Of a DNA stretch of 64,000 bases, positions 1 through 64,000 are shown one piece after another. The stretch comes from Planktothrix tepida (GTDB lineage Bacteria > Cyanobacteriota > Cyanobacteriia > Cyanobacteriales > Microcoleaceae): assembly GCF_904830955.1 (NCBI RefSeq), contig NZ_LR882970.1; one strand, given 5' to 3'. The number at the start of each line of letters is the position of its first letter. Within the stretch, counting starts at the first letter, position 1. Below the pieces are notes generated by a model. The model did not search any database. It worked only from the letters and a program-made list of their open reading frames with translations, and was not told the origin of the DNA. Made by a program: the position numbers and the translations under genes.

Positions 1-434
1 ACCTATCTTTAAAAATAGATATTCCTGAAAAAGAACCGATTTATAGTGTAGGAAATGAGGAACAACTTTATCGGGTTATTTTTAATTTAGCCATTAATGC
101 GATTCAATATACTCCCCCTAAAGGGCAAATTATTTTCTGTTTATATTCTAGTCATCAACAAGCGATTATTCAAGTCAAAGATACAGGAATTGGCATTCCT
201 TTAACCGAACAATCTCGAATATTTGATCGCTTTTATCGGGTACATAGCGATCGCTCTCGCAAAACCGGAGGATCAGGCTTAGGATTAGCCATTGTTAAAG
301 CCATTGTTAAAGCGCATCGTGGTAGTATTGAGGTAGAAAGTCAACCCGGAATCGGTAGCACTTTTACGATTCGATTACCCCTGAAACCAACTGCAACCCT
401 TGTCTGTTATTCTAAAGGGAAAGCATCAGGATAA
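1..434 (+). CDS. Sensor histidine kinase, C-terminal HATPase_c portion (5'-partial, runs off the window start)
   Basis: Translation in the frame ending at TAA 432-434 gives ...NAIQYTPPKGQIIFCLYSSHQQAIIQVKDTGIGIPLTEQSRIFDRFYRVHSDRSRKTGGSGLGLAIVKAIVKAHRGSIEVESQPGIGSTFTIRLP, which carries the N, G1, F and G2 boxes of histidine-kinase ATPase domains. Confidence 0.8.
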   Translation, partial: LSLKIDIPEKEPIYSVGNEEQLYRVIFNLAINAIQYTPPKGQIIFCLYSSHQQAIIQVKDTGIGIPLTEQSRIFDRFYRVHSDRSRKTGGSGLGLAIVKAIVKAHRGSIEVESQPGIGSTFTIRLPLKPTATLVCYSKGKASG

Positions 435-566
435 TTTTCCGGTTAGATTATAAACATTTGCTATTTTTTCTAAAGTTTTTTAAACTCGATCTAGACTTTC
501 TAGTTACTGGAGACTTTATACTAGAACTATTAATAGAAGTCTTAAATTAATCAGAGGAAATAGACT

Positions 567-1157
567 ATGAAAATCAACCGATCTTATACTCAGATTAAAG
601 GATTTGCGATCGCCACAGGTATTGCATTGATTTTTCTGGGTTATTCCCATCCTTTATTTGCACAGCCGAACTTCAATTCTTCCCAGCAAAATCTTACAGA
701 GGACAATGATGTTGATCCCCCCTGTCGCGAACTGATTGGGCAAAATCATCCCATGATGGGTCAAGGTTGGTGGGGAAATTCTTCCGGGGGAAAAGGTCAA
801 TATTCCCGTTCAATGTATGATCCAAGTCGTGTAGAAACAATTCAAGGAACCGTAATTGAAATACAAGGCGGAAATCGTGGAAATCGAATGCCTCACGGGA
901 TGTATTTACTCATTAAAACTAATACAGAAACCCTCGGAATTCATGTTGGGCCAGTGTGGTATTTAGAACAACAAAACTTTCAAATTAAACCCAATGATGT
1001 TTTAGAAGTGACAGGAACGCGAGTGAATTGGGGAGGACAACAAACTTTAATGGTCGGAGAAATTAAAAAAGGAAATCAAACCTTACAATTACGGGATGCA
1101 AAGGGTTATCCTCGATGGATAGGATGGCAACAACAAACCCCTAGAAGTAATCGTTAA
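567..1157 (+). CDS. Hypothetical secreted protein with signal peptide; possible OB-fold and a Met/Gly/Trp-rich segment
   Basis: 196-aa ORF. The N-terminal hydrophobic stretch followed by AQP fits a signal peptide. No family was recognised with confidence. It lies directly downstream of the histidine kinase. Confidence 0.5.
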   Translation: MKINRSYTQIKGFAIATGIALIFLGYSHPLFAQPNFNSSQQNLTEDNDVDPPCRELIGQNHPMMGQGWWGNSSGGKGQYSRSMYDPSRVETIQGTVIEIQGGNRGNRMPHGMYLLIKTNTETLGIHVGPVWYLEQQNFQIKPNDVLEVTGTRVNWGGQQTLMVGEIKKGNQTLQLRDAKGYPRWIGWQQQTPRSNR

Positions 1158-1247
1158 TTCCCAAATATTAATTTGATCCGGTATCTTTGATCTTGAAAGG
1201 TCAAGGATAGCCAGATTTTAACAGAATTGGTCTTATAATTACCCTTG

Positions 1248-1410
1248 CTAACTCGCCGTTAAAAATAGATAATCGGTGTAACCTTTCTCTAAATTCTGAT
1301 CTCCTTTGCCGTAAAACGTTGCAAAATCAGGAGTATTAAAAGCAGCATCTGTTGCCAAACGTTCAGCTAAATCAGGGTTAGCAATGAATAATTTTCCAAA
1401 AGAAATCAAT
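1248..1410 (-). pseudogene. Remnant of an Old Yellow Enzyme (NADH:flavin oxidoreductase) C-terminus
   Basis: Only the last ~50 aa (ISFGKLFIANPDLAERLATDAAFNTPDFATFYGKGDQNLEKGYTDYLFL) match the conserved OYE/NemA C-terminal block. The TIM-barrel body is absent. Confidence 0.5.
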
Positions 1411-1560
1411 TTCTTTCTGAGAGCTACCACCGCTTTAAACCATTGGTTGGAAATTGCGATTGCTGATAATGGCATTAATATTTCTAAAGAGGTTCAGCAT
1501 CAGATTTTTAATCCATATTTGCCTTTATATTTCCACCTTACTAAATCTCTATGTTAGCTG
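1384..1560 (+). pseudogene. Histidine kinase ATPase-domain fragment
   Basis: A 58-aa frame reads ...ALNHWLEIAIADNGINISKEVQHQIFNPY, a G1/F-box signature of HK ATP-binding domains with no upstream HisKA. It overlaps the OYE fragment and the yhaV 3' end. Confidence 0.35.
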
Positions 1561-2038
1561 CTTTCTCCAAACGATTCGTTTCGCTAGTTGCCTCTTTGAG
1601 TAAATCATCCCAATTATCAGGAGGATAGCCACTGTCAAGCATTTTCTTAAAAACTCGATAAGCGTCTGTATTACTATCGTAAGCTCGTTTAGAGTTTTCA
1701 TCGTTAACCCAAGCGTAGACAATTATTTTGCTTTCTTGATGAAATCGAAAGAACAACCGATATTGTTGAAAAAATTTTGCTCTAAACCAGTGTTTGTAAT
1801 CATCTCCAAGGGTACTCCCTTGACGATACTCGCTACGGGTTGGATCTTGAGGAATAGTATCAAATGCTAACTTTGCGATCGCAGCTAGACGCTTTGTAGC
1901 ATTTTTCTTTTTGTAGTCTTGAGGATACTTCTGGCGCAACTGTTCAACCTGGGTCAGAAGTTCTTCAAACTGGTTAAGAAATAGAGGATGAGCAAATAGA
2001 TTCCACCCATTAATGACAAGCGGTTGATTGACAAACAC
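1541..2038 (-). CDS. yhaV: Type II toxin YhaV (ribosome-dependent RNase)
   Basis: Collinear match to E. coli YhaV: INGWNLFAHPLF vs VNGWALYAHPCF, and YRLFFRFHQESKIIVYAWVNDENSKRAYDSNTDAYRVFKKMLDSGYPPDNW vs YRLFFRYSEKEKVIILGWMNDENTLRTYGKKTDAYTVFSKMLKRGHPPADW. The sequence was recalled from memory. Confidence 0.88.
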   Translation of the reverse strand: MFVNQPLVINGWNLFAHPLFLNQFEELLTQVEQLRQKYPQDYKKKNATKRLAAIAKLAFDTIPQDPTRSEYRQGSTLGDDYKHWFRAKFFQQYRLFFRFHQESKIIVYAWVNDENSKRAYDSNTDAYRVFKKMLDSGYPPDNWDDLLKEATSETNRLEKAANIEI

Positions 2039-2040
2039 AC

Positions 2041-2373
2041 TTACTCATCCTCATCCAAAAGTGGTGCATCCAGATCCAGATCAACATCAGAAACCAACGA
2101 CTGAACACGGTTGACTAAATCAGAGCTAAGTGTTTCTAAGTGCTGAGGATTGTTTTTAATATCTTGTGCTAGAAAATTCAGAAATTCTCCAAGTATTGGA
2201 TCATTTTCTGTTGTGTCAGTACGAGAAATGACGACTTGACCGTCAGACTGGAGGGTGTAGCAAATTTTATCACGTTTATTCAAGCCCAGAGCTTTGCGAA
2301 TCGGCTCAGGAATTGTAGTCTGATAACGATCTGTGAGAGTAGATTCTGAGCATGGGGCGGGTTTTACAGTCAT
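2041..2373 (-). CDS. prlF: Type II antitoxin PrlF (AbrB/SpoVT fold)
   Basis: YQTTIPEPIRKALGL and FLNFLAQDIKNNPQ match PrlF motifs. There is an acidic C-terminal tail. Its stop is 2 nt upstream of the yhaV start, so the two are translationally coupled. Confidence 0.88.
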   Translation of the reverse strand: MTVKPAPCSESTLTDRYQTTIPEPIRKALGLNKRDKICYTLQSDGQVVISRTDTTENDPILGEFLNFLAQDIKNNPQHLETLSSDLVNRVQSLVSDVDLDLDAPLLDEDE

Positions 2374-2523
2374 AGCGACCTCTAAACCGATGGATTAAAC
2401 TGTATTTCTAAGGTAATGCAATTACATTGTCTTGTCAAGATTGACATGATTGAGACTTAATAATGATTCAGTCTATAAGCTGTAATATAATAAATCTATA
2501 TACCCAGACACAAGAGATATAGT

Positions 2524-3234
2524 ATGTTTGAAGTAGAAGAATATTTATTCCCAAATTCTGATACAGTTGAAGGTCATCCAACACATGATGAATATATTAA
2601 TTGCCCTGCAAGCGCATTTCTGAAGTTCTGTGTCAGTGCAAAAGACTCTATTGAATATTGTAAAAACAACTTCCCCAATAACTATAACAATCCTGCGAAT
2701 TTGACTCGGGATAGCAACATTATAACGCAGCATATTATAAATTCTACACTAGCACTCTTAATGGGGCACTTTGAAACGTATCAAAAATATTTATTTGCTG
2801 GCATATTTGAAAAGACTATATATTTACAAGATTTTAAGGCTGATGCTTTTTTTAATAGCTTAGGTTTTAAACATGGAATATTAGAAATTAAGTCAATTCA
2901 TTTACTCGGATATAGAGGAGAAAGTGCAGTTACAACGGGAATTATATTAGCTGATACGTTTGTTCATACTGCTGCAACCCTCACTAAGCCAGATGCACAA
3001 AAAGTACAAAGGTTAAATGATTTTGCAGGAAAAAATATAATTTTCAAGAACAATTTTATTTATGAATTAGCAAAACGAATGCACAGAATGGTTAAAGAGG
3101 CAAACGCAAGGATAAGCAATCCTTTCATGGAGCGACTGAGAAGTGATTGTAATCAACAAGAACGAGACAGTATAAAATTATTTTTTGAAGTAAAAACTCT
3201 TGATCGTAAATGGAAAAATTTCAACTTTGAATAA
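2524..3234 (+). CDS. Hypothetical protein in an AT-rich, HIP1-free islet; possible orphan defense/abortive-infection gene
   Basis: 236-aa ORF. Composition is strongly AT-rich compared with flanking genes. No recognisable catalytic motif. It is divergent from the prlF-yhaV pair. Confidence 0.5.
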   Translation: MFEVEEYLFPNSDTVEGHPTHDEYINCPASAFLKFCVSAKDSIEYCKNNFPNNYNNPANLTRDSNIITQHIINSTLALLMGHFETYQKYLFAGIFEKTIYLQDFKADAFFNSLGFKHGILEIKSIHLLGYRGESAVTTGIILADTFVHTAATLTKPDAQKVQRLNDFAGKNIIFKNNFIYELAKRMHRMVKEANARISNPFMERLRSDCNQQERDSIKLFFEVKTLDRKWKNFNFE

Positions 3235-3369
3235 AACTGACTCAATTCTCAGCTTATTCCTAAATCAACCCTCATCCTTTCCCCGAACAACGAACTGACC
3301 TGCTACCATAGTCATCAACTTGAACGACTCAAGACTCAATACCAGATTGTTTTAATTTTCCCAACATCA

Positions 3370-5007
3370 ATGAGAACTTCAAAACTTTTATCTCGGACAA
3401 GCACTCAGTCAGCAAAATTTACCGTTTCCAGCTTAATTTTCTTTTCTTTACTCGTTTTTTCTCCCATTCCCACCCTCGCCCAAGACCCAGACCCCCAAGC
3501 TCAAAACACCAACCCAACGTTAAAAATCGGTGTAGTGCAACACTTTGGCCAAAAACCCACCGATCAACTCATTCTCAAAGCACAACCGGGAGATCACTTA
3601 ACCCTAGAGTTTCAAACGCCCCAAGGAGACAAAGAACTGCATACGGAGACGGTGATCCTGAAAATCGGAGTTGAACCCCTCCCTGAACCTGAAGTTGAGG
3701 AAAGGGTGGTTTTGAGTACCCACCGCAGCTATGAAAATGCTGAAGAAGATGCTCAAAAATGGCGAGCGCTCGGTTTAGAAGTAGAATTAGCTCAACCGGA
3801 TCGTTGGCAAGTTTGGGGGAAACGTAGCGTCTATAATACCCCCCTGCTGCGACGTTGGTTAATCGATAGTTTACAAGCCCAAGGTCATAAAATCCCTAGT
3901 TTGGAAACTCAAGTTCTCACCCAAAAACGTACCCCCTATTGGACAACCGCAGGATATCGTTACAACCGTAATCAACTGGAGATTACAACCCCCCAGAATG
4001 TGATTCAAGTGAGTCAAAAACCGAATGATCCCCAACCTCTGGTTTATGGGGGAAGTTTACAACTGCAACCCGATGCTTACGGAACCTACACCCTGGTTAA
4101 TAACGTGCCATTAGAGACTTATTTACGGGGTGTCGTGCCACATGAAATTGGAGCTTGGCCCCCGGAGGCGTCTATCGAAGCCCAAGCGGTTTTAGCGCGA
4201 ACCTATGCGTTACGAAATCTGCGACGATTTGAAGCGGATAATTATCATCTCTGTGCTAATACGGACTGTCAAGTGTATAAAGGGTTAACGGAAGTTTATC
4301 CCAGTACGGATGAAGCCATTGATGTTACGAGTGGTTTAGTTTTAACCTATAACAATCAATTGACGGATGCGGTGTATTTTTCCACCAGTGGGGGAGTTAC
4401 TGCTAATTATAATGATATTTGGAATGGGGAACCGCGACCTTATTTACAAGGAATTATTGATGCTCCGAATAAAATTTGGGATTTATCTCAACAAAATTTA
4501 GCGTCAGAACCGAATTTTCGACGGTTTATGAATTTGCAAAAGGGATTTAATGAAACCGGAGAATATGATTTTCGCTGGCGAGAAGAAACAACTTTAGAAT
4601 CCATTGCAGAACAATTGCGGTATTACTTGAAACGGCGCAATCTGCCTGATGCCAATTTTAAAAAAGTTCAAAAAATTGAAATTGTAGAGCGATCGCAAAC
4701 GGGACGAGTTTTGAAAATGACGGTAACGACAGATCAAGGCGTTTTGGAAATTTCTAAGGATGAAATCCAAAGTGCTTTTTTACCCCCGATTAGCACGTTA
4801 TTTTATATTGATCCGGTTTACAACCCTAACAAAACCTTGAAAGGTTACGTCTTTGTTGGGGGTGGTTATGGACATGGGGTAGGTATGAGTCAAACGGGTT
4901 CTTATCACTTGGCTAAATTGGGATGGTCAAGCGAGGAAATTTTAAACTTTTACTTCCCTGGAACCCAACTACAACCGTTTAATACTGTGATGCAGTTGGG
5001 ACAATAA
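3370..5007 (+). CDS. SpoIID/LytB domain protein (secreted)
   Basis: Signal peptide, then the SpoIID core block YLRGVVPHEIGAWPPEASIEAQAVLARTYALRNLRRFEADNYHLCANTDCQVYKG, and the C-terminal GGGYGHGVGMSQTGSYHLA motif. Confidence 0.85.
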   Translation: MRTSKLLSRTSTQSAKFTVSSLIFFSLLVFSPIPTLAQDPDPQAQNTNPTLKIGVVQHFGQKPTDQLILKAQPGDHLTLEFQTPQGDKELHTETVILKIGVEPLPEPEVEERVVLSTHRSYENAEEDAQKWRALGLEVELAQPDRWQVWGKRSVYNTPLLRRWLIDSLQAQGHKIPSLETQVLTQKRTPYWTTAGYRYNRNQLEITTPQNVIQVSQKPNDPQPLVYGGSLQLQPDAYGTYTLVNNVPLETYLRGVVPHEIGAWPPEASIEAQAVLARTYALRNLRRFEADNYHLCANTDCQVYKGLTEVYPSTDEAIDVTSGLVLTYNNQLTDAVYFSTSGGVTANYNDIWNGEPRPYLQGIIDAPNKIWDLSQQNLASEPNFRRFMNLQKGFNETGEYDFRWREETTLESIAEQLRYYLKRRNLPDANFKKVQKIEIVERSQTGRVLKMTVTTDQGVLEISKDEIQSAFLPPISTLFYIDPVYNPNKTLKGYVFVGGGYGHGVGMSQTGSYHLAKLGWSSEEILNFYFPGTQLQPFNTVMQLGQ

Positions 5008-5023
5008 CAAAAACTCCAAGTTC

Positions 5024-5064
5024 AACGTTGAAAGATATCAATAACGCTGAACTTGGAATCAAAA
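5024..5064. terminator. Hairpin between the convergent SpoIID and petF genes; candidate bidirectional terminator
   Basis: CCAAGTTCAACG (5024-5035) and CGCTGAACTTGG (5053-5064) form an 11/12-bp stem with a 17-nt loop, lying between the two stop codons. Confidence 0.4.
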
Positions 5065-5072
5065 ACTCATCA

Positions 5073-5381
<309 letters not shown>

Positions 5382-5784
5382 TCATAAATTTCGATAAAAT
5401 TTGAAAAATCTCTTAGGCTTCACCAAAGCGTTCACTCGCCTTTGTTGACATCACAGATTTTTTTCACCCTTTGATATTAAGAGAAAAAGTGAAAGATGTA
5501 AAACAGGATTAACCTAAATTGTGAATGGGATTTATTATAATTTTTTATAATTATATCTTAATTGCTTATAGTTCACCTGTTGATGATTGACCCTAGAATT
5601 ATCTCAGATCAAGGCTCTGAGAAAGGCATGAAGTTAGGTCAGTGGCAGTCCAAACTCTCAATTTTTCTTCCCTAGACCTTGACTTCAGCCTTTCAATTCA
5701 TTGAAGTCGTTTGCCCATTAGGAGATCAAAGCTTAATGTTGAGTCAGATGGGTCAACCTTAAACTCTGAACCCTAACCCAAGGA

Positions 5785-6105
<321 letters not shown>

Positions 6106-6412
6106 CTATAAAAATCACTTATGCAAATCAAAAGCGTTAATTAGCCTTCGTTTGCATCGCCGATTTATTTTACCTCTCGATATTAGAAGAAAAAGTGAAG
6201 AATGTAAAACCTTGTTAAGCGACCTTTTGAAAGGGATTTATTATAAATTTTTCTAATTACATCTTGATTACTTATATCTAGTCTTTGTGTCCCAGGGAGA
6301 AGAGCAGATTAGAGAAACCAGGGGAGAATGGGACAGATGGGGTTTTAGTTGCTGGTTAAGTGGGTGTAGGGTATTAAGTCGGATGAATATTTGAGATCAG
6401 GAGTTGGTGATC

Positions 6413-7423
6413 ATGAGTCAATCTTTAGATTTATCTTGGGGTAAGGTTTCTCAACCCCTAGGAGTGGGTATTGTTGGGACAGGATATGCAGCAAAAATGC
6501 GAGCAACAGCCTTAAAGGCCGATGAGCGATCGCAACTTGTGGCCATTTCGGGTCATACCTCCGCTTCAACCCTTGCGTTGAGTCAAGAATTTGATGTGAC
6601 AGTATCGGCATCTTGGACAGATTTAGTCCAACGACCGGATATCGATTTAGTCATGATTTGTACAATTAATCGAGATCATGGCCAGATTGCTCGTCACGCC
6701 TTAGAACAGGGTAAACACGTCGTTGTCGAATATCCCCTGAGTTTAGATCCCCAGGAAGCAGAATCTTTAATTACCCTCGCCCAAGAGAAAAACAAACTCC
6801 TCCATGTTGAACATATTGAACTCTTGGGGGGACTGCACAACGCAATCAAAGCATCCCTAGCAGCTATTGGTCAAGTATTTTATGTTCGCTATGTCACGTT
6901 TAACCCCCAACATCCAGCCTCTCGGAAATGGACATATCAACCGTCTTTATTTGGGTTTCCCCTGAGTGGAGCTTTGTCCCGTTTGCATCGGTTTACGGAT
7001 TTATTTGGAACCGTAGCCAGTGTTAACTGTCAAAATCAATATTGGGAGATTGAACCGGATCTGTACAAAGCTTGTTTATGTCATGCCCAGTTAACCTTTA
7101 ATAATGGCATCCTGGGAGAATCGGTTTATGGTAAAGGGGAGGTTTTTTGGCAGTCGGAAAATACGTTTACCCTCTATGGAGAACAGGGAACATTAATTTT
7201 TACCCCCGAAAAGGGCCAACTGATTCAAAACGATACCATTCAAACCCTTGAAGTTGCTTCTCGTCGGGGATTATTTGTTAAAGATACCCAAATGGTTTTA
7301 GATTGTCTCTACCAAGGAACCCCCCTTTATGTAACACCAGAAGCCAGTTTATATAGTCTAAAAGTGGCTGAGGCGGCCCGACAGTCGAGTTTATCCGGGC
7401 AAAAATACAATCTAAATCCCTAG
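6413..7423 (+). CDS. bvdR: Biliverdin reductase (Gfo/Idh/MocA-like fold)
   Basis: GKHVVVEYPLSLDPQEAESLITLAQEKNKLLHVEHIELLGG aligns with human BVR-A [41 protein letters not shown] (recalled). FGFPLSGALSRLHRFTDLFG aligns with [20 protein letters not shown]. The N-terminal GIVGTGYAA Rossmann motif is present. The ATG at 6413 is preferred over the upstream TTG 6404 because an AGGAG sits 10 nt upstream. Confidence 0.75.
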   Translation: MSQSLDLSWGKVSQPLGVGIVGTGYAAKMRATALKADERSQLVAISGHTSASTLALSQEFDVTVSASWTDLVQRPDIDLVMICTINRDHGQIARHALEQGKHVVVEYPLSLDPQEAESLITLAQEKNKLLHVEHIELLGGLHNAIKASLAAIGQVFYVRYVTFNPQHPASRKWTYQPSLFGFPLSGALSRLHRFTDLFGTVASVNCQNQYWEIEPDLYKACLCHAQLTFNNGILGESVYGKGEVFWQSENTFTLYGEQGTLIFTPEKGQLIQNDTIQTLEVASRRGLFVKDTQMVLDCLYQGTPLYVTPEASLYSLKVAEAARQSSLSGQKYNLNP

Positions 7424-7562
7424 AAGATTTTCTCTGTTAGAAGCTGAAATTGATCGGGATATCCTCAAAAATCACATTAAAATCCGTAATTTTAGCTATT
7501 CTATCAGAGATGTTTTTCAAGAGTTATGCGATCGCTATTCGCCACAAACGAGGTTAACCGAT

Positions 7563-7970
7563 ATGTCCATTAAACCTAGCCAATTAATCATAGCAGGTGG
7601 AATCGGGGTGATTGCTGGGGTAACAATTGCTGTGATGACGGTTCAGTCTCCCTCATCGAAATCGTCCCCTACTCCTCAAACCCAGTCTCCTCGACCTTCT
7701 GAACCCCCCATTACCTCAGTTCCCGCATCCGTTCCCAACACACCACCACCATCGGAAAGTCGTCCGATTGCTGTCATTAAACCCCCTGTGGAGGGTTGCA
7801 AAGTTAGCACAGCCGTTGTCAAAGATCCCGATCCACCATTGAACGTTCGTTCAACACCGGAAGTAACAGAGGGTAATATTGTCGGTCAATTGAATAATAA
7901 TACCTTTGTTTTTGTAATTGAAGAAAAAAGTAGACTTATTGCCTGTAGACTTATTGCCTACAAAAGTTGA
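7563..7970 (+). CDS. Membrane-anchored Pro-rich protein with a bacterial SH3-like (SH3b) domain, apparently 3'-truncated
   Basis: TM helix, then a P/S/T-rich linker, then LNVRSTPEVTEGNIVGQLNNNTFVFVIEE, an SH3b signature. The reading frame leaves the SH3b fold exactly where the AT-rich restriction-modification block begins (~7926). Confidence 0.5.
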   Translation: MSIKPSQLIIAGGIGVIAGVTIAVMTVQSPSSKSSPTPQTQSPRPSEPPITSVPASVPNTPPPSESRPIAVIKPPVEGCKVSTAVVKDPDPPLNVRSTPEVTEGNIVGQLNNNTFVFVIEEKSRLIACRLIAYKS

Positions 7971-7980
7971 TGATATTCAC

Positions 7981-8238
7981 GTGAATATAAATTCAAAACA
8001 AAATATTAAATATCGCTTTGGTAAAGCCATAAGGCGACGTCGCCGAGAGTTAGACCTATCTCAAGAAGATCTAGCAGAACGCTCAGAACTTCATCGCACC
8101 TATATTTCGAGTATAGAGAGAGGTCAGCGAAACCCCTCTTTAGAAAATATTGAAAAGATAGCACAAGCTTTGAGGATTTCTATCTCTGATTTGTTTGCAA
8201 AATATAGTATAGAGGAAGAGAAGGAAACGGATGAGTAA
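7981..8238 (+). CDS. Controller (C) protein of a restriction-modification system, HTH_XRE family
   Basis: LDLSQEDLAERSELHRTYISSIERGQRNPSLENIEKIAQALRISISDLF is the canonical C-protein helix-turn-helix. The start is uncertain: GTG 7981, or the TTG at 7918 used in the ORF track. Its stop overlaps the ATG of the downstream gene. Confidence 0.75.
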   Translation: MNINSKQNIKYRFGKAIRRRRRELDLSQEDLAERSELHRTYISSIERGQRNPSLENIEKIAQALRISISDLFAKYSIEEEKETDE

Positions 8239-9190
8239 GGAACATTGGTTTTTAAAACAAGAAACAGAGAAGGATACGAAATATACAATTAAAGGTAGTG
8301 AGGTTTACCAAACACTATATCCACAAATTAAAGATAAGATTGATAAAAATGAATCAGTTATTGATATTCTCACTTGGATAGAGGCAGAAGTAAAAACAGC
8401 TTATAATGAAGCTTATAAAGGTTCTGAAATCGAGCTAACCCAAGGTGCACTGAATAATTGTAGAGGTCAATGGAATGAATTCTTAATTACTAGCTTTTTA
8501 GCTGAAATTGCTATAGATTTCTATTCAACTCATAAACTCTATTTTGTACCTTTTCGCTTAGCACGTTCTGGGGAAACTAATAAAACTGTTAAGAAACCGA
8601 AATCACAAAAAAAGGGAACGAGTCAGGAAACTGTATCAACTGAGGAAACTGTATCATCAGAAGCAGCATCCAAGTTTTTAGCACTCTTTCATAAAGATGA
8701 ATTTAAAGAGAACAAAGGCTTACACCATATTAATCAATTCAAAGATAACATATTTTTTTCGAGTCCTGACTATGTTTTATCAATCTTAGATGATCAAGGC
8801 TTGTTTAATCAGATTCAACCTTTATTAAATCAACAAGCAAACGAAGCGGAATCTTTAGGAACTGAAATTTATAAATTATTACAAGGTAAACTAAAAGCGC
8901 AAGAAGTTAAAGCAGTCCTATCTGTCAAAATTTCTAACCGTCCAGATCGTCGTTATCAAGCATTATATGAAACAGCAATGATCAAAGCGATTGGATATGC
9001 TTGTGGGCAAAACTGGAAATATTATATGGTTACGGCAAAACAAGCTTCACTATCAGATGTAAAAATTTTTACTAAAGGAATTGCACCTCATGGAATCGCC
9101 ATTAAGCGAGAATTGATAAGCGTAGATCAGGTTTACTCCTGTTCTAATAAACAAGATTTGATCAAGTTAGTCGAAGATGCTTTACCCTAA
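8231..9190 (+). CDS. Putative type II restriction endonuclease
   Basis: 319-aa AT-rich ORF. It is translationally coupled to the C-protein (ATGA overlap) and convergent with a cytosine-5 methyltransferase. A D...E-x-K-like arrangement (VIDILTWIEAEVK) is compatible with the PD-(D/E)XK fold. No family was assigned. Confidence 0.55.
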   Translation: MSKEHWFLKQETEKDTKYTIKGSEVYQTLYPQIKDKIDKNESVIDILTWIEAEVKTAYNEAYKGSEIELTQGALNNCRGQWNEFLITSFLAEIAIDFYSTHKLYFVPFRLARSGETNKTVKKPKSQKKGTSQETVSTEETVSSEAASKFLALFHKDEFKENKGLHHINQFKDNIFFSSPDYVLSILDDQGLFNQIQPLLNQQANEAESLGTEIYKLLQGKLKAQEVKAVLSVKISNRPDRRYQALYETAMIKAIGYACGQNWKYYMVTAKQASLSDVKIFTKGIAPHGIAIKRELISVDQVYSCSNKQDLIKLVEDALP

Positions 9191-9199
9191 TCATTAGGA

Positions 9200-10411
9200 T
9201 TAGATCGTATATTTTTCAGAACTACTATAAACCAATGGTAATTCTAATTGGTGAATCATAGGAACTTTATAGGTTAAATATTTTTGGCTTAGAAAATCTA
9301 AAATCGTTTCAGCGATACCTCTAGCTGCTAAATAAGGAACACCATTACCAATCGTTTTAAACATACTACTGAGACTCATTTTAGAAGGTAATACAAATTC
9401 TTTAGGTAAAGATTGTATTGCCAGTGCTTCTGCTGCTGAAATACGGCGAATTTTATAGGGATGGAGATGAACTTCATTATTACCATAACAAGCGGTTGGA
9501 GAATAACGCCATCGATGAAGACGTTTATAGGATTTTTTGCAATCATCTCCTTCAGGAATGATACTAAACTTAGCTAAACCTGCTCTGGGTTTAAAATAGT
9601 GTTCTGCGTTAGGATGAAAAACAACATTATTTTTTCTAAACCAATATTCAACCGTTAATTCTTCAGGAATACCCGGAGGACAATCTAAAACAGAATTTTC
9701 TACAAATGAATCTAATTTAGGCCAGGAATAAGAGAAAACCTGATCTCTAGGATAGATAATATGTTGTTTCCAAGGAAATAAGCCATCAGGAATTACTGAA
9801 CTATAACAGCTATCAAAACCTATATTATTGAGTAATGATTCTTGAAAACCAATTAAGATCAGTCGATCTCGATCTTGGGGAACTCCATATTCAATGGCAT
9901 TAATTAAACGTTCGGTCAAACGATAATTATTGAACGTAAGTTTTCGCTTCATTTCTTCATAAAACATTCGGTGTTTTTTCGTAGACCATAACCCCTTAAC
10001 ATTCTCAAAAACAAAAAAATCGGGTCGCTGCTGACAAATTAACTCAACGTAACACGCTGTCAATTTTCCTTGATCACCATTTTTACCTCGATTTTTCCCC
10101 CCTACAGAAAAATCAGGACAGGGAGGGCCAGCAATAAAACCAATTAAATCTGAAGTTTGGCGAGTTTGTTTAACTAAAACTTGTAAATGCTCTTTTCGAT
10201 TTCCTTCTGTTAAGTTAATAATATCATCCTCAAAATATCCATATTCGGGTTCAGGAATTCCTAAGATTTGTCGAGAGTAACAATAAGCCTCTAAAAATGG
10301 CGGGTAAATTTCATTAACAAAAGCAACATTAAAGCCACTATGTTCAAACCCTAAATCTAAAAAACCTGCGCCAGAAAAAAAAGAAAATAATTGAATATTC
10401 TTAGAATTCAT
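9200..10411 (-). CDS. DNA (cytosine-5)-methyltransferase
   Basis: m5C MTase motifs are present: I FSGAGFLDLGF, IV GPPCPDFS, VI ENV, VIII QDRDRL. Composition is AT-rich like the neighbouring REase and C genes. Confidence 0.85.
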   Translation of the reverse strand: MNSKNIQLFSFFSGAGFLDLGFEHSGFNVAFVNEIYPPFLEAYCYSRQILGIPEPEYGYFEDDIINLTEGNRKEHLQVLVKQTRQTSDLIGFIAGPPCPDFSVGGKNRGKNGDQGKLTACYVELICQQRPDFFVFENVKGLWSTKKHRMFYEEMKRKLTFNNYRLTERLINAIEYGVPQDRDRLILIGFQESLLNNIGFDSCYSSVIPDGLFPWKQHIIYPRDQVFSYSWPKLDSFVENSVLDCPPGIPEELTVEYWFRKNNVVFHPNAEHYFKPRAGLAKFSIIPEGDDCKKSYKRLHRWRYSPTACYGNNEVHLHPYKIRRISAAEALAIQSLPKEFVLPSKMSLSSMFKTIGNGVPYLAARGIAETILDFLSQKYLTYKVPMIHQLELPLVYSSSEKYTI

Positions 10412-10545
10412 TATATTTAATGTAAAATTTATTAAAGATATTAAACTTTTTATATGGAATTATATTTTGGTTCACTCCCACTGCATAAAAAGGGCGATCG
10501 CATTCAATCACCCCCTTCATTATACTAATCGATTGTCTAAAGCGA

Positions 10546-11964
<1,419 letters not shown>

Positions 11965-12072
11965 TTAATCGAATGTTAGTTAATCAAAATTAGACAAGAG
12001 TATCCATGACTTAAAATCCTGCGGATTCAAAGTCCAACCTCGATTAAGAATTAGGGAAACTAAACCAGGAAA

Positions 12073-13575
12073 TTATTTAAAATCTGACAGGGAAATTTCG
12101 TCATCATCTGAAGAACCGGTTAATCCGTCGATATCAATATCGTCCATATCTCCAGTTGTTAAATCACCCATATCGTCGAGATTAAAATCCCCTAAATCAT
12201 CGGATGAAAAATCATCATCCCCTAATCCTAAATCGTCTAAATTATCTCCGGTATCGAGATCCAGGCCATCGGAAGAGTTATCTTCCCCCAATCCTAAATC
12301 ACCCAGATCATCATCCAGACTTGAATCTGTATCTCCTAATTCCAACCCTCCTAAATCATCAGAACCAAGGTCGTCAGCTTCTAGGCTGATTTCTCCATCT
12401 AAGTCATCTGCGGCTAAAACTTCCGACTCTAAGCTGAGATCGTCCATTCCATCTGAACCCAGATCATCGGAGGATTCCAAACCAAAATCGATATCATCGC
12501 TTGTCTCCGTGTCTTCACCCAGTTCCGTATTAACGTTGTCGTCCCAGACATCAGATTCGGTATCAATGTCTAATTCAGCCGATTCCGTTTGCGAATCTAA
12601 GCTCAAATCGAAATCATCAGATGTCATCTCATCGGAGTCTAAACCCATGTCTAGGTCATCAGCACCCATCTCATCGGAATCTAAACCCATGTCTAGGTCA
12701 TCAGCACCCATCTCATCGGAATCTAAGCCCATGTCTAGGTCATCAGCACCCATCTCATCGGAATCTAAGCCCATGTCTAGGTCATCAGCACCCATCTCAT
12801 CGGAGTCTAAACCCATGTCCAGGTCATCAGCACCCATCTCATCGGAATCTAAGCCCATGTCTAGGTCATCAGCACCGACGGCTTCTGATTCATCCTCCAA
12901 CCCTAGATCAAAGTCTTCCTCGGCTACGCTAGCCGTCTCTGTGTCGATATCTAAATCCAGATCCCCATCGACATCAGTGTCCTCCATTGCCTCTGCATCC
13001 AGATCATCCATTCCGAAATCATCATCCATGCCGGAATCATCCAGGCCCATCTCATCGATGGTGATTTCTTCTTCGGTATCAAGCTCGAGTTCATCGGAGT
13101 CATCCAGGGTATCGGCAATCACCGCAGCCCCTCCAACAACAGCGGCAGCACTGGCAACGGCCACGGCAGCACCCGCTATATTGGGTTGTTCTACCAGAGT
13201 CACTTCCTCCTCTAAATTCAGTGTCTCTGGAGGGGCCGGAGGAACCGGAGTTGGCGTTGGAACAACTACCGTTGGAGATTCTCCTGGGGTAGGCCTAATG
13301 CCCAACGCTATATCGGGATCAAAATTCAGCCCTAAAACATCAATCAGTTTTTCAGGATCTGGATTGAGTTTAGAAAAGGGCAACATGAGTTGGGCTGCCT
13401 CTGGGTCAAGCGCGTTGATCGTTCCCAAAATGAGGGAGGAGGCGGGTCTTCGACCCCCATCGGGGGTCGGTATTGAATTCAAATCCATTTGCAGTACCAG
13501 CCACTCTCGATTGGCTTGGTAATATTGCAACCACTTATCTTTAAGCGCGGTGGTAAAGTCTTTGAAGAAAGCCAT
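12073..13575 (-). CDS. Conserved cyanobacterial ORF between chlL and chlN, with a hyper-acidic tandem-repeat C-terminal region (N-terminal domain recalled as DUF5331-like)
   Basis: N-terminus MAFFKDFTTALKDKWLQYYQANREWL, then a Pro-rich linker, then D/E/G/L/M-rich sequence including six perfect GADDLDMGLDSDEM repeats. The position between chlL and chlN is conserved in other filamentous cyanobacteria (recalled). Confidence 0.55.
   Translation of the reverse strand: MAFFKDFTTALKDKWLQYYQANREWLVLQMDLNSIPTPDGGRRPASSLILGTINALDPEAAQLMLPFSKLNPDPEKLIDVLGLNFDPDIALGIRPTPGESPTVVVPTPTPVPPAPPETLNLEEEVTLVEQPNIAGAAVAVASAAAVVGGAAVIADTLDDSDELELDTEEEITIDEMGLDDSGMDDDFGMDDLDAEAMEDTDVDGDLDLDIDTETASVAEEDFDLGLEDESEAVGADDLDMGLDSDEMGADDLDMGLDSDEMGADDLDMGLDSDEMGADDLDMGLDSDEMGADDLDMGLDSDEMGADDLDMGLDSDEMTSDDFDLSLDSQTESAELDIDTESDVWDDNVNTELGEDTETSDDIDFGLESSDDLGSDGMDDLSLESEVLAADDLDGEISLEADDLGSDDLGGLELGDTDSSLDDDLGDLGLGEDNSSDGLDLDTGDNLDDLGLGDDDFSSDDLGDFNLDDMGDLTTGDMDDIDIDGLTGSSDDDEISLSDFK
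12620..12895. repeat. Perfect 42-bp tandem repeat, ~6.5 copies, in frame within the acidic protein gene
   Basis: The unit CATCTCATCGGARTCTAARCCCATGTCTAGGTCATCAGCACC is repeated head-to-tail with only 1-2 variable positions. Confidence 0.9.
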
Positions 13576-13611
13576 AACCTCTATATCCTCATCCTGAGAT
13601 AGCTAGACATA

Positions 13612-14478
13612 TTAAACCATCATCAGGTCTAGCTCATCTTCCTGACTTTGAACAAGGGGTTGAGTCGGATTTAGATAAAAATCTGATAACAAGGTGAATA
13701 AATCCCGATCTGGCGCGTCTTGAGGAACTACTCCTTCGGGTTGTGACAGCAGTTGATCGGCAATATTCAGATAATAATCACAAACGTAGTTGAGGGATGG
13801 ATCACTTTCGGCCATCTCAAACAAGGTTTTTCCTTTAACGCGGGACACCCGAATGTCCTCGATTAAGGGTAATACCTCTAAAACAGGCATGGGAACGGAT
13901 TCAATATATTTTTCAATCAGATCCCTTTTGGAGGTGCGATTTCCGATTAATCCAGCTAATCGTAAAGGGTGAGTCCGGGATTTTTCGCGGACTGAGGCGG
14001 CGATGCGGTTGGCTGCAAATAGGGCATCAAAGCCATTATCGGTGACAATGACGCAATAGTCGGCATAGTTGAGGGGGGCAGCAAACCCACCACAAACCAC
14101 GTCCCCTAAAACGTCAAACAGAATCACATCGTATTCGTCAAAGGCGTTGAGTTCTTTGAGGAGTTTGACGGTTTCTCCCACAACGTAACCGCCACATCCT
14201 GCGCCTGCTGGAGGGCCACCTGCTTCTACGCAATCGACACCCCCATAGCCTTTATAAATCACGTCTTCTGGCCAAATATCTTCGTAATGAAAGTCTTTTT
14301 CTTGCAAGGTATCAATAATCGTGGGGATTAAAAATCCTGTGAGGGTAAAGGTGCTGTCGTGTTTGGGATCGCAGCCAATTTGCAGGACTTTTTTACCTCG
14401 TTTGGCTAAAGCGGCTGAGATATTACAGCTTGTGGTTGATTTACCAATTCCGCCTTTACCGTAGACTGCTAATTTCAC
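13612..14478 (-). CDS. chlL: Light-independent protochlorophyllide reductase iron-sulfur ATP-binding protein
   Basis: [25 protein letters not shown] Walker A and the NifH-like fold. The CGGF cysteine ligand motif is present. Confidence 0.95.
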
Positions 14479-15163
14479 GCTGGCTTCTCCTTAATCGGTT
14501 TTTATTAAAAACTGTTGACGGTTGACTGCTGGAGCAGTGGGTTTTCTGGTTCGATACAGCCATTATTGGCATAACTACCCCAGAAAATAAAGGGGCAAGT
14601 TTAATGGATTGGGCTATAAACTCAAGCTTTCTAGTTTATTAAAGATTTATTTTAATTTAATCAACCCAGAATCAGCTTCAAGCTTTCTTTTAAAAAAAAT
14701 TATTATTTTATATAACAATTTTTATAAAAATGGTTACAATAAGCAAAAAAATAAAATAGAAGTGTCTGCAACGGTAAAAAAGTTACCCCCACTGATCACC
14801 CCAGATCAAAGAGAGTTAGGAGTCTTGACCAAGGGTTTCCCTGGGTAAAATTTTGATGAATATTAAATCTTTCCGGTGTAATTGAGGAATTTTTTCAAAA
14901 AAACACTAAGCAATTGTACGGATTATTTTCAGGAAAAACCTTTAAAAATCTCAGGATCAAAATCAAAGGAGTTAAATGTTAATTTTTGCAAAATTCTCTG
15001 AATCACACTGGAAAGTAGAAAGTGAAAAGTGGAACGGGTGTCCCGCCCGTCAAAAGTCTTCAAAAGTCAAAAGTTTCAGGAAAACAGGCAAGATGCCTGT
15101 TCCACGAGATGAGCGATCGCCAATCAGTTAAAATTAAAATCAAGACTGATAATGCTGATAGCC

Positions 15164-15385
15164 ATGAAGATTTTACAAGACTATACGATTGTTACCCGTC
15201 CTGATGATAACGGAACGTTTGTTGCTTATGTTCCAGCAATTTTGGGTTGTCATGCTTGGGGAAAAAGCTCACAAGAAGCTTTATCTGAATTAGTTTATGT
15301 TTTTGAAATGATTCAGGAAGAATATCAAGACAAAGGAGAGACATTACCGGAAGATGTTGAGTTGGTGGTTGCTAATGCCAGCTAA
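15164..15385 (+). CDS. hicB: HicB-family antitoxin
   Basis: YTIVTRPDDNGTFVAYVPAILGCHAWGKSSQEALSELVYVFEMIQE matches the HicB/UPF0150 pattern (xYxVxxExDGGYVAxVPxLPGCxxxG). It overlaps the hicA start. Confidence 0.7.
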   Translation: MKILQDYTIVTRPDDNGTFVAYVPAILGCHAWGKSSQEALSELVYVFEMIQEEYQDKGETLPEDVELVVANAS

Positions 15386-15590
15386 AGTTAAAGAGTTAGA
15401 AAAAGTTGCCCGAATATTAGGGTTTGAAAAAGTTAGACAGAAAGGAAGTCATGCTCGTTGGCAACATCCAGATGGACGAGCAACAACAATCCCGATTCAT
15501 GGGAATGCTGAAATAGGTGGTTGGCTGTTGTCCCAAATTTTGAAGCAAATGGGAATTACTGAAACAGAATTTAATCAATTTAGAAAGTAG
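15375..15590 (+). CDS. hicA: HicA-family toxin (mRNA interferase)
   Basis: KVKELEKVARILGFEKVRQKGSHARWQHPDGRATTIPIHGNAEIGGWLLSQILKQMGI is the HicA/YcfA signature. The ATG at 15375 is preferred over the track start 15354. Confidence 0.72.
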   Translation: MPAKVKELEKVARILGFEKVRQKGSHARWQHPDGRATTIPIHGNAEIGGWLLSQILKQMGITETEFNQFRK

Positions 15591-15614
15591 CTTAATCATC
15601 TGATAACTAAGTTA

Positions 15615-15639
15615 GGGCGGGAAAACCCCGCCCCTACTG
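15615..15639. repeat. GGGCGGG-N5-CCCGCCCCTAC hairpin element, copy 1
   Basis: Perfect 7-bp GC stem with a 5-nt loop followed by CTAC. It sits between the convergent hicA and ShlB-family genes. The same element occurs at 44849-44871. Confidence 0.6.
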
Positions 15640-15642
15640 GGA

Positions 15643-17469
15643 TTAAGGGGTATAAGTAACACCAAAATAAATTCCATCATCTTGAATATTATTGCCTCGA
15701 TCATCGATACCAATGAGGGGAAGACCATAATCAAGGCGGAGATTTAACCCGGAAACTGGTTGCCAAATTACGCCTAATCCTGCACCTGCTAAAAAGGTTT
15801 TACCAATAATCCGGTTGGGATTTCTGTCATTGTTCCAAACCCCACCAAAATCAATAAAGGGCGCTAGTTGAAATACAGGTTCAGAGTCTTGATTTCGATC
15901 TAGGGTAATTCGATCTTCGAGGGAAATCCGAAAGCCATTATCTCCAGCCCGGACGTTTTGACGATATCCTCTTAAAGATAAAGCTCCTCCAATCACAAAT
16001 TGCTGGGAAGGAAATAACGGATCAGCCGATAGTTGAATATCGCCTTGAGCAATTAATAAATTATCTTCCCCTAGTCGTTGTACCCGTTGGACTTGACCTA
16101 ACCAACTCAAAAAGGAAGCATTGGGTGTGCCGACATCCGTAGCGCCGAGAATATCTAAACCCAGGTTAAATTGCGATCGCAAAGCCCAAGCCCCTTCCGT
16201 ATCTCGAATCACATAATCTTGTCCAAACTTCAAAACACTGGTGCGCGTATACCCATTACTATCTGGCCCGGATGCAAAAGGTTCTCCGTTATTATCTAAA
16301 AGGGTTTGACTATCTTGATACGCAAAGCCAAAAGATAAAGCTAATTCAGCGATGGGGTTACGGATAATTGGCTGACGATAACTGATTTCATAGCGTTGAG
16401 ATTTTCCTTCAATATTCAACGCATCAAAGGGATCTTGAATAATGCGGTTTTGGTAAGGTTGGACTCGCAATTGTATAGTTCCGTTCATGGGGTTGATGGG
16501 AATGCTATACAAGGCGTCGATAATATCCGATTCACCATCCGCAATTAAACGAGTCGTATTGTAGGATAGTCCCAGAAAGTCTCCCCGACCTGTTAGGTTA
16601 AGATGACGCACACTAATTCCCATGCGTTCAGAACCGATGCTTGGGGGGGAATAGTTATCAATATTGAGACTCACCCCGAAAGGCGGTGCTTCTACCACTC
16701 GAACAATCAGAATACTTTGGCCTTCTTGGGTTCCCGCCCTTAAACTAGCTTCTACACTTTCAAATAAGGGATTAATGCGTAACAGTCGCAATTGATCTTC
16801 TAAGGAGGCCGTACTCAGGGGTTTTTCCGCGCCTAAACGAATGCGACTGGTGATATAGGACGGATGGAGGCGTTTGATTCCTTCAACTTCAATATTTTCT
16901 AAAGTTCCTTCAATGACCTGAATCTCGACAATGCCATTGTTAATCGTTTGTTCAGGAACAATTGCCCTAGAGGTAATGTAACCTCGTTCTAAATAAATCG
17001 CTGTAATTTTATCGGCGAGTTCCCGTAGTTCCGTCAGAGTCACAGAACGATTTTCTAGGGGGGTAACTAAGGTTTGAAGTTCCTCTGAAGTGAGAATTGT
17101 GCTACCTGTAACGTTAATTTTTTGAACGGGAATGGGGGTTTCATCTGTGGGTGGGTTCGGCGTTGGGCTAGGAGTGGGAGTGGGTTGTAACTCTGGGTTA
17201 TTGGGGGGTTCCGGTTTAGGCGGAATAGGAGGTCGTGGTAAAAATCGATCTTTGTTGGGATCGGGTTGGGGAACTTGGGGCGGAATATTAATTGATCCGC
17301 CTTGGGCCAAAGTCGGACAATTTTGGCGATCGCACAACTCCCCAGTCGCAGCAAAGGAACGAGTTTGAGAAAGACCTTGACGAGAAAATAGGGATAAAAC
17401 CAGCAATAGGGTACTGGTTAAAATCACTCCACACTGACGAAAATGAATCAGATTTTCACTCCTACCCAT
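15643..17469 (-). CDS. ShlB/FhaC/HecB-family two-partner-secretion transporter (TpsB, POTRA + 16-strand barrel)
   Basis: Signal peptide and Pro-rich linker, then the POTRA block INVTGSTILTSEELQTLVTPLENRSVTLTELRELADKITAIYLERGYITSRAIVPEQTINNGIVEIQVIEGTLENIEV, then a C-terminal beta-barrel ending in F/Y-x-F-like residues. Confidence 0.8.
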   Translation of the reverse strand: MGRSENLIHFRQCGVILTSTLLLVLSLFSRQGLSQTRSFAATGELCDRQNCPTLAQGGSINIPPQVPQPDPNKDRFLPRPPIPPKPEPPNNPELQPTPTPSPTPNPPTDETPIPVQKINVTGSTILTSEELQTLVTPLENRSVTLTELRELADKITAIYLERGYITSRAIVPEQTINNGIVEIQVIEGTLENIEVEGIKRLHPSYITSRIRLGAEKPLSTASLEDQLRLLRINPLFESVEASLRAGTQEGQSILIVRVVEAPPFGVSLNIDNYSPPSIGSERMGISVRHLNLTGRGDFLGLSYNTTRLIADGESDIIDALYSIPINPMNGTIQLRVQPYQNRIIQDPFDALNIEGKSQRYEISYRQPIIRNPIAELALSFGFAYQDSQTLLDNNGEPFASGPDSNGYTRTSVLKFGQDYVIRDTEGAWALRSQFNLGLDILGATDVGTPNASFLSWLGQVQRVQRLGEDNLLIAQGDIQLSADPLFPSQQFVIGGALSLRGYRQNVRAGDNGFRISLEDRITLDRNQDSEPVFQLAPFIDFGGVWNNDRNPNRIIGKTFLAGAGLGVIWQPVSGLNLRLDYGLPLIGIDDRGNNIQDDGIYFGVTYTP

Positions 17470-17681
17470 AAAATGCCTACTTTTGGTGAACGATGGGGTT
17501 GGTGGCTAACTAGGTTAAGTTTAGTTTAGATTAGAAAACAGGCAACAGTGAATAGGAGCGGAATTGAATACGGTCGAGATTAATGCAGACAACCCCCAAA
17601 AAATCGGGTTTCTGAAAAAAATATCTTGATTTTTCTCTCTAAAATTAGAGTCAAAAACTCGGTTTTTAGAGAGGGACTGAA

Positions 17682-18575
17682 TTAATTGATTTGAATTTTT
17701 AAAATAGGCGCATCAAGAATTGTCTGAGCTTTATTTTTTTCATTTTGAGTTTCTTTTAAAGCCGGATCAAAACCAATAGATTGTAAGAGTTGATTCCATT
17801 GATTTTTAATCGCTACATCTCTGGATTGTTCTAATCGTAAGCTGGCTAAAGTTGCAATTGTTTCATACCAAAGTCCCTGTTGAACATAGAGTTTAAGCTT
17901 TTCTAAGGGATCTTGAGTTTGCTCTAATTGACGTTTTTGATCATTCGTTAAAGTGGCTAAATTAATCCATCCACTTACAAGAATATCTTTTGAAGAATCA
18001 CTGACATCACATTTAATAGTCAGATACCAGCGATAATTTTTATCGTCTTCTAAAGTAATAAATTTAGAGTTAGGAGACCATTGAATTCCCACAATTCCAG
18101 GGCGATCAATATTGAGGGTAAAGGTGGTTTTATATAGGGTTTTATCGATTTCATCGGTAATTTCAAATTCAGTTACCTTTTGATCGAGTGTCCCTGGAAT
18201 ATAAAGAAAAAAGGCAGGTTGTTTTGACGCTGTGCGCCCCATTGTAGACTCTGGGATTAAGGCAGTCACTGGACTGGGACAATCTCCACCCCGAGTTCCG
18301 CCCCCTTCCCGACGCCCCGGTACACCCCGTTGAGGTGGGGTAAAGGCATTCCAATTCGTAAAGGGTGAATGACCCGTGGGCGAGGAGGGTTCAGAGTTCT
18401 GAGCCTTGTCCCCCTGTCTAGGAGTGATTCCCTGCTGTTCATCTCCCCCAAGAGGAGGTAAAGATGCTGAATGGGCGATGGGTACAATTAAACTATTGCC
18501 CAAAATGATTTGCAACAGTAACGTTAGTCCAAGTGTTGCACGGTGGAGGAAAAACATTGGCCTAGCCATAATCAA
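17682..18575 (-). CDS. Secreted protein, DUF928-like (family often paired with ShlB/FhaC genes in cyanobacteria)
   Basis: Signal peptide, a G/P/R-rich segment, then a conserved C-terminal ~180 aa (FFLYIPGT...YRWYLTIKCD...GWINL). The family assignment is from memory of the gene-neighbourhood pattern, not an alignment. Confidence 0.4.
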   Translation of the reverse strand: MIMARPMFFLHRATLGLTLLLQIILGNSLIVPIAHSASLPPLGGDEQQGITPRQGDKAQNSEPSSPTGHSPFTNWNAFTPPQRGVPGRREGGGTRGGDCPSPVTALIPESTMGRTASKQPAFFLYIPGTLDQKVTEFEITDEIDKTLYKTTFTLNIDRPGIVGIQWSPNSKFITLEDDKNYRWYLTIKCDVSDSSKDILVSGWINLATLTNDQKRQLEQTQDPLEKLKLYVQQGLWYETIATLASLRLEQSRDVAIKNQWNQLLQSIGFDPALKETQNEKNKAQTILDAPILKIQIN

Positions 18576-18772
18576 TGAAGCTCACCGATTAGCAGAGTAG
18601 CATTTCTTGACAGAACTATTGTATCCAATGTTCCTGCGAAAGTTGTCAAAATCTGTGCTTAATCTTAAATGTTTGAGGCGAAATCGGATTTGAGGAAACG
18701 GTTGGTTTTGTTTCCGATGGTTAATCTGAAGTTTGACCTCATACACGCACTAAAGATCGTTATTTTATCACC

Positions 18773-20476
18773 ATGACAATTTCTATGAATCTTAACTCAC
18801 CAACTTTGGGGCAAAATACGGGTTTTAAACCCCGGACAATTCGACCGATGGGGGTTTCTGCTTTATATGGGTTAATTGGGGTAGGAAATTCCTTATTTGC
18901 CGTTGATACCTTACGCGGATTTTTACTTAAAATTGACCCCAAAACCGATAATGCAACGGTGGTTAATCCTGATTTAACGTTAGCATTTAGAGATGTTACA
19001 GGGTTAGCGGTCTGGGAAAATACCCTTTGGTTTACTCGCGGTCGAGAAGTTTATTATTGTCCCCAAGTGATTGCAGGGAATTCTATTGTTAATCTTGAGC
19101 CTCTATTGTTTCTGGAATTACCTTATGCTGTCACCGGAATTGCGGTTTGGGAATCTACCCTTTATTTAGCTTGTGATCGACTGGCTTCTATCTTAGTTTA
19201 TAGTCGCAATACCCGACAGGAAATTACGCGCTTCCATTCCCCAGGAATTGGAGTAGAAAATCTCACGATTAAAAATGAGGAATTATGGGTTTGTGATCGA
19301 GAAGAACAAACGGTATATTGTTTAGAACGGGGAACGGGAGAAACGCGATTTAGTGTGTTAACACCGTTTGAATCTCCCACGGGATTAACCTTTTATACTG
19401 ATCCTGAAACGGGTGAGGAAGTTCTTTATGTTGCCTATGCTGGGGATGAGCTTTATATTCGAGATAATCCCAGTTCCTATGAACAATTTCAATTAGCAAA
19501 ACGCGATCGCACGTTTATCCATCCTCTCTATTTTCATTATAACGAATCCGAGCATTATGCTACATCTAATGGCTATTTGATCGAAATGTCTTATGTAGAA
19601 GAGTTAGAACCGTTAGATGCCGTTTACATTGAAGATTTAGAATGGCGAATTGCTTTACCGTCTAATACGAAACGGCAAAAAGTTGTGGAAGTGTCTTATA
19701 TTGGGATTCCCTTTAGGGAAGAAATTGAAGAGGGGGAAAAAGTCGCGGTTTTCAGATTTAATCCGTTAACTTCAACAGAACGTTTAATTTTTGGTTGGAA
19801 AGCGTTGTTAGAAGTTAGAAGTATTAAATATCAAATTAATCCTCGTCAGGTGGAAAATATTCCTCGTTTGTCACCGGATTTTCCCCAAAAATATTTAGTT
19901 GATGATGATCATTTAGCCATGAATACGGCTATTGTTCAAGAAGCCGCCCAAGCTGCGATTCGCAATGAAACTAATTTTTTACGGCAACTTTTAAGTATTC
20001 GCAATTATGTTTATGATCAGTTATCCTATAGTCTGACTTCTAAGATTGAAAATCCTGATGTGGTTTTGAAGCGAGGGATTGGTTCCTGTGGGGAATATGT
20101 AGGAGTTTTATTAGCTTTAGCCCGATTAAATGGCATTGCTTGCCGCACCATTGGACGGTATAAATGTCCGCAGTTTGCTGACCGTCGAGGGGTTTCTTTA
20201 GAACCTGAATATAATCATGTTTGGTTGGAATTTTATATTCCGGGTTTCGGTTGGGTTCCCATGGAATCTAACCCGGATGATATTCAAGAAGGGGGGCCCT
20301 ATCCGTTGCGGTTTTTTATGGGTTTAGCTTGGTATCATATTGAAATTGGCAAAGGAATCCGCTTTCAACGATTAACCAATCAAGGGGTTGATGTTGACCG
20401 AGAAAAAGTCTCTGTGGGTACTTTAGCAATTAATCATGTTCGGTTTACTATTTTAGATGAGTTACCTGCGGTTTAA
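18773..20476 (+). CDS. Transglutaminase-like (cysteine protease fold) domain protein with an N-terminal beta-rich domain
   Basis: C-terminal core GIGSCGEYVGVLLALARLNGIACRTIGRY...EYNHVWLEFYIPGFGWVPMESNPDD gives the Cys-His-Asp transglutaminase-like triad context. Confidence 0.72.
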   Translation: MTISMNLNSPTLGQNTGFKPRTIRPMGVSALYGLIGVGNSLFAVDTLRGFLLKIDPKTDNATVVNPDLTLAFRDVTGLAVWENTLWFTRGREVYYCPQVIAGNSIVNLEPLLFLELPYAVTGIAVWESTLYLACDRLASILVYSRNTRQEITRFHSPGIGVENLTIKNEELWVCDREEQTVYCLERGTGETRFSVLTPFESPTGLTFYTDPETGEEVLYVAYAGDELYIRDNPSSYEQFQLAKRDRTFIHPLYFHYNESEHYATSNGYLIEMSYVEELEPLDAVYIEDLEWRIALPSNTKRQKVVEVSYIGIPFREEIEEGEKVAVFRFNPLTSTERLIFGWKALLEVRSIKYQINPRQVENIPRLSPDFPQKYLVDDDHLAMNTAIVQEAAQAAIRNETNFLRQLLSIRNYVYDQLSYSLTSKIENPDVVLKRGIGSCGEYVGVLLALARLNGIACRTIGRYKCPQFADRRGVSLEPEYNHVWLEFYIPGFGWVPMESNPDDIQEGGPYPLRFFMGLAWYHIEIGKGIRFQRLTNQGVDVDREKVSVGTLAINHVRFTILDELPAV

Positions 20477-20587
20477 ACAGTACAAACTCGGTTTCTCGGT
20501 TGTAGAAGGGGTGATGATCAATGAATTGATGTCATCTCTCCTACCTTTTCAATTAAAATGGATAAAAACTGCTTTTTGAATTGACCT

Positions 20588-20737
20588 ATGGAAGTTTTAC
20601 AACAGTTGACAATTGTTGATATTTTGGTATTGGTTGCTTTCTCTCTGCTGATTATTTTTACGGGGGGTGTAATTTATTTAACTCTCGCAGAATGGCGCGA
20701 TCGCAGACGCAGAGAAGAAGAAAAACGTCTACGGTAA
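20588..20737 (+). CDS. Candidate 49-aa single-pass membrane protein, below the ORF-track length cutoff
   Basis: MEVLQQLTIVDILVLVAFSLLIIFTGGVIYLTLAEWRDRRRREEEKRLR: one hydrophobic helix followed by a basic tail. This architecture is typical of small photosynthetic or respiratory complex subunits, but no specific identity was established. Confidence 0.3.
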   Translation: MEVLQQLTIVDILVLVAFSLLIIFTGGVIYLTLAEWRDRRRREEEKRLR

Positions 20738-20749
20738 GTCAGTTATCAG

Positions 20750-20776
20750 TAGAGACGTGCCATGGCACGTCTGTAC
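20750..20776. repeat. 27-bp palindromic element TAGAGACGTGCCATGGCACGTCTGTAC flanked by CAGTTATCAG direct repeats
   Basis: Central perfect 18-bp palindrome GACGTGCCATGGCACGTC. CAGTTATCAG sits at 20740-20749 and 20777-20786. The same 28-mer occurs twice inside the tnpB element at 60002-60029 and 60430-60457. Confidence 0.7.
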
Positions 20777-20802
20777 CAGTTATCAGTTATCAGTTCTATA
20801 TT

Positions 20803-21882
20803 TTAATGAAATAAATGAATATTAAAATACAAGATTGCTAAATAACTAATCAGCCAAGCCCCTAAACTTAATTTAATCGTAGTATCTTGAATTAAAATGC
20901 GGCTGGGTTCTTCTCCTTCAGCTAAAACTGTAACTAACCATTTATAGTGCATTACGGCATAATAAACAATCGGGACGGTAATGACTAAAGAAGGATTTTT
21001 ACCCGATGTTATTGTAAATAAAGCATAACACATAATGGTCATTGTTGCTGTGCTATTGAGAAGAGAATCTAAATAAGGTAAGGTGTATTGAGAGAGAACT
21101 GGACGTTGTTGGTTTTTTCTTCCTCGTTGATAAAATAAGTGCAAATAAGAGCGTTCTAACGGTGCTGATTTTTCATGTTCTGGAGGTATATTTTCAGACT
21201 CTAAACTGTCTTGATGGTTTTGAAAATGCAAGAGAGATAAAAGTTCAGAACGTCGCTTAGAAAACCCTAAAAATAGAGTTAGAAAAAAGGTACATAAAAC
21301 AATCCAAGCCGTTGGCATATCTCCTAACGCATAGATTCCTGCTAATAGCCTTAACACAAACCCAAAGGCAATGCAATTCACATCAAATAAAGCTATATTT
21401 TTAAGTCTGAGAGAATAAGCAATATTATTAATGGCGTAAAGTAAAACACAAATTAATGTGGGAATTCCTAACGAATAAGCACCTAAAAACGAAAGCGTTG
21501 CTAAACAAAATGCGATCGCTAACCCCAGTTTAACTGAAACTTGACCACTCGCAAGGGGACGATACTTTTTTTTCGGATGCAGGCGATCGCGTTCTCGATC
21601 TTGAATATCATTAAAAATATAAATGGCTGATGCCATTGCTGAGAAGAAAATTACCGTTAATCCTGATAGCAAAATGCTCTGGGGTTGTAATAGTCTACCA
21701 CCAAACAAAAGTCCGGCTAAACAGAATAAATTTTTTGTCCATTGGTGGGGACGAAGAAGTTTGATTAGGGGGGGAAGGGTTTTAGATTGAGTCGATACAA
21801 ATAAAGGATCAGTGGTATCAGAAATTGTCTCTAATACAGAAGTAGAATCACCTGAATAATAATCTTGATTTGCTGGTTTCAT
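20803..21882 (-). CDS. UbiA-family prenyltransferase of the decaprenyl-phosphate 5-phosphoribosyltransferase type
   Basis: LRPHQWTKN near the N-terminus is the RPxQWxKN signature of Rv3806c-like polyprenyl-phosphate phosphoribosyltransferases. It also has two Asp-rich motifs (NDIQDRERD) and 8-9 TM helices. Confidence 0.75.
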   Translation of the reverse strand: MKPANQDYYSGDSTSVLETISDTTDPLFVSTQSKTLPPLIKLLRPHQWTKNLFCLAGLLFGGRLLQPQSILLSGLTVIFFSAMASAIYIFNDIQDRERDRLHPKKKYRPLASGQVSVKLGLAIAFCLATLSFLGAYSLGIPTLICVLLYAINNIAYSLRLKNIALFDVNCIAFGFVLRLLAGIYALGDMPTAWIVLCTFFLTLFLGFSKRRSELLSLLHFQNHQDSLESENIPPEHEKSAPLERSYLHLFYQRGRKNQQRPVLSQYTLPYLDSLLNSTATMTIMCYALFTITSGKNPSLVITVPIVYYAVMHYKWLVTVLAEGEEPSRILIQDTTIKLSLGAWLISYLAILYFNIHLFH

Positions 21883-21925
21883 GAATCCTTTAACTCCTCA
21901 CAGCTTACTTTAATGGTTTTTTATT

Positions 21926-22288
21926 TCAACGAGACATAATAACAATTCCAGCCACAATCAAGCTTAATCCTATCATTTGATTGATTCCAAACCGTTCTCC
22001 TAAAAATAAACTTCCCATGAATGCAACTAAGCTAAAACCAATAGCAGCAAAGACAGGATAAGCAATGGAAACGGGTAAGCGATCTAAGGCTTTAGCAAAG
22101 ACAATTAAGTTAATTCCATAGACGAGGATTGCAGCAATAAACCAAGGAGATAATAATAGAGTCAGTAAACTGGGATCAGGGGCTTCTAGTCGGGATTTTT
22201 TTAGTAATAAATTGCCAATTCCCGTGTTCATAGCCGCAATTAAAACTAAACTCCATGAAATCCAATTAGCTGAGTTAATATTGTTCAC
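21926..22288 (-). CDS. Small 4-TM DMT/SMR-like protein, ArnE/ArnF-like (lipid-linked sugar flippase subunit family)
   Basis: 120 aa. The EamA half-domain pattern is SIAYPVFAAIGFSLVAFMGSLFLGERFGINQMIGLSLIVAGIVIM. Confidence 0.6.
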   Translation of the reverse strand: MNNINSANWISWSLVLIAAMNTGIGNLLLKKSRLEAPDPSLLTLLLSPWFIAAILVYGINLIVFAKALDRLPVSIAYPVFAAIGFSLVAFMGSLFLGERFGINQMIGLSLIVAGIVIMSR

Positions 22289-22333
22289 GATTTGTTATTC
22301 AAATAGCTAAGTTAATCATTGTTAAAAATTAGT

Positions 22334-23359
22334 TTAGGAGAGTTGTTTTAACACCCAAAGTAATTTTTCTTTGACGGGGCGACGATGGGCTGAACCTGCT
22401 TTTTCCGCTTGCAGTTGATTATAGTTCTTTTGGAACCAATCATAACTTTCTCGGAACATTTCATCATTAGAATATTTGGGTTTCCAGCCGAGTTTTAGCA
22501 GAGGATCAACATCAAAATAAAATTCTTTGTGATAGGTTAAATAATGCCAAGGGGCGAGAGGACTTAACCCCATCCAGTCTAATAGTTGTAAAGTTCCAAT
22601 TGTTAGTCCAGTGGGTAAACTTTTAACTTGAGATTTTGTTCCTGCATATTCAATTAAATGTTCTAATCCTTCTCGTAACGTGCCAAAACGATCGGTTCCG
22701 ACATTATAGATTCCGGGTTGACCTAAATCAAGAGCAAGAAGATAGGCATCCATCAAATCATGAGCATGAACAAACTGAAATTTAACGTTACCACTTCCAA
22801 TCACATAAACATTCTTTCCTTCTTGAATCCATTCAAATAATATCTGAAAAATCCCTAATCTTCCTTCGCCTAAAATAGTTCGGGGACGAATCACAATTAA
22901 GGGTAAACCACCTTGATCACAAATCTCTCTAACCGCTAATTCTCCAGCTAATTTTGCCCGTCCATAAATCTCAACAGCTTTTGTCGGGGTATCGTTGGTA
23001 ATCGGACATTCAGCCTCTCCAAATAAAGCACTAGAACTCATGTGAATAAAACTTTTGACTCCGGCTTTTACGGCTTCTTCGGCGGCGATTTTGCTTCCTT
23101 CAACGTTGACCTCCCAGAATTTATTACCGGATTTTGTTAAGGGAACTAAAGCCACATTATGATGAACAATATCAATTCCTTCCATCGCTTTTGCAACCCC
23201 AGTGCGATCGCAAATATCACAGTTAATAAATTCAATTTCTGGGGGACGGGTCGGATCTTCCCAAATATCTAAAATTTTAACGTCTTCTCCCCGTTCATAT
23301 AATCGACGCGCAATTAAATTTCCTAAAAACCCTGATCCCCCCGTAATTAAGTGCTTCAT
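22334..23359 (-). CDS. NAD-dependent epimerase/dehydratase (extended SDR)
   Basis: ITGGSGFLGNLIARRL Rossmann motif and a YxxxK active site. Confidence 0.8.
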   Translation of the reverse strand: MKHLITGGSGFLGNLIARRLYERGEDVKILDIWEDPTRPPEIEFINCDICDRTGVAKAMEGIDIVHHNVALVPLTKSGNKFWEVNVEGSKIAAEEAVKAGVKSFIHMSSSALFGEAECPITNDTPTKAVEIYGRAKLAGELAVREICDQGGLPLIVIRPRTILGEGRLGIFQILFEWIQEGKNVYVIGSGNVKFQFVHAHDLMDAYLLALDLGQPGIYNVGTDRFGTLREGLEHLIEYAGTKSQVKSLPTGLTIGTLQLLDWMGLSPLAPWHYLTYHKEFYFDVDPLLKLGWKPKYSNDEMFRESYDWFQKNYNQLQAEKAGSAHRRPVKEKLLWVLKQLS

Positions 23360-23480
23360 AAAGTTCTGTTTGTCCTCAACACCATTTGTTTTTTCGTATC
23401 ATAAACGAAAGTTACCCATTCGTAAAGGTTAAACTCTAGGAACTTGATTAAAATAGTAAGTCGATACTAAGTTTATTTTT

Positions 23481-24047
23481 TTAGGTTGACAATTTAGAAG
23501 AAACCTTCCATACATAAAATCTAATTAAATCATACACTAAAGCCCCCCACTCGTAAACTAAATTAGCGGGCAAATAATGATAAAATAAAAGACGAAATGG
23601 CATTCTTCGATAGGCGAGTTCAGGATAAGAAGTAATAACTTCTTGGACGTTATAGCCACAGAGTTTAAACATTAACTGACTTCGTAAAGCATGGGGTTTA
23701 TTACAATATAAAATAACATCATCTAATGGCCATTTTTCTTGCTGTTCTAACCATTTTCTTAATAATCTAGCATTATCAAAAGTATCCAAATAGGGACGAT
23801 CTTTAACATTCTCAGGAACAATAACTTGGAGTTCAGGACGATAATGTAAAAGATATTTTGCAGCACACTGTTCTTCTGATTCAGGACAATCAAAGGAATT
23901 ACCCGGAGAAATAAAGACTTTTTCCTCAACAGAAACCTGCTTTAAAACTTGTTGTAAAACTGCTTCAAAATAATTGGATAAAAAGTAGTATTGGGCGAAA
24001 TCTTCCCGATAAACTAATCCTTCTGTTACGACAATATGGCTAACCAT
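23481..24047 (-). CDS. ElyC/SanA/YdcF (DUF218) family protein
   Basis: VFISPGNS...DTFDNARLLRKWL...ILYCNKPHALR matches the DUF218 core (SGG...T.eNA...VTS.hH). Confidence 0.62.
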   Translation of the reverse strand: MVSHIVVTEGLVYREDFAQYYFLSNYFEAVLQQVLKQVSVEEKVFISPGNSFDCPESEEQCAAKYLLHYRPELQVIVPENVKDRPYLDTFDNARLLRKWLEQQEKWPLDDVILYCNKPHALRSQLMFKLCGYNVQEVITSYPELAYRRMPFRLLFYHYLPANLVYEWGALVYDLIRFYVWKVSSKLST

Positions 24048-24049
24048 GA

Positions 24050-25114
24050 TTAATCTAATCCTCCATAATTTTCAAAAATCCAGGTTAAGCTTCTTCGCAT
24101 TCCTTCTTCTAAGGAAATTGTAGGGTGATACCCTAATTCTCGTTGAGCTTTAGCCACAGAACAAGCAATGGTTTTATTCATTTCTGAGAGAACATGAATT
24201 TTTTGATGATAGAATCCTAGAGCTTGTAATGTTCCATCTACCACGAAAGCAACTTCACTGGCTAATCCCGGTAATTTTAAGCGTTTATGGCTACAAGATT
24301 GGTTAAATTCTGTTTCTAATAATCGTTCAATGGTATCAATAATTTCATTCATAGAGTAGGGACGTTCATCGGCTATCCAATAAATTTCTCCATTGGCTTT
24401 TTCAGTAATTGCGGCTAATAATAATCCTTGACAAAGATTATCGACATAAGCCATTGACCGGAGATTATTCCCATCTCCAACAATCGGCCCTTTTCCATCT
24501 CGAATCATTTTAAAAAAGAGGGTTTGGCGTTGAGGTTGATGGAGGCCATAAAACCAAGGAGGACGGATAACAACGGTTTCAATTTCTCCCTGTTGCTGAT
24601 AGTTTTTAACTTCTAATTCCATCAGCATTTTTGAACGTCCATAGTTCATATAGGGATGATAGGGAGAGATTTCATCGAATAAATGATCAGGATGGGGATT
24701 ACAACCACAGGGAGAATTGGAAGAGACAATAATCGCTCGTTTTACACCTCTACAAATGGCAGAATTTAATAGATTTTTAGTTCCTTCTACATTAATTTGA
24801 TAAAAGTCTGATACTTTTTGCGGGTGAATAATTCCAGCCGTATGAAATAAAATAGCATTTTCGGCATTTTCACAAAAGCGATCGCAATCTTGGGGGTTTC
24901 TTAAGTCCCCTTGATAAACTTCAATTTGATCTGAGATCTTTTGCAATAGGGTTATATCTTGATTGGGTAAAATTAAACACCGAATTTTCAAGTTATTTTG
25001 AGGTTGATTTAAGGGTTCAAAATCGGGTAATCCTTTAACCAAAGATTCGACTAAACGAATCCCTAACCATCCTAATGCACCTGTTACTAAAATAAGGTTA
25101 GTTTTTAATTCCAT
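24050..25114 (-). CDS. NAD-dependent epimerase/dehydratase (extended SDR), second copy
   Basis: VTGALGWLGIRLVESL Rossmann motif. Separated from the DUF218 stop by 2 nt. Confidence 0.8.
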   Translation of the reverse strand: MELKTNLILVTGALGWLGIRLVESLVKGLPDFEPLNQPQNNLKIRCLILPNQDITLLQKISDQIEVYQGDLRNPQDCDRFCENAENAILFHTAGIIHPQKVSDFYQINVEGTKNLLNSAICRGVKRAIIVSSNSPCGCNPHPDHLFDEISPYHPYMNYGRSKMLMELEVKNYQQQGEIETVVIRPPWFYGLHQPQRQTLFFKMIRDGKGPIVGDGNNLRSMAYVDNLCQGLLLAAITEKANGEIYWIADERPYSMNEIIDTIERLLETEFNQSCSHKRLKLPGLASEVAFVVDGTLQALGFYHQKIHVLSEMNKTIACSVAKAQRELGYHPTISLEEGMRRSLTWIFENYGGLD

Positions 25115-25188
25115 AACTTTATTATTCTTTATTATGGTTATAGTTTAGCATTAATTAGGGATATAAGAGCTAAAAAAAGTAATTTTTT

Positions 25189-26646
25189 CTAAATTTTATT
25201 TAAGAATTTTAGCGCATTTCGACGAGCGATCGCCATAATTGAACCTTGAGGATTGACCCCTGGTGCGGTACACAGTAAACTAGCATCAGCAATATATAAA
25301 TTATTGAATCCATGAACTTTTCCAAAGGAATTAACGGCACATTTTTGTAAATTTTCTCCCATTGGACAGGAGGAAAAAACATGAACGGTCATTAGATTTG
25401 TTTGTTTTATCGGCAATTGTTCTGCTATTGTAGTTAAATCTTGGGGATGGGTCAAGGGAGAAGTATTAGAAATACTAGGATAGAGAATTTTAGCATCCGC
25501 TTCAAACAATAATAACGCTAATTTTTGTAAGGCTTCTGATAAATCTTTTAAATCTTGAGAAGTTAGTTTATAGCGAACTAAAGGATCATTATAAAAGGGA
25601 ATATTTCTGACTGTCCCAAAACTTTCCCCAGTAATCATAGCATAATAAATTGCCATGTTTTGCCAATGTTTTTTAACGGTTTCTGTATATTGAGGATGGT
25701 CAGTCATTCCCACCGATAAATAAGGGGGAGAACTAATCGAACATCCGAAACTAAATCGAGGAAAAAATTCTTTGACTTGATGAACAGGAACCCCCATATC
25801 TAAGGCGTTAATTTCTTGATCAAATTGAGCAATTATTTTAACGGTTGGGTGCATTTTTAAGGAGTTTCCAATATTATTTTTAATTCCGCTTCGTCTTAAT
25901 AACGCTGGAGTTTGAATTGCACCACAACAAACAAATACGGTTTCGGCTTGAATTTTAATCGGATTTTCTGGGATATTATTCCCTTGACGAGTTCCTGTTA
26001 AAATCCAAGTTTTATCTGTTTCTTTAAGGGTTTTAATCCGAGTGTTTGCTAAGAGTTTACAGCCAGCTTTTAAAGCTCTAGGAATAAAGGTTTTCGTCAT
26101 AGATTGTCGAGTTCCTTTGGGAACGGAAGTTTCATCAGATTCTTCATAACGAAACCATCGAGGAACTTCTAAAGATTGCCAACCTAAACGCATCGCACCT
26201 TCGTGTAATTTTAAAGATGCGGTTGGAGCTTTCCCCGGTAAATAACAGACGTTAACCGCTTGTTCACAGGCTTCAAAATGAGGGATTAAATCAGCTTCTG
26301 TTAAAGCATCTACTTCAAATTCTGTGCGCCATTGTTCTAAAATATTCAAGGGTGTTCGATGATAAAGTCCGCTATTAATTTCACTTCCTCCTCCGACACA
26401 TCGACCTTCAACATATTGAATTTTGGGTTGACCAAAGGCTGCGGTTAACCCCCCATTTCGGTATTTTTGTACCATTTCTTCAACGGAAAAGGGTTGACAG
26501 GATTCTAAGGGTAAATCGTCGCCTTCTTCTATTAATAAAACATCCCGTCCGGCTTCAGCTAATAAACAGGCGGTAATTGCTCCCCCAGGGCCAGAACCAA
26601 TGATAGCAATTTCAACTTTTAAATCACATTCTGAAGCTTGAAGCAT
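25189..26646 (-). CDS. GMC-family FAD oxidoreductase
   Basis: IAIIGSGPGGAITACLLAEAGRDVLLIEEG FAD-binding fingerprint and the C-terminal GMC signature GKVHGFNNLYIADASLLCTAPGVNPQGSIMAIARRNA. Confidence 0.85.
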   Translation of the reverse strand: MLQASECDLKVEIAIIGSGPGGAITACLLAEAGRDVLLIEEGDDLPLESCQPFSVEEMVQKYRNGGLTAAFGQPKIQYVEGRCVGGGSEINSGLYHRTPLNILEQWRTEFEVDALTEADLIPHFEACEQAVNVCYLPGKAPTASLKLHEGAMRLGWQSLEVPRWFRYEESDETSVPKGTRQSMTKTFIPRALKAGCKLLANTRIKTLKETDKTWILTGTRQGNNIPENPIKIQAETVFVCCGAIQTPALLRRSGIKNNIGNSLKMHPTVKIIAQFDQEINALDMGVPVHQVKEFFPRFSFGCSISSPPYLSVGMTDHPQYTETVKKHWQNMAIYYAMITGESFGTVRNIPFYNDPLVRYKLTSQDLKDLSEALQKLALLLFEADAKILYPSISNTSPLTHPQDLTTIAEQLPIKQTNLMTVHVFSSCPMGENLQKCAVNSFGKVHGFNNLYIADASLLCTAPGVNPQGSIMAIARRNALKFLNKI

Positions 26647-26657
26647 AATATTAATAA

Positions 26658-27035
26658 TCAGTTACTTGATGAATGAATTGACTCAGATTGCCAATATAAT
26701 ACCACTAGACTTTCATAAAATCGCATCACATCTCGACAAATTTGGTAGGGTGAATTTTTCCAAGTTTCAACTTGAAGTTTACGAATAGATGGGGACTGAC
26801 AATGAAAGAAGGAACCTCGACGAAGCAAACCCCAAAAATCAAAAATTAACGTTAATAAAAATAAGGGAAATTGTAGATAATCAGGCATTCGATTCTGTTG
26901 TTCTAAAACAAACTTAACAACAGAATTATGGGGAAATTTTAGGGGAGTACAATCGGCTGGAAAACGCTGATCAATTAAAGAATAACACAACGCAGAGACA
27001 GTATTCACAAACAGTTGTTGAATCATAGTTGACAA
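26658..27035 (-). CDS. Hypothetical small protein, cotranscribed upstream of the GMC oxidoreductase
   Basis: 125-aa ORF in an operon-like position, 11 nt from the oxidoreductase. No family recognised. Confidence 0.4.
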   Translation of the reverse strand: MSTMIQQLFVNTVSALCYSLIDQRFPADCTPLKFPHNSVVKFVLEQQNRMPDYLQFPLFLLTLIFDFWGLLRRGSFFHCQSPSIRKLQVETWKNSPYQICRDVMRFYESLVVLYWQSESIHSSSN

Positions 27036-27084
27036 TCCGGCTTACTTCATTTAAGATCTGGCAATGTTTTTATGATAATCTCGA

Positions 27085-28887
27085 ATGAACCTGCGTGCGC
27101 CATCTATTTCTACTCACATTCCTTTAATTATTTTATATCTAATCCCTCCCTTGGCAACGGCTTCGTTTATTCTTTATTATGGAGTCGATGTCCCTTATCA
27201 TGATCAATGGATATTACCTAATTTATTTGAGAAATTTAAAACCGGAACTTTACAATTTATTGATTTATTTAATTTACATAATTATCATCGATTAGTTTTC
27301 CCTAAATTAATTTTTTTGAGCTTAGGTTTAACGTCAGATTGGAATATTTATGCAGAGCTAATTTGCAGCTTTTTACTAGCAATTCTAACCTTTTTATGTC
27401 TTTATCAACTCTCCAAACTCACGAACCCTGCTCAACAAGATAACTTGTTTCATCTGACAAACCTGCTAACCAGTTTAGTGTTTTTTTCTTGGATTCAATA
27501 TCAAAATTGGCTTTGGGGATTTCAAGTTGCTATATTTTTAATTAATTTTTGTACTATTTTTGCTTGTTTATTATTGTCTTATCCTAAGTTTTTATCGACT
27601 AAATGGCAATATATTGGCTCGGCTATTTTATGTGGAATCGCTAGTTTTTCTTCGGCTCAAGGTTTAGCATCTTGGCTGGCTTTAATTCCCTGCGTTTTAG
27701 GGTTAGAAGGAAATTTGACTCAAAAGCGAAAGCGTCTCTTCGTTTGGATTTTATTATTTTTAATTTCTGTATATCTTTATTTCCTAGGTTATCAACCCGA
27801 TGAAGCGTTAAAAAATGATGCGTTTAAAAATAATCCTGATTTAGCTCAAAATCCTACTTTATTTTTAATTCATTTTCTATTTAATATTATTGCTTCTCCC
27901 TTAATAGGTTCCCTGCAATGGTCTTGGATTTTGGGTTTGATCATCCTTTGCTATTTCTTTTATCTCCTCTATGAACTGTTAATTAAAAATCCTCATCTCT
28001 ATTCTTTAACCTTTCCTTGGATATCCATTGGGTTATTTGGCTTGCTTTCAAGTGTTCTGATTGCCAAGGGACGCTATTATTTAGGCTCCGATTATGCTAT
28101 TTTACAAGGTTCTCGCTTTACCACTCATACTTTATTATTATTCGTCGCTATCTTTCAACTGAGTTTGATTTGGGTTCGCTTCAAACTTTCTGCTTTAGAC
28201 TTATTAAAGAATCAGGTAATTAATACTGTCCTAACCTATGGTGTGTTAGTCGGTATTGTAGGGATTTTAACAATATTGAGAGGGGAATATGCTGTTATTC
28301 AAGCAACGGATTTAAGTTTTTTCTTAAAGAGTGGTCAAACCTGTTTAACACTCATTGATTATCTGGAAGATTCTCCTTTTCTGAACACTTCAGTAGACAG
28401 TTGTTTAGTCAGAATTTATCCTGATGCTTCCTTTTTAAGACAGGAGGTAAAAAAACTAAAAAACTTACAATTAAGAACTTTTGCTGAAACAGTTCCTTTT
28501 GTATCTGACCCTAATTTAAAATATGGGTATCTTCATCCTTTACCCAATAATGAGCCTTTAGTCATTCGGCGCAAAATGCCGATGAGTTTAAGCGGGTGGG
28601 CAATTCTCCCAGATTCCCAACAACAACCTAATCTTATTTTTCTGTCCTATAATAATCAAAAATCCTTTTTTGCGAATGCTTATATTACAGTGGCTAGACC
28701 TGATATTGCTGAATTATTAAAATCAAAATCCTATACAAGAGCCGGATGGCAAATTGTTTTTTCAGGGGAATCTCTTCCTGTAGGCGAGAACAAGATTAAA
28801 GCCTGGGTTTATGATCCCAAACGTCAACAATTTATTCAATTAAATGGGGAAATTTCTGTAACCGTTAAACCCAAAAAGAAACCCTAA
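27085..28887 (+). CDS. Polytopic membrane protein, putative GT-C-fold glycosyltransferase
   Basis: ~12 predicted TM helices, then a ~200-aa soluble C-terminal domain. An acidic motif (YYGVDVPYHDQW) lies in the first extracytoplasmic loop, as in GT-C enzymes (ArnT/AftA/Emb-like). Assignment rests on architecture and context only. Confidence 0.45.
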   Translation: MNLRAPSISTHIPLIILYLIPPLATASFILYYGVDVPYHDQWILPNLFEKFKTGTLQFIDLFNLHNYHRLVFPKLIFLSLGLTSDWNIYAELICSFLLAILTFLCLYQLSKLTNPAQQDNLFHLTNLLTSLVFFSWIQYQNWLWGFQVAIFLINFCTIFACLLLSYPKFLSTKWQYIGSAILCGIASFSSAQGLASWLALIPCVLGLEGNLTQKRKRLFVWILLFLISVYLYFLGYQPDEALKNDAFKNNPDLAQNPTLFLIHFLFNIIASPLIGSLQWSWILGLIILCYFFYLLYELLIKNPHLYSLTFPWISIGLFGLLSSVLIAKGRYYLGSDYAILQGSRFTTHTLLLFVAIFQLSLIWVRFKLSALDLLKNQVINTVLTYGVLVGIVGILTILRGEYAVIQATDLSFFLKSGQTCLTLIDYLEDSPFLNTSVDSCLVRIYPDASFLRQEVKKLKNLQLRTFAETVPFVSDPNLKYGYLHPLPNNEPLVIRRKMPMSLSGWAILPDSQQQPNLIFLSYNNQKSFFANAYITVARPDIAELLKSKSYTRAGWQIVFSGESLPVGENKIKAWVYDPKRQQFIQLNGEISVTVKPKKKP

Positions 28888-28936
28888 ACCCTTAAAATAG
28901 AAAACAATAGAATTATTAGAAAAATATTTACCCGTT

Positions 28937-30028
28937 ATGAAACCAGAAAATGAAATTATTTTAATCGGAGGCGGTTTAATCGGATTATCCCTAGCCGTTG
29001 AGTTAAAATTACGAGGGGCAACGGTAACCGTTCTAAGTCGAAATCAACAGGAAGCAGCAGGTTTAGTCGGGGCTGGAATGTTAGCTCCCCAAGCCGAACA
29101 AATTCCTCCTGGCCCCATGCTAGACTTATGTTTACGTAGTCGCGCCCTCTATAACGACTGGACACGCAAACTGGAGAAACTCACAGGATTAGAAACTGGA
29201 TATTGGCCCTGTGGGATTTTAGCCCCCGTTTATGAACGTCCCGACTCTACGACCTTACCCCAAACCCCAGATACACCGAGTTACTGGCTAGAACGAGAAG
29301 CGATTTTACAGCAGCAGCCGGGGTTAGGGGATGACGTTGTGGGGGGGTGGTGGTTTCCCCAGGATGGTCAAGTGGATAACCGTCGGGGGTTAGTCAAAAC
29401 CTTGTACAGGGCGGCTCAGGAATTAGGCGTTAAAATTATAGAAGAAATCACAGTCAAAACCTTAGTAACTTCCCCAGAAAAGGTAACGGAAATTATCACC
29501 AATCAAGGAAATTTTAGCGCCGATCATTATATTTTAACAACGGGAGCTTGGGCTGGAGACTTATTATCCATTCCCGTGTATCCCCGCAAGGGACAAATGT
29601 TATCCGTTCGAGTTCCTGATGATTTTGAACCCTTACCTTTAAAACAAGTTTTATTCGGTTCTAATATTTATATTGTCCCCCGTCGAGATGGTTTAATTGT
29701 GATTGGCGCGACATCAGAAGACGTGGGATTTACCTGCGGTTTAACCCCCAATGGTATTGAAACCTTACTCTCAGGAGCGATACGATTATATCCGATTTTA
29801 AAAGAGTTTCCCATTCAAGAATTTTGGTGGGGATTTCGACCGGAAACGCCTGATTTATTACCCCTATTAGGGCCGAGTTATTGGGACAATTTAACCTTAG
29901 CCGTCGGTCATTATCGCAATGGAATTTTATTGGCTCCGGTTACGGCTGAATTAATTTCTAATTGGGTTTTAGACGGACAATATGATCCTTTATTCGAGCA
30001 GTTTAGAAGCGATCGCTTTCACCCCTAA
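28937..30028 (+). CDS. thiO: Glycine oxidase
   Basis: IILIGGGLIGLSLAVEL FAD motif and overall DAO-family match, with the ThiO-specific C-terminal HYRNGILLAP block. Confidence 0.85.
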   Translation: MKPENEIILIGGGLIGLSLAVELKLRGATVTVLSRNQQEAAGLVGAGMLAPQAEQIPPGPMLDLCLRSRALYNDWTRKLEKLTGLETGYWPCGILAPVYERPDSTTLPQTPDTPSYWLEREAILQQQPGLGDDVVGGWWFPQDGQVDNRRGLVKTLYRAAQELGVKIIEEITVKTLVTSPEKVTEIITNQGNFSADHYILTTGAWAGDLLSIPVYPRKGQMLSVRVPDDFEPLPLKQVLFGSNIYIVPRRDGLIVIGATSEDVGFTCGLTPNGIETLLSGAIRLYPILKEFPIQEFWWGFRPETPDLLPLLGPSYWDNLTLAVGHYRNGILLAPVTAELISNWVLDGQYDPLFEQFRSDRFHP

Positions 30029-30082
30029 AATCTAAAATTATCAGATATATAGAAAGCTGAAACCCTTTCACTTCTTACTGTT

Positions 30083-30123
30083 TGCTGTTCGCTGTTCCCT
30101 GTTCCCTGTTCCCTGTTCCCTGC
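30083..30123. repeat. Heptanucleotide short tandem repeat (CTGTTCC)n, ~5 copies
   Basis: GCTGTTCGCTGTTCCCTGTTCCCTGTTCCCTGTTCCCTG, an STRR-like repeat typical of filamentous cyanobacteria. Confidence 0.85.
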
Positions 30124-30135
30124 TATAAAATCCTT

Positions 30136-30744
30136 ATGAAATGGGTCTATGAAAATTGGGATTTAGAAACCGACCTAGGGTTTATCATCCAGTGGATTTT
30201 TGTCACCCTAGCGGGATTTTTAGTCAGTTTAATTTGGATAGAAATTGGAGAAAGACCTGATTTAGGAGCTTTAGAAGGAGCCGTTGGCGGATTAATTATT
30301 AGTGTGTCTCAATGGTTTGTTCTCAAAGACCATATTTCCCAGAGTTGGCGATGGATTTTTGTCCATGTTTTAATCTGGACAATCATTGGGTTAACTCCCA
30401 TAGGACTCTTGGGTTGGGTCATTCCCCGAACCTTAAATCTCACCCCTCGAATTGTTTATGGTGTAATCGAGGGAGCCAAATTAGGACTTTGTTTAAGCAT
30501 TGGACAATGGTGGGTCTTACGCACCGAAGTCTTGAAACCCTGGCGATGGATTATAGCTAGTGTACTGTCGTGGGGGATAGCATTACCCATCGGTTGGATG
30601 TTTGGGGGAATTTTACGTCAGGGGACAAGTTTTTTTCTGGGAGATGTGTTGGGTTTAGTCCTGGTTTGGACAATCGTTGCAGGGATGACAGGAATCGCAC
30701 TAACTCGGTTATTGTGGTATCCTGTTAGATCGGGTAATTGGTAG
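30136..30744 (+). CDS. Membrane protein built from an internal tandem duplication
   Basis: SQWFVLKDHISQSWRWIFVHVLIWTIIGLTPIGLLGWVIPRTL and GQWWVLRTEVLKPWRWIIASVLSWGIALPIGWMFGGILRQG are clear repeats. The ATG at 30136 is preferred because the track start 30082 lies inside the STR. Confidence 0.5.
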   Translation: MKWVYENWDLETDLGFIIQWIFVTLAGFLVSLIWIEIGERPDLGALEGAVGGLIISVSQWFVLKDHISQSWRWIFVHVLIWTIIGLTPIGLLGWVIPRTLNLTPRIVYGVIEGAKLGLCLSIGQWWVLRTEVLKPWRWIIASVLSWGIALPIGWMFGGILRQGTSFFLGDVLGLVLVWTIVAGMTGIALTRLLWYPVRSGNW

Positions 30745-31249
30745 GAAGCATCAATTGTTTACGAAGATCAACCTCCGTTGTCTCTTCCGTGTGATTGGGA
30801 AAGAATGGCTCAGAGGAAACTCCAGGTGAAGTTAAAACTTCCACGGAATACACTGGTTCCGACTGATGCTCCTGTTGCTGGGATGAGTGATGCACCTCTA
30901 TTCCTCCAGTAAAAATCAATTCTGTCGGATCAGGTTGAATATTTAAGAGAATTTTGGGCCCCGATATCGCTAAGTGAATTACTTGTCCATCCACTAAGGG
31001 AACTTGTTGAACCGCTTGTCCATTAACATAGGTTCCATTGGTTCCCAGATTCACAACAACCCAATCTTCACTTTGGCGACGAATCTCGACATGATACCGA
31101 GACACAACCGCACTATAGAGAACAACATCATTCTTGAGCGATCGCCCAATCCGAATCACATTGTCCTTTTTAAAGACCCAACTGCGGACAGGAATCGATT
31201 GGAGAGGATGTAATAATGTTAGTTTAATCACATTGGCAAAATCTAACAA
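30725..31249 (-). CDS. FHA domain protein
   Basis: IRIGRSLKNDVVLYSAVVSRYHVEIRRQ...VNLGTNGTYVNG is an FHA core. Confidence 0.7.
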   Translation of the reverse strand: MLDFANVIKLTLLHPLQSIPVRSWVFKKDNVIRIGRSLKNDVVLYSAVVSRYHVEIRRQSEDWVVVNLGTNGTYVNGQAVQQVPLVDGQVIHLAISGPKILLNIQPDPTELIFTGGIEVHHSSQQQEHQSEPVYSVEVLTSPGVSSEPFFPNHTEETTEVDLRKQLMLPTNYPI

Positions 31250-31496
31250 TCAACAGCTACGCCCTAAACTTATTTTAAATGGGAAATCTCAGATTTTGGA
31301 TGGGGATATAGGGCGATTAAGGATTAAGGTTTCCCCCGAATCAAACATTCAGGAGAACTCACTCCCCCCACCATCCAAAAATCCTGGCTTTCAAAAGCTC
31401 TCGTGCAGTTGGGCATTCATTGATAACGGGTAAATTTGCTGTTTTGTACTGAACGACCCTCTACCCTCTGCCCCTGTACTCTGAGTTCTGAATCCT

Positions 31497-32234
31497 CTAG
31501 GACAGTTGAAAAATAAACGAAACTAAATCTCCTTTTCCTAAAGAAATGCGATCGCCGGGTCTTAACCGATGTCGATTTCCTTTGGGAAGAGAGATATTAT
31601 TAATATAAGTGCCATTTGAACTGCCCACATCTTCAATATAGTACGCATCGCCCTCCATCCGAATATCAGCATGGGTGCGAGAAACAATTTCTGAGTTGGG
31701 AAATCCCGAAACATCAACATCCGGGGGCACTAAATCATTAGGTTTTCCTAAATGAATCACCGAGACATTTTGAGGTAATTCTACAGTGGCATTGGTTTGA
31801 ACATGAATCAGCTTCGCCGCCTGTCGCTGTAACTGAGTCGCAGCCGCCTGGAAAGCTTGAGCTATATTAGCTGGGGGTTCCGCAACCGTCACGACAGGAA
31901 CTACAGCCGGAGGAGTCGTGAGCGTCGCATCAGGAACAGCCGGAGATTTTTCTAAATTCGGCCCGGAACTGATCACCGGTTGAGGCTGAGGTTCAGCGAT
32001 GGGTTCATCAGGAGGGGTAACCAAAGTCGGAATTAAGCCTTCGTTTTCACCTGAATTCGTTGGGGTAGATGTAGGCTGTAAATTCGACCCACATTGACCA
32101 CAAAAAGCCGCATCCGTTTGTACCGTCGCCCCACAATGGGGACAACTCGTCATCGAAGGCAAAGGCGTATAACAAGCTTCACATTGCGTCGCGCCTTCTG
32201 GATTTTGATAATTACAATTGGGACAAACAATCAT
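31497..32234 (-). CDS. Zinc-ribbon + Pro-rich linker + FHA domain protein
   Basis: N-terminal CPNC...CEAC...CPHC...CGQC double zinc ribbon. C-terminal FHA: SRTHADIRMEGDAYYIEDVGSSNGTYINN. Confidence 0.7.
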   Translation of the reverse strand: MIVCPNCNYQNPEGATQCEACYTPLPSMTSCPHCGATVQTDAAFCGQCGSNLQPTSTPTNSGENEGLIPTLVTPPDEPIAEPQPQPVISSGPNLEKSPAVPDATLTTPPAVVPVVTVAEPPANIAQAFQAAATQLQRQAAKLIHVQTNATVELPQNVSVIHLGKPNDLVPPDVDVSGFPNSEIVSRTHADIRMEGDAYYIEDVGSSNGTYINNISLPKGNRHRLRPGDRISLGKGDLVSFIFQLS

Positions 32235-32294
32235 GGATTTTGATGGAAAAATTTGAGTGAGATTAAGGGTTCAGATGCTTAATTTTGGCAAATT

Positions 32295-33047
32295 TTAAGT
32301 TAAATTGGCTCCTGCTGCGGCATCTAATAACCACCATAATTCCCCAACCGGTTGAATCAGTCGGCTAGGGTAGGCGATCGCATCGGCTTCCGAGGCAAAC
32401 ACCTGGGCCAAAGGTTCCTGTTTATTTGCCCCCGTAACCAAAAACATCACACAGCGAGCGTGATTAATCAGGGGTACGGTAAAGGTAATCCGAGGTTGAC
32501 CGTCTTTATTGCCAACGGTAATCAAGCGATCTTGAACGGTTAAGGCTTCGGTATGGGGAAATAACGATGCCGTGTGAGCATCATCCCCCATCCCCAATAA
32601 AACCACATCAAAAACGGGGAATTCTCCGGCATTGAGATGAAAAAACTGCTCTAATTCCCGATTGTAGGTTTCGGCATCAACCTTGGGGTCGTTAGCTGCC
32701 GTTGGCATCGGATGAAGATGAGTGGGGGGGAAATTAACTTGATCTAGCCAAGCTTGTCGCGCCATGCGTTGGTTACTGTCGGGATGATCAGACCGAACAT
32801 AACGTTCATCTCCCCAAAAGACATGAATTTTATCCCAAGGTAACGCTTGTTGAGCTAACGCTTCATATAACGGTTTAGGGGTGCTCCCTCCTGCTAAAGC
32901 GATTGTAAATTGATCCCGACTTTGAAGCGCGTCTTTAATTTTAACCAGAAGAATATCTAAAGCTCGCTGAGTGATTTCTTCTTTATTCGCTAGAATTTCT
33001 ATAAATTTTTCCATTAGGGTAGCCTCAAAGGTTAATTTAGGCATCAA
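32295..33047 (-). CDS. pgl: 6-phosphogluconolactonase
   Basis: FTIALAGGSTPKPLYEALA...IHVFWGDERYV is the Pgl/DevB signature. The true start may be the internal MEKF, giving 238 aa. Confidence 0.85.
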   Translation of the reverse strand: MMPKLTFEATLMEKFIEILANKEEITQRALDILLVKIKDALQSRDQFTIALAGGSTPKPLYEALAQQALPWDKIHVFWGDERYVRSDHPDSNQRMARQAWLDQVNFPPTHLHPMPTAANDPKVDAETYNRELEQFFHLNAGEFPVFDVVLLGMGDDAHTASLFPHTEALTVQDRLITVGNKDGQPRITFTVPLINHARCVMFLVTGANKQEPLAQVFASEADAIAYPSRLIQPVGELWWLLDAAAGANLT

Positions 33048-33154
33048 AGCAACAGGCTACAATAATGATAAGAGGTTTTGTCCGTTCGCGGTTGAGGTTT
33101 AGCACCCAGCAGTTAAGCTCAATGTTGAAAGTTAACAGTTGACTTCCCCCTAAT

Positions 33155-33325
33155 CCCCTTGTCCCCTTGTCCCCTTGTCCCCTTGTCCCCTTGTCCCCTT
33201 GTCCCCTTGTCCCCTTGTCCCCTTGTCCCTTGTCCCCTTGTCCCTTGTCCCTTGTCCCCTTGTCCCTTGTCCCCTTGTCCCCTTGTCCCCTAATCCCCCT
33301 ATCCCCTTGTCCCCCATCCCCTGAC
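33155..33325. repeat. Octa/heptanucleotide STR (CCCCTTGT)n, ~20 copies
   Basis: An uninterrupted run of CCCCTTGT/CCCTTGT units. Track ORF 33167-33382 is an artefact of this repeat. Confidence 0.9.
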
Positions 33326-33368
33326 TTCCCCTGTTCCTTTCAAAGCAGCAATAAGCTGTCTGTAAGCT

Positions 33369-34574
33369 ATGTCTATTTATAAACGACTTCCTGAATTGAT
33401 TCGTACTGTGGGAGAAGAATTGCAGTTTCTTTTACAACCTCGTATTTGGGGTTCTGTCAGTGTGGTGGTGGTGGTGGGAATTTTCTTTTGGCAGTTTTCC
33501 GAACACCCCGAATGGTTTAGTTTGGATCAAGAATCAACCCTTGATTCTGGTAACTCCGCGAGTCAACTTACCCCAGAAGAACAATCAATTGCGGCGGATA
33601 TTGATAGTTCTAAAGTGTTATTAGATGAGTTAAATCACAATAATTCATTCCTTGCACCTTTAAATACAACGATTTCACTCGGAACAGACTTATTTAAACA
33701 AGCTCAGGAAGCTGCTAAAAAGCCGGAATCCTCCTCGAATTCCAATCCTCTCGTAGACGCTATCCTCTCAGAATCAGCCCCCAAAACTCAACCCTCAATA
33801 TCGGTACAGGGGAATACTTCAACTCCTGTTAACAATCTGAATTCAGGTTCTGGTAATCCTTCAACTCCTACCGAGTCCAATCCTAACATCGGTTTAAATC
33901 AATCCGCAGAAACAACCAACCCCCAAACGACAACCACGGCTTTACAACAAGCGATGCAGAACTATCTGCAAACCCAGCAGACCGAAAATAAAGATCTGGC
34001 TGTACCCTCTAACACAGCGACTGAATCCTCACCAACCTCAGAAGTCCAAGAAACCAAGCCATCAACACTTTCACCAAATACCCTAACAAATCCCAACGCC
34101 GCGTTAAATCCCCTCTCAGGAACACCAGTAGGTGTGACACCCTTTACAGCTACTCCCACCATTACAGGACAGGCGATTCAACCGAGTTGGAGTGTTCCCA
34201 GAGCCAATACTAATCCTGTGGTGGGTACAGTTCCCCTTCCCGCTCCAAATCCCTACCAAACCAACGTGACCCTGCCTCCGGTTGTTCCTACCGTGCCCAC
34301 AGTAACACCTGGAACAGCCCCCAACCCTGGATATTCTAACCTCAATTCACTTCCGATAAATAACACTGCACCCTCCTATTCCGTCACGCCGAATACAGGG
34401 AGTTACAGCACGGTTCAACCCGTTCAACCGAATAGTTACATGACCCCCAGTAATATGAATCCCAACCTACAACCGGGTCAAATTGGTCAAACCCAACCTA
34501 ATTTTTCTGTTCCCAATCGTGTTCCAGGTCGTTATATTGGAGGGGGGGAAATTAATACGTTTGCCAATCCTTAG
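33369..34574 (+). CDS. Membrane-anchored low-complexity protein rich in Pro/Thr/Ser/Asn/Gln
   Basis: One TM helix (VSVVVVVGIFFW), then ~330 aa of PT-rich, Q/N-rich sequence. No catalytic domain. Confidence 0.5.
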   Translation: MSIYKRLPELIRTVGEELQFLLQPRIWGSVSVVVVVGIFFWQFSEHPEWFSLDQESTLDSGNSASQLTPEEQSIAADIDSSKVLLDELNHNNSFLAPLNTTISLGTDLFKQAQEAAKKPESSSNSNPLVDAILSESAPKTQPSISVQGNTSTPVNNLNSGSGNPSTPTESNPNIGLNQSAETTNPQTTTTALQQAMQNYLQTQQTENKDLAVPSNTATESSPTSEVQETKPSTLSPNTLTNPNAALNPLSGTPVGVTPFTATPTITGQAIQPSWSVPRANTNPVVGTVPLPAPNPYQTNVTLPPVVPTVPTVTPGTAPNPGYSNLNSLPINNTAPSYSVTPNTGSYSTVQPVQPNSYMTPSNMNPNLQPGQIGQTQPNFSVPNRVPGRYIGGGEINTFANP

Positions 34575-34747
34575 TTACTAATTAAATGGATGATAGCGTT
34601 AAAATCAGCGTCGCACTCTGGGGCAGTGGGCTAAAGTTTTGCTGTCAATCTTTAACTTCTCTAACTTTAAAACCTGAAATTTTACTTTGGTGTGATTTAA
34701 TTCCTGATTTATGGGATAATAAGAATGATAAAGATCATTTATGATAA

Positions 34748-35914
34748 TTGCTAATCACAAAAAATATGCTGACGCGGATCTATGTTAATAACTTTAGATG
34801 CCTAGTCAATTTTGAATTGACATTAGATAGCTTAAATCTCTTTCTAGGTTCAAATGGTTCGGGAAAAACTACTGTTTTTGATGTTTTAAGAAAACTACAA
34901 AAATTTATTATAGGTGATCAAGCTTTCCAACAAGATTATAAAGTATCAGATTTGTTTAAAAACAATGATTTAACAAGATGGCAAAAATCCCAGATTCAAA
35001 AATTTGAATTGGATATTCAAGGAAATGGTGGCATTTATAAATATACCCTAGAGATCGAACATCAAGGAGAGTATGCACCTCCTAGAATGCGACTAGAAAG
35101 CTTAACTTTTGACGGACAACCTCTATTTAATTTCTGGGTTGATGCGGGCGATAGAGGTATGCCTGTAGGTCAAGCTAGGCTTTATAATGACGATCCTAAT
35201 CGTGAAGGTGCTTTTTTACCGTTTTTTGATTGGTCGCGTTCTGGTATTGGTTTTATTTATGAAAGACCTGACAATCAAAAGCTGACCTGGTTCAAAAAAA
35301 GGATTGCTAACTTTTTTATTGTCGAGATCAACCCTTTTGTCATGGAATCAGAAAGCCGTCAGGAGGCAAGTTTGCCGACTTGGGATATGTCAAACTATGC
35401 AGCTTGGTACAGCTATTTATCTCAGGAATCTCAAGGTAAAATACTTAAACTAACGCTGGAATTACAAAATATTATCAAGGGATTTGATTCATTTCAAAAT
35501 CCTAAATCTGGTGATGTTAGGATTTTATCAGCATCTTTTACCCGTCCTAGCAAAACTACTTATCGACTTAATGAATTATCGCAAGGTCAAAAAGTTTTGA
35601 TTGCGCTATATACCTTAATATATTGTTCTCCTGATGAGAATTTTACGTTGTGTATTGATGAACCCGAAAATTTCCTAGCTTTACCGGAAATAAGACCTTG
35701 GTGGGATCAGGTGATGGAGTATTGTGTTAACAATGAAGCACAAGTAATGTTAATTTCTCATCACCCATCATTAATTAATTACTTAGCAAGCAATTCAGGT
35801 TATTGGTTTGAACGAGAAGATAATGAAACTGTCCGCGTACAGCGAATTACTGATAATAAAGAAGGTTTATCAGTTGCTAAACTTATAGAACTTGGATGGA
35901 TTTATGACGAGTAG
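34748..35914 (+). CDS. ABC-type (AAA_21/AAA_15-like) ATPase of a two-gene defense-like module
   Basis: Walker A GSNGSGKTT, ABC signature LSQGQK, Walker B LCIDEPENFL, H-loop ISHHP, and an N-terminal IYVNNFRCL motif typical of OLD/AriA/GajA-type ATPases. Composition is AT-rich. Confidence 0.8.
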   Translation: MLITKNMLTRIYVNNFRCLVNFELTLDSLNLFLGSNGSGKTTVFDVLRKLQKFIIGDQAFQQDYKVSDLFKNNDLTRWQKSQIQKFELDIQGNGGIYKYTLEIEHQGEYAPPRMRLESLTFDGQPLFNFWVDAGDRGMPVGQARLYNDDPNREGAFLPFFDWSRSGIGFIYERPDNQKLTWFKKRIANFFIVEINPFVMESESRQEASLPTWDMSNYAAWYSYLSQESQGKILKLTLELQNIIKGFDSFQNPKSGDVRILSASFTRPSKTTYRLNELSQGQKVLIALYTLIYCSPDENFTLCIDEPENFLALPEIRPWWDQVMEYCVNNEAQVMLISHHPSLINYLASNSGYWFEREDNETVRVQRITDNKEGLSVAKLIELGWIYDE

Positions 35915-36500
35915 ATATTATGATTTACCAGAAGTAACTATTCTCTGTGAAGATATTGACCAAGAGCGATTTATTAGAGAATATTTGATCTGTCGGGGAT
36001 TTAACAAGCGCAAAATTAAAGACTTTGGCAATCCTAAAGGGCAAACAATTAAGAATAACAATGCTTTGATTGTCAGGTATTATCCAAAGCTTATTAACAG
36101 TTATAGAAGTCGTAACTATAGAAATATTGCTGTAGTAGTGATGATTGATGCTGATAACGATACCCTATCTCATAGAATGCGTTCTTTACATATAGCATTA
36201 GACGAAACAGCAGGTAAGTTAAACCAAGATCCTCGAAAATCTGGTGATAAAGTTGCTATTTTTGTACCAGCTCGAAATATTGAAACGTGGTTTCGTTATA
36301 TTAATAGCTATCCGTCAAGTCATCACTGTGATGAGATGACTGATTATAAAGATAAAACAATGAGTCCAGAAGAGAGGATTGAATTAGCGGAAAGATCAGC
36401 TAGAATATTGGCTAGAGAAATATGTCCTCAAGGAGTCGATGCTATTGCTTTGCCTTCTCTACGTTATGCTTGTAGGGAGTTGCAAAGGTTATGGTTGTAA
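35892..36500 (+). CDS. TOPRIM-like small protein (DUF4276/DUF4435-like) partnered with the ATPase
   Basis: VTILCEDIDQERFI provides the conserved Glu on strand 1, and IAVVVMIDADNDTL provides the DxD motif with the spacing expected of TOPRIM. The ORF overlaps the ATPase stop by 11-23 nt (ATG 35892 or 35904). Confidence 0.6.
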   Translation: MDGFMTSRYYDLPEVTILCEDIDQERFIREYLICRGFNKRKIKDFGNPKGQTIKNNNALIVRYYPKLINSYRSRNYRNIAVVVMIDADNDTLSHRMRSLHIALDETAGKLNQDPRKSGDKVAIFVPARNIETWFRYINSYPSSHHCDEMTDYKDKTMSPEERIELAERSARILAREICPQGVDAIALPSLRYACRELQRLWL

Positions 36501-36523
36501 ATTTGGAGATCAGCATCATGTTT

Positions 36524-37702
36524 CTACTTAGAAGCACGAACTAATAAAAAACTTGCAATTCCAATACCTAAAAATGTTGGCAACCAAGCCGCGAAAAAGG
36601 GAGTGAGAATTTCTTTTTGACCCAAGGCTCCGGTGATAAACGAGAGTAAATAATATCCGAAAATCACGATAACGCTAATCCCGAAACTGGTCGCTCGGCT
36701 GGTACTTTGGGGTCTACTGCCTAATGCTACCCCCAATAACGCAAAGACTACACAGGAGAATGGGAGAGCATATTTTTGTTGAATTCTAACCTTGGTTTTA
36801 ACAATTCTTTGTTGATCACCGCTCAATTTCATTAACTTTAAATAATCTTGAGCTTGAGCAATATTCATCTCATCAAAATCTCGTTTTTTGGACGCTAAAT
36901 CCATTGGAGTGCGAGAGAGTTTAAGCTGTTTATGATCAAATCGAACAATATTACGATAAGAACCATCGGGATTAACAATATACACCGTACCATTAAAGAA
37001 ATCCCAAGTATTTTGGGCGAAATTCCAATTGGCAGATTTGGAAGAAATAATTTGAGTTAATTCCGGTTGAGAACGATCTAAAATCGTCACTTCCAACATT
37101 TGACCGCGATCAAATTTTTCAGCATAAAACAATCGCACTAAGCGACTAAATTTTTTATCTGTTCCTTCAATTTTTATTTTCTCATATTCGGGATAAAAAA
37201 TATTATCTTCCTGAATGGGAAGGTTGCCTTCATTTAACGCTTGTTCATAGGTGACAGAGGCTTGATAATTAGCAGCCGGAACAATCACTTCATTAAACGC
37301 AAACGTTAAACCTGTAATCAAAAAACTAAAGATTAAAGTTGGTATTAGTAACCGATATAAACTAATTCCACAACTTCTGAGAGCAATTAATTCACTATCA
37401 CTGGATAAACGGCCATAAACCATTAATGCACTTAAAATCATCGCCATCGGAAAGGCTAAAACGATGAATTCCGGCATTTTTAAGAGAAAAATCTGAACAG
37501 CAATGGAAACCGCCATCCCCGATTCTGCCACTTGTCGAACTAGGTCAAAAACCGTTCCCACCGTGAGGGCAACGGAGCTAAATAATCCGACTCCAAAGAC
37601 AAAGGGCGGAATGATTTCTTGGATTAAATATCGATCTAAAATTGAGAGATAGGGCAGGAAAATTTTACCTGAACCCAACGGTTTAAAAAGAGTAATTTTC
37701 AT
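36524..37702 (-). CDS. LPS export permease, LptF/LptG (YjgP/YjgQ) family
   Basis: ILDRYLIQEIIPPFVFGVGLFSSV start, 6 TM helices and a periplasmic beta-jellyroll insert. It overlaps lptB by 4 nt. Confidence 0.8.
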   Translation of the reverse strand: MKITLFKPLGSGKIFLPYLSILDRYLIQEIIPPFVFGVGLFSSVALTVGTVFDLVRQVAESGMAVSIAVQIFLLKMPEFIVLAFPMAMILSALMVYGRLSSDSELIALRSCGISLYRLLIPTLIFSFLITGLTFAFNEVIVPAANYQASVTYEQALNEGNLPIQEDNIFYPEYEKIKIEGTDKKFSRLVRLFYAEKFDRGQMLEVTILDRSQPELTQIISSKSANWNFAQNTWDFFNGTVYIVNPDGSYRNIVRFDHKQLKLSRTPMDLASKKRDFDEMNIAQAQDYLKLMKLSGDQQRIVKTKVRIQQKYALPFSCVVFALLGVALGSRPQSTSRATSFGISVIVIFGYYLLSFITGALGQKEILTPFFAAWLPTFLGIGIASFLLVRASK

Positions 37703-38427
37703 AGTTGAAAACTGTCACCAAGATAATACTGCCGCACTAGGGGATTATTGTAGAGTTCTTCGGCGGTTCCCGATGCAAAAATTTGTCCATCCCGCATAAT
37801 ATAGGCTCGGTCTGTAATCGCTAAGGTTTCTCGGACGTTATGATCCGTAATTAAGATTCCCAGATTGCGAGTGCGTAATTGAGCGACGATTTCTTGAATT
37901 TCAGAAACCGCAATCGGGTCAACTCCGGCAAAGGGTTCATCTAAGAGTAAAAACTGAGGCAATTCTAACCCCGCCGCTAAGGAACGAGCTAATTCTGTGC
38001 GTCGTCGTTCTCCTCCAGAAACTTGATAGCCTAAAGTGGAGGCAACTTTTTCTAAACGAAACTCCCGCAACAGAGTATGCAGACGTTTTTGCCATAAATG
38101 ACGCGGAACACGAGTTTCCTGCAAAACCAATAAAATATTATCCCTGACACTGAGATGGCGAAAAATACTGGCTTGTTGAGTTAAATAACCAATGCCTAAC
38201 CGGGCGCGTTGATGAATGGGTAAATGGGTAATATCAAGTTCATTGAGATAAACATTTCCTTGGGTTGGTTTTTCTAACCCCGTTGCAATATAAAATGTCG
38301 TGGTTTTTCCGGCACCATTTGGCCCTAATAATCCCACAATTTCCCCTTGAGAAACGGAGAGATTAACTCGACTGACAACGGTGCGTTTACGGTAAGATTT
38401 GTGAATATTCTCCAGCACTATTTTCAT
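37699..38427 (-). CDS. lptB: LPS export ABC transporter ATP-binding protein
   Basis: GLLGPNGAGKTT Walker A, LSGGERRR signature, LLLDEPFAGVD Walker B. 242 aa. Confidence 0.9.
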   Translation of the reverse strand: MKIVLENIHKSYRKRTVVSRVNLSVSQGEIVGLLGPNGAGKTTTFYIATGLEKPTQGNVYLNELDITHLPIHQRARLGIGYLTQQASIFRHLSVRDNILLVLQETRVPRHLWQKRLHTLLREFRLEKVASTLGYQVSGGERRRTELARSLAAGLELPQFLLLDEPFAGVDPIAVSEIQEIVAQLRTRNLGILITDHNVRETLAITDRAYIMRDGQIFASGTAEELYNNPLVRQYYLGDSFQL

Positions 38428-38449
38428 AACGGGGTTTGTTAGAAATAAT

Positions 38450-38995
38450 TTAAGGGTTACGAGGTGCTGAAGGTGAACTTAACGGGGTTTTAAACGCAGG
38501 TTTAGGATTAAAAGGTTCCACCGTTGCGTTTTTAGGGCTGGCGGTTTCATCGGGGACTAAATACATCGATTCTACTTGTCCGCCTCCTTGAGGTAAAGCA
38601 ATAAATCGTCCTTCATCAATCAAATAGGTGACGGTTTCACCTCGAATAGTGTTGCCTTCTTGCAAAACAAACACATTCCCACTCAGAACAATGCGACGTT
38701 CTCGACTAAAATATTGCGCTTGGGCGGCAGTGGCTTGAATACTGCGGGCGGGATAGTTAATCTGGACGTTACCCCGTGCGGTAACAATTCCCGTTTGAGC
38801 ATCCGCTTCTTGAATATCAGACCGAACGGTCATCGCCCGTCCCACAGCGTTTTTAGCCGCAGGTACGGTTTGTGCATAGCTAGGGGAGGAACTCATCACG
38901 CTATCTGTGACCAAACTACTGATTAGAGCAAAGGGTAACAGCAGTGTGAACCCCAAGGGGAGAGTGATTGATTTTAACAGCTTGGCAATCAGCAT
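38450..38995 (-). CDS. LptA/LptC (OstA-like N-terminal domain) periplasmic LPS transport protein
   Basis: TARGNVQINYPARSIQATAAQAQYFSRERRIVLSGNVFVLQEGNTIRGETVTYLIDEGRF is an OstA-like beta-jellyroll repeat. It sits directly upstream of lptB. Confidence 0.7.
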   Translation of the reverse strand: MLIAKLLKSITLPLGFTLLLPFALISSLVTDSVMSSSPSYAQTVPAAKNAVGRAMTVRSDIQEADAQTGIVTARGNVQINYPARSIQATAAQAQYFSRERRIVLSGNVFVLQEGNTIRGETVTYLIDEGRFIALPQGGGQVESMYLVPDETASPKNATVEPFNPKPAFKTPLSSPSAPRNP

Positions 38996-39132
38996 TATGA
39001 CCTTAAAAATCCTAAAACGGTAACTGGGTGATGCAATTGAGCAATCAACGGTTTTAATACGAACAATAAAAGTTTATTAAGTCTGTGTGCCTATTGTACT
39101 CGATTATTGAATGTTGACGGTTAGCGGTTGAT

Positions 39133-39195
39133 TCCCCCTCTTCTCTCTCCGTTTCCCCTTCTCCCCCTTCTCCCCGTTTCCCCCTCTCCCCTCAG
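39133..39195. repeat. CT-rich imperfect short tandem repeat (CCCCTTCT/CCCCGTTT-like units)
   Basis: Low-complexity pyrimidine repeat immediately 3' of lemA. Confidence 0.7.
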
Positions 39196-39199
39196 TCCT

Positions 39200-39976
39200 C
39201 TACGGAATATTAACTTTAGGAACTGTTTTATCCTCAGCTTGGAAATAAGGTTGTTCTTGAAAATTGAAAAGGGAACTGATCAAAATATTAGGAAAAGTTT
39301 GTAGAGATTGATTATAATTCTTGACAGCTTGGTTATAGCGTTGGCGTTCTGTGGCGATGCGATTTTCAGTTCCCGCTAGTTCATATTGAAGATTACTAAA
39401 GGTTTGAGAAGATTGCAGTTGGGGGTTAGTCGCTGCATATTGATTCAATTGTTGAATAACCGTACTGATTTGAGTGCTGGCTGCTATTTTTTCGGGGATA
39501 GAATTGGCTTTTAAATAAGATTCTCTGGATTGAATTAAAAGTTGAATAATTTCTTTTTCCTGTTTAGCTTGGGCGTTTGTAACTGCGACTAAATTAGGAA
39601 TTAAATCGGCACGACGTTGCATTTGGTTTTCTACTTGCGCCCAGGAAGCATTAACATTTTGTTTGTGGCTGGCAAGAGAATTATAAATCAAAATACTCCA
39701 GAGTAGGATAACGCCAGCAATTCCCATCCCAACTTTTTGTAAAACTTTATTTTTTTCTTGAGATTGTTGCCGTTCAATCTCTTGTCGTTGATGTGTCTCC
39801 CGAACTTCTTGAATCGCTTTTTCAATCAATTCTGGGGGGATGGATACTTCTTTTCCAGCCTGTTGTAACGCTTCTACAGAATAACTATTATTGGATTCAG
39901 AATACAGTCGAGATGCAACTTCTAACACTTCAGATGCAATCTCTTCAGGAATTTTAGAATTTTCGGGATTGTTCAT
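39200..39976 (-). CDS. lemA: LemA family protein
   Basis: NASWAQVENQMQRRADLIPNLVAVTNAQAKQEKEIIQLLIQSRESY matches the LemA core. It has an N-terminal extension and one TM helix. Confidence 0.75.
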   Translation of the reverse strand: MNNPENSKIPEEIASEVLEVASRLYSESNNSYSVEALQQAGKEVSIPPELIEKAIQEVRETHQRQEIERQQSQEKNKVLQKVGMGIAGVILLWSILIYNSLASHKQNVNASWAQVENQMQRRADLIPNLVAVTNAQAKQEKEIIQLLIQSRESYLKANSIPEKIAASTQISTVIQQLNQYAATNPQLQSSQTFSNLQYELAGTENRIATERQRYNQAVKNYNQSLQTFPNILISSLFNFQEQPYFQAEDKTVPKVNIP

Positions 39977-40201
39977 AGGAGTTTCTCTCCATCAATTTTA
40001 GCATTCAAACCCCTAAAATAGAATATTTTTATAGGGATTAAAAAGTGTTAATCTTTTTGAAAAAGGCTTTTTTTAAAGGGTAATAAGTATTATTTCCTCT
40101 GGACTAGCCTCAAAATAGATCGGATGCGGGTTTCCAGACATCCTACAAATCACCTATCATTTGATTAAAGTAGATTAGCCGGAACGTTTAGGACGTAGAC
40201 A

Positions 40202-43003
40202 ATGGTATCTCCCGAATCCTCATCAATGTCTTCTGATTCGACCTTAGAACCCATTACCACTTGGCACAGCTTCGCTGCTGAGAAAGCCCTTAAGGTACTC
40301 GATACAGATAGCGAAACAGGGTTAACCCCACAACAGGTGACTCAACGACAAGAACAATATGGTCTGAATGAATTAGAAGAAGGCGCGGGTCGCAGTCCCT
40401 TGGAGATTTTATGGGATCAGTTCACGAATATTATGCTCGTGATGCTGATTGCTGTCGCCATTGTATCTGCCTTTATCGATTTACGAAAGGGGGCTTTTCC
40501 CAAGGACGCCGTTGCCATTTTTGCGATTGTGATTTTGAATGGGATGTTGGGCTATTTCCAAGAAAGCCGTGCAGAACAAGCCTTAGCTGCCCTAAAACGG
40601 ATGTCTTCACCCAAAGTTAGGGTGATGCGGGACGGTAAGCTGTTGGAAGTTTCAGCGAAAGAATTGGTTCCAGGGGATATTATGTTTCTCGAAGCGGGGG
40701 TGCAAATTCCGGCGGATGGTCGCTTAATTGAAGCTCAGAATTTGCAAGTCCGAGAAGCCGCCTTAACGGGAGAAGCGGAAGGGGTGATTAAAAAACCCAG
40801 TGTGGAATTACCCGAAGATGCACCGTTAGGCGATCGCATTAATATGGTATTCATGGGGACGGAAGTTGTCCAGGGACGGGGAGAAGTCATTGTCACCAAT
40901 ACCGGAATGACGACGGAACTGGGACGCATTGCGGAAATGATTCAGGGAGTCGAAAGTGAACCCACTCCCCTCCAGCAACGGATGTCTCAGTTAGGAAATG
41001 TGTTGGTTAGTGGGTCTTTAGCCTTAGTCGCCTTGGTGGTGATTGGTGGCGTGATTAGAACGGGCAGTTTTAGTAGTTTAGAAGATTTATTAGAAGTTTC
41101 GCTGAGTATGGCGGTGGCCGTTGTTCCCGAAGGTTTACCGGCGGTGGTAACGGTGACTTTAGCCATTGGAACCCAACGCATGGTACGACGCCATGCCTTA
41201 ATTCGTAAACTCCCGGCGGTGGAAACCCTGGGTTCTGTTACCACTATTTGTTCGGATAAAACCGGAACTCTCACCCAAAATAAAATGGTGGTACAATCAG
41301 TTTATACCTTAAATGAAGTGTTTCAAGTCACCGGAGAAGGGTATGCTCCCGTTGGGGAATTACGATTGATCACCTCTGATGAAAATAGCACCCTCTCTCC
41401 TGCTGCTGAAGTTTTACAACCTATTTTAACAGCCTGTGTTTTATGTAATGATGCTCAATTACAACAAGATAAAAATCAATGGATTATTTTAGGAGATCCC
41501 ACAGAAGGAGCGTTATTATCGTTAGCGGGAAAAGTCGGTTTATTTAGAGAAACTCATAATCAACAAAACCCCCGTATTGCTGAAATTCCTTTCTCTTCAG
41601 AACGCAAGCGCATGAGTGTGATTTGTCAATCTGATGATGAATTTTCGATGTTTACAAAAGGATCACCGGAGTTGATTTTAGCTCAATGTGATGCTGTTTT
41701 GGTGGGGAATACAACGGTTTCTTTAACTGAAGTTGACCGCCAACGAATTCTCGACCAAAATAATGAAATGGCCGGAAAAGGATTACGAGTTTTAGGATTT
41801 GCCACTCGATCTTTAACAACATTACCTGAAGAAGGCACTGAAGAAGCCGCCGAACAGGAATTAGTTTGGTTAGGATTAGTGGGAATGTTAGATGCGCCCC
41901 GTCCTGAAGTTCGAGAAGCGGTTAAACGGTGTCGAGAAGCCGGAATTCGTCCAGTGATGATTACCGGAGATCATCAATTAACGGCGAAAGTCATTGCTCA
42001 AGATTTAGGGATTGCTTCCCCTGATGATTTAAGTTTAACAGGTCAAGAATTACAGAAACTTTCTCAAACAGAATTAGAACAAGAAGTTGAACAAGTCAGT
42101 GTTTACGCCAGGGTTTCTCCTGAACATAAACTTCGCATTGTTCAAGCCTTGCAAAAGAATGGTGAATTTGTAGCCATGACCGGGGATGGAGTCAATGATG
42201 CTCCCGCCTTAAAACAAGCCGATATTGGCATTGCGATGGGAATTACCGGAACCGATGTTAGTAAAGAAGCCAGTGATATGATTTTGCTGGATGATAACTT
42301 TGCCACCATTGTTGCCGCCACAGAAGAAGGACGAGTGGTTTATAGTAATATTCGCCGTTTTGTTAAATATATTCTCGGTAGTAATATTGGGGAAGTTTTA
42401 GTAATTGCCTCTTCTCCGATTTTAGGTTTAGGGGGTGTTCCTTTATCGCCATTACAAATTTTATGGATGAACCTTGTCACGGATGGTTTACCTGCTTTAG
42501 CCTTAGCGATGGAGCCCGCCGAACCTGCGGTGATGCAACGTCCTCCTAATGATCCCCGTGAAAGTATTTTTGCGCGAGGATTAGGATTATATATGGTGAG
42601 AATTGGGATTATTTTTGCCATTTTAACGATTGTTTTAATGGTTTGGGCTTACGATCATACTAAAATCGCGGGTAATCCTGAACGTTGGAAAACAATGGTG
42701 TTTACAACCTTATGTTTAGCCCAAATGGGTCATGCTATAGCAGTACGTTCTGATAACCAATTAACAATACAAATGAATCCCGCAACCAATCCTTATCTTT
42801 GGGCTGCGGTTTTATTAACTACCGTTCTTCAGTTACTATTAATTTATGTTCCGCCCTTACAAAGTTTCTTTGGAACTCACCCGTTAACGTTCACTGAATT
42901 GTTAATCTGTTTAGGTTTTAGTGCCTTAATGTTTATCTGGATTGAAATGGAAAAACTGGTTCAAAGATGGTTTTTCCAACGTCGTCAAACCCCCAGTTTG
43001 TAA
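40202..43003 (+). CDS. pacL: Calcium-translocating P-type ATPase (PacL/SERCA-like)
   Basis: [14 protein letters not shown] phosphorylation motif, [30 protein letters not shown] hinge, 10 TM helices. 933 aa. Confidence 0.9.
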
Positions 43004-43305
43004 AGGATAACTCTTAATTGAAACCCCAAGATAACGATTATAAACTCGGTTTTTGGGTCTGGTGACATTGACGTTTGACAGGGTTAGTGGTAGCGTTGCA
43101 CTCAACAACCTACGGCTAACCCTATCCTTTTTAAAACGGTCTTTGTTGTGTTTGGGTTTCGTCCCTGAACCTAACTTCCGAGTGGGTGTTGTGAGTTTCA
43201 CTCAACAGTATTGCCAATTGACCCCATTCGCCATAGAATCAGGACGAGAACCCAGGGTGCTGGAAATGGGGAAATAATTAATCAGGAATATAGCCAAAAA
43301 CACTT

Positions 43306-44817
43306 ATGAGTTACCTAAATTTAATTTCTTTTTTGGGAATCTTTGGCTTATGCTTTATAGCTTGGTTATTCTCAGAAAATAAACGAGTCATCCCTTGGCG
43401 AACAATGGGTTTAGGGATTGGCTTACAATTGGTTTTAGCCTTTTTCGTATTTCTTTTCCCACCCACCAGAACGGCTTTAGAATGGTTTAGTAGCCTCCTC
43501 GATAGCTTATTTACAGCCGCAGATACAGGGGCTAGATTTGTTTTTGGGAAAAATATTGTCCCCATTCCTGGGCAAACCCCCGATGTAAATTTAGGTTATA
43601 TTTTTGCATTTAGAGCTTTACCAACCGTTATTTTCTTCTCTGGCTTAATGGCACTGTTATATAACTTAGGTGTGATTCAAGTTGTTACCAATATTTTTGC
43701 TAAGTTATTCTATAAAACGATGCGTTTAAGTGGGGCAGAAGCCTTAAGCGGTGCAGCCAATATCTTTGTCGGAATTGAAGCCGCCATTGTGGTTAAACCC
43801 TACTTAGAAAAGATGACCCGTTCTGAACTGTGTGCGATTCTAAGTTGTTGTTTTGGAACGGCTGCTTCATCAACCTTAGCCATTTATGTCAGTTTCTTAA
43901 GACCCGTTTTTCCGAATATTTTAGGGCATTTAGTGTCCGCGTCTATCATGGCGATTCCAGCCTGTTTTGTGATTTCTAAAATCTTAGTTCCTGAAACCGA
44001 CAAACCCTTAACATTAGGAAAATTACCCGAAGAAAAGAAAGAAGAAAACTTAATTACCCACGAAGACGGAGAACCCCATTTAGAAACCGTTGGCGGTGAA
44101 CTGATGGAGCGAGTTAGCCCCCTAGACTCAGCCATTATTGGAGCCTTAGATGGGGTGAAAATGTCCGTAGCCATTGCTGCGGTTTTGATCTTAATTTTAG
44201 GATTAGTTTCTTTAGTGAATCAATTTTCAGCCTGGTTAGGTTTATTACCAAGTCCGGTGGGAGATGTTTTTAAAGTTTTAACGTTAGCGAATATTTTGGG
44301 ATTTATATTTTATCCCTTAACAATTTTAACAGGAGTTCCCTTTGAAGATTCTTGGACAGCTTCAGTCATTATTGGTCGTCGGTTATTAGAAACAGCAATT
44401 CCTCCCTATCAAGCCTTAGCAGAAGCCGCCAAAGAAGGATTAATTACTCCTAGAACCGTGTTAATTGTTAGTTATGCTTTATCAGGTTTTGCCCATGTAG
44501 CTTCGGTGGGAATTTTCGTGGGGGGAATGGTCGGTTTAGTTCCTTCTCGGCGAAAAGATATTTCCGAATTAGGGTGGAAAGCTTTATTTGCTGGAACATT
44601 AGCTACGATGATGATTGCTTGTTTAGCCGGATTCTATGATAATGGGAATCCAAGTATTATGGGTGAACCTGCGACAACCCCGGCCGTTAGCACCCCTGCG
44701 GCTCCTAATACAACGGTTTCACCCACGCCAACCCCTGCGCCGACGGTAACTCCAACCCCTAAACCTTCTCCTTCCCCTAAAGCGACAACAGCACCCTCTG
44801 AAAAGCCTAAATCTTAG
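43306..44817 (+). CDS. nupC: Concentrative nucleoside transporter (NupC/CNT family) with a Pro/Thr-rich C-terminal tail
   Basis: CNT-family topology with conserved GxEAA.VxKPY and SCCFGTAASSTLAIYVS blocks. Confidence 0.85.
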   Translation: MSYLNLISFLGIFGLCFIAWLFSENKRVIPWRTMGLGIGLQLVLAFFVFLFPPTRTALEWFSSLLDSLFTAADTGARFVFGKNIVPIPGQTPDVNLGYIFAFRALPTVIFFSGLMALLYNLGVIQVVTNIFAKLFYKTMRLSGAEALSGAANIFVGIEAAIVVKPYLEKMTRSELCAILSCCFGTAASSTLAIYVSFLRPVFPNILGHLVSASIMAIPACFVISKILVPETDKPLTLGKLPEEKKEENLITHEDGEPHLETVGGELMERVSPLDSAIIGALDGVKMSVAIAAVLILILGLVSLVNQFSAWLGLLPSPVGDVFKVLTLANILGFIFYPLTILTGVPFEDSWTASVIIGRRLLETAIPPYQALAEAAKEGLITPRTVLIVSYALSGFAHVASVGIFVGGMVGLVPSRRKDISELGWKALFAGTLATMMIACLAGFYDNGNPSIMGEPATTPAVSTPAAPNTTVSPTPTPAPTVTPTPKPSPSPKATTAPSEKPKS

Positions 44818-44848
44818 GTCAAGAGAGAGTAGCAGCTGACTGAATTAT

Positions 44849-44871
44849 GGGCGGGATGACCCCGCCCCTAC
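44849..44871. repeat. GGGCGGG-N5-CCCGCCCCTAC hairpin element, copy 2
   Basis: Identical stem and CTAC tail as the copy at 15615-15639, with a different loop (ATGAC). It lies between nupC and the SLC13 transporter. Confidence 0.6.
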
Positions 44872-44922
44872 AAACCCCCAATTGCGATTTTCTGAGTTTC
44901 GATACACCCGATTAGATTTTTC

Positions 44923-46728
44923 ATGACCAATATTATTCTGACTCTTAGTATTGTTGTTCTGGCTTTAATTGCCTTTATTTTTGAGTGGCTTCCCGTTGAT
45001 TTAACAGCCCTCACCGTTACCGTTGTATTAATGATTTTGAAGCTCGTTACACCGGATGAAGGCATATCTGGGTTTGGTAACTCTGCCACAATTACGGTGA
45101 TGGCAATGTTTATTTTAAGTGCTGGAATTACTAAAACAGGAGTTGTACAAACCGTTCGAGATGGGTTAGTGAAATGGGGCGGAAAAACCGCTAACCAACA
45201 AATTTTCGTTATGGGATTAATTGTTGGCCCCATTACGGCATTTATTAATAACACCGCAGTAGTTGCGATTTTCTTACCCATTATTGAAGATTGGTGTCGC
45301 AAACAAAAAATTTCCCCCTCTAAATTATTAATTCCTCTTTCCTATGTAACCGTTTTAGGGGGAATGATTACCGTCATTGGAACCTCAACCAACGTTTTAG
45401 CCAGTGGTATTTCTAAACAACTTGGATATGGGGAATTTCAGTTATTTCAGTTTACGGTATTAGGCATTGTCACCTTTATTATCGGTTTAATTTATTTAGC
45501 TATTATTGCTCCTCGGCTCTTACCTGACCGTAAACCCCCCAATTTTGAGGTTCTTGAACAGGAATATGGGTTAAAAGATTATGTCAGTGAACTCGTGATT
45601 ACTCCTCGTTCTAGTTTGGTGGGACAAACCGTTAACGAAAGTGAAATTCAACGCAAATTTGATTTAGATGTACTTGAATTAATTCAAAATAAAATGCGCT
45701 TTCCCCAACCTTTGGGGGATAAAGTGTTAAATGCAGGAGATATTTTAATTGTTCGCAGTAGTCGAGAAGATTTACTCAAAATTCGCGATGAGAGAGGTTT
45801 AGAACTGCTTCCTGATGTTAAGTTTAAAGAGGAATCCTTAGAAACAGTATTGAGTTCAGGAGAAGAAAAAATAGCCGAAGTTTTAATTTTATCTAATTCT
45901 CGATTAATTGGAACAACTTTAAAAGATTTAAGATTTCGTCAACGCTATAACGCAACGGTTTTAGCCATTCGTCGTGGTTCAGAATTAGTTCAAGGACGAT
46001 TAGGGAAAGTTCCCTTAAGATTTGGGGATTTGTTATTACTTCAAGGCCCTAAACAAAGCTTTATTGGGTTACAAACCACACGGGAACTATTAGTTTTAGA
46101 AGAACGAGATGTAGAAAACCTAAGACAAGATAAAGCTTGGGTCGCACTGGCAATTATTTTAGGCGTTATTGTTCTCGCTGCTTTTAATATTATGCCAATT
46201 TTGGTTAGTGCTTTAGCAGGTGTGATTTTAATGGTGATTACAGGATGTATTAAACCCGGAGAAATCTATGGTGCTGTCCGTTGGGATGTCATCTTTTTAT
46301 TAGCAGGATTAATTCCATTAGGAATTGCAATGGATAAATCCGGTGCAACTCAATGGTTAGCTGATACATTGGTCGGTTTTGGCGGTCATTTATCCGGTTA
46401 TTGGATTTTATTATTCTTCTATATTGCCACATCAATTCTGACAGAAATTCTCTCGAATAATGCAACGGTTGTTTTAATGATTCCGATTGCGGTAAAAGTT
46501 GCTATAACATTAGGCTTAAATCCCTTTGCCTTTATGTATGCTGTTACCTTTGCCGCTTCTAATAGTTATATGACCCCCATTGGTTATCAAACGAATACAA
46601 TGGTTTACAGCCCTGGAGGATATAAATTTTTCGACTTTACCCGTGTTGGAGCTCCTTTGAATTTAATCCTAACTATTGTCACCCCATTATTAATTGTTTG
46701 GTTATATGGATTATCCCCCATCAAATAG
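44923..46728 (+). CDS. SLC13/DASS-family anion permease with two central TrkA-C (RCK_C) domains
   Basis: N- and C-terminal transporter halves flank two TrkA_C-like modules (LVGQTVNESEIQRKFDLDVLELIQ... and LIGTTLKDLRFRQRYNATVLAIRRG...). Confidence 0.85.
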   Translation: MTNIILTLSIVVLALIAFIFEWLPVDLTALTVTVVLMILKLVTPDEGISGFGNSATITVMAMFILSAGITKTGVVQTVRDGLVKWGGKTANQQIFVMGLIVGPITAFINNTAVVAIFLPIIEDWCRKQKISPSKLLIPLSYVTVLGGMITVIGTSTNVLASGISKQLGYGEFQLFQFTVLGIVTFIIGLIYLAIIAPRLLPDRKPPNFEVLEQEYGLKDYVSELVITPRSSLVGQTVNESEIQRKFDLDVLELIQNKMRFPQPLGDKVLNAGDILIVRSSREDLLKIRDERGLELLPDVKFKEESLETVLSSGEEKIAEVLILSNSRLIGTTLKDLRFRQRYNATVLAIRRGSELVQGRLGKVPLRFGDLLLLQGPKQSFIGLQTTRELLVLEERDVENLRQDKAWVALAIILGVIVLAAFNIMPILVSALAGVILMVITGCIKPGEIYGAVRWDVIFLLAGLIPLGIAMDKSGATQWLADTLVGFGGHLSGYWILLFFYIATSILTEILSNNATVVLMIPIAVKVAITLGLNPFAFMYAVTFAASNSYMTPIGYQTNTMVYSPGGYKFFDFTRVGAPLNLILTIVTPLLIVWLYGLSPIK

Positions 46729-46788
46729 TAGAGAAGAAGCGGTAGTTCACCAATACTAAACCCCGGGTTAATTCTAATTTTTGCTATA

Positions 46789-47280
46789 CTATTGAACAGC
46801 CATTGTCACTAATTCTTGGAGCTTTTGATCGAGCATTTCTGCAACTCTCAAAATTTTCGGATTCTCAAATCTACCTAATAGAGATGAAGGTTGATCATAG
46901 GTAATATAAGTTTTGCCATTATATTCATCATACACAAACAATCGCAGGGGAACGTAAAGACCGACTGCCGGGTCTTCTTCAAACATTTGATTCGCAATCA
47001 GGGGATTACCAATTATATAAAGTTTAGCTTGTTTAAATTTGCCACATAAGGAAAGCACTTTACCAGATTCAAGGTGTGTAAAAATCATTAAATCATGTTT
47101 ACCCACCATTGATTTAACTGCATTTTCTACTTCTGTAAAAGAGGCATTTGCATCTATCAACTTTTGAAAAATCAGATTATTAGCTTTACCAACCATTGAC
47201 TCTATAGCCGTGGTGACTTGGGCAAAGGATTTTTCTGAAGACACTTTTATGTGGTTTACGGTGAAATTAATAGTTTCCAT
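46789..47280 (-). CDS. DUF302 domain protein
   Basis: 163 aa. GNPLIANQMFEEDPAVGLYVPLRLFVYD fits the DUF302 core. Confidence 0.6.
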   Translation of the reverse strand: METINFTVNHIKVSSEKSFAQVTTAIESMVGKANNLIFQKLIDANASFTEVENAVKSMVGKHDLMIFTHLESGKVLSLCGKFKQAKLYIIGNPLIANQMFEEDPAVGLYVPLRLFVYDEYNGKTYITYDQPSSLLGRFENPKILRVAEMLDQKLQELVTMAVQ

Positions 47281-47317
47281 ATCTGTTAATTTCGGCTTTT
47301 ACAAATATTTTAAATAT

Positions 47318-47360
47318 CTAATTTTTAAACCCCTAGCCAATAGCAAGGGGTTTAATATTT
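47318..47360. terminator. Stem-loop AAACCCCT-N11-AGGGGTTT followed by a T-run; candidate intrinsic terminator
   Basis: 8-bp stem. On the + strand it is followed by TAATATTTTTTTT, and on the - strand by TTTAAAAATT. It sits just 3' of the ACP gene. Confidence 0.4.
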
Positions 47361-47380
47361 TTTTTCAGACCTGAATTAGC

Positions 47381-47653
47381 TTATAATCCAGCTAGATATT
47401 TTGATAAAGACTCAATTGAGGGGTAATCATAGGTTATGGTTGGATCAATAGAACCTCCCAACCAGTTCTCTAAATCGCTAGTTAATCCAATAGTCGCTGA
47501 GGAATCCAAGCCATAGCGGTCAAAAGAAGCTTTAACATCAACTTCATTGGGATCAATTTCCAGAAGTTGGGCTATATAAGAAACCAACCAAGCTTGAATA
47601 GCAGATTGGTTCTTGTGGGTTTCAACAGCGATTTCTTGATTTTGAATTGCCAT
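47381..47653 (-). CDS. Stand-alone acyl carrier protein
   Basis: 90 aa with the phosphopantetheine-attachment motif YGLDSSATIGL. It is cotranscribed with four desaturases and a FAAL. Confidence 0.75.
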   Translation of the reverse strand: MAIQNQEIAVETHKNQSAIQAWLVSYIAQLLEIDPNEVDVKASFDRYGLDSSATIGLTSDLENWLGGSIDPTITYDYPSIESLSKYLAGL

Positions 47654-47862
47654 GATAATTTTTTCCTGAATGGGTCTGGGATAAAAATTTTGCTCACCAA
47701 AAATGGGAGCAATGGATTGGGTCGTTAAAAGTCCCTTCCCTAAATTATAAACCTAAATTTCTGGGTTTTTTTCTGGGTTTTTATGAGTGAACATTAAATT
47801 TCTAAAACAAGAAAATTAGGTTCATAATTAAGACAGTAGACGAGATAGATTTTAGTATCCTG

Positions 47863-48828
47863 CTATGTTGCCTTTCTAGCTGCTAAAAAAGCTTTTTTAG
47901 CTTTGATAGTATCGGCTTTAGGAATCTTGACATCCCAAATTAAACCCAGCTTTTCTAAAATGAGGACAACCCAGCCCCCGATATCAACTTGCCACCAGTC
48001 GAAACCAAAAATGGCTGATTGCGGAAAAGCATGGTGACTATTGTGCCATCCTTCACCCAAGGAAGGAAGAGCCAGCCAGAGATTGTTCCGGCTGTGATCA
48101 GGGGTATTAAAGGAGCGACCGCCAAGGACGTGACAAAAAGAGTTGACGCCATTGATGAGGTTATTGACAAAGAACATCCGCACCAGTCCTCCCCAAAGAA
48201 AGCCTTGAAAAGCTCCCAGCCATGAGTTTGTCAAAACACCGCCTAGGATAGCAGGAATGACCAGTCCTAAAATCACCCACAGCCAATAATATCGGCTCGC
48301 TGTTGTTAGGGCTTTGTCCCGCAGTAAGTCTGGAACATAGTGGATGGTATTGGGGTGTTCTCTGTTGGTCGCTAACCAGCCATCATGAGCGTGCCAAAAG
48401 CCTTTGATCTGATCCGTAACTCCTTCTCCAAAAAGATGGGGAGAATGAGGATCTCCGGGTTGATCGGCATATTCATGATGACGACGATGGGCGGCTACTG
48501 CCAACAGCAAGGGGCCAGGGGCTGCCATAGAACCTAGAATTGCTAAGGTCACTCTAACAACGACATTAGCTTTAAACGCATTATGGCTAAAAAGGCGATG
48601 CCAACCCACAGTAAAGCCAATTTGAGTTAAGAACCACAAACTGATAAACAGCCCTAAGTCCACCCAAGTCATAGGAATTCCGAACAATAGTAAAACAATG
48701 GCGGTGATGAATCCCAAAAAAGGTACAACTTCAAACAAGATGAAGTGTATGGTTTGAGGAACTCTCAGGTGAGGGGCTGTGACGGTTTTTTGTCTTTTGT
48801 CTGGATTAACAAGAGGCTCTGTAATCAT
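47863..48828 (-). CDS. Membrane fatty-acid desaturase, Delta9 acyl-CoA/acyl-lipid type, paralog 1
   Basis: Three His boxes: HRLFSH, HRRHHEYAD, HNSHHAFP. 4 TM helices. Confidence 0.85.
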   Translation of the reverse strand: MITEPLVNPDKRQKTVTAPHLRVPQTIHFILFEVVPFLGFITAIVLLLFGIPMTWVDLGLFISLWFLTQIGFTVGWHRLFSHNAFKANVVVRVTLAILGSMAAPGPLLLAVAAHRRHHEYADQPGDPHSPHLFGEGVTDQIKGFWHAHDGWLATNREHPNTIHYVPDLLRDKALTTASRYYWLWVILGLVIPAILGGVLTNSWLGAFQGFLWGGLVRMFFVNNLINGVNSFCHVLGGRSFNTPDHSRNNLWLALPSLGEGWHNSHHAFPQSAIFGFDWWQVDIGGWVVLILEKLGLIWDVKIPKADTIKAKKAFLAARKAT

Positions 48829-48894
48829 TGGATCAGCTAGGTTTATGATTGCGGTTAATCATTGCTTTTCTGGGTTTAATGCTCAACTTGAAGG

Positions 48895-49827
48895 CTAGTT
48901 GCAGGCTTCATTACAACTCACCTTTCTTTTTTTAGCGGCGATCGCTTCGGCTGTAGGCATTTTCAAGTCCCAAACCAAACCTAGCTTTTCCAGTAGTCGA
49001 ATCACGAAGCCACCGACATCGATTTGCCACCAGTGGAAACCATGAATAGCCGCATAAGGAAAAGCATGGTGGTTGTTGTGCCATTCTCCACAGGTGAACA
49101 AGGCAACCCAGAGGTTATTGCGGCTATAGTCGTCAGTCTCAAAGGGACGATTTCCTAAGAGATGGGCCAGAGAGCCAACCGTCCAAAAACCTAAATGGTG
49201 TTGAAGGAAGATACGGAGAAAGCCGCCCCATAATGTTCCGGTCAACGCCCCCATCCAAGTTCCGGTGATTACTCCACCAATAACACCAGGAATCGCTACT
49301 CCCAAAAATAGCCACAAATAATAAAGTTGGCTAATTCTGTTCAGCATGGGATCTCGCACCATGTCTTTAGCAAAGACAAAGGTGTTCGTGAGTTCATGAT
49401 TGAATGTCCAACCGACATGAGAATGCCATACACCTTCTAAAAAGCCCAATTTTTGCTCTTCTTTAACAAAGGGAGAATGGGGATCTCCGGGGGTATCGCT
49501 GTATTTGTGGTGACGGCGATGGGTGGCTACCCAATAATTGAGGGGGCCTTCTGCGGCCATAGAACCCAGGACAGCCAGGATAATTCTCACCGTCTGATTA
49601 GCCCCGAAGGCGCAGTGGGCAAAGTGTCTATGCAGCCCTACTGTTACGCCAATCGCTGTTAAAAAATACATAATTAGCAATAGCCAGATATCTACGGCAC
49701 TAACACCGATCTGAAAAGCCAGGACTACTGCTGCTACAGATCCGCTTAAGGGAATGATGAGATTGCTGATGCCGTGAATTTCTTGTTGTCTTTTCAGGCG
49801 ATCGCTTTTAATTGTGATTGCTTGCAT
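48895..49827 (-). CDS. Membrane fatty-acid desaturase, paralog 2
   Basis: His boxes HRHFAH, HRRHHKYSD, HNNHHAFP. Confidence 0.85.
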   Translation of the reverse strand: MQAITIKSDRLKRQQEIHGISNLIIPLSGSVAAVVLAFQIGVSAVDIWLLLIMYFLTAIGVTVGLHRHFAHCAFGANQTVRIILAVLGSMAAEGPLNYWVATHRRHHKYSDTPGDPHSPFVKEEQKLGFLEGVWHSHVGWTFNHELTNTFVFAKDMVRDPMLNRISQLYYLWLFLGVAIPGVIGGVITGTWMGALTGTLWGGFLRIFLQHHLGFWTVGSLAHLLGNRPFETDDYSRNNLWVALFTCGEWHNNHHAFPYAAIHGFHWWQIDVGGFVIRLLEKLGLVWDLKMPTAEAIAAKKRKVSCNEACN

Positions 49828-49864
49828 TGTTGGCTCAACCTACATAAGTTTTGTAGTCGGGACT

Positions 49865-50884
49865 TTAATCCTGAGCTAGGGTAATTGTTTTCGCCTCTAT
49901 CATCTTGGCGGTGGGCAGATTTACATCCCAAGCCCAGCCTAATTTTTCCAAGATCCAAATTACTGCATAACCAATATCAATTTGCCACCCTTTCAAACCG
50001 ATAGCAGCAGAGCTTTCAAACGCATGGTGATTGTTTTGCCAAGACTCGCCAAACGTTGGGATAGCCACCCAAGGGTTATTCTTGCTTTGATCGCCTGTCT
50101 TAAAACCACGAGTCCCATAAACATGAGAGACGGAATTAACGCTCAATATGATGTTATCTACAATAAACAGGCGCACAACACCACCCCAAAGAAAGCCTTG
50201 CAATGCTCCTATTAGGGACAAATGAAGTAGTCCGCCGATCATAGTAGGAATCGCTAGACCCAGAAGCACCCAAACTAGATACAATCGGCTAATTTTGGAT
50301 ATGCTTTGATCTCGCAGGAGTTCAGGGGCATAATAGGTTGGATTAGGATAATCATGATCAATCAGCCAGCCAACATGGGAATGCCATAATCCCTTGAGAG
50401 TTCCGAGAAATCCCTGACCGTGAAGATTAGGGGAATGGGGATCACCGGGTAGATCACTGCACTCATGATGGCGACGATGAACGGCTACCCAGGAAATTAA
50501 GGGCCCTTGGGCAGCTACAGAACCCAATATGGCGAATATCACCCGAATGCTCTGGTGAGTTTTAAAAGCACGATGGGTATAGTAGCGATGAAAACCGACA
50601 CTCACCCCGGTCATGGTCAAAGCCCACATCACAATCAGCATTCCGATCTCGATTGGCCCAATGGGTAGCCACAAAAGAGAAATGATCGCCACAATTGTTC
50701 CTAAAAAGGGAATGAAATTGTACCACCAAAAATGTTTATATTGCAGTCCTTTAATGTAGTCATTGCTAATAACCTTTGTCTTCTGATTGGGTATGGCAGT
50801 ATCGAAATGTGTTGTCATTCTCTGAACTCCTAATAGATGACGCAATACAAAAATTTGGCAGTGAAAAAATCCGGATTCAGTCAA
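49865..50884 (-). CDS. Membrane fatty-acid desaturase, paralog 3
   Basis: His boxes HRYYTH, HRRHHECSD, QNNHHAFE. Confidence 0.85.
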   Translation of the reverse strand: MTESGFFHCQIFVLRHLLGVQRMTTHFDTAIPNQKTKVISNDYIKGLQYKHFWWYNFIPFLGTIVAIISLLWLPIGPIEIGMLIVMWALTMTGVSVGFHRYYTHRAFKTHQSIRVIFAILGSVAAQGPLISWVAVHRRHHECSDLPGDPHSPNLHGQGFLGTLKGLWHSHVGWLIDHDYPNPTYYAPELLRDQSISKISRLYLVWVLLGLAIPTMIGGLLHLSLIGALQGFLWGGVVRLFIVDNIILSVNSVSHVYGTRGFKTGDQSKNNPWVAIPTFGESWQNNHHAFESSAAIGLKGWQIDIGYAVIWILEKLGWAWDVNLPTAKMIEAKTITLAQD

Positions 50885-50889
50885 GTTTA

Positions 50890-51876
50890 CTAGAAATTGC
50901 TGGCATCTATTGTTAAATTTTCTGACTGTTTGTTAACCTTCAACTTTTCTGCAATCATCCCGGCTGTGGGGGTTTTGAGATCCCAAGCTAAACCTACTTT
51001 TTGGAGAGCCAGAATCACCCCACCGCCAATATCAATTTGCCACCATTTCAGACCTAACAAGGCTGAGTGTGGAAAAGCATGATGATTGTTATGCCAAGCT
51101 TCTCCAAAGTTGGCTAGAGATAGCCAGAATGTGTTGTGGCTTTGCTCTTCGGTATCAAAGGGGCGTTGTCCATAATAGTGAGCAATGGAGTTAATCGTCC
51201 AAAAGGCATGATTAACCCAAAAGATTCGCACCAATCCCCCCCAGAGAAATCCTTGTAAAATGCCTATCCAAGTTCCCGTGAGAAGTCCGTCTACAATTGC
51301 CGGAATGGCTAAACCCAGGATAACCCAAGTCAGATAGAAACGATTGACTTTGGTAATTATTGGATCTCTGAGCAAGTCTTTAGCAAAAACAACCGTATTG
51401 GTAACGTCACTGTTCAACATCCAAGCAACTTGACCATGCCACAATCCCCGCAGAGTTGCCCATTTTTCTCCTTTGTATATTAAGGGGGAGTGGGGATCCC
51501 CTGGGCGATCGCTATACTTATGATGCCGACGGTGAATACTTGCCCATTGAATAACAGGCCCTTGAGCGGACATACATCCTAATATTGCTAACAGGATTCT
51601 AATGACTGTATTTGTCTTAAAAGCACCGTGAGCAAAATGTCGATGAAAACCCACTGTTATTCCCAGCATTGTCAAGGTATACATGACCAGAAATAGTCCA
51701 ATGTCTACTGAACTGATCCCAAACTTAAAAGTTGTATAAATGGCTATTAATAACCCAAAAAAAGGAATCAAGATAGTAGCAAAGGCGTAACGCTGTTGCA
51801 GGGATTTAAGATAATCATTTTCTAGGGTGATCTTGGGGCTTATATTGGGTGTTGGGCTATCCACGGGTATAGACAT
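50890..51876 (-). CDS. Membrane fatty-acid desaturase, paralog 4
   Basis: His boxes HRHFAH, HRRHHKYSD, HNNHHAFP. Only 5 nt separate it from paralog 3. Confidence 0.85.
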   Translation of the reverse strand: MSIPVDSPTPNISPKITLENDYLKSLQQRYAFATILIPFFGLLIAIYTTFKFGISSVDIGLFLVMYTLTMLGITVGFHRHFAHGAFKTNTVIRILLAILGCMSAQGPVIQWASIHRRHHKYSDRPGDPHSPLIYKGEKWATLRGLWHGQVAWMLNSDVTNTVVFAKDLLRDPIITKVNRFYLTWVILGLAIPAIVDGLLTGTWIGILQGFLWGGLVRIFWVNHAFWTINSIAHYYGQRPFDTEEQSHNTFWLSLANFGEAWHNNHHAFPHSALLGLKWWQIDIGGGVILALQKVGLAWDLKTPTAGMIAEKLKVNKQSENLTIDASNF

Positions 51877-51936
51877 TGATCTTTCCTCAATTTACCTAGG
51901 TTTAAATAGCAGGGGAAAATTTAAAACTCAAGGAAT

Positions 51937-53682
51937 TTATAACTCCGATTTTCCAATCTTTCCCCCGACAATATTGAGAGTTTCGCACAGAAACTTTTCT
52001 TTGCAAATACGCCGTTGAATTTTGCCACTGGAAGTTTTAGGAATACTCCCCGTTTTAATCAGTACCGTGCCATAAGCCTGGATTTCATGTTGCTGCATGA
52101 TGGCTTCGCCGATTTCTGCTACGACCTCTTTGACATTCAGATGTCGTAAATGTGTCCGTTCGACTTCAGCTACTATGACTAACTGCTCTGTATTATCTTT
52201 TTCTATTGCAAAAGCTGCACAACAATTGCCTCGCAACGCTGGATGGCTGGTTTCTACTGTTATTTCAATATCTTGGGGGTAATAATTGCGACCTCTAATA
52301 ATAATCATATCTTTCATCCGTCCCGTGATGAATAGCTCACCCTCTCGCAAAAATCCTAGATCTCCAGTGCGGAGAAACGGCCCATGATGAGGATCTGCTA
52401 GATAAGCTCCAAAGGCTTGTTCTGAAAGTTCCGGTTGGTTCCAATAGCCTTGGGCAACACTTTCACCCGATACCCAGATTTCCCCGACTTGACCTGAATG
52501 ACATTGCTGAAAAGATTCGGGTTCAACGATGACAATTTTGGTATCTAGCCAACCTCGTCCACATCCAACGAGATGTCTAACATTTTCAACGTCTTTAGAT
52601 GCTTCTGTCACCCCATTTTGCTCTAATGCGTCGGCTGCAACGGTGCAGTAAATGGGTTCTTCTTGAACCAGTCCCCCTGAAATCATTAAGGTAGATTCAG
52701 CCATCCCATAGCAGGGATAAAAACTCTTAGCCGGGAAACCACAAGGGGCAAATTTAGCAATAAAACGCTCTAAAGTTTCTCTCCGCACGGGTTCAGAACC
52801 ACTGTAAGCACTTTCCCAGCTACTGAGGTCGAAGGTTTCAAGTTGTTCATTGGTAATCTTCTGAACGCAAAGATCGTAGGCAAAATTAGGCCCGCCGCAG
52901 TGGGTTGCTTTGTAGTTTGTAATTGCCTGTAGCCATCGCCAAGGGTGTTGGATAAAACTTTCGGGTTTCATCAATACGCCCATAAATCCGGTGTACAAAG
53001 GCTGAATAATTCCATCAATTAGACCCATATCATGAAAACTGGGTAGCCAGCTAACCGATATACTGTCTTGTGTCAGTTGAAAGGCTTGTTTGATATACTG
53101 CGAATTGTGGAGTAAATTACCATGAGTTACCATTACTCCTTTTGGTGTTCCTGTCGATCCAGATGTGTATTGGAGAAAAGCTAAAGAATCTATTGTTGTT
53201 GTTGATTTCTCCCAATTTGAAGCTAGATCAATACTAATTTCATCGCTAACTATTAAAGGTAAAGTTGCTAATTCGGGATAATGAGTTAGTTGTGATTTGA
53301 GTTTGCTGAATAGAGATGTTGTAGTTAGTGCTAATGTTGCTTGTGAATCTGATTTGATTGTTAAAAGCCGAGTTGCTGGTCTGTTGGGTCGAGGAGGATT
53401 AACAGGAACTGCGATCGCATCAGCATATAAACATCCAAAAAAAGCACTAATAAATTCTAAACCGGGTGGATATAATAATAATACTCTTTCGCCCCGATTA
53501 ATTTTCTGACCCAGTTGATAGGCAATTGCTCTGGCTTTTTGATCCAATTCTTGATAGGTTAATTGATCTGATTCTTGTTCTCCATTTGGAAGAAACTTAA
53601 ATGCTATTTGGTTAGGTTGAGCAACGGCCTGATCCCGTAGTATTTCTACTAAAGTTAAATCCCTTTTTTCTATTTTCCCCAT
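51937..53682 (-). CDS. Fatty acyl-AMP ligase (FAAL)
   Basis: LQYTSGSTGTPKGVMVTHGNLL AMP-binding motif, with the FAAL-type insertion and a C-terminal GKIQRR block. Confidence 0.85.
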   Translation of the reverse strand: MGKIEKRDLTLVEILRDQAVAQPNQIAFKFLPNGEQESDQLTYQELDQKARAIAYQLGQKINRGERVLLLYPPGLEFISAFFGCLYADAIAVPVNPPRPNRPATRLLTIKSDSQATLALTTTSLFSKLKSQLTHYPELATLPLIVSDEISIDLASNWEKSTTTIDSLAFLQYTSGSTGTPKGVMVTHGNLLHNSQYIKQAFQLTQDSISVSWLPSFHDMGLIDGIIQPLYTGFMGVLMKPESFIQHPWRWLQAITNYKATHCGGPNFAYDLCVQKITNEQLETFDLSSWESAYSGSEPVRRETLERFIAKFAPCGFPAKSFYPCYGMAESTLMISGGLVQEEPIYCTVAADALEQNGVTEASKDVENVRHLVGCGRGWLDTKIVIVEPESFQQCHSGQVGEIWVSGESVAQGYWNQPELSEQAFGAYLADPHHGPFLRTGDLGFLREGELFITGRMKDMIIIRGRNYYPQDIEITVETSHPALRGNCCAAFAIEKDNTEQLVIVAEVERTHLRHLNVKEVVAEIGEAIMQQHEIQAYGTVLIKTGSIPKTSSGKIQRRICKEKFLCETLNIVGGKIGKSEL

Positions 53683-53838
53683 TATTAATACTCAAAAGCT
53701 ATATACAGCACATCTACGACATACTACCATTGTTACAATGCCTAAGTGAAGTACCACTGTCAACGTTTCACTAATGGCAGTGGGTACTCCTGCTTCATAG
53801 ACAAACGCCTCGCCCCCTACTCCCCAAAACCCAGATCA

Positions 53839-55350
53839 CTAAAATACTTCTAAATCTGAAAACCGCCCCATTTTTTGAGCCTGTGCAGCTTCACCACAAG
53901 TCGGAGGTGTGGGAAACATCTTACCTGGATTTGCCAAACCTTGAGGATTAAAAGCTAGGCGCGGCCATTGCATGGTATCTAAATCAATATGATTAAACAT
54001 TTCCGGCATCAAACATTTTTTATCAGCACCAATACCATGTTCTCCAGAAATACTTCCACCCACTCTCACACAAAGTTTTAGAATTTCGCCACTTAATTCT
54101 TCAACCTGTTTAAAAGCACCAGGAACGGAATGATCATAAAGAATGACTGGATGTAAGTTGCCATCACCCGCATGAAGGGCATTAGCAATACGATACCCAT
54201 ATTGATTTCCTAAAGCTGAAATTTCCTTAAGAACAGCGACTAATTGAGTCCGAGGGATCACTCCATCTTGAAGAAAATAATGACTTTGATAACCTAATGC
54301 AATTAGGGCTGTTTTACGTCCTTGCCAAAGTTTGATTCGCCTTTGTTCGTCACTAGCAATGATTACATTTCTGGCTCCGTTTTGTTGGCAAATTTTAGCA
54401 ACCTGCTGTTTACTGCTTTCAACTTCTACTGCTAAACCATCAACCTCTATCAACAAAACTGCCTCAGCATCTCTAGGATAACATCCGGTATTAATAACAT
54501 CTTCAATCGCTTTAATCGTAGTCCCATCCATTAATTCCATTGCCGCCGGAATTATTCCAGCACTAATAATATGAGTAACCGTATCACCTGCGGCTTCAAT
54601 AGTGGTAAAGTCTGCTAGAACAGTACCAATGGCTTCAGGTGTTTTAATAATGCGTAAAGTAATTTCTGTGGCAATACCTAGAGTGCCTTCTGAACCGATA
54701 AATAAACCCGTGAGATCATAACCGGGCATTTCTGAAATGATTCCCCCAACATCAACTACAGAACCGTCAGGAATTACCAATTTTAATCCCAAGACATGAT
54801 TCGTTGTTACTCCATATTTCAAGCAATGAATACCCCCCGCATTCTCCGCAATGTTACCCCCAATTGTACAAACCGTTTGACTGGAAGGATCTGGTGCATA
54901 ATAAAAACCTTTACCACTAATGGCTTGAGTCACCCAATTATTGATCACACCAGCTTGCACAATAATTCGCTGATTTTCTAGGTCAACTTTTAAGATTTTG
55001 TTCATTAAGGTGGTGACAATTAAAACACAATCTTCAACGGGTAGTGCACCTCCAGATAAACCTGTTCCCGCACCCCGCGTCACCCAAGGAATTTGGTTTT
55101 CATAACAGATTTTTACTACCTCTGCTACTTGTTCAGTAGTGCGGGGTAGTACCACTAATGCGGGACGTTGACGATAGCTTGTTAAACTATCACATTCATA
55201 GGTGAGCAATTCTTCCTGACGTTGGACAACTCCTTTTTTACCCACAACCGCCTCAAATTTTGGGGCAATTTTTTGCCATTGAGACACGCCATGGCTCTTC
55301 TGTACTTGTAGAGGAGAGGCGATATTCTGATTAATCATTTTGTCGATCAC
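53839..55350 (-). CDS. FAD-linked oxidase, GlcD/D-lactate dehydrogenase family
   Basis: FAD-binding PCMH domain (VVLPRTTEQVAEVVKICYENQIPWVTRGAGTGLSGGALP) plus a C-terminal FAD-oxidase domain. Confidence 0.8.
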   Translation of the reverse strand: MIDKMINQNIASPLQVQKSHGVSQWQKIAPKFEAVVGKKGVVQRQEELLTYECDSLTSYRQRPALVVLPRTTEQVAEVVKICYENQIPWVTRGAGTGLSGGALPVEDCVLIVTTLMNKILKVDLENQRIIVQAGVINNWVTQAISGKGFYYAPDPSSQTVCTIGGNIAENAGGIHCLKYGVTTNHVLGLKLVIPDGSVVDVGGIISEMPGYDLTGLFIGSEGTLGIATEITLRIIKTPEAIGTVLADFTTIEAAGDTVTHIISAGIIPAAMELMDGTTIKAIEDVINTGCYPRDAEAVLLIEVDGLAVEVESSKQQVAKICQQNGARNVIIASDEQRRIKLWQGRKTALIALGYQSHYFLQDGVIPRTQLVAVLKEISALGNQYGYRIANALHAGDGNLHPVILYDHSVPGAFKQVEELSGEILKLCVRVGGSISGEHGIGADKKCLMPEMFNHIDLDTMQWPRLAFNPQGLANPGKMFPTPPTCGEAAQAQKMGRFSDLEVF

Positions 55351-55388
55351 GCTAAAATAAAAAACGATATCCCTCGATTAAACATACC

Positions 55389-55646
55389 ATGACGGCTAAA
55401 GTAGAAATTTACACTTGGACTTATTGCCCTTTTTGCCCTAGAGCCAAAGCCTTACTTAAGAAGAAAGGGGTTGAATTTACTGAATACTCTATTGATGGGG
55501 ATGAAGACGCTAGAGCTAAGATGGCAGAACGAGCTAATGGCAGACGGAGTGTTCCTCAAATTTTCATCAATGATCAACATATTGGTGGTTTTGACGATAT
55601 TTCCGCATTAGATAAGCAGGGAAAACTGGACGAACTTTTACAATAA
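55389..55646 (+). CDS. grxC: Glutaredoxin 3
   Basis: CPFC active site, TVPQIFI and GGFDD motifs. 85 aa. Confidence 0.9.
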   Translation: MTAKVEIYTWTYCPFCPRAKALLKKKGVEFTEYSIDGDEDARAKMAERANGRRSVPQIFINDQHIGGFDDISALDKQGKLDELLQ

Positions 55647-55695
55647 CAGTATTCAAAGCCCACGTCTTTCAAGCGTGGGATGTAGAATACCTGCC

Positions 55696-56817
55696 TTAAT
55701 GGTCAAGTTCTTGCTTGACCAGTTCTTGAATATCTTGGGTAATAATTGAGCGAATATCAGTACCTTGATCATACATTTTTAACCACTTTTGTGCAGTATT
55801 TCCTTCCTGTAAAATTGTTTGTATAGGTAAGAGAAAATGCTCAAAGCCTTGCTGTTTTACGAAGGGCAAAACATCATTATAAATTTCATTAATCCAATGT
55901 CGAGCTAGAATTTTTCTACCGTCTTGCCAATGTCTTAACTCAGCTTCTAAACTAGATACTTTGACGGCGGCTTCATTCGCTTTTGTTAAATCAATTAAGT
56001 CTTGTTTCCGGGTTGTTGCTGGTAATTGACTCATTTCTAAAGGGTCAATTCTCGGATCATTAATCAATTGCAAAAGCCGCGCTTCTAACAAAGCGGTAAT
56101 AGCCAGAAGAGAATGAGGATCTGTCACTAAATCACAAATTCTGAGTTCTAGCCGATTAAGATCATAAGGTCGGCGATCGCCATTGGGTCGAACATTATCC
56201 CAATGATGACGAACATTAAACATTGTTCCTGTGGCTAAATGTCCTTCTACCCATTCAATATATTCGGCCTGATTTTCAAATAGGGGAATATGATATTGAG
56301 AATGGGGTAAAATGTGCCAGCGTGTAGAGTGATAACCCGTAATTTGATTATCCAGAAATGGAGAGGAAGCACTTAAGGCTAAATATAAGGGTGCTTCCAT
56401 TTTAATCAGCCGACAAGCTCGGATCAGCAGTTCTGGATCACTAAAACCAATGTTGATATGAACACTAGCAGTAACCACATTAGTTCCGTGGTTGCGCTCA
56501 ATATATTCTAAATAAGGATTTGTATCTCCTGAACGATAAAAGCGATCGCTTCCTCCTAATGATAATGTACTTCCAGGAATTAGGGTATATTCTCCCAAGG
56601 TTTGGAGATATTTTCTGAGTTGAATTCGCGGTAATATTAATTGACTTAAAAGCTGGTTATAGCTGGCAAGAGGTTCAGTTGTATATTCTATATGGCGCTC
56701 GTCTGTTTCTTGCATAAACCTATCCACTTTGCCGATAATTTTTTCAGCCAAAGGAATCGGATCACCTTGGGGAGTACCCAGAAATATTTCTAATTCAAAG
56801 CCTTTCGTTAATAGCAT
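55696..56817 (-). CDS. gshA: Glutamate--cysteine ligase, cyanobacterial/plant-type GshA
   Basis: MLLTKGFELEIFLG...IEYTTEP start and overall GCS2-family similarity (recalled). Confidence 0.72.
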   Translation of the reverse strand: MLLTKGFELEIFLGTPQGDPIPLAEKIIGKVDRFMQETDERHIEYTTEPLASYNQLLSQLILPRIQLRKYLQTLGEYTLIPGSTLSLGGSDRFYRSGDTNPYLEYIERNHGTNVVTASVHINIGFSDPELLIRACRLIKMEAPLYLALSASSPFLDNQITGYHSTRWHILPHSQYHIPLFENQAEYIEWVEGHLATGTMFNVRHHWDNVRPNGDRRPYDLNRLELRICDLVTDPHSLLAITALLEARLLQLINDPRIDPLEMSQLPATTRKQDLIDLTKANEAAVKVSSLEAELRHWQDGRKILARHWINEIYNDVLPFVKQQGFEHFLLPIQTILQEGNTAQKWLKMYDQGTDIRSIITQDIQELVKQELDH

Positions 56818-56822
56818 AATAT

Positions 56823-57959
56823 TTAATCCAAGTTAATGGTTTTAATTCCACTTTTTCCAGGAATTTTGGCAATTAGTAAATTAATGGCATTGACTACCGG
56901 ATCTAAATAAGCCTGGGTTAAAGTCGGATAAGGCTGAGGTTGGTTTTTGCCAATACCAAATTCTAATTTTTCCTCTTTTTCGGGTAGATATAAAGTCCCA
57001 AACATCCAGTCCCAAATTCCCAAAAACTCCCCGTAGTTCTTGTTAATGTGTTGGGGTGCTATGCTGTGATGAATTTGGTGTAGAACTGGACTTATAAAAA
57101 TATGGTTCCCTATCTTTCCATAATCAAGCCAGATGTGAGAATGGGCAAGATTACCACCTGCCATATAATATAGAGCGACCAAAAAATTCAGACCAAATAG
57201 AGTTATAACATGGATTTTACCAAAAAATAGATAAATTAGTATCCCTTGTAAAGGAGCGCTGATGGCTGTAGTAATCAGCTTTTTATTAAGTTCATATAAG
57301 GGGTGAGAACGATATAAACTAATGGGGGTCAAGACTTCACTGGAATGATGTAGACTGTGAAATTGCCACAGGATAGGATTTTGGTGATGCCAAGCATGGT
57401 TAAGGTAAGATGCAAAGTCAAAAACTGCAACAAATAAGAGGGTAAAAATCACGAGCGATCCCAAGTTTTCGGTTGTGAATCCGCCAAAATAACCAAAGGT
57501 TGCTTGCAGCCAATTATTGACTAGAGATGCTACTAATGATGTTTCAAACCACGCTAAACGCAAATTACCAGGAGCGAGAATATTATTGATGATAAAGATT
57601 TGATAATCTAGCAGGGCTGAAGGATGAAAGTAGATTTCTTTGGGGAAGCAAAAACTAAGAAATCCTTTAAAGTTAAGATCAGACTTAGGTTGCGATCGCC
57701 AATAAACCAGTCCAGCCAATAACAGAGAAGTTAATAAATATAGCCAATAAAGGCGACGGCTACCATTAAGGTGATGGAAGATTTGACTGCGAAAATATTC
57801 AAGAATTTGACCTAGTAATCTTTCTAGGTCTGCTACCCAAGTTGTTAATTCTGGTGTCATGGAATGTTTAGAAACAGAGAGTAGGGGGTGCTGAAATTTG
57901 CTAATTTTTATTACTGATTTAGCATTGGAGCCGAGACAAAAATATTTAGTCTGAGTCAA
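56823..57959 (-). CDS. Fatty acid hydroxylase / sterol desaturase superfamily membrane oxygenase
   Basis: His boxes HAWHHQ, FHSLHHSSE and LHQIHHS on a polytopic membrane scaffold. It overlaps the downstream DMT gene by 14 nt. Confidence 0.7.
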   Translation of the reverse strand: MTQTKYFCLGSNAKSVIKISKFQHPLLSVSKHSMTPELTTWVADLERLLGQILEYFRSQIFHHLNGSRRLYWLYLLTSLLLAGLVYWRSQPKSDLNFKGFLSFCFPKEIYFHPSALLDYQIFIINNILAPGNLRLAWFETSLVASLVNNWLQATFGYFGGFTTENLGSLVIFTLLFVAVFDFASYLNHAWHHQNPILWQFHSLHHSSEVLTPISLYRSHPLYELNKKLITTAISAPLQGILIYLFFGKIHVITLFGLNFLVALYYMAGGNLAHSHIWLDYGKIGNHIFISPVLHQIHHSIAPQHINKNYGEFLGIWDWMFGTLYLPEKEEKLEFGIGKNQPQPYPTLTQAYLDPVVNAINLLIAKIPGKSGIKTINLD

Positions 57960-58926
57960 CAGTAATTTCTTGAATGGCTGCTTTCTGAGAACCTTGAGCA
58001 GATTTAGCTAAATATATCCCAGCCAACACGGCAAAAAACGCTACCCAGTTGAGGATAGTGAGTTTTTCGGAAAATATTACCCAGGCTAATATGGCAGTAA
58101 TAATTGGATCAAGCAACAGAAACAAAGATACAAAACCTGATGAAAACTTTTTCAGGTTATGGAACATAATCACCGTCGCTAGAACTTGACAGAAAAGTGC
58201 GAGGGAAATTACGGCTAACCATCCATTCACGGAAATGGGAAAAATTTGATCATCAAAAATCAAAGTTATGGGTAACAGCCAAAGAGTTCTGAACAAACAA
58301 CTCCATAATATGATAGTTGTTGCCGAAAACTTAGCTCGTAGTTTTTCTGCACAGAGAGCATTGCCCGCATAAAATACAGATGAAAGTAAAGCGATCGCAT
58401 CTCCTCTAAAATGAGTGCTCGTTAAGTTAAAATCTTCAAAACCAATAGTTAACGCACCGACTGAAGCTAAAATCAAACCCATAATAAATTTGCTGTCAAA
58501 CCTGTGTTTTAAAAATAGCCAACCGCCTAAAGTGGCAAAGAATGGGGTGAAATTATGCAATAAATTGGAATTAGCGATATTGGTTTGAGTTAAAGACCAA
58601 GCCCAAGCCGTTAAATTAGCCGCACCAAAACCCGCAGCTAGTACAAATAATCCTATATCCTGAAGAGTCCAAGACTCCTGGGGTTTAGGGGGTTTCTGGG
58701 ATACTTTACTACTGATAATTGTGATGATCTCCCAAACCCCAAGGATGACAGTAGAAATCAAAAACCGATTAAAGACTGTAGCATTAGGACTAATTTCTTG
58801 TTCGCTGACTCTGATAAATATTGGTGCTAGAGACAACATAAATACTGCTAGGGGAATTAACAGTAAAGTGTTCAGAGTTGGTTTTGTTTCAGTTTGTACT
58901 TCTGGAACATTGACTGTGATAGTCAT
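57946..58926 (-). CDS. DMT-superfamily (EamA) transporter
   Basis: 10 TM helices with two EamA repeats. Confidence 0.75.
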   Translation of the reverse strand: MTITVNVPEVQTETKPTLNTLLLIPLAVFMLSLAPIFIRVSEQEISPNATVFNRFLISTVILGVWEIITIISSKVSQKPPKPQESWTLQDIGLFVLAAGFGAANLTAWAWSLTQTNIANSNLLHNFTPFFATLGGWLFLKHRFDSKFIMGLILASVGALTIGFEDFNLTSTHFRGDAIALLSSVFYAGNALCAEKLRAKFSATTIILWSCLFRTLWLLPITLIFDDQIFPISVNGWLAVISLALFCQVLATVIMFHNLKKFSSGFVSLFLLLDPIITAILAWVIFSEKLTILNWVAFFAVLAGIYLAKSAQGSQKAAIQEITVDSD

Positions 58927-59067
58927 AATTTATTAAGGAATGTTGATTGAACGGCAAGTATATACTTGGTGATGCTCAGACTACATATTGCAAGTTATTC
59001 TACAATATACCTGATTAAGCTTGATTCTATAATAGAAGATTAAGTATTTTAACTGACGAGGGGGTTT

Positions 59068-60465
59068 GGGGGAGCGATAAGTCCCACACTGAATTTCACA
59101 CTCACCAAAAGATAACCACCAAATCAGTGTGGGTTACATGGACTCCCCCAAGTTAATTTTAAGCGGTGAATCCCGACAAAATTAACAATAATATGTTAGA
59201 TTATATCTAATAGTTTTGAAAGCGATAATGTTTCAAGGGTATAAGTTCCGAATCTATCCAACGATTGAACATCAGATTGTCTTAGCCAAAAGCTTTGGCT
59301 GTTGTCGTTGGTATTGGAATTATGCCCTGAATTTGTGTCAAGAAACTTATAAACAAACAGGAAAAGGGTTATCAAGAAAAGCGATTCAAGGATTATTACC
59401 TCAACTGAAGAAGGAATATCCTTGGTTAAAAGATGCCTATTCTCAATGTTTACAAGTTGTCGCTCTTAATTTATCTACCGCTTACAAAAACTTCTTTGAA
59501 AAACGGGCTAGATTACCTCAATTCAAATCCAAACACGGTAGACAATCAATCAGTTATCCTCAAAATGTTACCTTTGAAGGGGATTATCTGAAATTACCCG
59601 GCAAGATTGGGTTGATTTATTGTCGTCGCCACCGAGAATTTGAGGGGACAATTAAAACCGTTACTATCTCAAAGAATCGTGACGGGAAATACTACGCATC
59701 CATCTTGGTTGATGATGGCAAGGAAATACCTAATTCATCAACTAATGGAAAAGCGATTGGGATTGATTTAGGATTAACCCATTTTGCAATTACCAGTGAT
59801 GGTGATAAATATAGTAACCTCAAACACTTTGCCAAACATCAACACAACTTAAAACGAAAACAACAAAAATTATCTCGTAAACAAAAAGGGAGTAATAGTA
59901 GACAAAAGGCCCGATTAAAAGTTGCTAAACTCCACGCTAAAATCGCTCGTTGCCGAGAAGATTTTCTGCACAAGCTATCCCGCAAGATAGTTAACGAAAA
60001 CGTAGAGACGTGCCATGGCACGTCTGTACTTGCTGTAGAAGATCTGGCAGTTAAGAATCTGGTCAGAAACCCTAAATTAGCTAAGGCAATTAGTGATTGT
60101 GGTTGGGGAATGTTCTGTACAATGTTGAAGTACAAAGCCGAAAAAGAAGGGAAAACCTATATCGAAATTGATCGGTTTTTCCCTTCTTCTAAAACTTGTA
60201 ATGTCTGCCTTAATCAAGTGGGTAGTTTACCCCTTGATATTAGAAGTTGGACTTGTGAAAATTGCCAAACTCTCCATGATCGAGATATAAATGCTTCAAT
60301 TAATATCAAAAATGAAGCCTTGCGGATTCTGTCGTTAGGAACTAGCGACACTGCCAATCTGAGGGGATGTAAGTCATCTGGTAAAACTTTTGTTCTATCA
60401 GATGCTATCCCCGTCGAAGTTGGAAGCCCGTACAGACGTGCCATGGCACGTCTCTACTCGTAGAG
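59068..60465 (+). mobile_element. IS200/IS605-family element carrying only tnpB (IS1341-like)
   Basis: An imperfect long hairpin at the left end (GGGGGAG..CCCACACTGA...TCAGTGTGGG..GACTCCCCC, 59068-59149), the tnpB ORF, and a right-end palindrome (60430-60457) just before the tnpB stop. No tnpA. Confidence 0.7.
59216..60463 (+). CDS. tnpB: TnpB (OrfB), RuvC-like RNA-guided nuclease of the IS605 family
   Basis: OrfB_IS605 N-terminus (YKFRIYPT), RuvC motifs (IGIDLGL...; AVEDLAVKNL), and a C-terminal zinc finger CNVCLN...CENCQTLHDRDINASINI. Confidence 0.88.
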   Translation: MKAIMFQGYKFRIYPTIEHQIVLAKSFGCCRWYWNYALNLCQETYKQTGKGLSRKAIQGLLPQLKKEYPWLKDAYSQCLQVVALNLSTAYKNFFEKRARLPQFKSKHGRQSISYPQNVTFEGDYLKLPGKIGLIYCRRHREFEGTIKTVTISKNRDGKYYASILVDDGKEIPNSSTNGKAIGIDLGLTHFAITSDGDKYSNLKHFAKHQHNLKRKQQKLSRKQKGSNSRQKARLKVAKLHAKIARCREDFLHKLSRKIVNENVETCHGTSVLAVEDLAVKNLVRNPKLAKAISDCGWGMFCTMLKYKAEKEGKTYIEIDRFFPSSKTCNVCLNQVGSLPLDIRSWTCENCQTLHDRDINASINIKNEALRILSLGTSDTANLRGCKSSGKTFVLSDAIPVEVGSPYRRAMARLYS

Positions 60466-60594
60466 AAGTGTGGGTAGTTCACGAGGCATCGCTCCAATAT
60501 TGCTAGAAGTGGTAAAATCCTAATTCAGCTATTCTCCTAGCTGCCACTATGGTTATTACTAACAATTCTCAAGCAATAAATAAAGAATATTTTT

Positions 60595-63500
60595 ATGGAA
60601 GCTATCGCAATAATTGGAATGGGTTGTCGTTTCCCCAAAGCTCAAGATATAGAATCCTTCTGGAGACTACTGAAGGAAGGCCTAGATGCCATCACTGAGA
60701 TCCCGATACAGCGATGGGATATTAATGATCTATATACTCCCAAAGCAGGTACACCGGGAAAAACCGTGTCCCGTTGGGGCGGCTTCTTAGATAATATCGA
60801 TCATTTTGATCCTGACTTTTTCGAGATTCCCGTCGGTGATGCCCAGCGCATAGACCCCCATCATAGACTGGTATTAGAGGTGGCTTGGGAATCTTTAGAA
60901 AATGCTGGTATCGTCCCCCATACATTAGCAGGTAGTAAAACAGGGGTATTCATTGGCATGAGCCAAAGCGATCATAATAGACTGCTTTATAAAGATATAT
61001 CTGCCATAGATGCTGAAGATGGGCCCCACACATTTCTTTGTTTTGTAGCTAATCGCTTATCTTACTTGTTAAATTTGCAAGGGCCTAGTTTAGCGATTGA
61101 TACCGCTTGTTCTTCCTCTCTTGTTGCTGTACATTTAGCTTGTGAGAGTTTACGCACTGGTGAGTCTAATTTGGCTATTACTGGAGGAGTATCTTTACGT
61201 TTATCTCCAGAAGAATCAATTGCTCTTTCTCTCAAAGGGATGCTATCTCCTGATGGTCGCTGTAAAACTTTTGATGCTGAAGCGAATGGTTTTGTTAGGG
61301 GTGAAGGGTGCGGAATTGTTGTTCTCAAACGCCTTGATGATGCCCTTAAAGATAGAGATAATATTCTAGCTGTTATTAGAGGGTCGGCTGTTAACCATAA
61401 TGGTCTGAGTCATGGGATTACATCTCCTAATGGACTGGCTCAACAAAGACTGCTTCAACAAGCGCTGGAAAATGCTGAAGTCTCACCCAATCAAATTGGT
61501 TATGTGGAAACCCACGGGACTGCTTCGGCTTTAGGAGATGCTATTGAATATAAAGCCTTAAAAACAATATTAATGCCAAATCGAGAACCAGATCAACCTT
61601 GTTGGCTGGGCTCAGTTAAAAGTAGTATTGGTCATTTAGAAGCGGCGGCTGGAATAGCAAGTTTAATTAAGGCAACCCTATCCCTGCAACATCGACAGAT
61701 TTTTCCTAATCTACATATTAAACAAGTCAATCCTTATATTTCTTTAGCCGGGACAACTTTCTCGATCCCAACCGCTTTAGAGCCTTGGACTTCAAGCACA
61801 GAGTCAAGATTTGCTGGAGTAAGTTCTTTTGGTTTTGGGGGTACTAACTGTCATGTCATTTTAGAAGAAGCTCCGTTATTACCTCGGAAAAGTATCACCC
61901 CGATGGAACGTCCCCTACATCTTCTGACCCTATCAGCCAAGAGCGAAAAGGCACTATTAGACCTGGCAAATCTTTATAGAGAAAACTTGCAGAACAGTGA
62001 TGCTAATTTTTCCCTAGCAGACTTCTGTTTCAGTGCTAATACCGGAAGAACTCATTTTGACCATCGTTTAGCTGTTGTGGCAGAATCACAGGCAGTATTG
62101 GTAGAAAAGTTAGCGACTATTGCTCATCAAACTGATATTTTGGGAAGGGATAAAAAGCGATCGCTCAAGGGTCAGCAACCCAAAATAGTATTTTTATTCC
62201 CTGGACAGGGGACTCAATATCTTAATTCCTGTCGTCAACTCTACGAAACTCAACCGACTTTTCGGGCTATTTTAGATCGCTGCCAAGAAATTCTCCGCCC
62301 TTATTTAGATCAGCCACTACTAAAAATTTTATATCCAGAATATCAGAACACAGCCACTCATTTATTAACTGAAACAGCCTATACCCAACCTGCTTTATTC
62401 GCCCTGGAATATGCCTTAGCTGAGTTATGGAAATCTTGGGGGATCATCCCGGATGCTGTTATGGGTTATAGCCTGGGTGAATATGTAGCAGCTTGTGTGG
62501 CTGGGGTGTTTAGTTTAGAAGATGCCCTCAGTCTAGTCGCCCAACGGGGACATTTAATGCAATCTTTATCGCCGCAGGGAGTAATGGTGGAGGTTTTGGC
62601 GGATGTGACCCAGGTGGAAACTGCTATTGCACCTTATCGATATAAGGTGGCGATCGCAGCCGTCAACAGTCCTAAAAATATCATTATTTCGGGTGAAATT
62701 GAGGCAGTTGAAGCCGTCGTCGCAACTTTGCAAAATGATAATATTAAAACCCGAAAGTTAAACTACAATCTAGCTTTCCATTCTCCTTTAATGGAACCCG
62801 TTGCCACCGCCTTTAAACCCATTGCTTCAACCATAACTTATTCATCCCCAAAAATTAGGATCATTTCTCCGATTACGGCACAGCCCATTCAAGCAGAAAT
62901 CGCAACTCCTGAATATTGGTGCAATCAGATTCACCAGCCAGTCCGATTTGCTGATAGCATCAAGACTCTTGATCATCAAGGTTATAAAGTCTTTGTGGAG
63001 GTAGGCCCCCAATCTCTACTTTTGGCAATGGGTAGAGAGTGTTTAGATCCGGGTGTGGGGGTTTGGTTAACGGGGGCTAGTTCCGATGGGTCAGACTGGC
63101 TACAACTCCTGCAAAATTTAGCAACTTTATATTTACAAGGAGTTCCTGTAGATTGGCATGGTTTTGATCGGGATTATCCTCGAAATTGGCAATTACTACC
63201 AACTTATCCCTTCCAAAAACAACGATACTGGTTTGATCAAGATGCCAATAGTTTTTACCAAACTACCCCATTATCAAACCCAGTATCAAACCCAGAAATA
63301 GCTTGTCAAAATAGTCTGAAAACCCCATCAAACCCCGATTTAAAAACAACTCTAAATTCTGATTCTACTGACGATTTAGCTTCATTGGTTTTGACTCCTA
63401 CAGCCGAATCAATTCAAAATTGGATAGTCAATTGGCTGCATCAAAATTTACCCGGAGAAATTCAATTAACAGACAATAGCAAATCAGGAAAATCTTTTCT

Positions 63501-64000
63501 GGATTATGGACTCAAATCCATAGGAGCAGTAAAATTAGCTAAAGATTTAGAACAATTGCTCGGACGTTCCTTAGAAGCCACAATTGTTTGGAATTTTCCG
63601 ACTATTGAATCTTTAGCGCTGCACTTAGCTGGTGATCCAGAAAACCCAGTTTCAACGGTTGAAGAGGAGCACAAAAAGTTAATCAGTCCATTCCCCGTTG
63701 GCAAAAAAGCGATGCAATTTAGCTTATTATATTTTGCCAGTAACGAAGCTGAATTCAAAGATGACAAGTACAGATTATTAATAGAAAGTAGCCAATTCGC
63801 TGATAAACATGGCTTTAGCGCAGTTTGGATACCCGAACGCCATTTTCATGCTTTTGGTGGACTTTACCCCAATCCTGCGGTTTTGGGTTCTGCTCTGGCA
63901 ATGGTAACAGATCGCATTCGTATTCGTGCGGGTAGCGTGGTTTTACCCCTACATAACCCTATCCGAGTGGCTGAAGAGTGGGCGGTGGTGGATAACCTTT
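60595..64000 (+). CDS. Type I polyketide synthase, KS-AT-ACP-LLM (luciferase-like monooxygenase) domains; 3'-partial
   Basis: KS: GMGCRFP...DTACSSSLVAVHLAC...HGTASALGD...GHLEAAAG. AT: GQGTQYL...GYSLGEYVA. ACP: DYGLKSIGAVKLA. Then MQFSLLYFASNEAEF...HGFSAVWIPERHFHAFGGLYPNPAVLG (LLM fold). There is no stop codon before the window end and no loading domain before the KS. Confidence 0.9.
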   Translation, partial: MEAIAIIGMGCRFPKAQDIESFWRLLKEGLDAITEIPIQRWDINDLYTPKAGTPGKTVSRWGGFLDNIDHFDPDFFEIPVGDAQRIDPHHRLVLEVAWESLENAGIVPHTLAGSKTGVFIGMSQSDHNRLLYKDISAIDAEDGPHTFLCFVANRLSYLLNLQGPSLAIDTACSSSLVAVHLACESLRTGESNLAITGGVSLRLSPEESIALSLKGMLSPDGRCKTFDAEANGFVRGEGCGIVVLKRLDDALKDRDNILAVIRGSAVNHNGLSHGITSPNGLAQQRLLQQALENAEVSPNQIGYVETHGTASALGDAIEYKALKTILMPNREPDQPCWLGSVKSSIGHLEAAAGIASLIKATLSLQHRQIFPNLHIKQVNPYISLAGTTFSIPTALEPWTSSTESRFAGVSSFGFGGTNCHVILEEAPLLPRKSITPMERPLHLLTLSAKSEKALLDLANLYRENLQNSDANFSLADFCFSANTGRTHFDHRLAVVAESQAVLVEKLATIAHQTDILGRDKKRSLKGQQPKIVFLFPGQGTQYLNSCRQLYETQPTFRAILDRCQEILRPYLDQPLLKILYPEYQNTATHLLTETAYTQPALFALEYALAELWKSWGIIPDAVMGYSLGEYVAACVAGVFSLEDALSLVAQRGHLMQSLSPQGVMVEVLADVTQVETAIAPYRYKVAIAAVNSPKNIIISGEIEAVEAVVATLQNDNIKTRKLNYNLAFHSPLMEPVATAFKPIASTITYSSPKIRIISPITAQPIQAEIATPEYWCNQIHQPVRFADSIKTLDHQGYKVFVEVGPQSLLLAMGRECLDPGVGVWLTGASSDGSDWLQLLQNLATLYLQGVPVDWHGFDRDYPRNWQLLPTYPFQKQRYWFDQDANSFYQTTPLSNPVSNPEIACQNSLKTPSNPDLKTTLNSDSTDDLASLVLTPTAESIQNWIVNWLHQNLPGEIQLTDNSKSGKSFLDYGLKSIGAVKLAKDLEQLLGRSLEATIVWNFPTIESLALHLAGDPENPVSTVEEEHKKLISPFPVGKKAMQFSLLYFASNEAEFKDDKYRLLIESSQFADKHGFSAVWIPERHFHAFGGLYPNPAVLGSALAMVTDRIRIRAGSVVLPLHNPIRVAEEWAVVDNL

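Follow-up and report, generated by a model that had tools for sequence, protein, structure and literature searches.

A predicted KS-AT-ACP-LLM-TE polyketide synthase encoded in a proposed horizontally spread fatty-acid-tailoring island of Planktothrix tepida

The 64,000-nt stretch of Planktothrix tepida DNA analyzed here, referred to as the window, ends within a type I polyketide synthase (PKS) gene. Judged from its sequence, this gene is real and intact and encodes a one-module protein with the architecture KS-AT-ACP-LLM-TE, which is complete in the database protein P0001. Comparison of related loci places the gene in a ∼19-kb, horizontally spread fatty-acid-tailoring island (positions 46789 to ∼65586). 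The KS, AT, ACP, LLM and TE domains and the island enzymes are each of a known type, and their combination is without description in the literature searched: queries on LLMs with PKSs, FAALs or desaturases, on P. tepida biosynthetic gene clusters, on cyanobacterial polyynes and on TIGR04020/Atu3671 returned neither the architecture nor the island. The island is an orphan cluster, made of known parts newly combined. With moderate confidence, we propose that the PKS is a complete, stand-alone chain-terminating module, in which a desaturated acyl–ACP would be extended by C2, α-hydroxylated and hydrolysed off.

The PKS gene occupies positions 60595–64000 of the plus strand, where frame 1 is open over all 1135 codons, with no stop and no frameshift. 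The translation is 100% identical to P0001, a 1663-residue P. tepida protein that carries PF00296 and PF00975. As the preliminary description had stated, the gene therefore runs off the window, which holds the first 1135 of its 1663 codons; from the length of P0001, its stop codon is predicted at ∼65586 (window coordinate). The protein begins directly with the KS (MEAIAIIGMGCRFP) and has no loading domains. Pfam matches to the frame were far beyond chance expectation and bore out the order KS-AT-ACP-LLM proposed earlier. The KS, LLM and TE are under purifying selection (dN/dS), and this, together with the open frame, ruled out a pseudogene. Two findings that the preliminary description had named as counting against it, a frameshift or stop in the KS-AT region and a canonical known cluster downstream, were both absent.

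The KS domain (60595–61872, plus strand) matched the N- and C-terminal ketoacyl-synt families over residues 1–375 (E = 3e-90 and 2.5e-40), and KS-AT linker families were matched as well. Its motifs DTACSSS (residues 169–175), ETHGTAS (305–311) and SIGHLE (344–349) contribute Cys172, His307 and His347, respectively. This Cys-His-His triad is kept in all orthologues, across which the KS evolves with a dN/dS of 0.04–0.13. Between two Planktothrix strains, the KS dN/dS was 0.035 and the LLM had no non-synonymous changes.

The window contains the N-terminal 96 residues of the LLM (63712–64000, plus strand), a member of the MupA/Atu3671 family (TIGR04020); the remainder and a type-II-like TE lie outside. 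Residues 1040–1135 matched Pfam Bac_luciferase over profile positions 1–95 of 314 (E = 3e-16). On P0001, TIGR04020 scored 493.8 bits over residues 1042–1376, against a curated cutoff of 244.45. The best PDB match to the LLM was 6KET, 'PuwE' (E = 1.7e-125, ∼60% identity), which upheld the suggested kinship with the puwainaphycin Ox domain. MupA α-hydroxylates ACP-bound thioesters in vitro (PMC10952193), and the 2-hydroxyl of a 3-amino-2-hydroxy acyl unit has been assigned to the PuwE Ox domain (PMC4219810). From the MupA biochemistry and the ∼60% identity to PuwE Ox, we infer that the LLM would catalyze an FMNH2/O2-dependent α-hydroxylation. The TE is similar to the hydrolytic type II TEs RedJ, RifR and TesA.

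The remaining island genes in the window lie on the minus strand unless noted. A DUF302 protein gene (46789–47280), present in every related island, marks the left edge; the CitMHS transporter gene next beyond it (44923–46728) falls outside the conserved set. [quoted passage not shown] The desaturases have three His boxes each (HRxxxH, HRRHH and (H/Q)NxHH) and are 46–51% identical to one another. Beyond the FAAL are genes for a GlcD-like FAD-linked 2-hydroxy-acid oxidase (53839–55350; 561 bits, slightly below the glcD cutoff of 568), a glutaredoxin (55389–55646, plus strand; 91–96% identical in other islands), an island-specific glutamate–cysteine ligase of the GCS2 family, GshA (55696–56817; TIGR02048, 550 bits), and a member of the membrane di-iron fatty-acid hydroxylases (PF04116; 56823–57959). 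The true start of the hydroxylase is probably 3′ of the listed TTG because its orthologues have 345 residues; gshA begins 5 nt past this gene. A putative exporter of the EamA/DMT family (57946–58926; Pfam), 86–91% identical in other islands, is divergent from the PKS. An Rfam scan of positions 46–64 kb of the window gave no matches.

To place the window in its genomic context, we used the 97%-identical locus of Planktothrix FACHB-1365 (L001). The same gene set (FAAL, four desaturases, ACP, PKS, EamA, hydroxylase (FAH), GshA, glutaredoxin, GlcD-like oxidase and DUF302) occurs in at least four orders across Planktothrix, Nostocales and metagenomes. In the window and L001, the PKS is divergent from EamA-FAH-GshA-(Grx)-GlcD-FAAL-Des4-ACP-DUF302. 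L003 and L004 are collinear (FAAL-Des4-ACP-PKS-EamA-FAH-GshA-(Grx)-GlcD-DUF302), L006 has a third order, and in L091–L096 PKS-FAAL-Des4-ACP-DUF302 is convergent with FAH-GshA-(Grx)-GlcD. Planktothrix and Nostocales island genes are 80–96% identical, with a dS of merely 0.6–0.75. The island GshAs share 87–90% identity among islands of different orders and at most 66% with any other cyanobacterial GshA; this search and the per-gene identities ruled out that gshA, grx and glcD are housekeeping genes splitting the cluster by chance. The GlcD-like oxidase always accompanies the PKS and directly follows it in the Xenococcaceae locus L012.

The FAAL and stand-alone ACP invoked earlier as the upstream priming system thus exist, on the opposite strand, 7–13 kb from the PKS, with six genes and an insertion sequence (IS) element between. 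Priming in trans is supported by their co-occurrence with the PKS in at least four gene orders, by the position of the ACP directly before the KS in some loci (in the distant variant L005 it ends 30 nt ahead of the KS) and by P0066, a FAAL-ACP-KS-AT-ACP-LLM fusion protein.

Family membership and gene context suggest the following pathway. The FAAL would adenylate a fatty acid and load it onto the stand-alone ACP, where the four desaturases would desaturate the chain as in alkyne/polyyne cassettes. The KS would then receive the chain and condense it with malonyl carried by the internal ACP, the malonyl being loaded by the cis-AT in the window protein and presumably by FabD in orthologues with a dead AT. 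The in-line LLM, of the MupA/PuwE-Ox family, would hydroxylate the α-carbon of the ACP-bound thioester, and the fused TE would hydrolyse it to a 2-hydroxy-3-oxo acid, which would be prone to decarboxylate to a 1-hydroxy-2-ketone. EamA may export the product. The hydroxylase, GlcD-like oxidase, GshA, glutaredoxin and DUF302 protein may perform further tailoring or act in thiol-based conjugation or self-protection.

The AT domain (62185–63084, plus strand; Pfam Acyl_transf_1, residues 532–818, E = 1e-60) is full length in the window protein and retains GQGTQ, Ser626, Arg651 and the His of LAFHS. Its active-site motif, GYSLGE (residues 624–629, nt 62464–62481), has Tyr for the His that stands beside the catalytic Ser in GHSxGE, a substitution common to the entire clade. 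In P0004 the Ser is replaced by Cys, and in P0009, P0072 and P0121 by Gly. P0005, P0009, P0072 and P0121 lack 82–103 residues of the AT, including the catalytic His; by these changes the domain is plainly dead in these four proteins, in which the KS, LLM and TE stay conserved and the remainder is still 77–89% identical. The internal ACP (63445–63654, plus strand; Pfam PP-binding, residues 966–1011, E = 1.5e-6) keeps its phosphopantetheinyl Ser in GLKSIG (residues 972–977, nt 63508–63525). All close orthologues have Lys for Asp before this Ser, unlike other LLM-preceding ACPs, which read GxDS. Both unusual motifs, GYSLGE and GLKSIG, were thus located in the AT and ACP as originally reported.

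Because of the His-to-Tyr substitution and the AT losses in orthologues, chain extension is uncertain. A possible, though doubtful, reading is that the module does not elongate: the AT would be vestigial throughout the clade, with the His-to-Tyr change coming first, the KS would merely pass the desaturated chain from the stand-alone to the internal ACP, and the LLM and TE would then yield a 2-hydroxy fatty acid without any change in chain length. Such a module would be a cis-AT-derived counterpart of trans-AT KS0-ACP α-hydroxylation bimodules and of FAAL plus ACP-LLM-TE systems. MupA and OocM indeed work at KS0 junctions (PMC10952193). ACP-LLM-TE and LLM-TE units, which occur alongside FAALs in unrelated genomes, function without a KS, and the islands of the dead-AT orthologues contain no additional AT gene. 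Nevertheless, these orthologues could obtain malonyl from FabD in trans, and the AT of the window protein has kept its GQG, Ser, Arg and His, with the domain under purifying selection (dN/dS = 0.16–0.26). Every member also retains the full KS triad, including the His residues for decarboxylative condensation. KS0 domains usually do not have these residues.

The regiochemistry assigned to the LLM, α-hydroxylation as opposed to Baeyer–Villiger chemistry or cleavage, is predicted from its relatives alone. Type II Baeyer–Villiger monooxygenases occur among luciferase-family enzymes, and the LLM could conceivably catalyze a Baeyer–Villiger insertion or an oxidative C–C cleavage of the β-ketoacyl thioester. 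The TE would then free an ester or a chain-shortened product, along with a C2 fragment (e.g., glycolate) that the GlcD-like oxidase, a constant companion of the PKS even in L012, might handle. The closest characterized relatives of the LLM, MupA and PuwE Ox, are nevertheless α-hydroxylases, and we judge this chemistry to be improbable.

It is similarly improbable that the PKS is silent or decaying in P. tepida through the insertion of an IS element in its promoter region. A TnpB-only IS200/IS605-type element of 1.43 kb (59053–60482, plus strand; TnpB ORF 59216/59229–60463; Pfam OrfB_IS605, Cas12f1-like_TNB and HTH_OrfB) interrupts the 240 bp between the divergent EamA and PKS genes, 112 bp 5′ of the PKS ATG, and is missing from the otherwise 97%-identical FACHB-1365 locus. 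The element may affect PKS expression in the P. tepida strain. The PKS frame is intact, however, and the values for the two Planktothrix strains given above argue against decay. Moreover, TnpB is oriented towards the PKS and could supply read-through transcription. In a promoter scan of the IS and intergenic region, promoter-like sites occurred at the level of shuffled sequence, and terminator-like sites were few.

The preliminary description had linked the arrangement to lipopeptide assembly lines in which an aminotransferase often follows. Annotation of the downstream part in P0001 revealed the rest of the LLM and then the TE, with no aminotransferase. No aminotransferase Pfam family was found in P0001–P0005 and P0009, nor was one among the 25 best NCBIfam families of P0001. 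Likewise, no PF00155/PF00202 aminotransferase or C-A-PCP module lies in or beside the PKS in L001–L006, L009–L012 and L091–L096, and no NRPS genes flank the orthologous islands (L001–L004, L006, L009–L012 and L091–L096). In L001, the genes downstream of the PKS are convergent and unrelated. In L005, a single A-PCP-TE gene lies two genes past the PKS; this gene has no C domain and no aminotransferase. Since the full-length protein ends in LLM-TE and neither an aminotransferase nor C-A-PCP modules follow in more than 10 related loci, the module appears to be self-contained and chain-terminating, and it is very improbable, despite the FAAL and ACP in trans, the KS-AT-ACP-Ox order and the ∼60% identity to PuwE Ox, that the PKS is the first module of a puwainaphycin/microginin-type β-amino/hydroxy fatty-acid lipopeptide line, a reading refuted for this PKS family by full-length sequence and contexts.

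The proposed chain-terminating module shares features with several known systems. The PKS/NRPS hybrids of the puwainaphycin (PuwE) and microginin (MicD-type) pathways, which have an in-line Ox domain, also combine priming by a FAAL and stand-alone ACP with a minimal KS-AT-ACP followed by an LLM of the same family and a presumed α-hydroxylation of the ACP-bound chain. In those systems, however, the Ox domain is paired with an aminotransferase, and C-A-PCP modules follow to yield lipopeptides, whereas in the island the TE comes right after the LLM, with no aminotransferase or NRPS, and the upstream cassette has four desaturases. MupA, in which α-hydroxylation of an ACP-tethered thioester has been demonstrated, likewise belongs to TIGR04020. 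By contrast with the PKS LLM, which is fused between ACP and TE in a cis-AT-type terminal module, MupA is free-standing and is recruited midway along a trans-AT line, at a KS0-ACP junction. In MtaG and MelG of the myxothiazol and melithiazol pathways, a luciferase-like MOX domain and a terminal TE form a release device that α-hydroxylates a carrier-bound unit; these are NRPS modules, unlike the PKS, with the LLM inserted in the A domain and a glycyl extension leading to a terminal amide.

Olefin synthases (Ols) and CurM resemble the proposed module in that a FAAL-primed fatty acyl chain is extended once and then meets a modifying domain and an off-loading TE, with decarboxylation likely. They differ in having KR-ACP-ST-TE, which acts by β-hydroxyl sulfonation and decarboxylative elimination; Pfam and NCBIfam scans of P0001 found no KR or ST families, and the LLM takes their place. 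If the proposed mechanism is true, it constitutes a new PKS chain-release logic, with an LLM where olefin synthases have KR-ST. Moreover, the members of the PKS family form a natural series of stages in the decay of a cis-AT to a dead remnant, with the rest of the module kept under selection; this bears on the origin of trans-AT-like systems.

Polyyne/alkyne cassettes (pgn, cay and jamABC) share with the island a FAAL, a dedicated ACP, at least three adjacent His-box membrane desaturases, thioesterase release and thiotemplated logic. The island has the core of such cassettes, a FAAL, a dedicated ACP and at least three clustered membrane desaturases, of which it has four (core as defined in PMC9828172). 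It differs in using KS-AT-ACP-LLM-TE in place of discrete TE release, in its four desaturases and in having no rubredoxin or ferritin: no rubredoxin or ferritin electron-transfer partner was found in the window island, L003, L091 and related loci, only the glutaredoxin, and the window island has no ferredoxin partner for the desaturases either. When reference desaturases were sought in a plasmid collection, the nearest annotated relatives were a solitary Nostoc acyl-CoA desaturase (53%) and the enzymes of an uncharacterized Des-ACP-FAAL cassette on a B. gladioli plasmid (41%). We know of no polyynes from island-bearing organisms, and Planktothrix, Dolichospermum and cyanobacteria as a whole are absent from the polyyne survey supplements. 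The gene clusters of the two known cyanobacterial polyynes were without assignment as of 2021 (PMC8406139). The island is a concrete candidate for the biosynthesis of highly unsaturated or acetylenic lipids in cyanobacteria.

More speculatively, and with little confidence in the whole, the island may represent the first cyanobacterial pathway to a polyyne-type or highly unsaturated fatty acid, with a novel off-loading sequence (C2 extension, LLM α-hydroxylation, TE hydrolysis and decarboxylation). It would yield a thiol-reactive, unsaturated α-hydroxy-ketone or 2-hydroxy-3-oxo acid, bring its own γ-glutamylcysteine ligase, glutaredoxin and 2-hydroxy-acid oxidase for conjugation or self-protection, and move horizontally as a 19-kb unit among bloom-forming members of the Oscillatoriales and Nostocales. 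The transfer of GshA, Grx and GlcD-like paralogues along with the island points to a tie between thiol metabolism and a lipid natural product.

The type I PKS gene at 60595–64000 (+) was open in frame 1 over all 1135 codons. Pfam placed a complete KS at aa 1–375, the KS–AT linker families, an acyltransferase (AT) at aa 532–818, a carrier domain (ACP) at aa 966–1011 and, at aa 1040–1135, the N-terminal part of a luciferase-like monooxygenase (LLM; profile positions 1–95), all on the plus strand and with E-values of 3e-90 to 1.5e-6. This placement bears out the preliminary description of a protein that starts directly at the KS; the two motifs singled out there, GYSLGE (aa 624–629) and GLKSIG (aa 972–977), likewise occurred at the positions given. 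Along its entire length, the translated fragment matched P0001, a 1663-aa Planktothrix tepida protein encoded on a 6.27-Mb contig, with 100% identity, and the predicted PKS stop lies near window coordinate 65586. In P0001, Pfam detected KS, AT, PP-binding and Bac_luciferase families plus a PF00975 thioesterase (TE). According to NCBIfam, residues 1042–1376 belong to TIGR04020, the MupA/Atu3671 FMN-dependent LLM family (494 bits; family cutoff, 244). The last 230 residues were similar to the type II thioesterases RedJ, RifR and TesA, with GHSLG and the conserved His present. Together, these domain assignments indicate that the full gene encodes KS-AT-ACP-LLM-TE, a single predicted module closing in a release domain.

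The gene had been proposed to initiate a lipopeptide assembly line with a downstream aminotransferase or NRPS. The protein closes in a TE, an aminotransferase domain followed the PKS at none of the loci examined, and the orthologous islands had no NRPS gene beside them. The PKS thus lacks two defining features of the lipopeptide class, and we therefore ruled out this identity. In Planktothrix sp. FACHB-1365 (locus L001), where the PKS is 97% identical, the downstream genes are convergent and unrelated. A more distant variant, locus L005, has an A-PCP-TE gene nearby, without a C domain. The KS-AT-ACP-Ox order and priming by a fatty acyl-AMP ligase (FAAL) are common to the window PKS and the PuwE and microginin-type modules, but in place of the TE the latter carry an aminotransferase and NRPS.

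The suspected kinship of the LLM with the puwainaphycin Ox domain was upheld: the domain matched 6KET, a crystal structure deposited as PuwE, over 340 residues with ∼60% identity (E 1.7e-125). The 3-amino-2-hydroxy acyl unit of puwainaphycin has been assigned to the PuwE Ox domain and an aminotransferase (PMC4219810), and MupA, of the same NCBIfam family as the LLM, α-hydroxylates an ACP-bound thioester in vitro (PMC10952193). MupA is, however, free-standing and acts in a trans-AT line. LLM relatives abounded in the form of LLM-FAAL-ACP fusions, free LLMs, and LLM-ACP-reductase and LLM-aminotransferase proteins. LLM-TE also occurred alone, adjoining FAAL-ACAD-ACP (L007/L008), and as ACP-LLM-TE with ACAD and FAAL (L097/L098). 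From these stand-alone units and the MupA and PuwE relatives, we infer that ACP-LLM-TE is a recurring release unit in which Cα oxidation would be followed by hydrolysis, here joined to KS-AT. The LLM-TE and ACP-LLM-TE proteins of L007/L008 and L097/L098 were 42–45% identical to the C-terminus of the window PKS. They are encoded on non-cyanobacterial contigs beside FAAL, an acyl-CoA-dehydrogenase-like gene, a desaturase or patatin, and MMPL, and look like a recurring, undescribed cassette for FAAL-dependent oxidation and release.

FAAL (51937–53682), four desaturases (47863–51876) and a stand-alone ACP of 90 aa (47381–47653) lie on the minus strand, 7–13 kb from the PKS. The intervening region contains the GlcD-like, Grx, GshA, fatty-acid hydroxylase (FAH) and EamA genes, together with an IS element. 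The window layout by itself is insufficient for a functional link; comparative data supply it. The island gene set was found in at least four different orders. In the window and L001, the PKS is divergent from EamA-FAH-GshA-(Grx)-GlcD-FAAL-Des4-ACP-DUF302. In L003/L004, the genes are collinear as FAAL-Des4-ACP-PKS-EamA-FAH-GshA-(Grx)-GlcD-DUF302. In L006/L011, Des-ACP-DUF302 is convergent with GlcD-(Grx)-GshA-FAH-EamA, followed by the PKS. Finally, in L091–L096, PKS-FAAL-Des4-ACP-DUF302 forms a single transcription unit facing a convergent FAH-GshA-(Grx)-GlcD, with dnaG at the border. Locus L005 has the order Des-ACP-PKS, with 30 nt from the ACP end to the KS and FAAL nearby, and the homologue P0066 is a FAAL-ACP-KS-AT-ACP-LLM fusion. 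The gene set kept across these orders, the L005 layout and the P0066 fusion lend good support to the earlier proposal that FAAL and the stand-alone ACP would prime the PKS in trans.

These data are consistent with a pathway in which FAAL would load a fatty acid onto the stand-alone ACP and the four desaturases would modify the tethered chain, by analogy with thiotemplated polyyne and alkyne systems. The chain would then be condensed with malonyl–ACP by the KS and hydroxylated at C-2 by the LLM. The TE would free a 2-hydroxy-3-oxo acid, prone to decarboxylate to a 1-hydroxy-2-ketone, and EamA would export the product. The polyyne/alkyne core comprises FAAL, ACP, three desaturases, TE and rubredoxin (PMC9828172). 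The front end of these cassettes is the same as that of the island but, unlike the island, they have a discrete TE and rubredoxin. The likeness is one of gene content, and the island lacks the polyyne-class redox partner. The four His-box desaturases are paralogues, 46–51% identical to one another. With the Ols and CurM systems, the shared logic is to extend once, modify, hydrolyse and decarboxylate, but these carry KR-ST in the position taken by the LLM in the window PKS. A cassette on the Burkholderia gladioli BSR3 plasmid bgla_4p (L089, 119513–138436) has the order desaturase-ACP-methyltransferase-desaturase-amidohydrolase-FAAL-PaaI thioesterase-hydrolase; its desaturases are 37–44% identical to those of the window, and it looks like an alkyne-type cassette.

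The window AT is full length, and GQGTQ, Ser626, Arg651 and the AFHS His are all kept; its xAFH motif is closer to the malonyl type. The AT is under purifying selection (dN/dS 0.16–0.26), which is stricter on the KS (0.04–0.13) and LLM (0.10 or less). The His-to-Tyr substitution in GHSxG is shared by all members of the clade (GYSLGE in P0001 and P0002; GYSMGE in P0003 and P0005). Among the best 120 KS-AT matches, GYS occurred only in the clade and one Nostoc PKS, versus about 114 GHS motifs. The Lys before the ACP Ser is kept in all close orthologues, whereas other LLM-preceding ACPs read GxDS. Stepwise decay of the AT was observed in orthologues (P0004, P0005, P0009, P0072 and P0121; L005, L006, L010 and L091–L096). 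The Ser is replaced by Cys in P0004 (GYCIGE) and by Gly in P0009 and P0072 (GYGVGE) and P0121 (GYGWGE). In P0005, P0009, P0072 and P0121, the AT has lost 82–103 aa, among them the AFHS His region, and the GQG motif is also gone in P0005, P0009 and P0121. KS, ACP, LLM and TE are still 77–89% identical in P0005 and P0121, and 57–79% identical in P0009, a more distant member; in the alignment, P0072 lacked most of the TE region. The truncated form is present in numerous independent metagenomes as well as in the isolate genome of Anabaena UHCC 0187 (L010), and is therefore not an assembly artefact. AT decay in members that are otherwise conserved indicates that the cis-AT is dispensable in part of the family, and the orthologues form a natural series from cis-AT to AT-less enzymes. 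The module may alternatively be non-elongating, its KS acting without chain extension. The Cys-His-His of the KS, kept in every member, favours a real decarboxylative condensation. Where the AT is dead, malonyl loading for such a condensation would presumably be performed by FabD.

Island genes were 80–96% identical between Planktothrix (Oscillatoriales) and Dolichospermum/Anabaena (Nostocales): GshA 90%, Grx 94–96%, GlcD 86–87%, EamA 90–91%, KS 86–87% and LLM 90–91%. Synonymous divergence of the PKS between the orders was only 0.6–0.75, far below expectation for vertical descent. In the window, FAH and GshA are separated by 5 nt, and EamA and FAH overlap. Together, these data indicate that the ∼19-kb unit extending from DUF302 (46789) through the PKS stop acts as a single island that has spread horizontally. 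A CitMHS transporter gene (44923–46728), outside the gene set, marks the left border. The GshA relatives and the per-gene identities argue against gshA, grx and the glcD-like gene being housekeeping genes that merely split the cluster. The window GshA matched TIGR02048 (550 bits), and the GlcD-like protein scored 561 bits, just under the cutoff of 568. In a database search, relatives of GshA occurred at 99% and 90% identity, followed by ≤66% for all other cyanobacterial GshA. The 90% cluster comprises 35 members, and every context read falls in the island. Across orders, island GshA was 87–90% identical. By these comparisons, GshA, Grx and the GlcD-like protein (53839–56817) and DUF302 (46789–47280) travel with the island, which points to a thiol-metabolism module that may be accessory to the lipid pathway. 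For FAH, the GlcD-like oxidase, GshA, Grx and DUF302, roles in oxidizing a 2-hydroxy acid or alcohol, and in conjugating thiols to an electrophilic product or protecting against it, are no more than reasonable guesses.

The IS element is a 1.43-kb TnpB-only element of the IS200/IS605 type (OrfB_IS605, Cas12f1-like TNB and HTH) at about 59053–60482, oriented toward the PKS. It interrupts the 240 bp between the divergent EamA and PKS genes, 112 bp before the PKS ATG, and is absent from the 97%-identical FACHB-1365 locus. The element lacks TnpA, and an Rfam scan of it returned no RNA family and no omega-RNA match. Promoter-like sites in the IS and intergenic region occurred at a level no different from that in shuffled sequence. 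The PKS ORF is intact despite the insertion, which may alter PKS expression.

No published description of the PKS architecture or the island was found in the literature searched; the parts are already known, their assembly is not. The locus is a mobile orphan cluster that combines an undescribed terminal module with a natural AT-decay series and co-travelling thiol-metabolism genes.

Elsewhere in the window, 20803–26646 (−) encodes a UbiA prenyltransferase, an SMR/EamA-like small transporter, two NAD-dependent epimerases/dehydratases, DUF218 and a GMC oxidoreductase, and may be a locus for lipid-linked sugar or glycolipid modification. At 34748–36500 (+), an AAA_21/AAA_15 (AbiEii/OLD-like) ATPase gene and the overlapping 202-aa ORF after it, which has no Pfam match, may form a small pair of defence genes. 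Regions 8231–10411 and 1541–2373 contain a Cfr10I/Bse634I-type restriction endonuclease with a convergent C-5 cytosine methylase, and a PrlF/YhaV toxin–antitoxin pair. The chlN/chlL-type DPOR genes at 10546–14478 have a DUF5331 gene between them.
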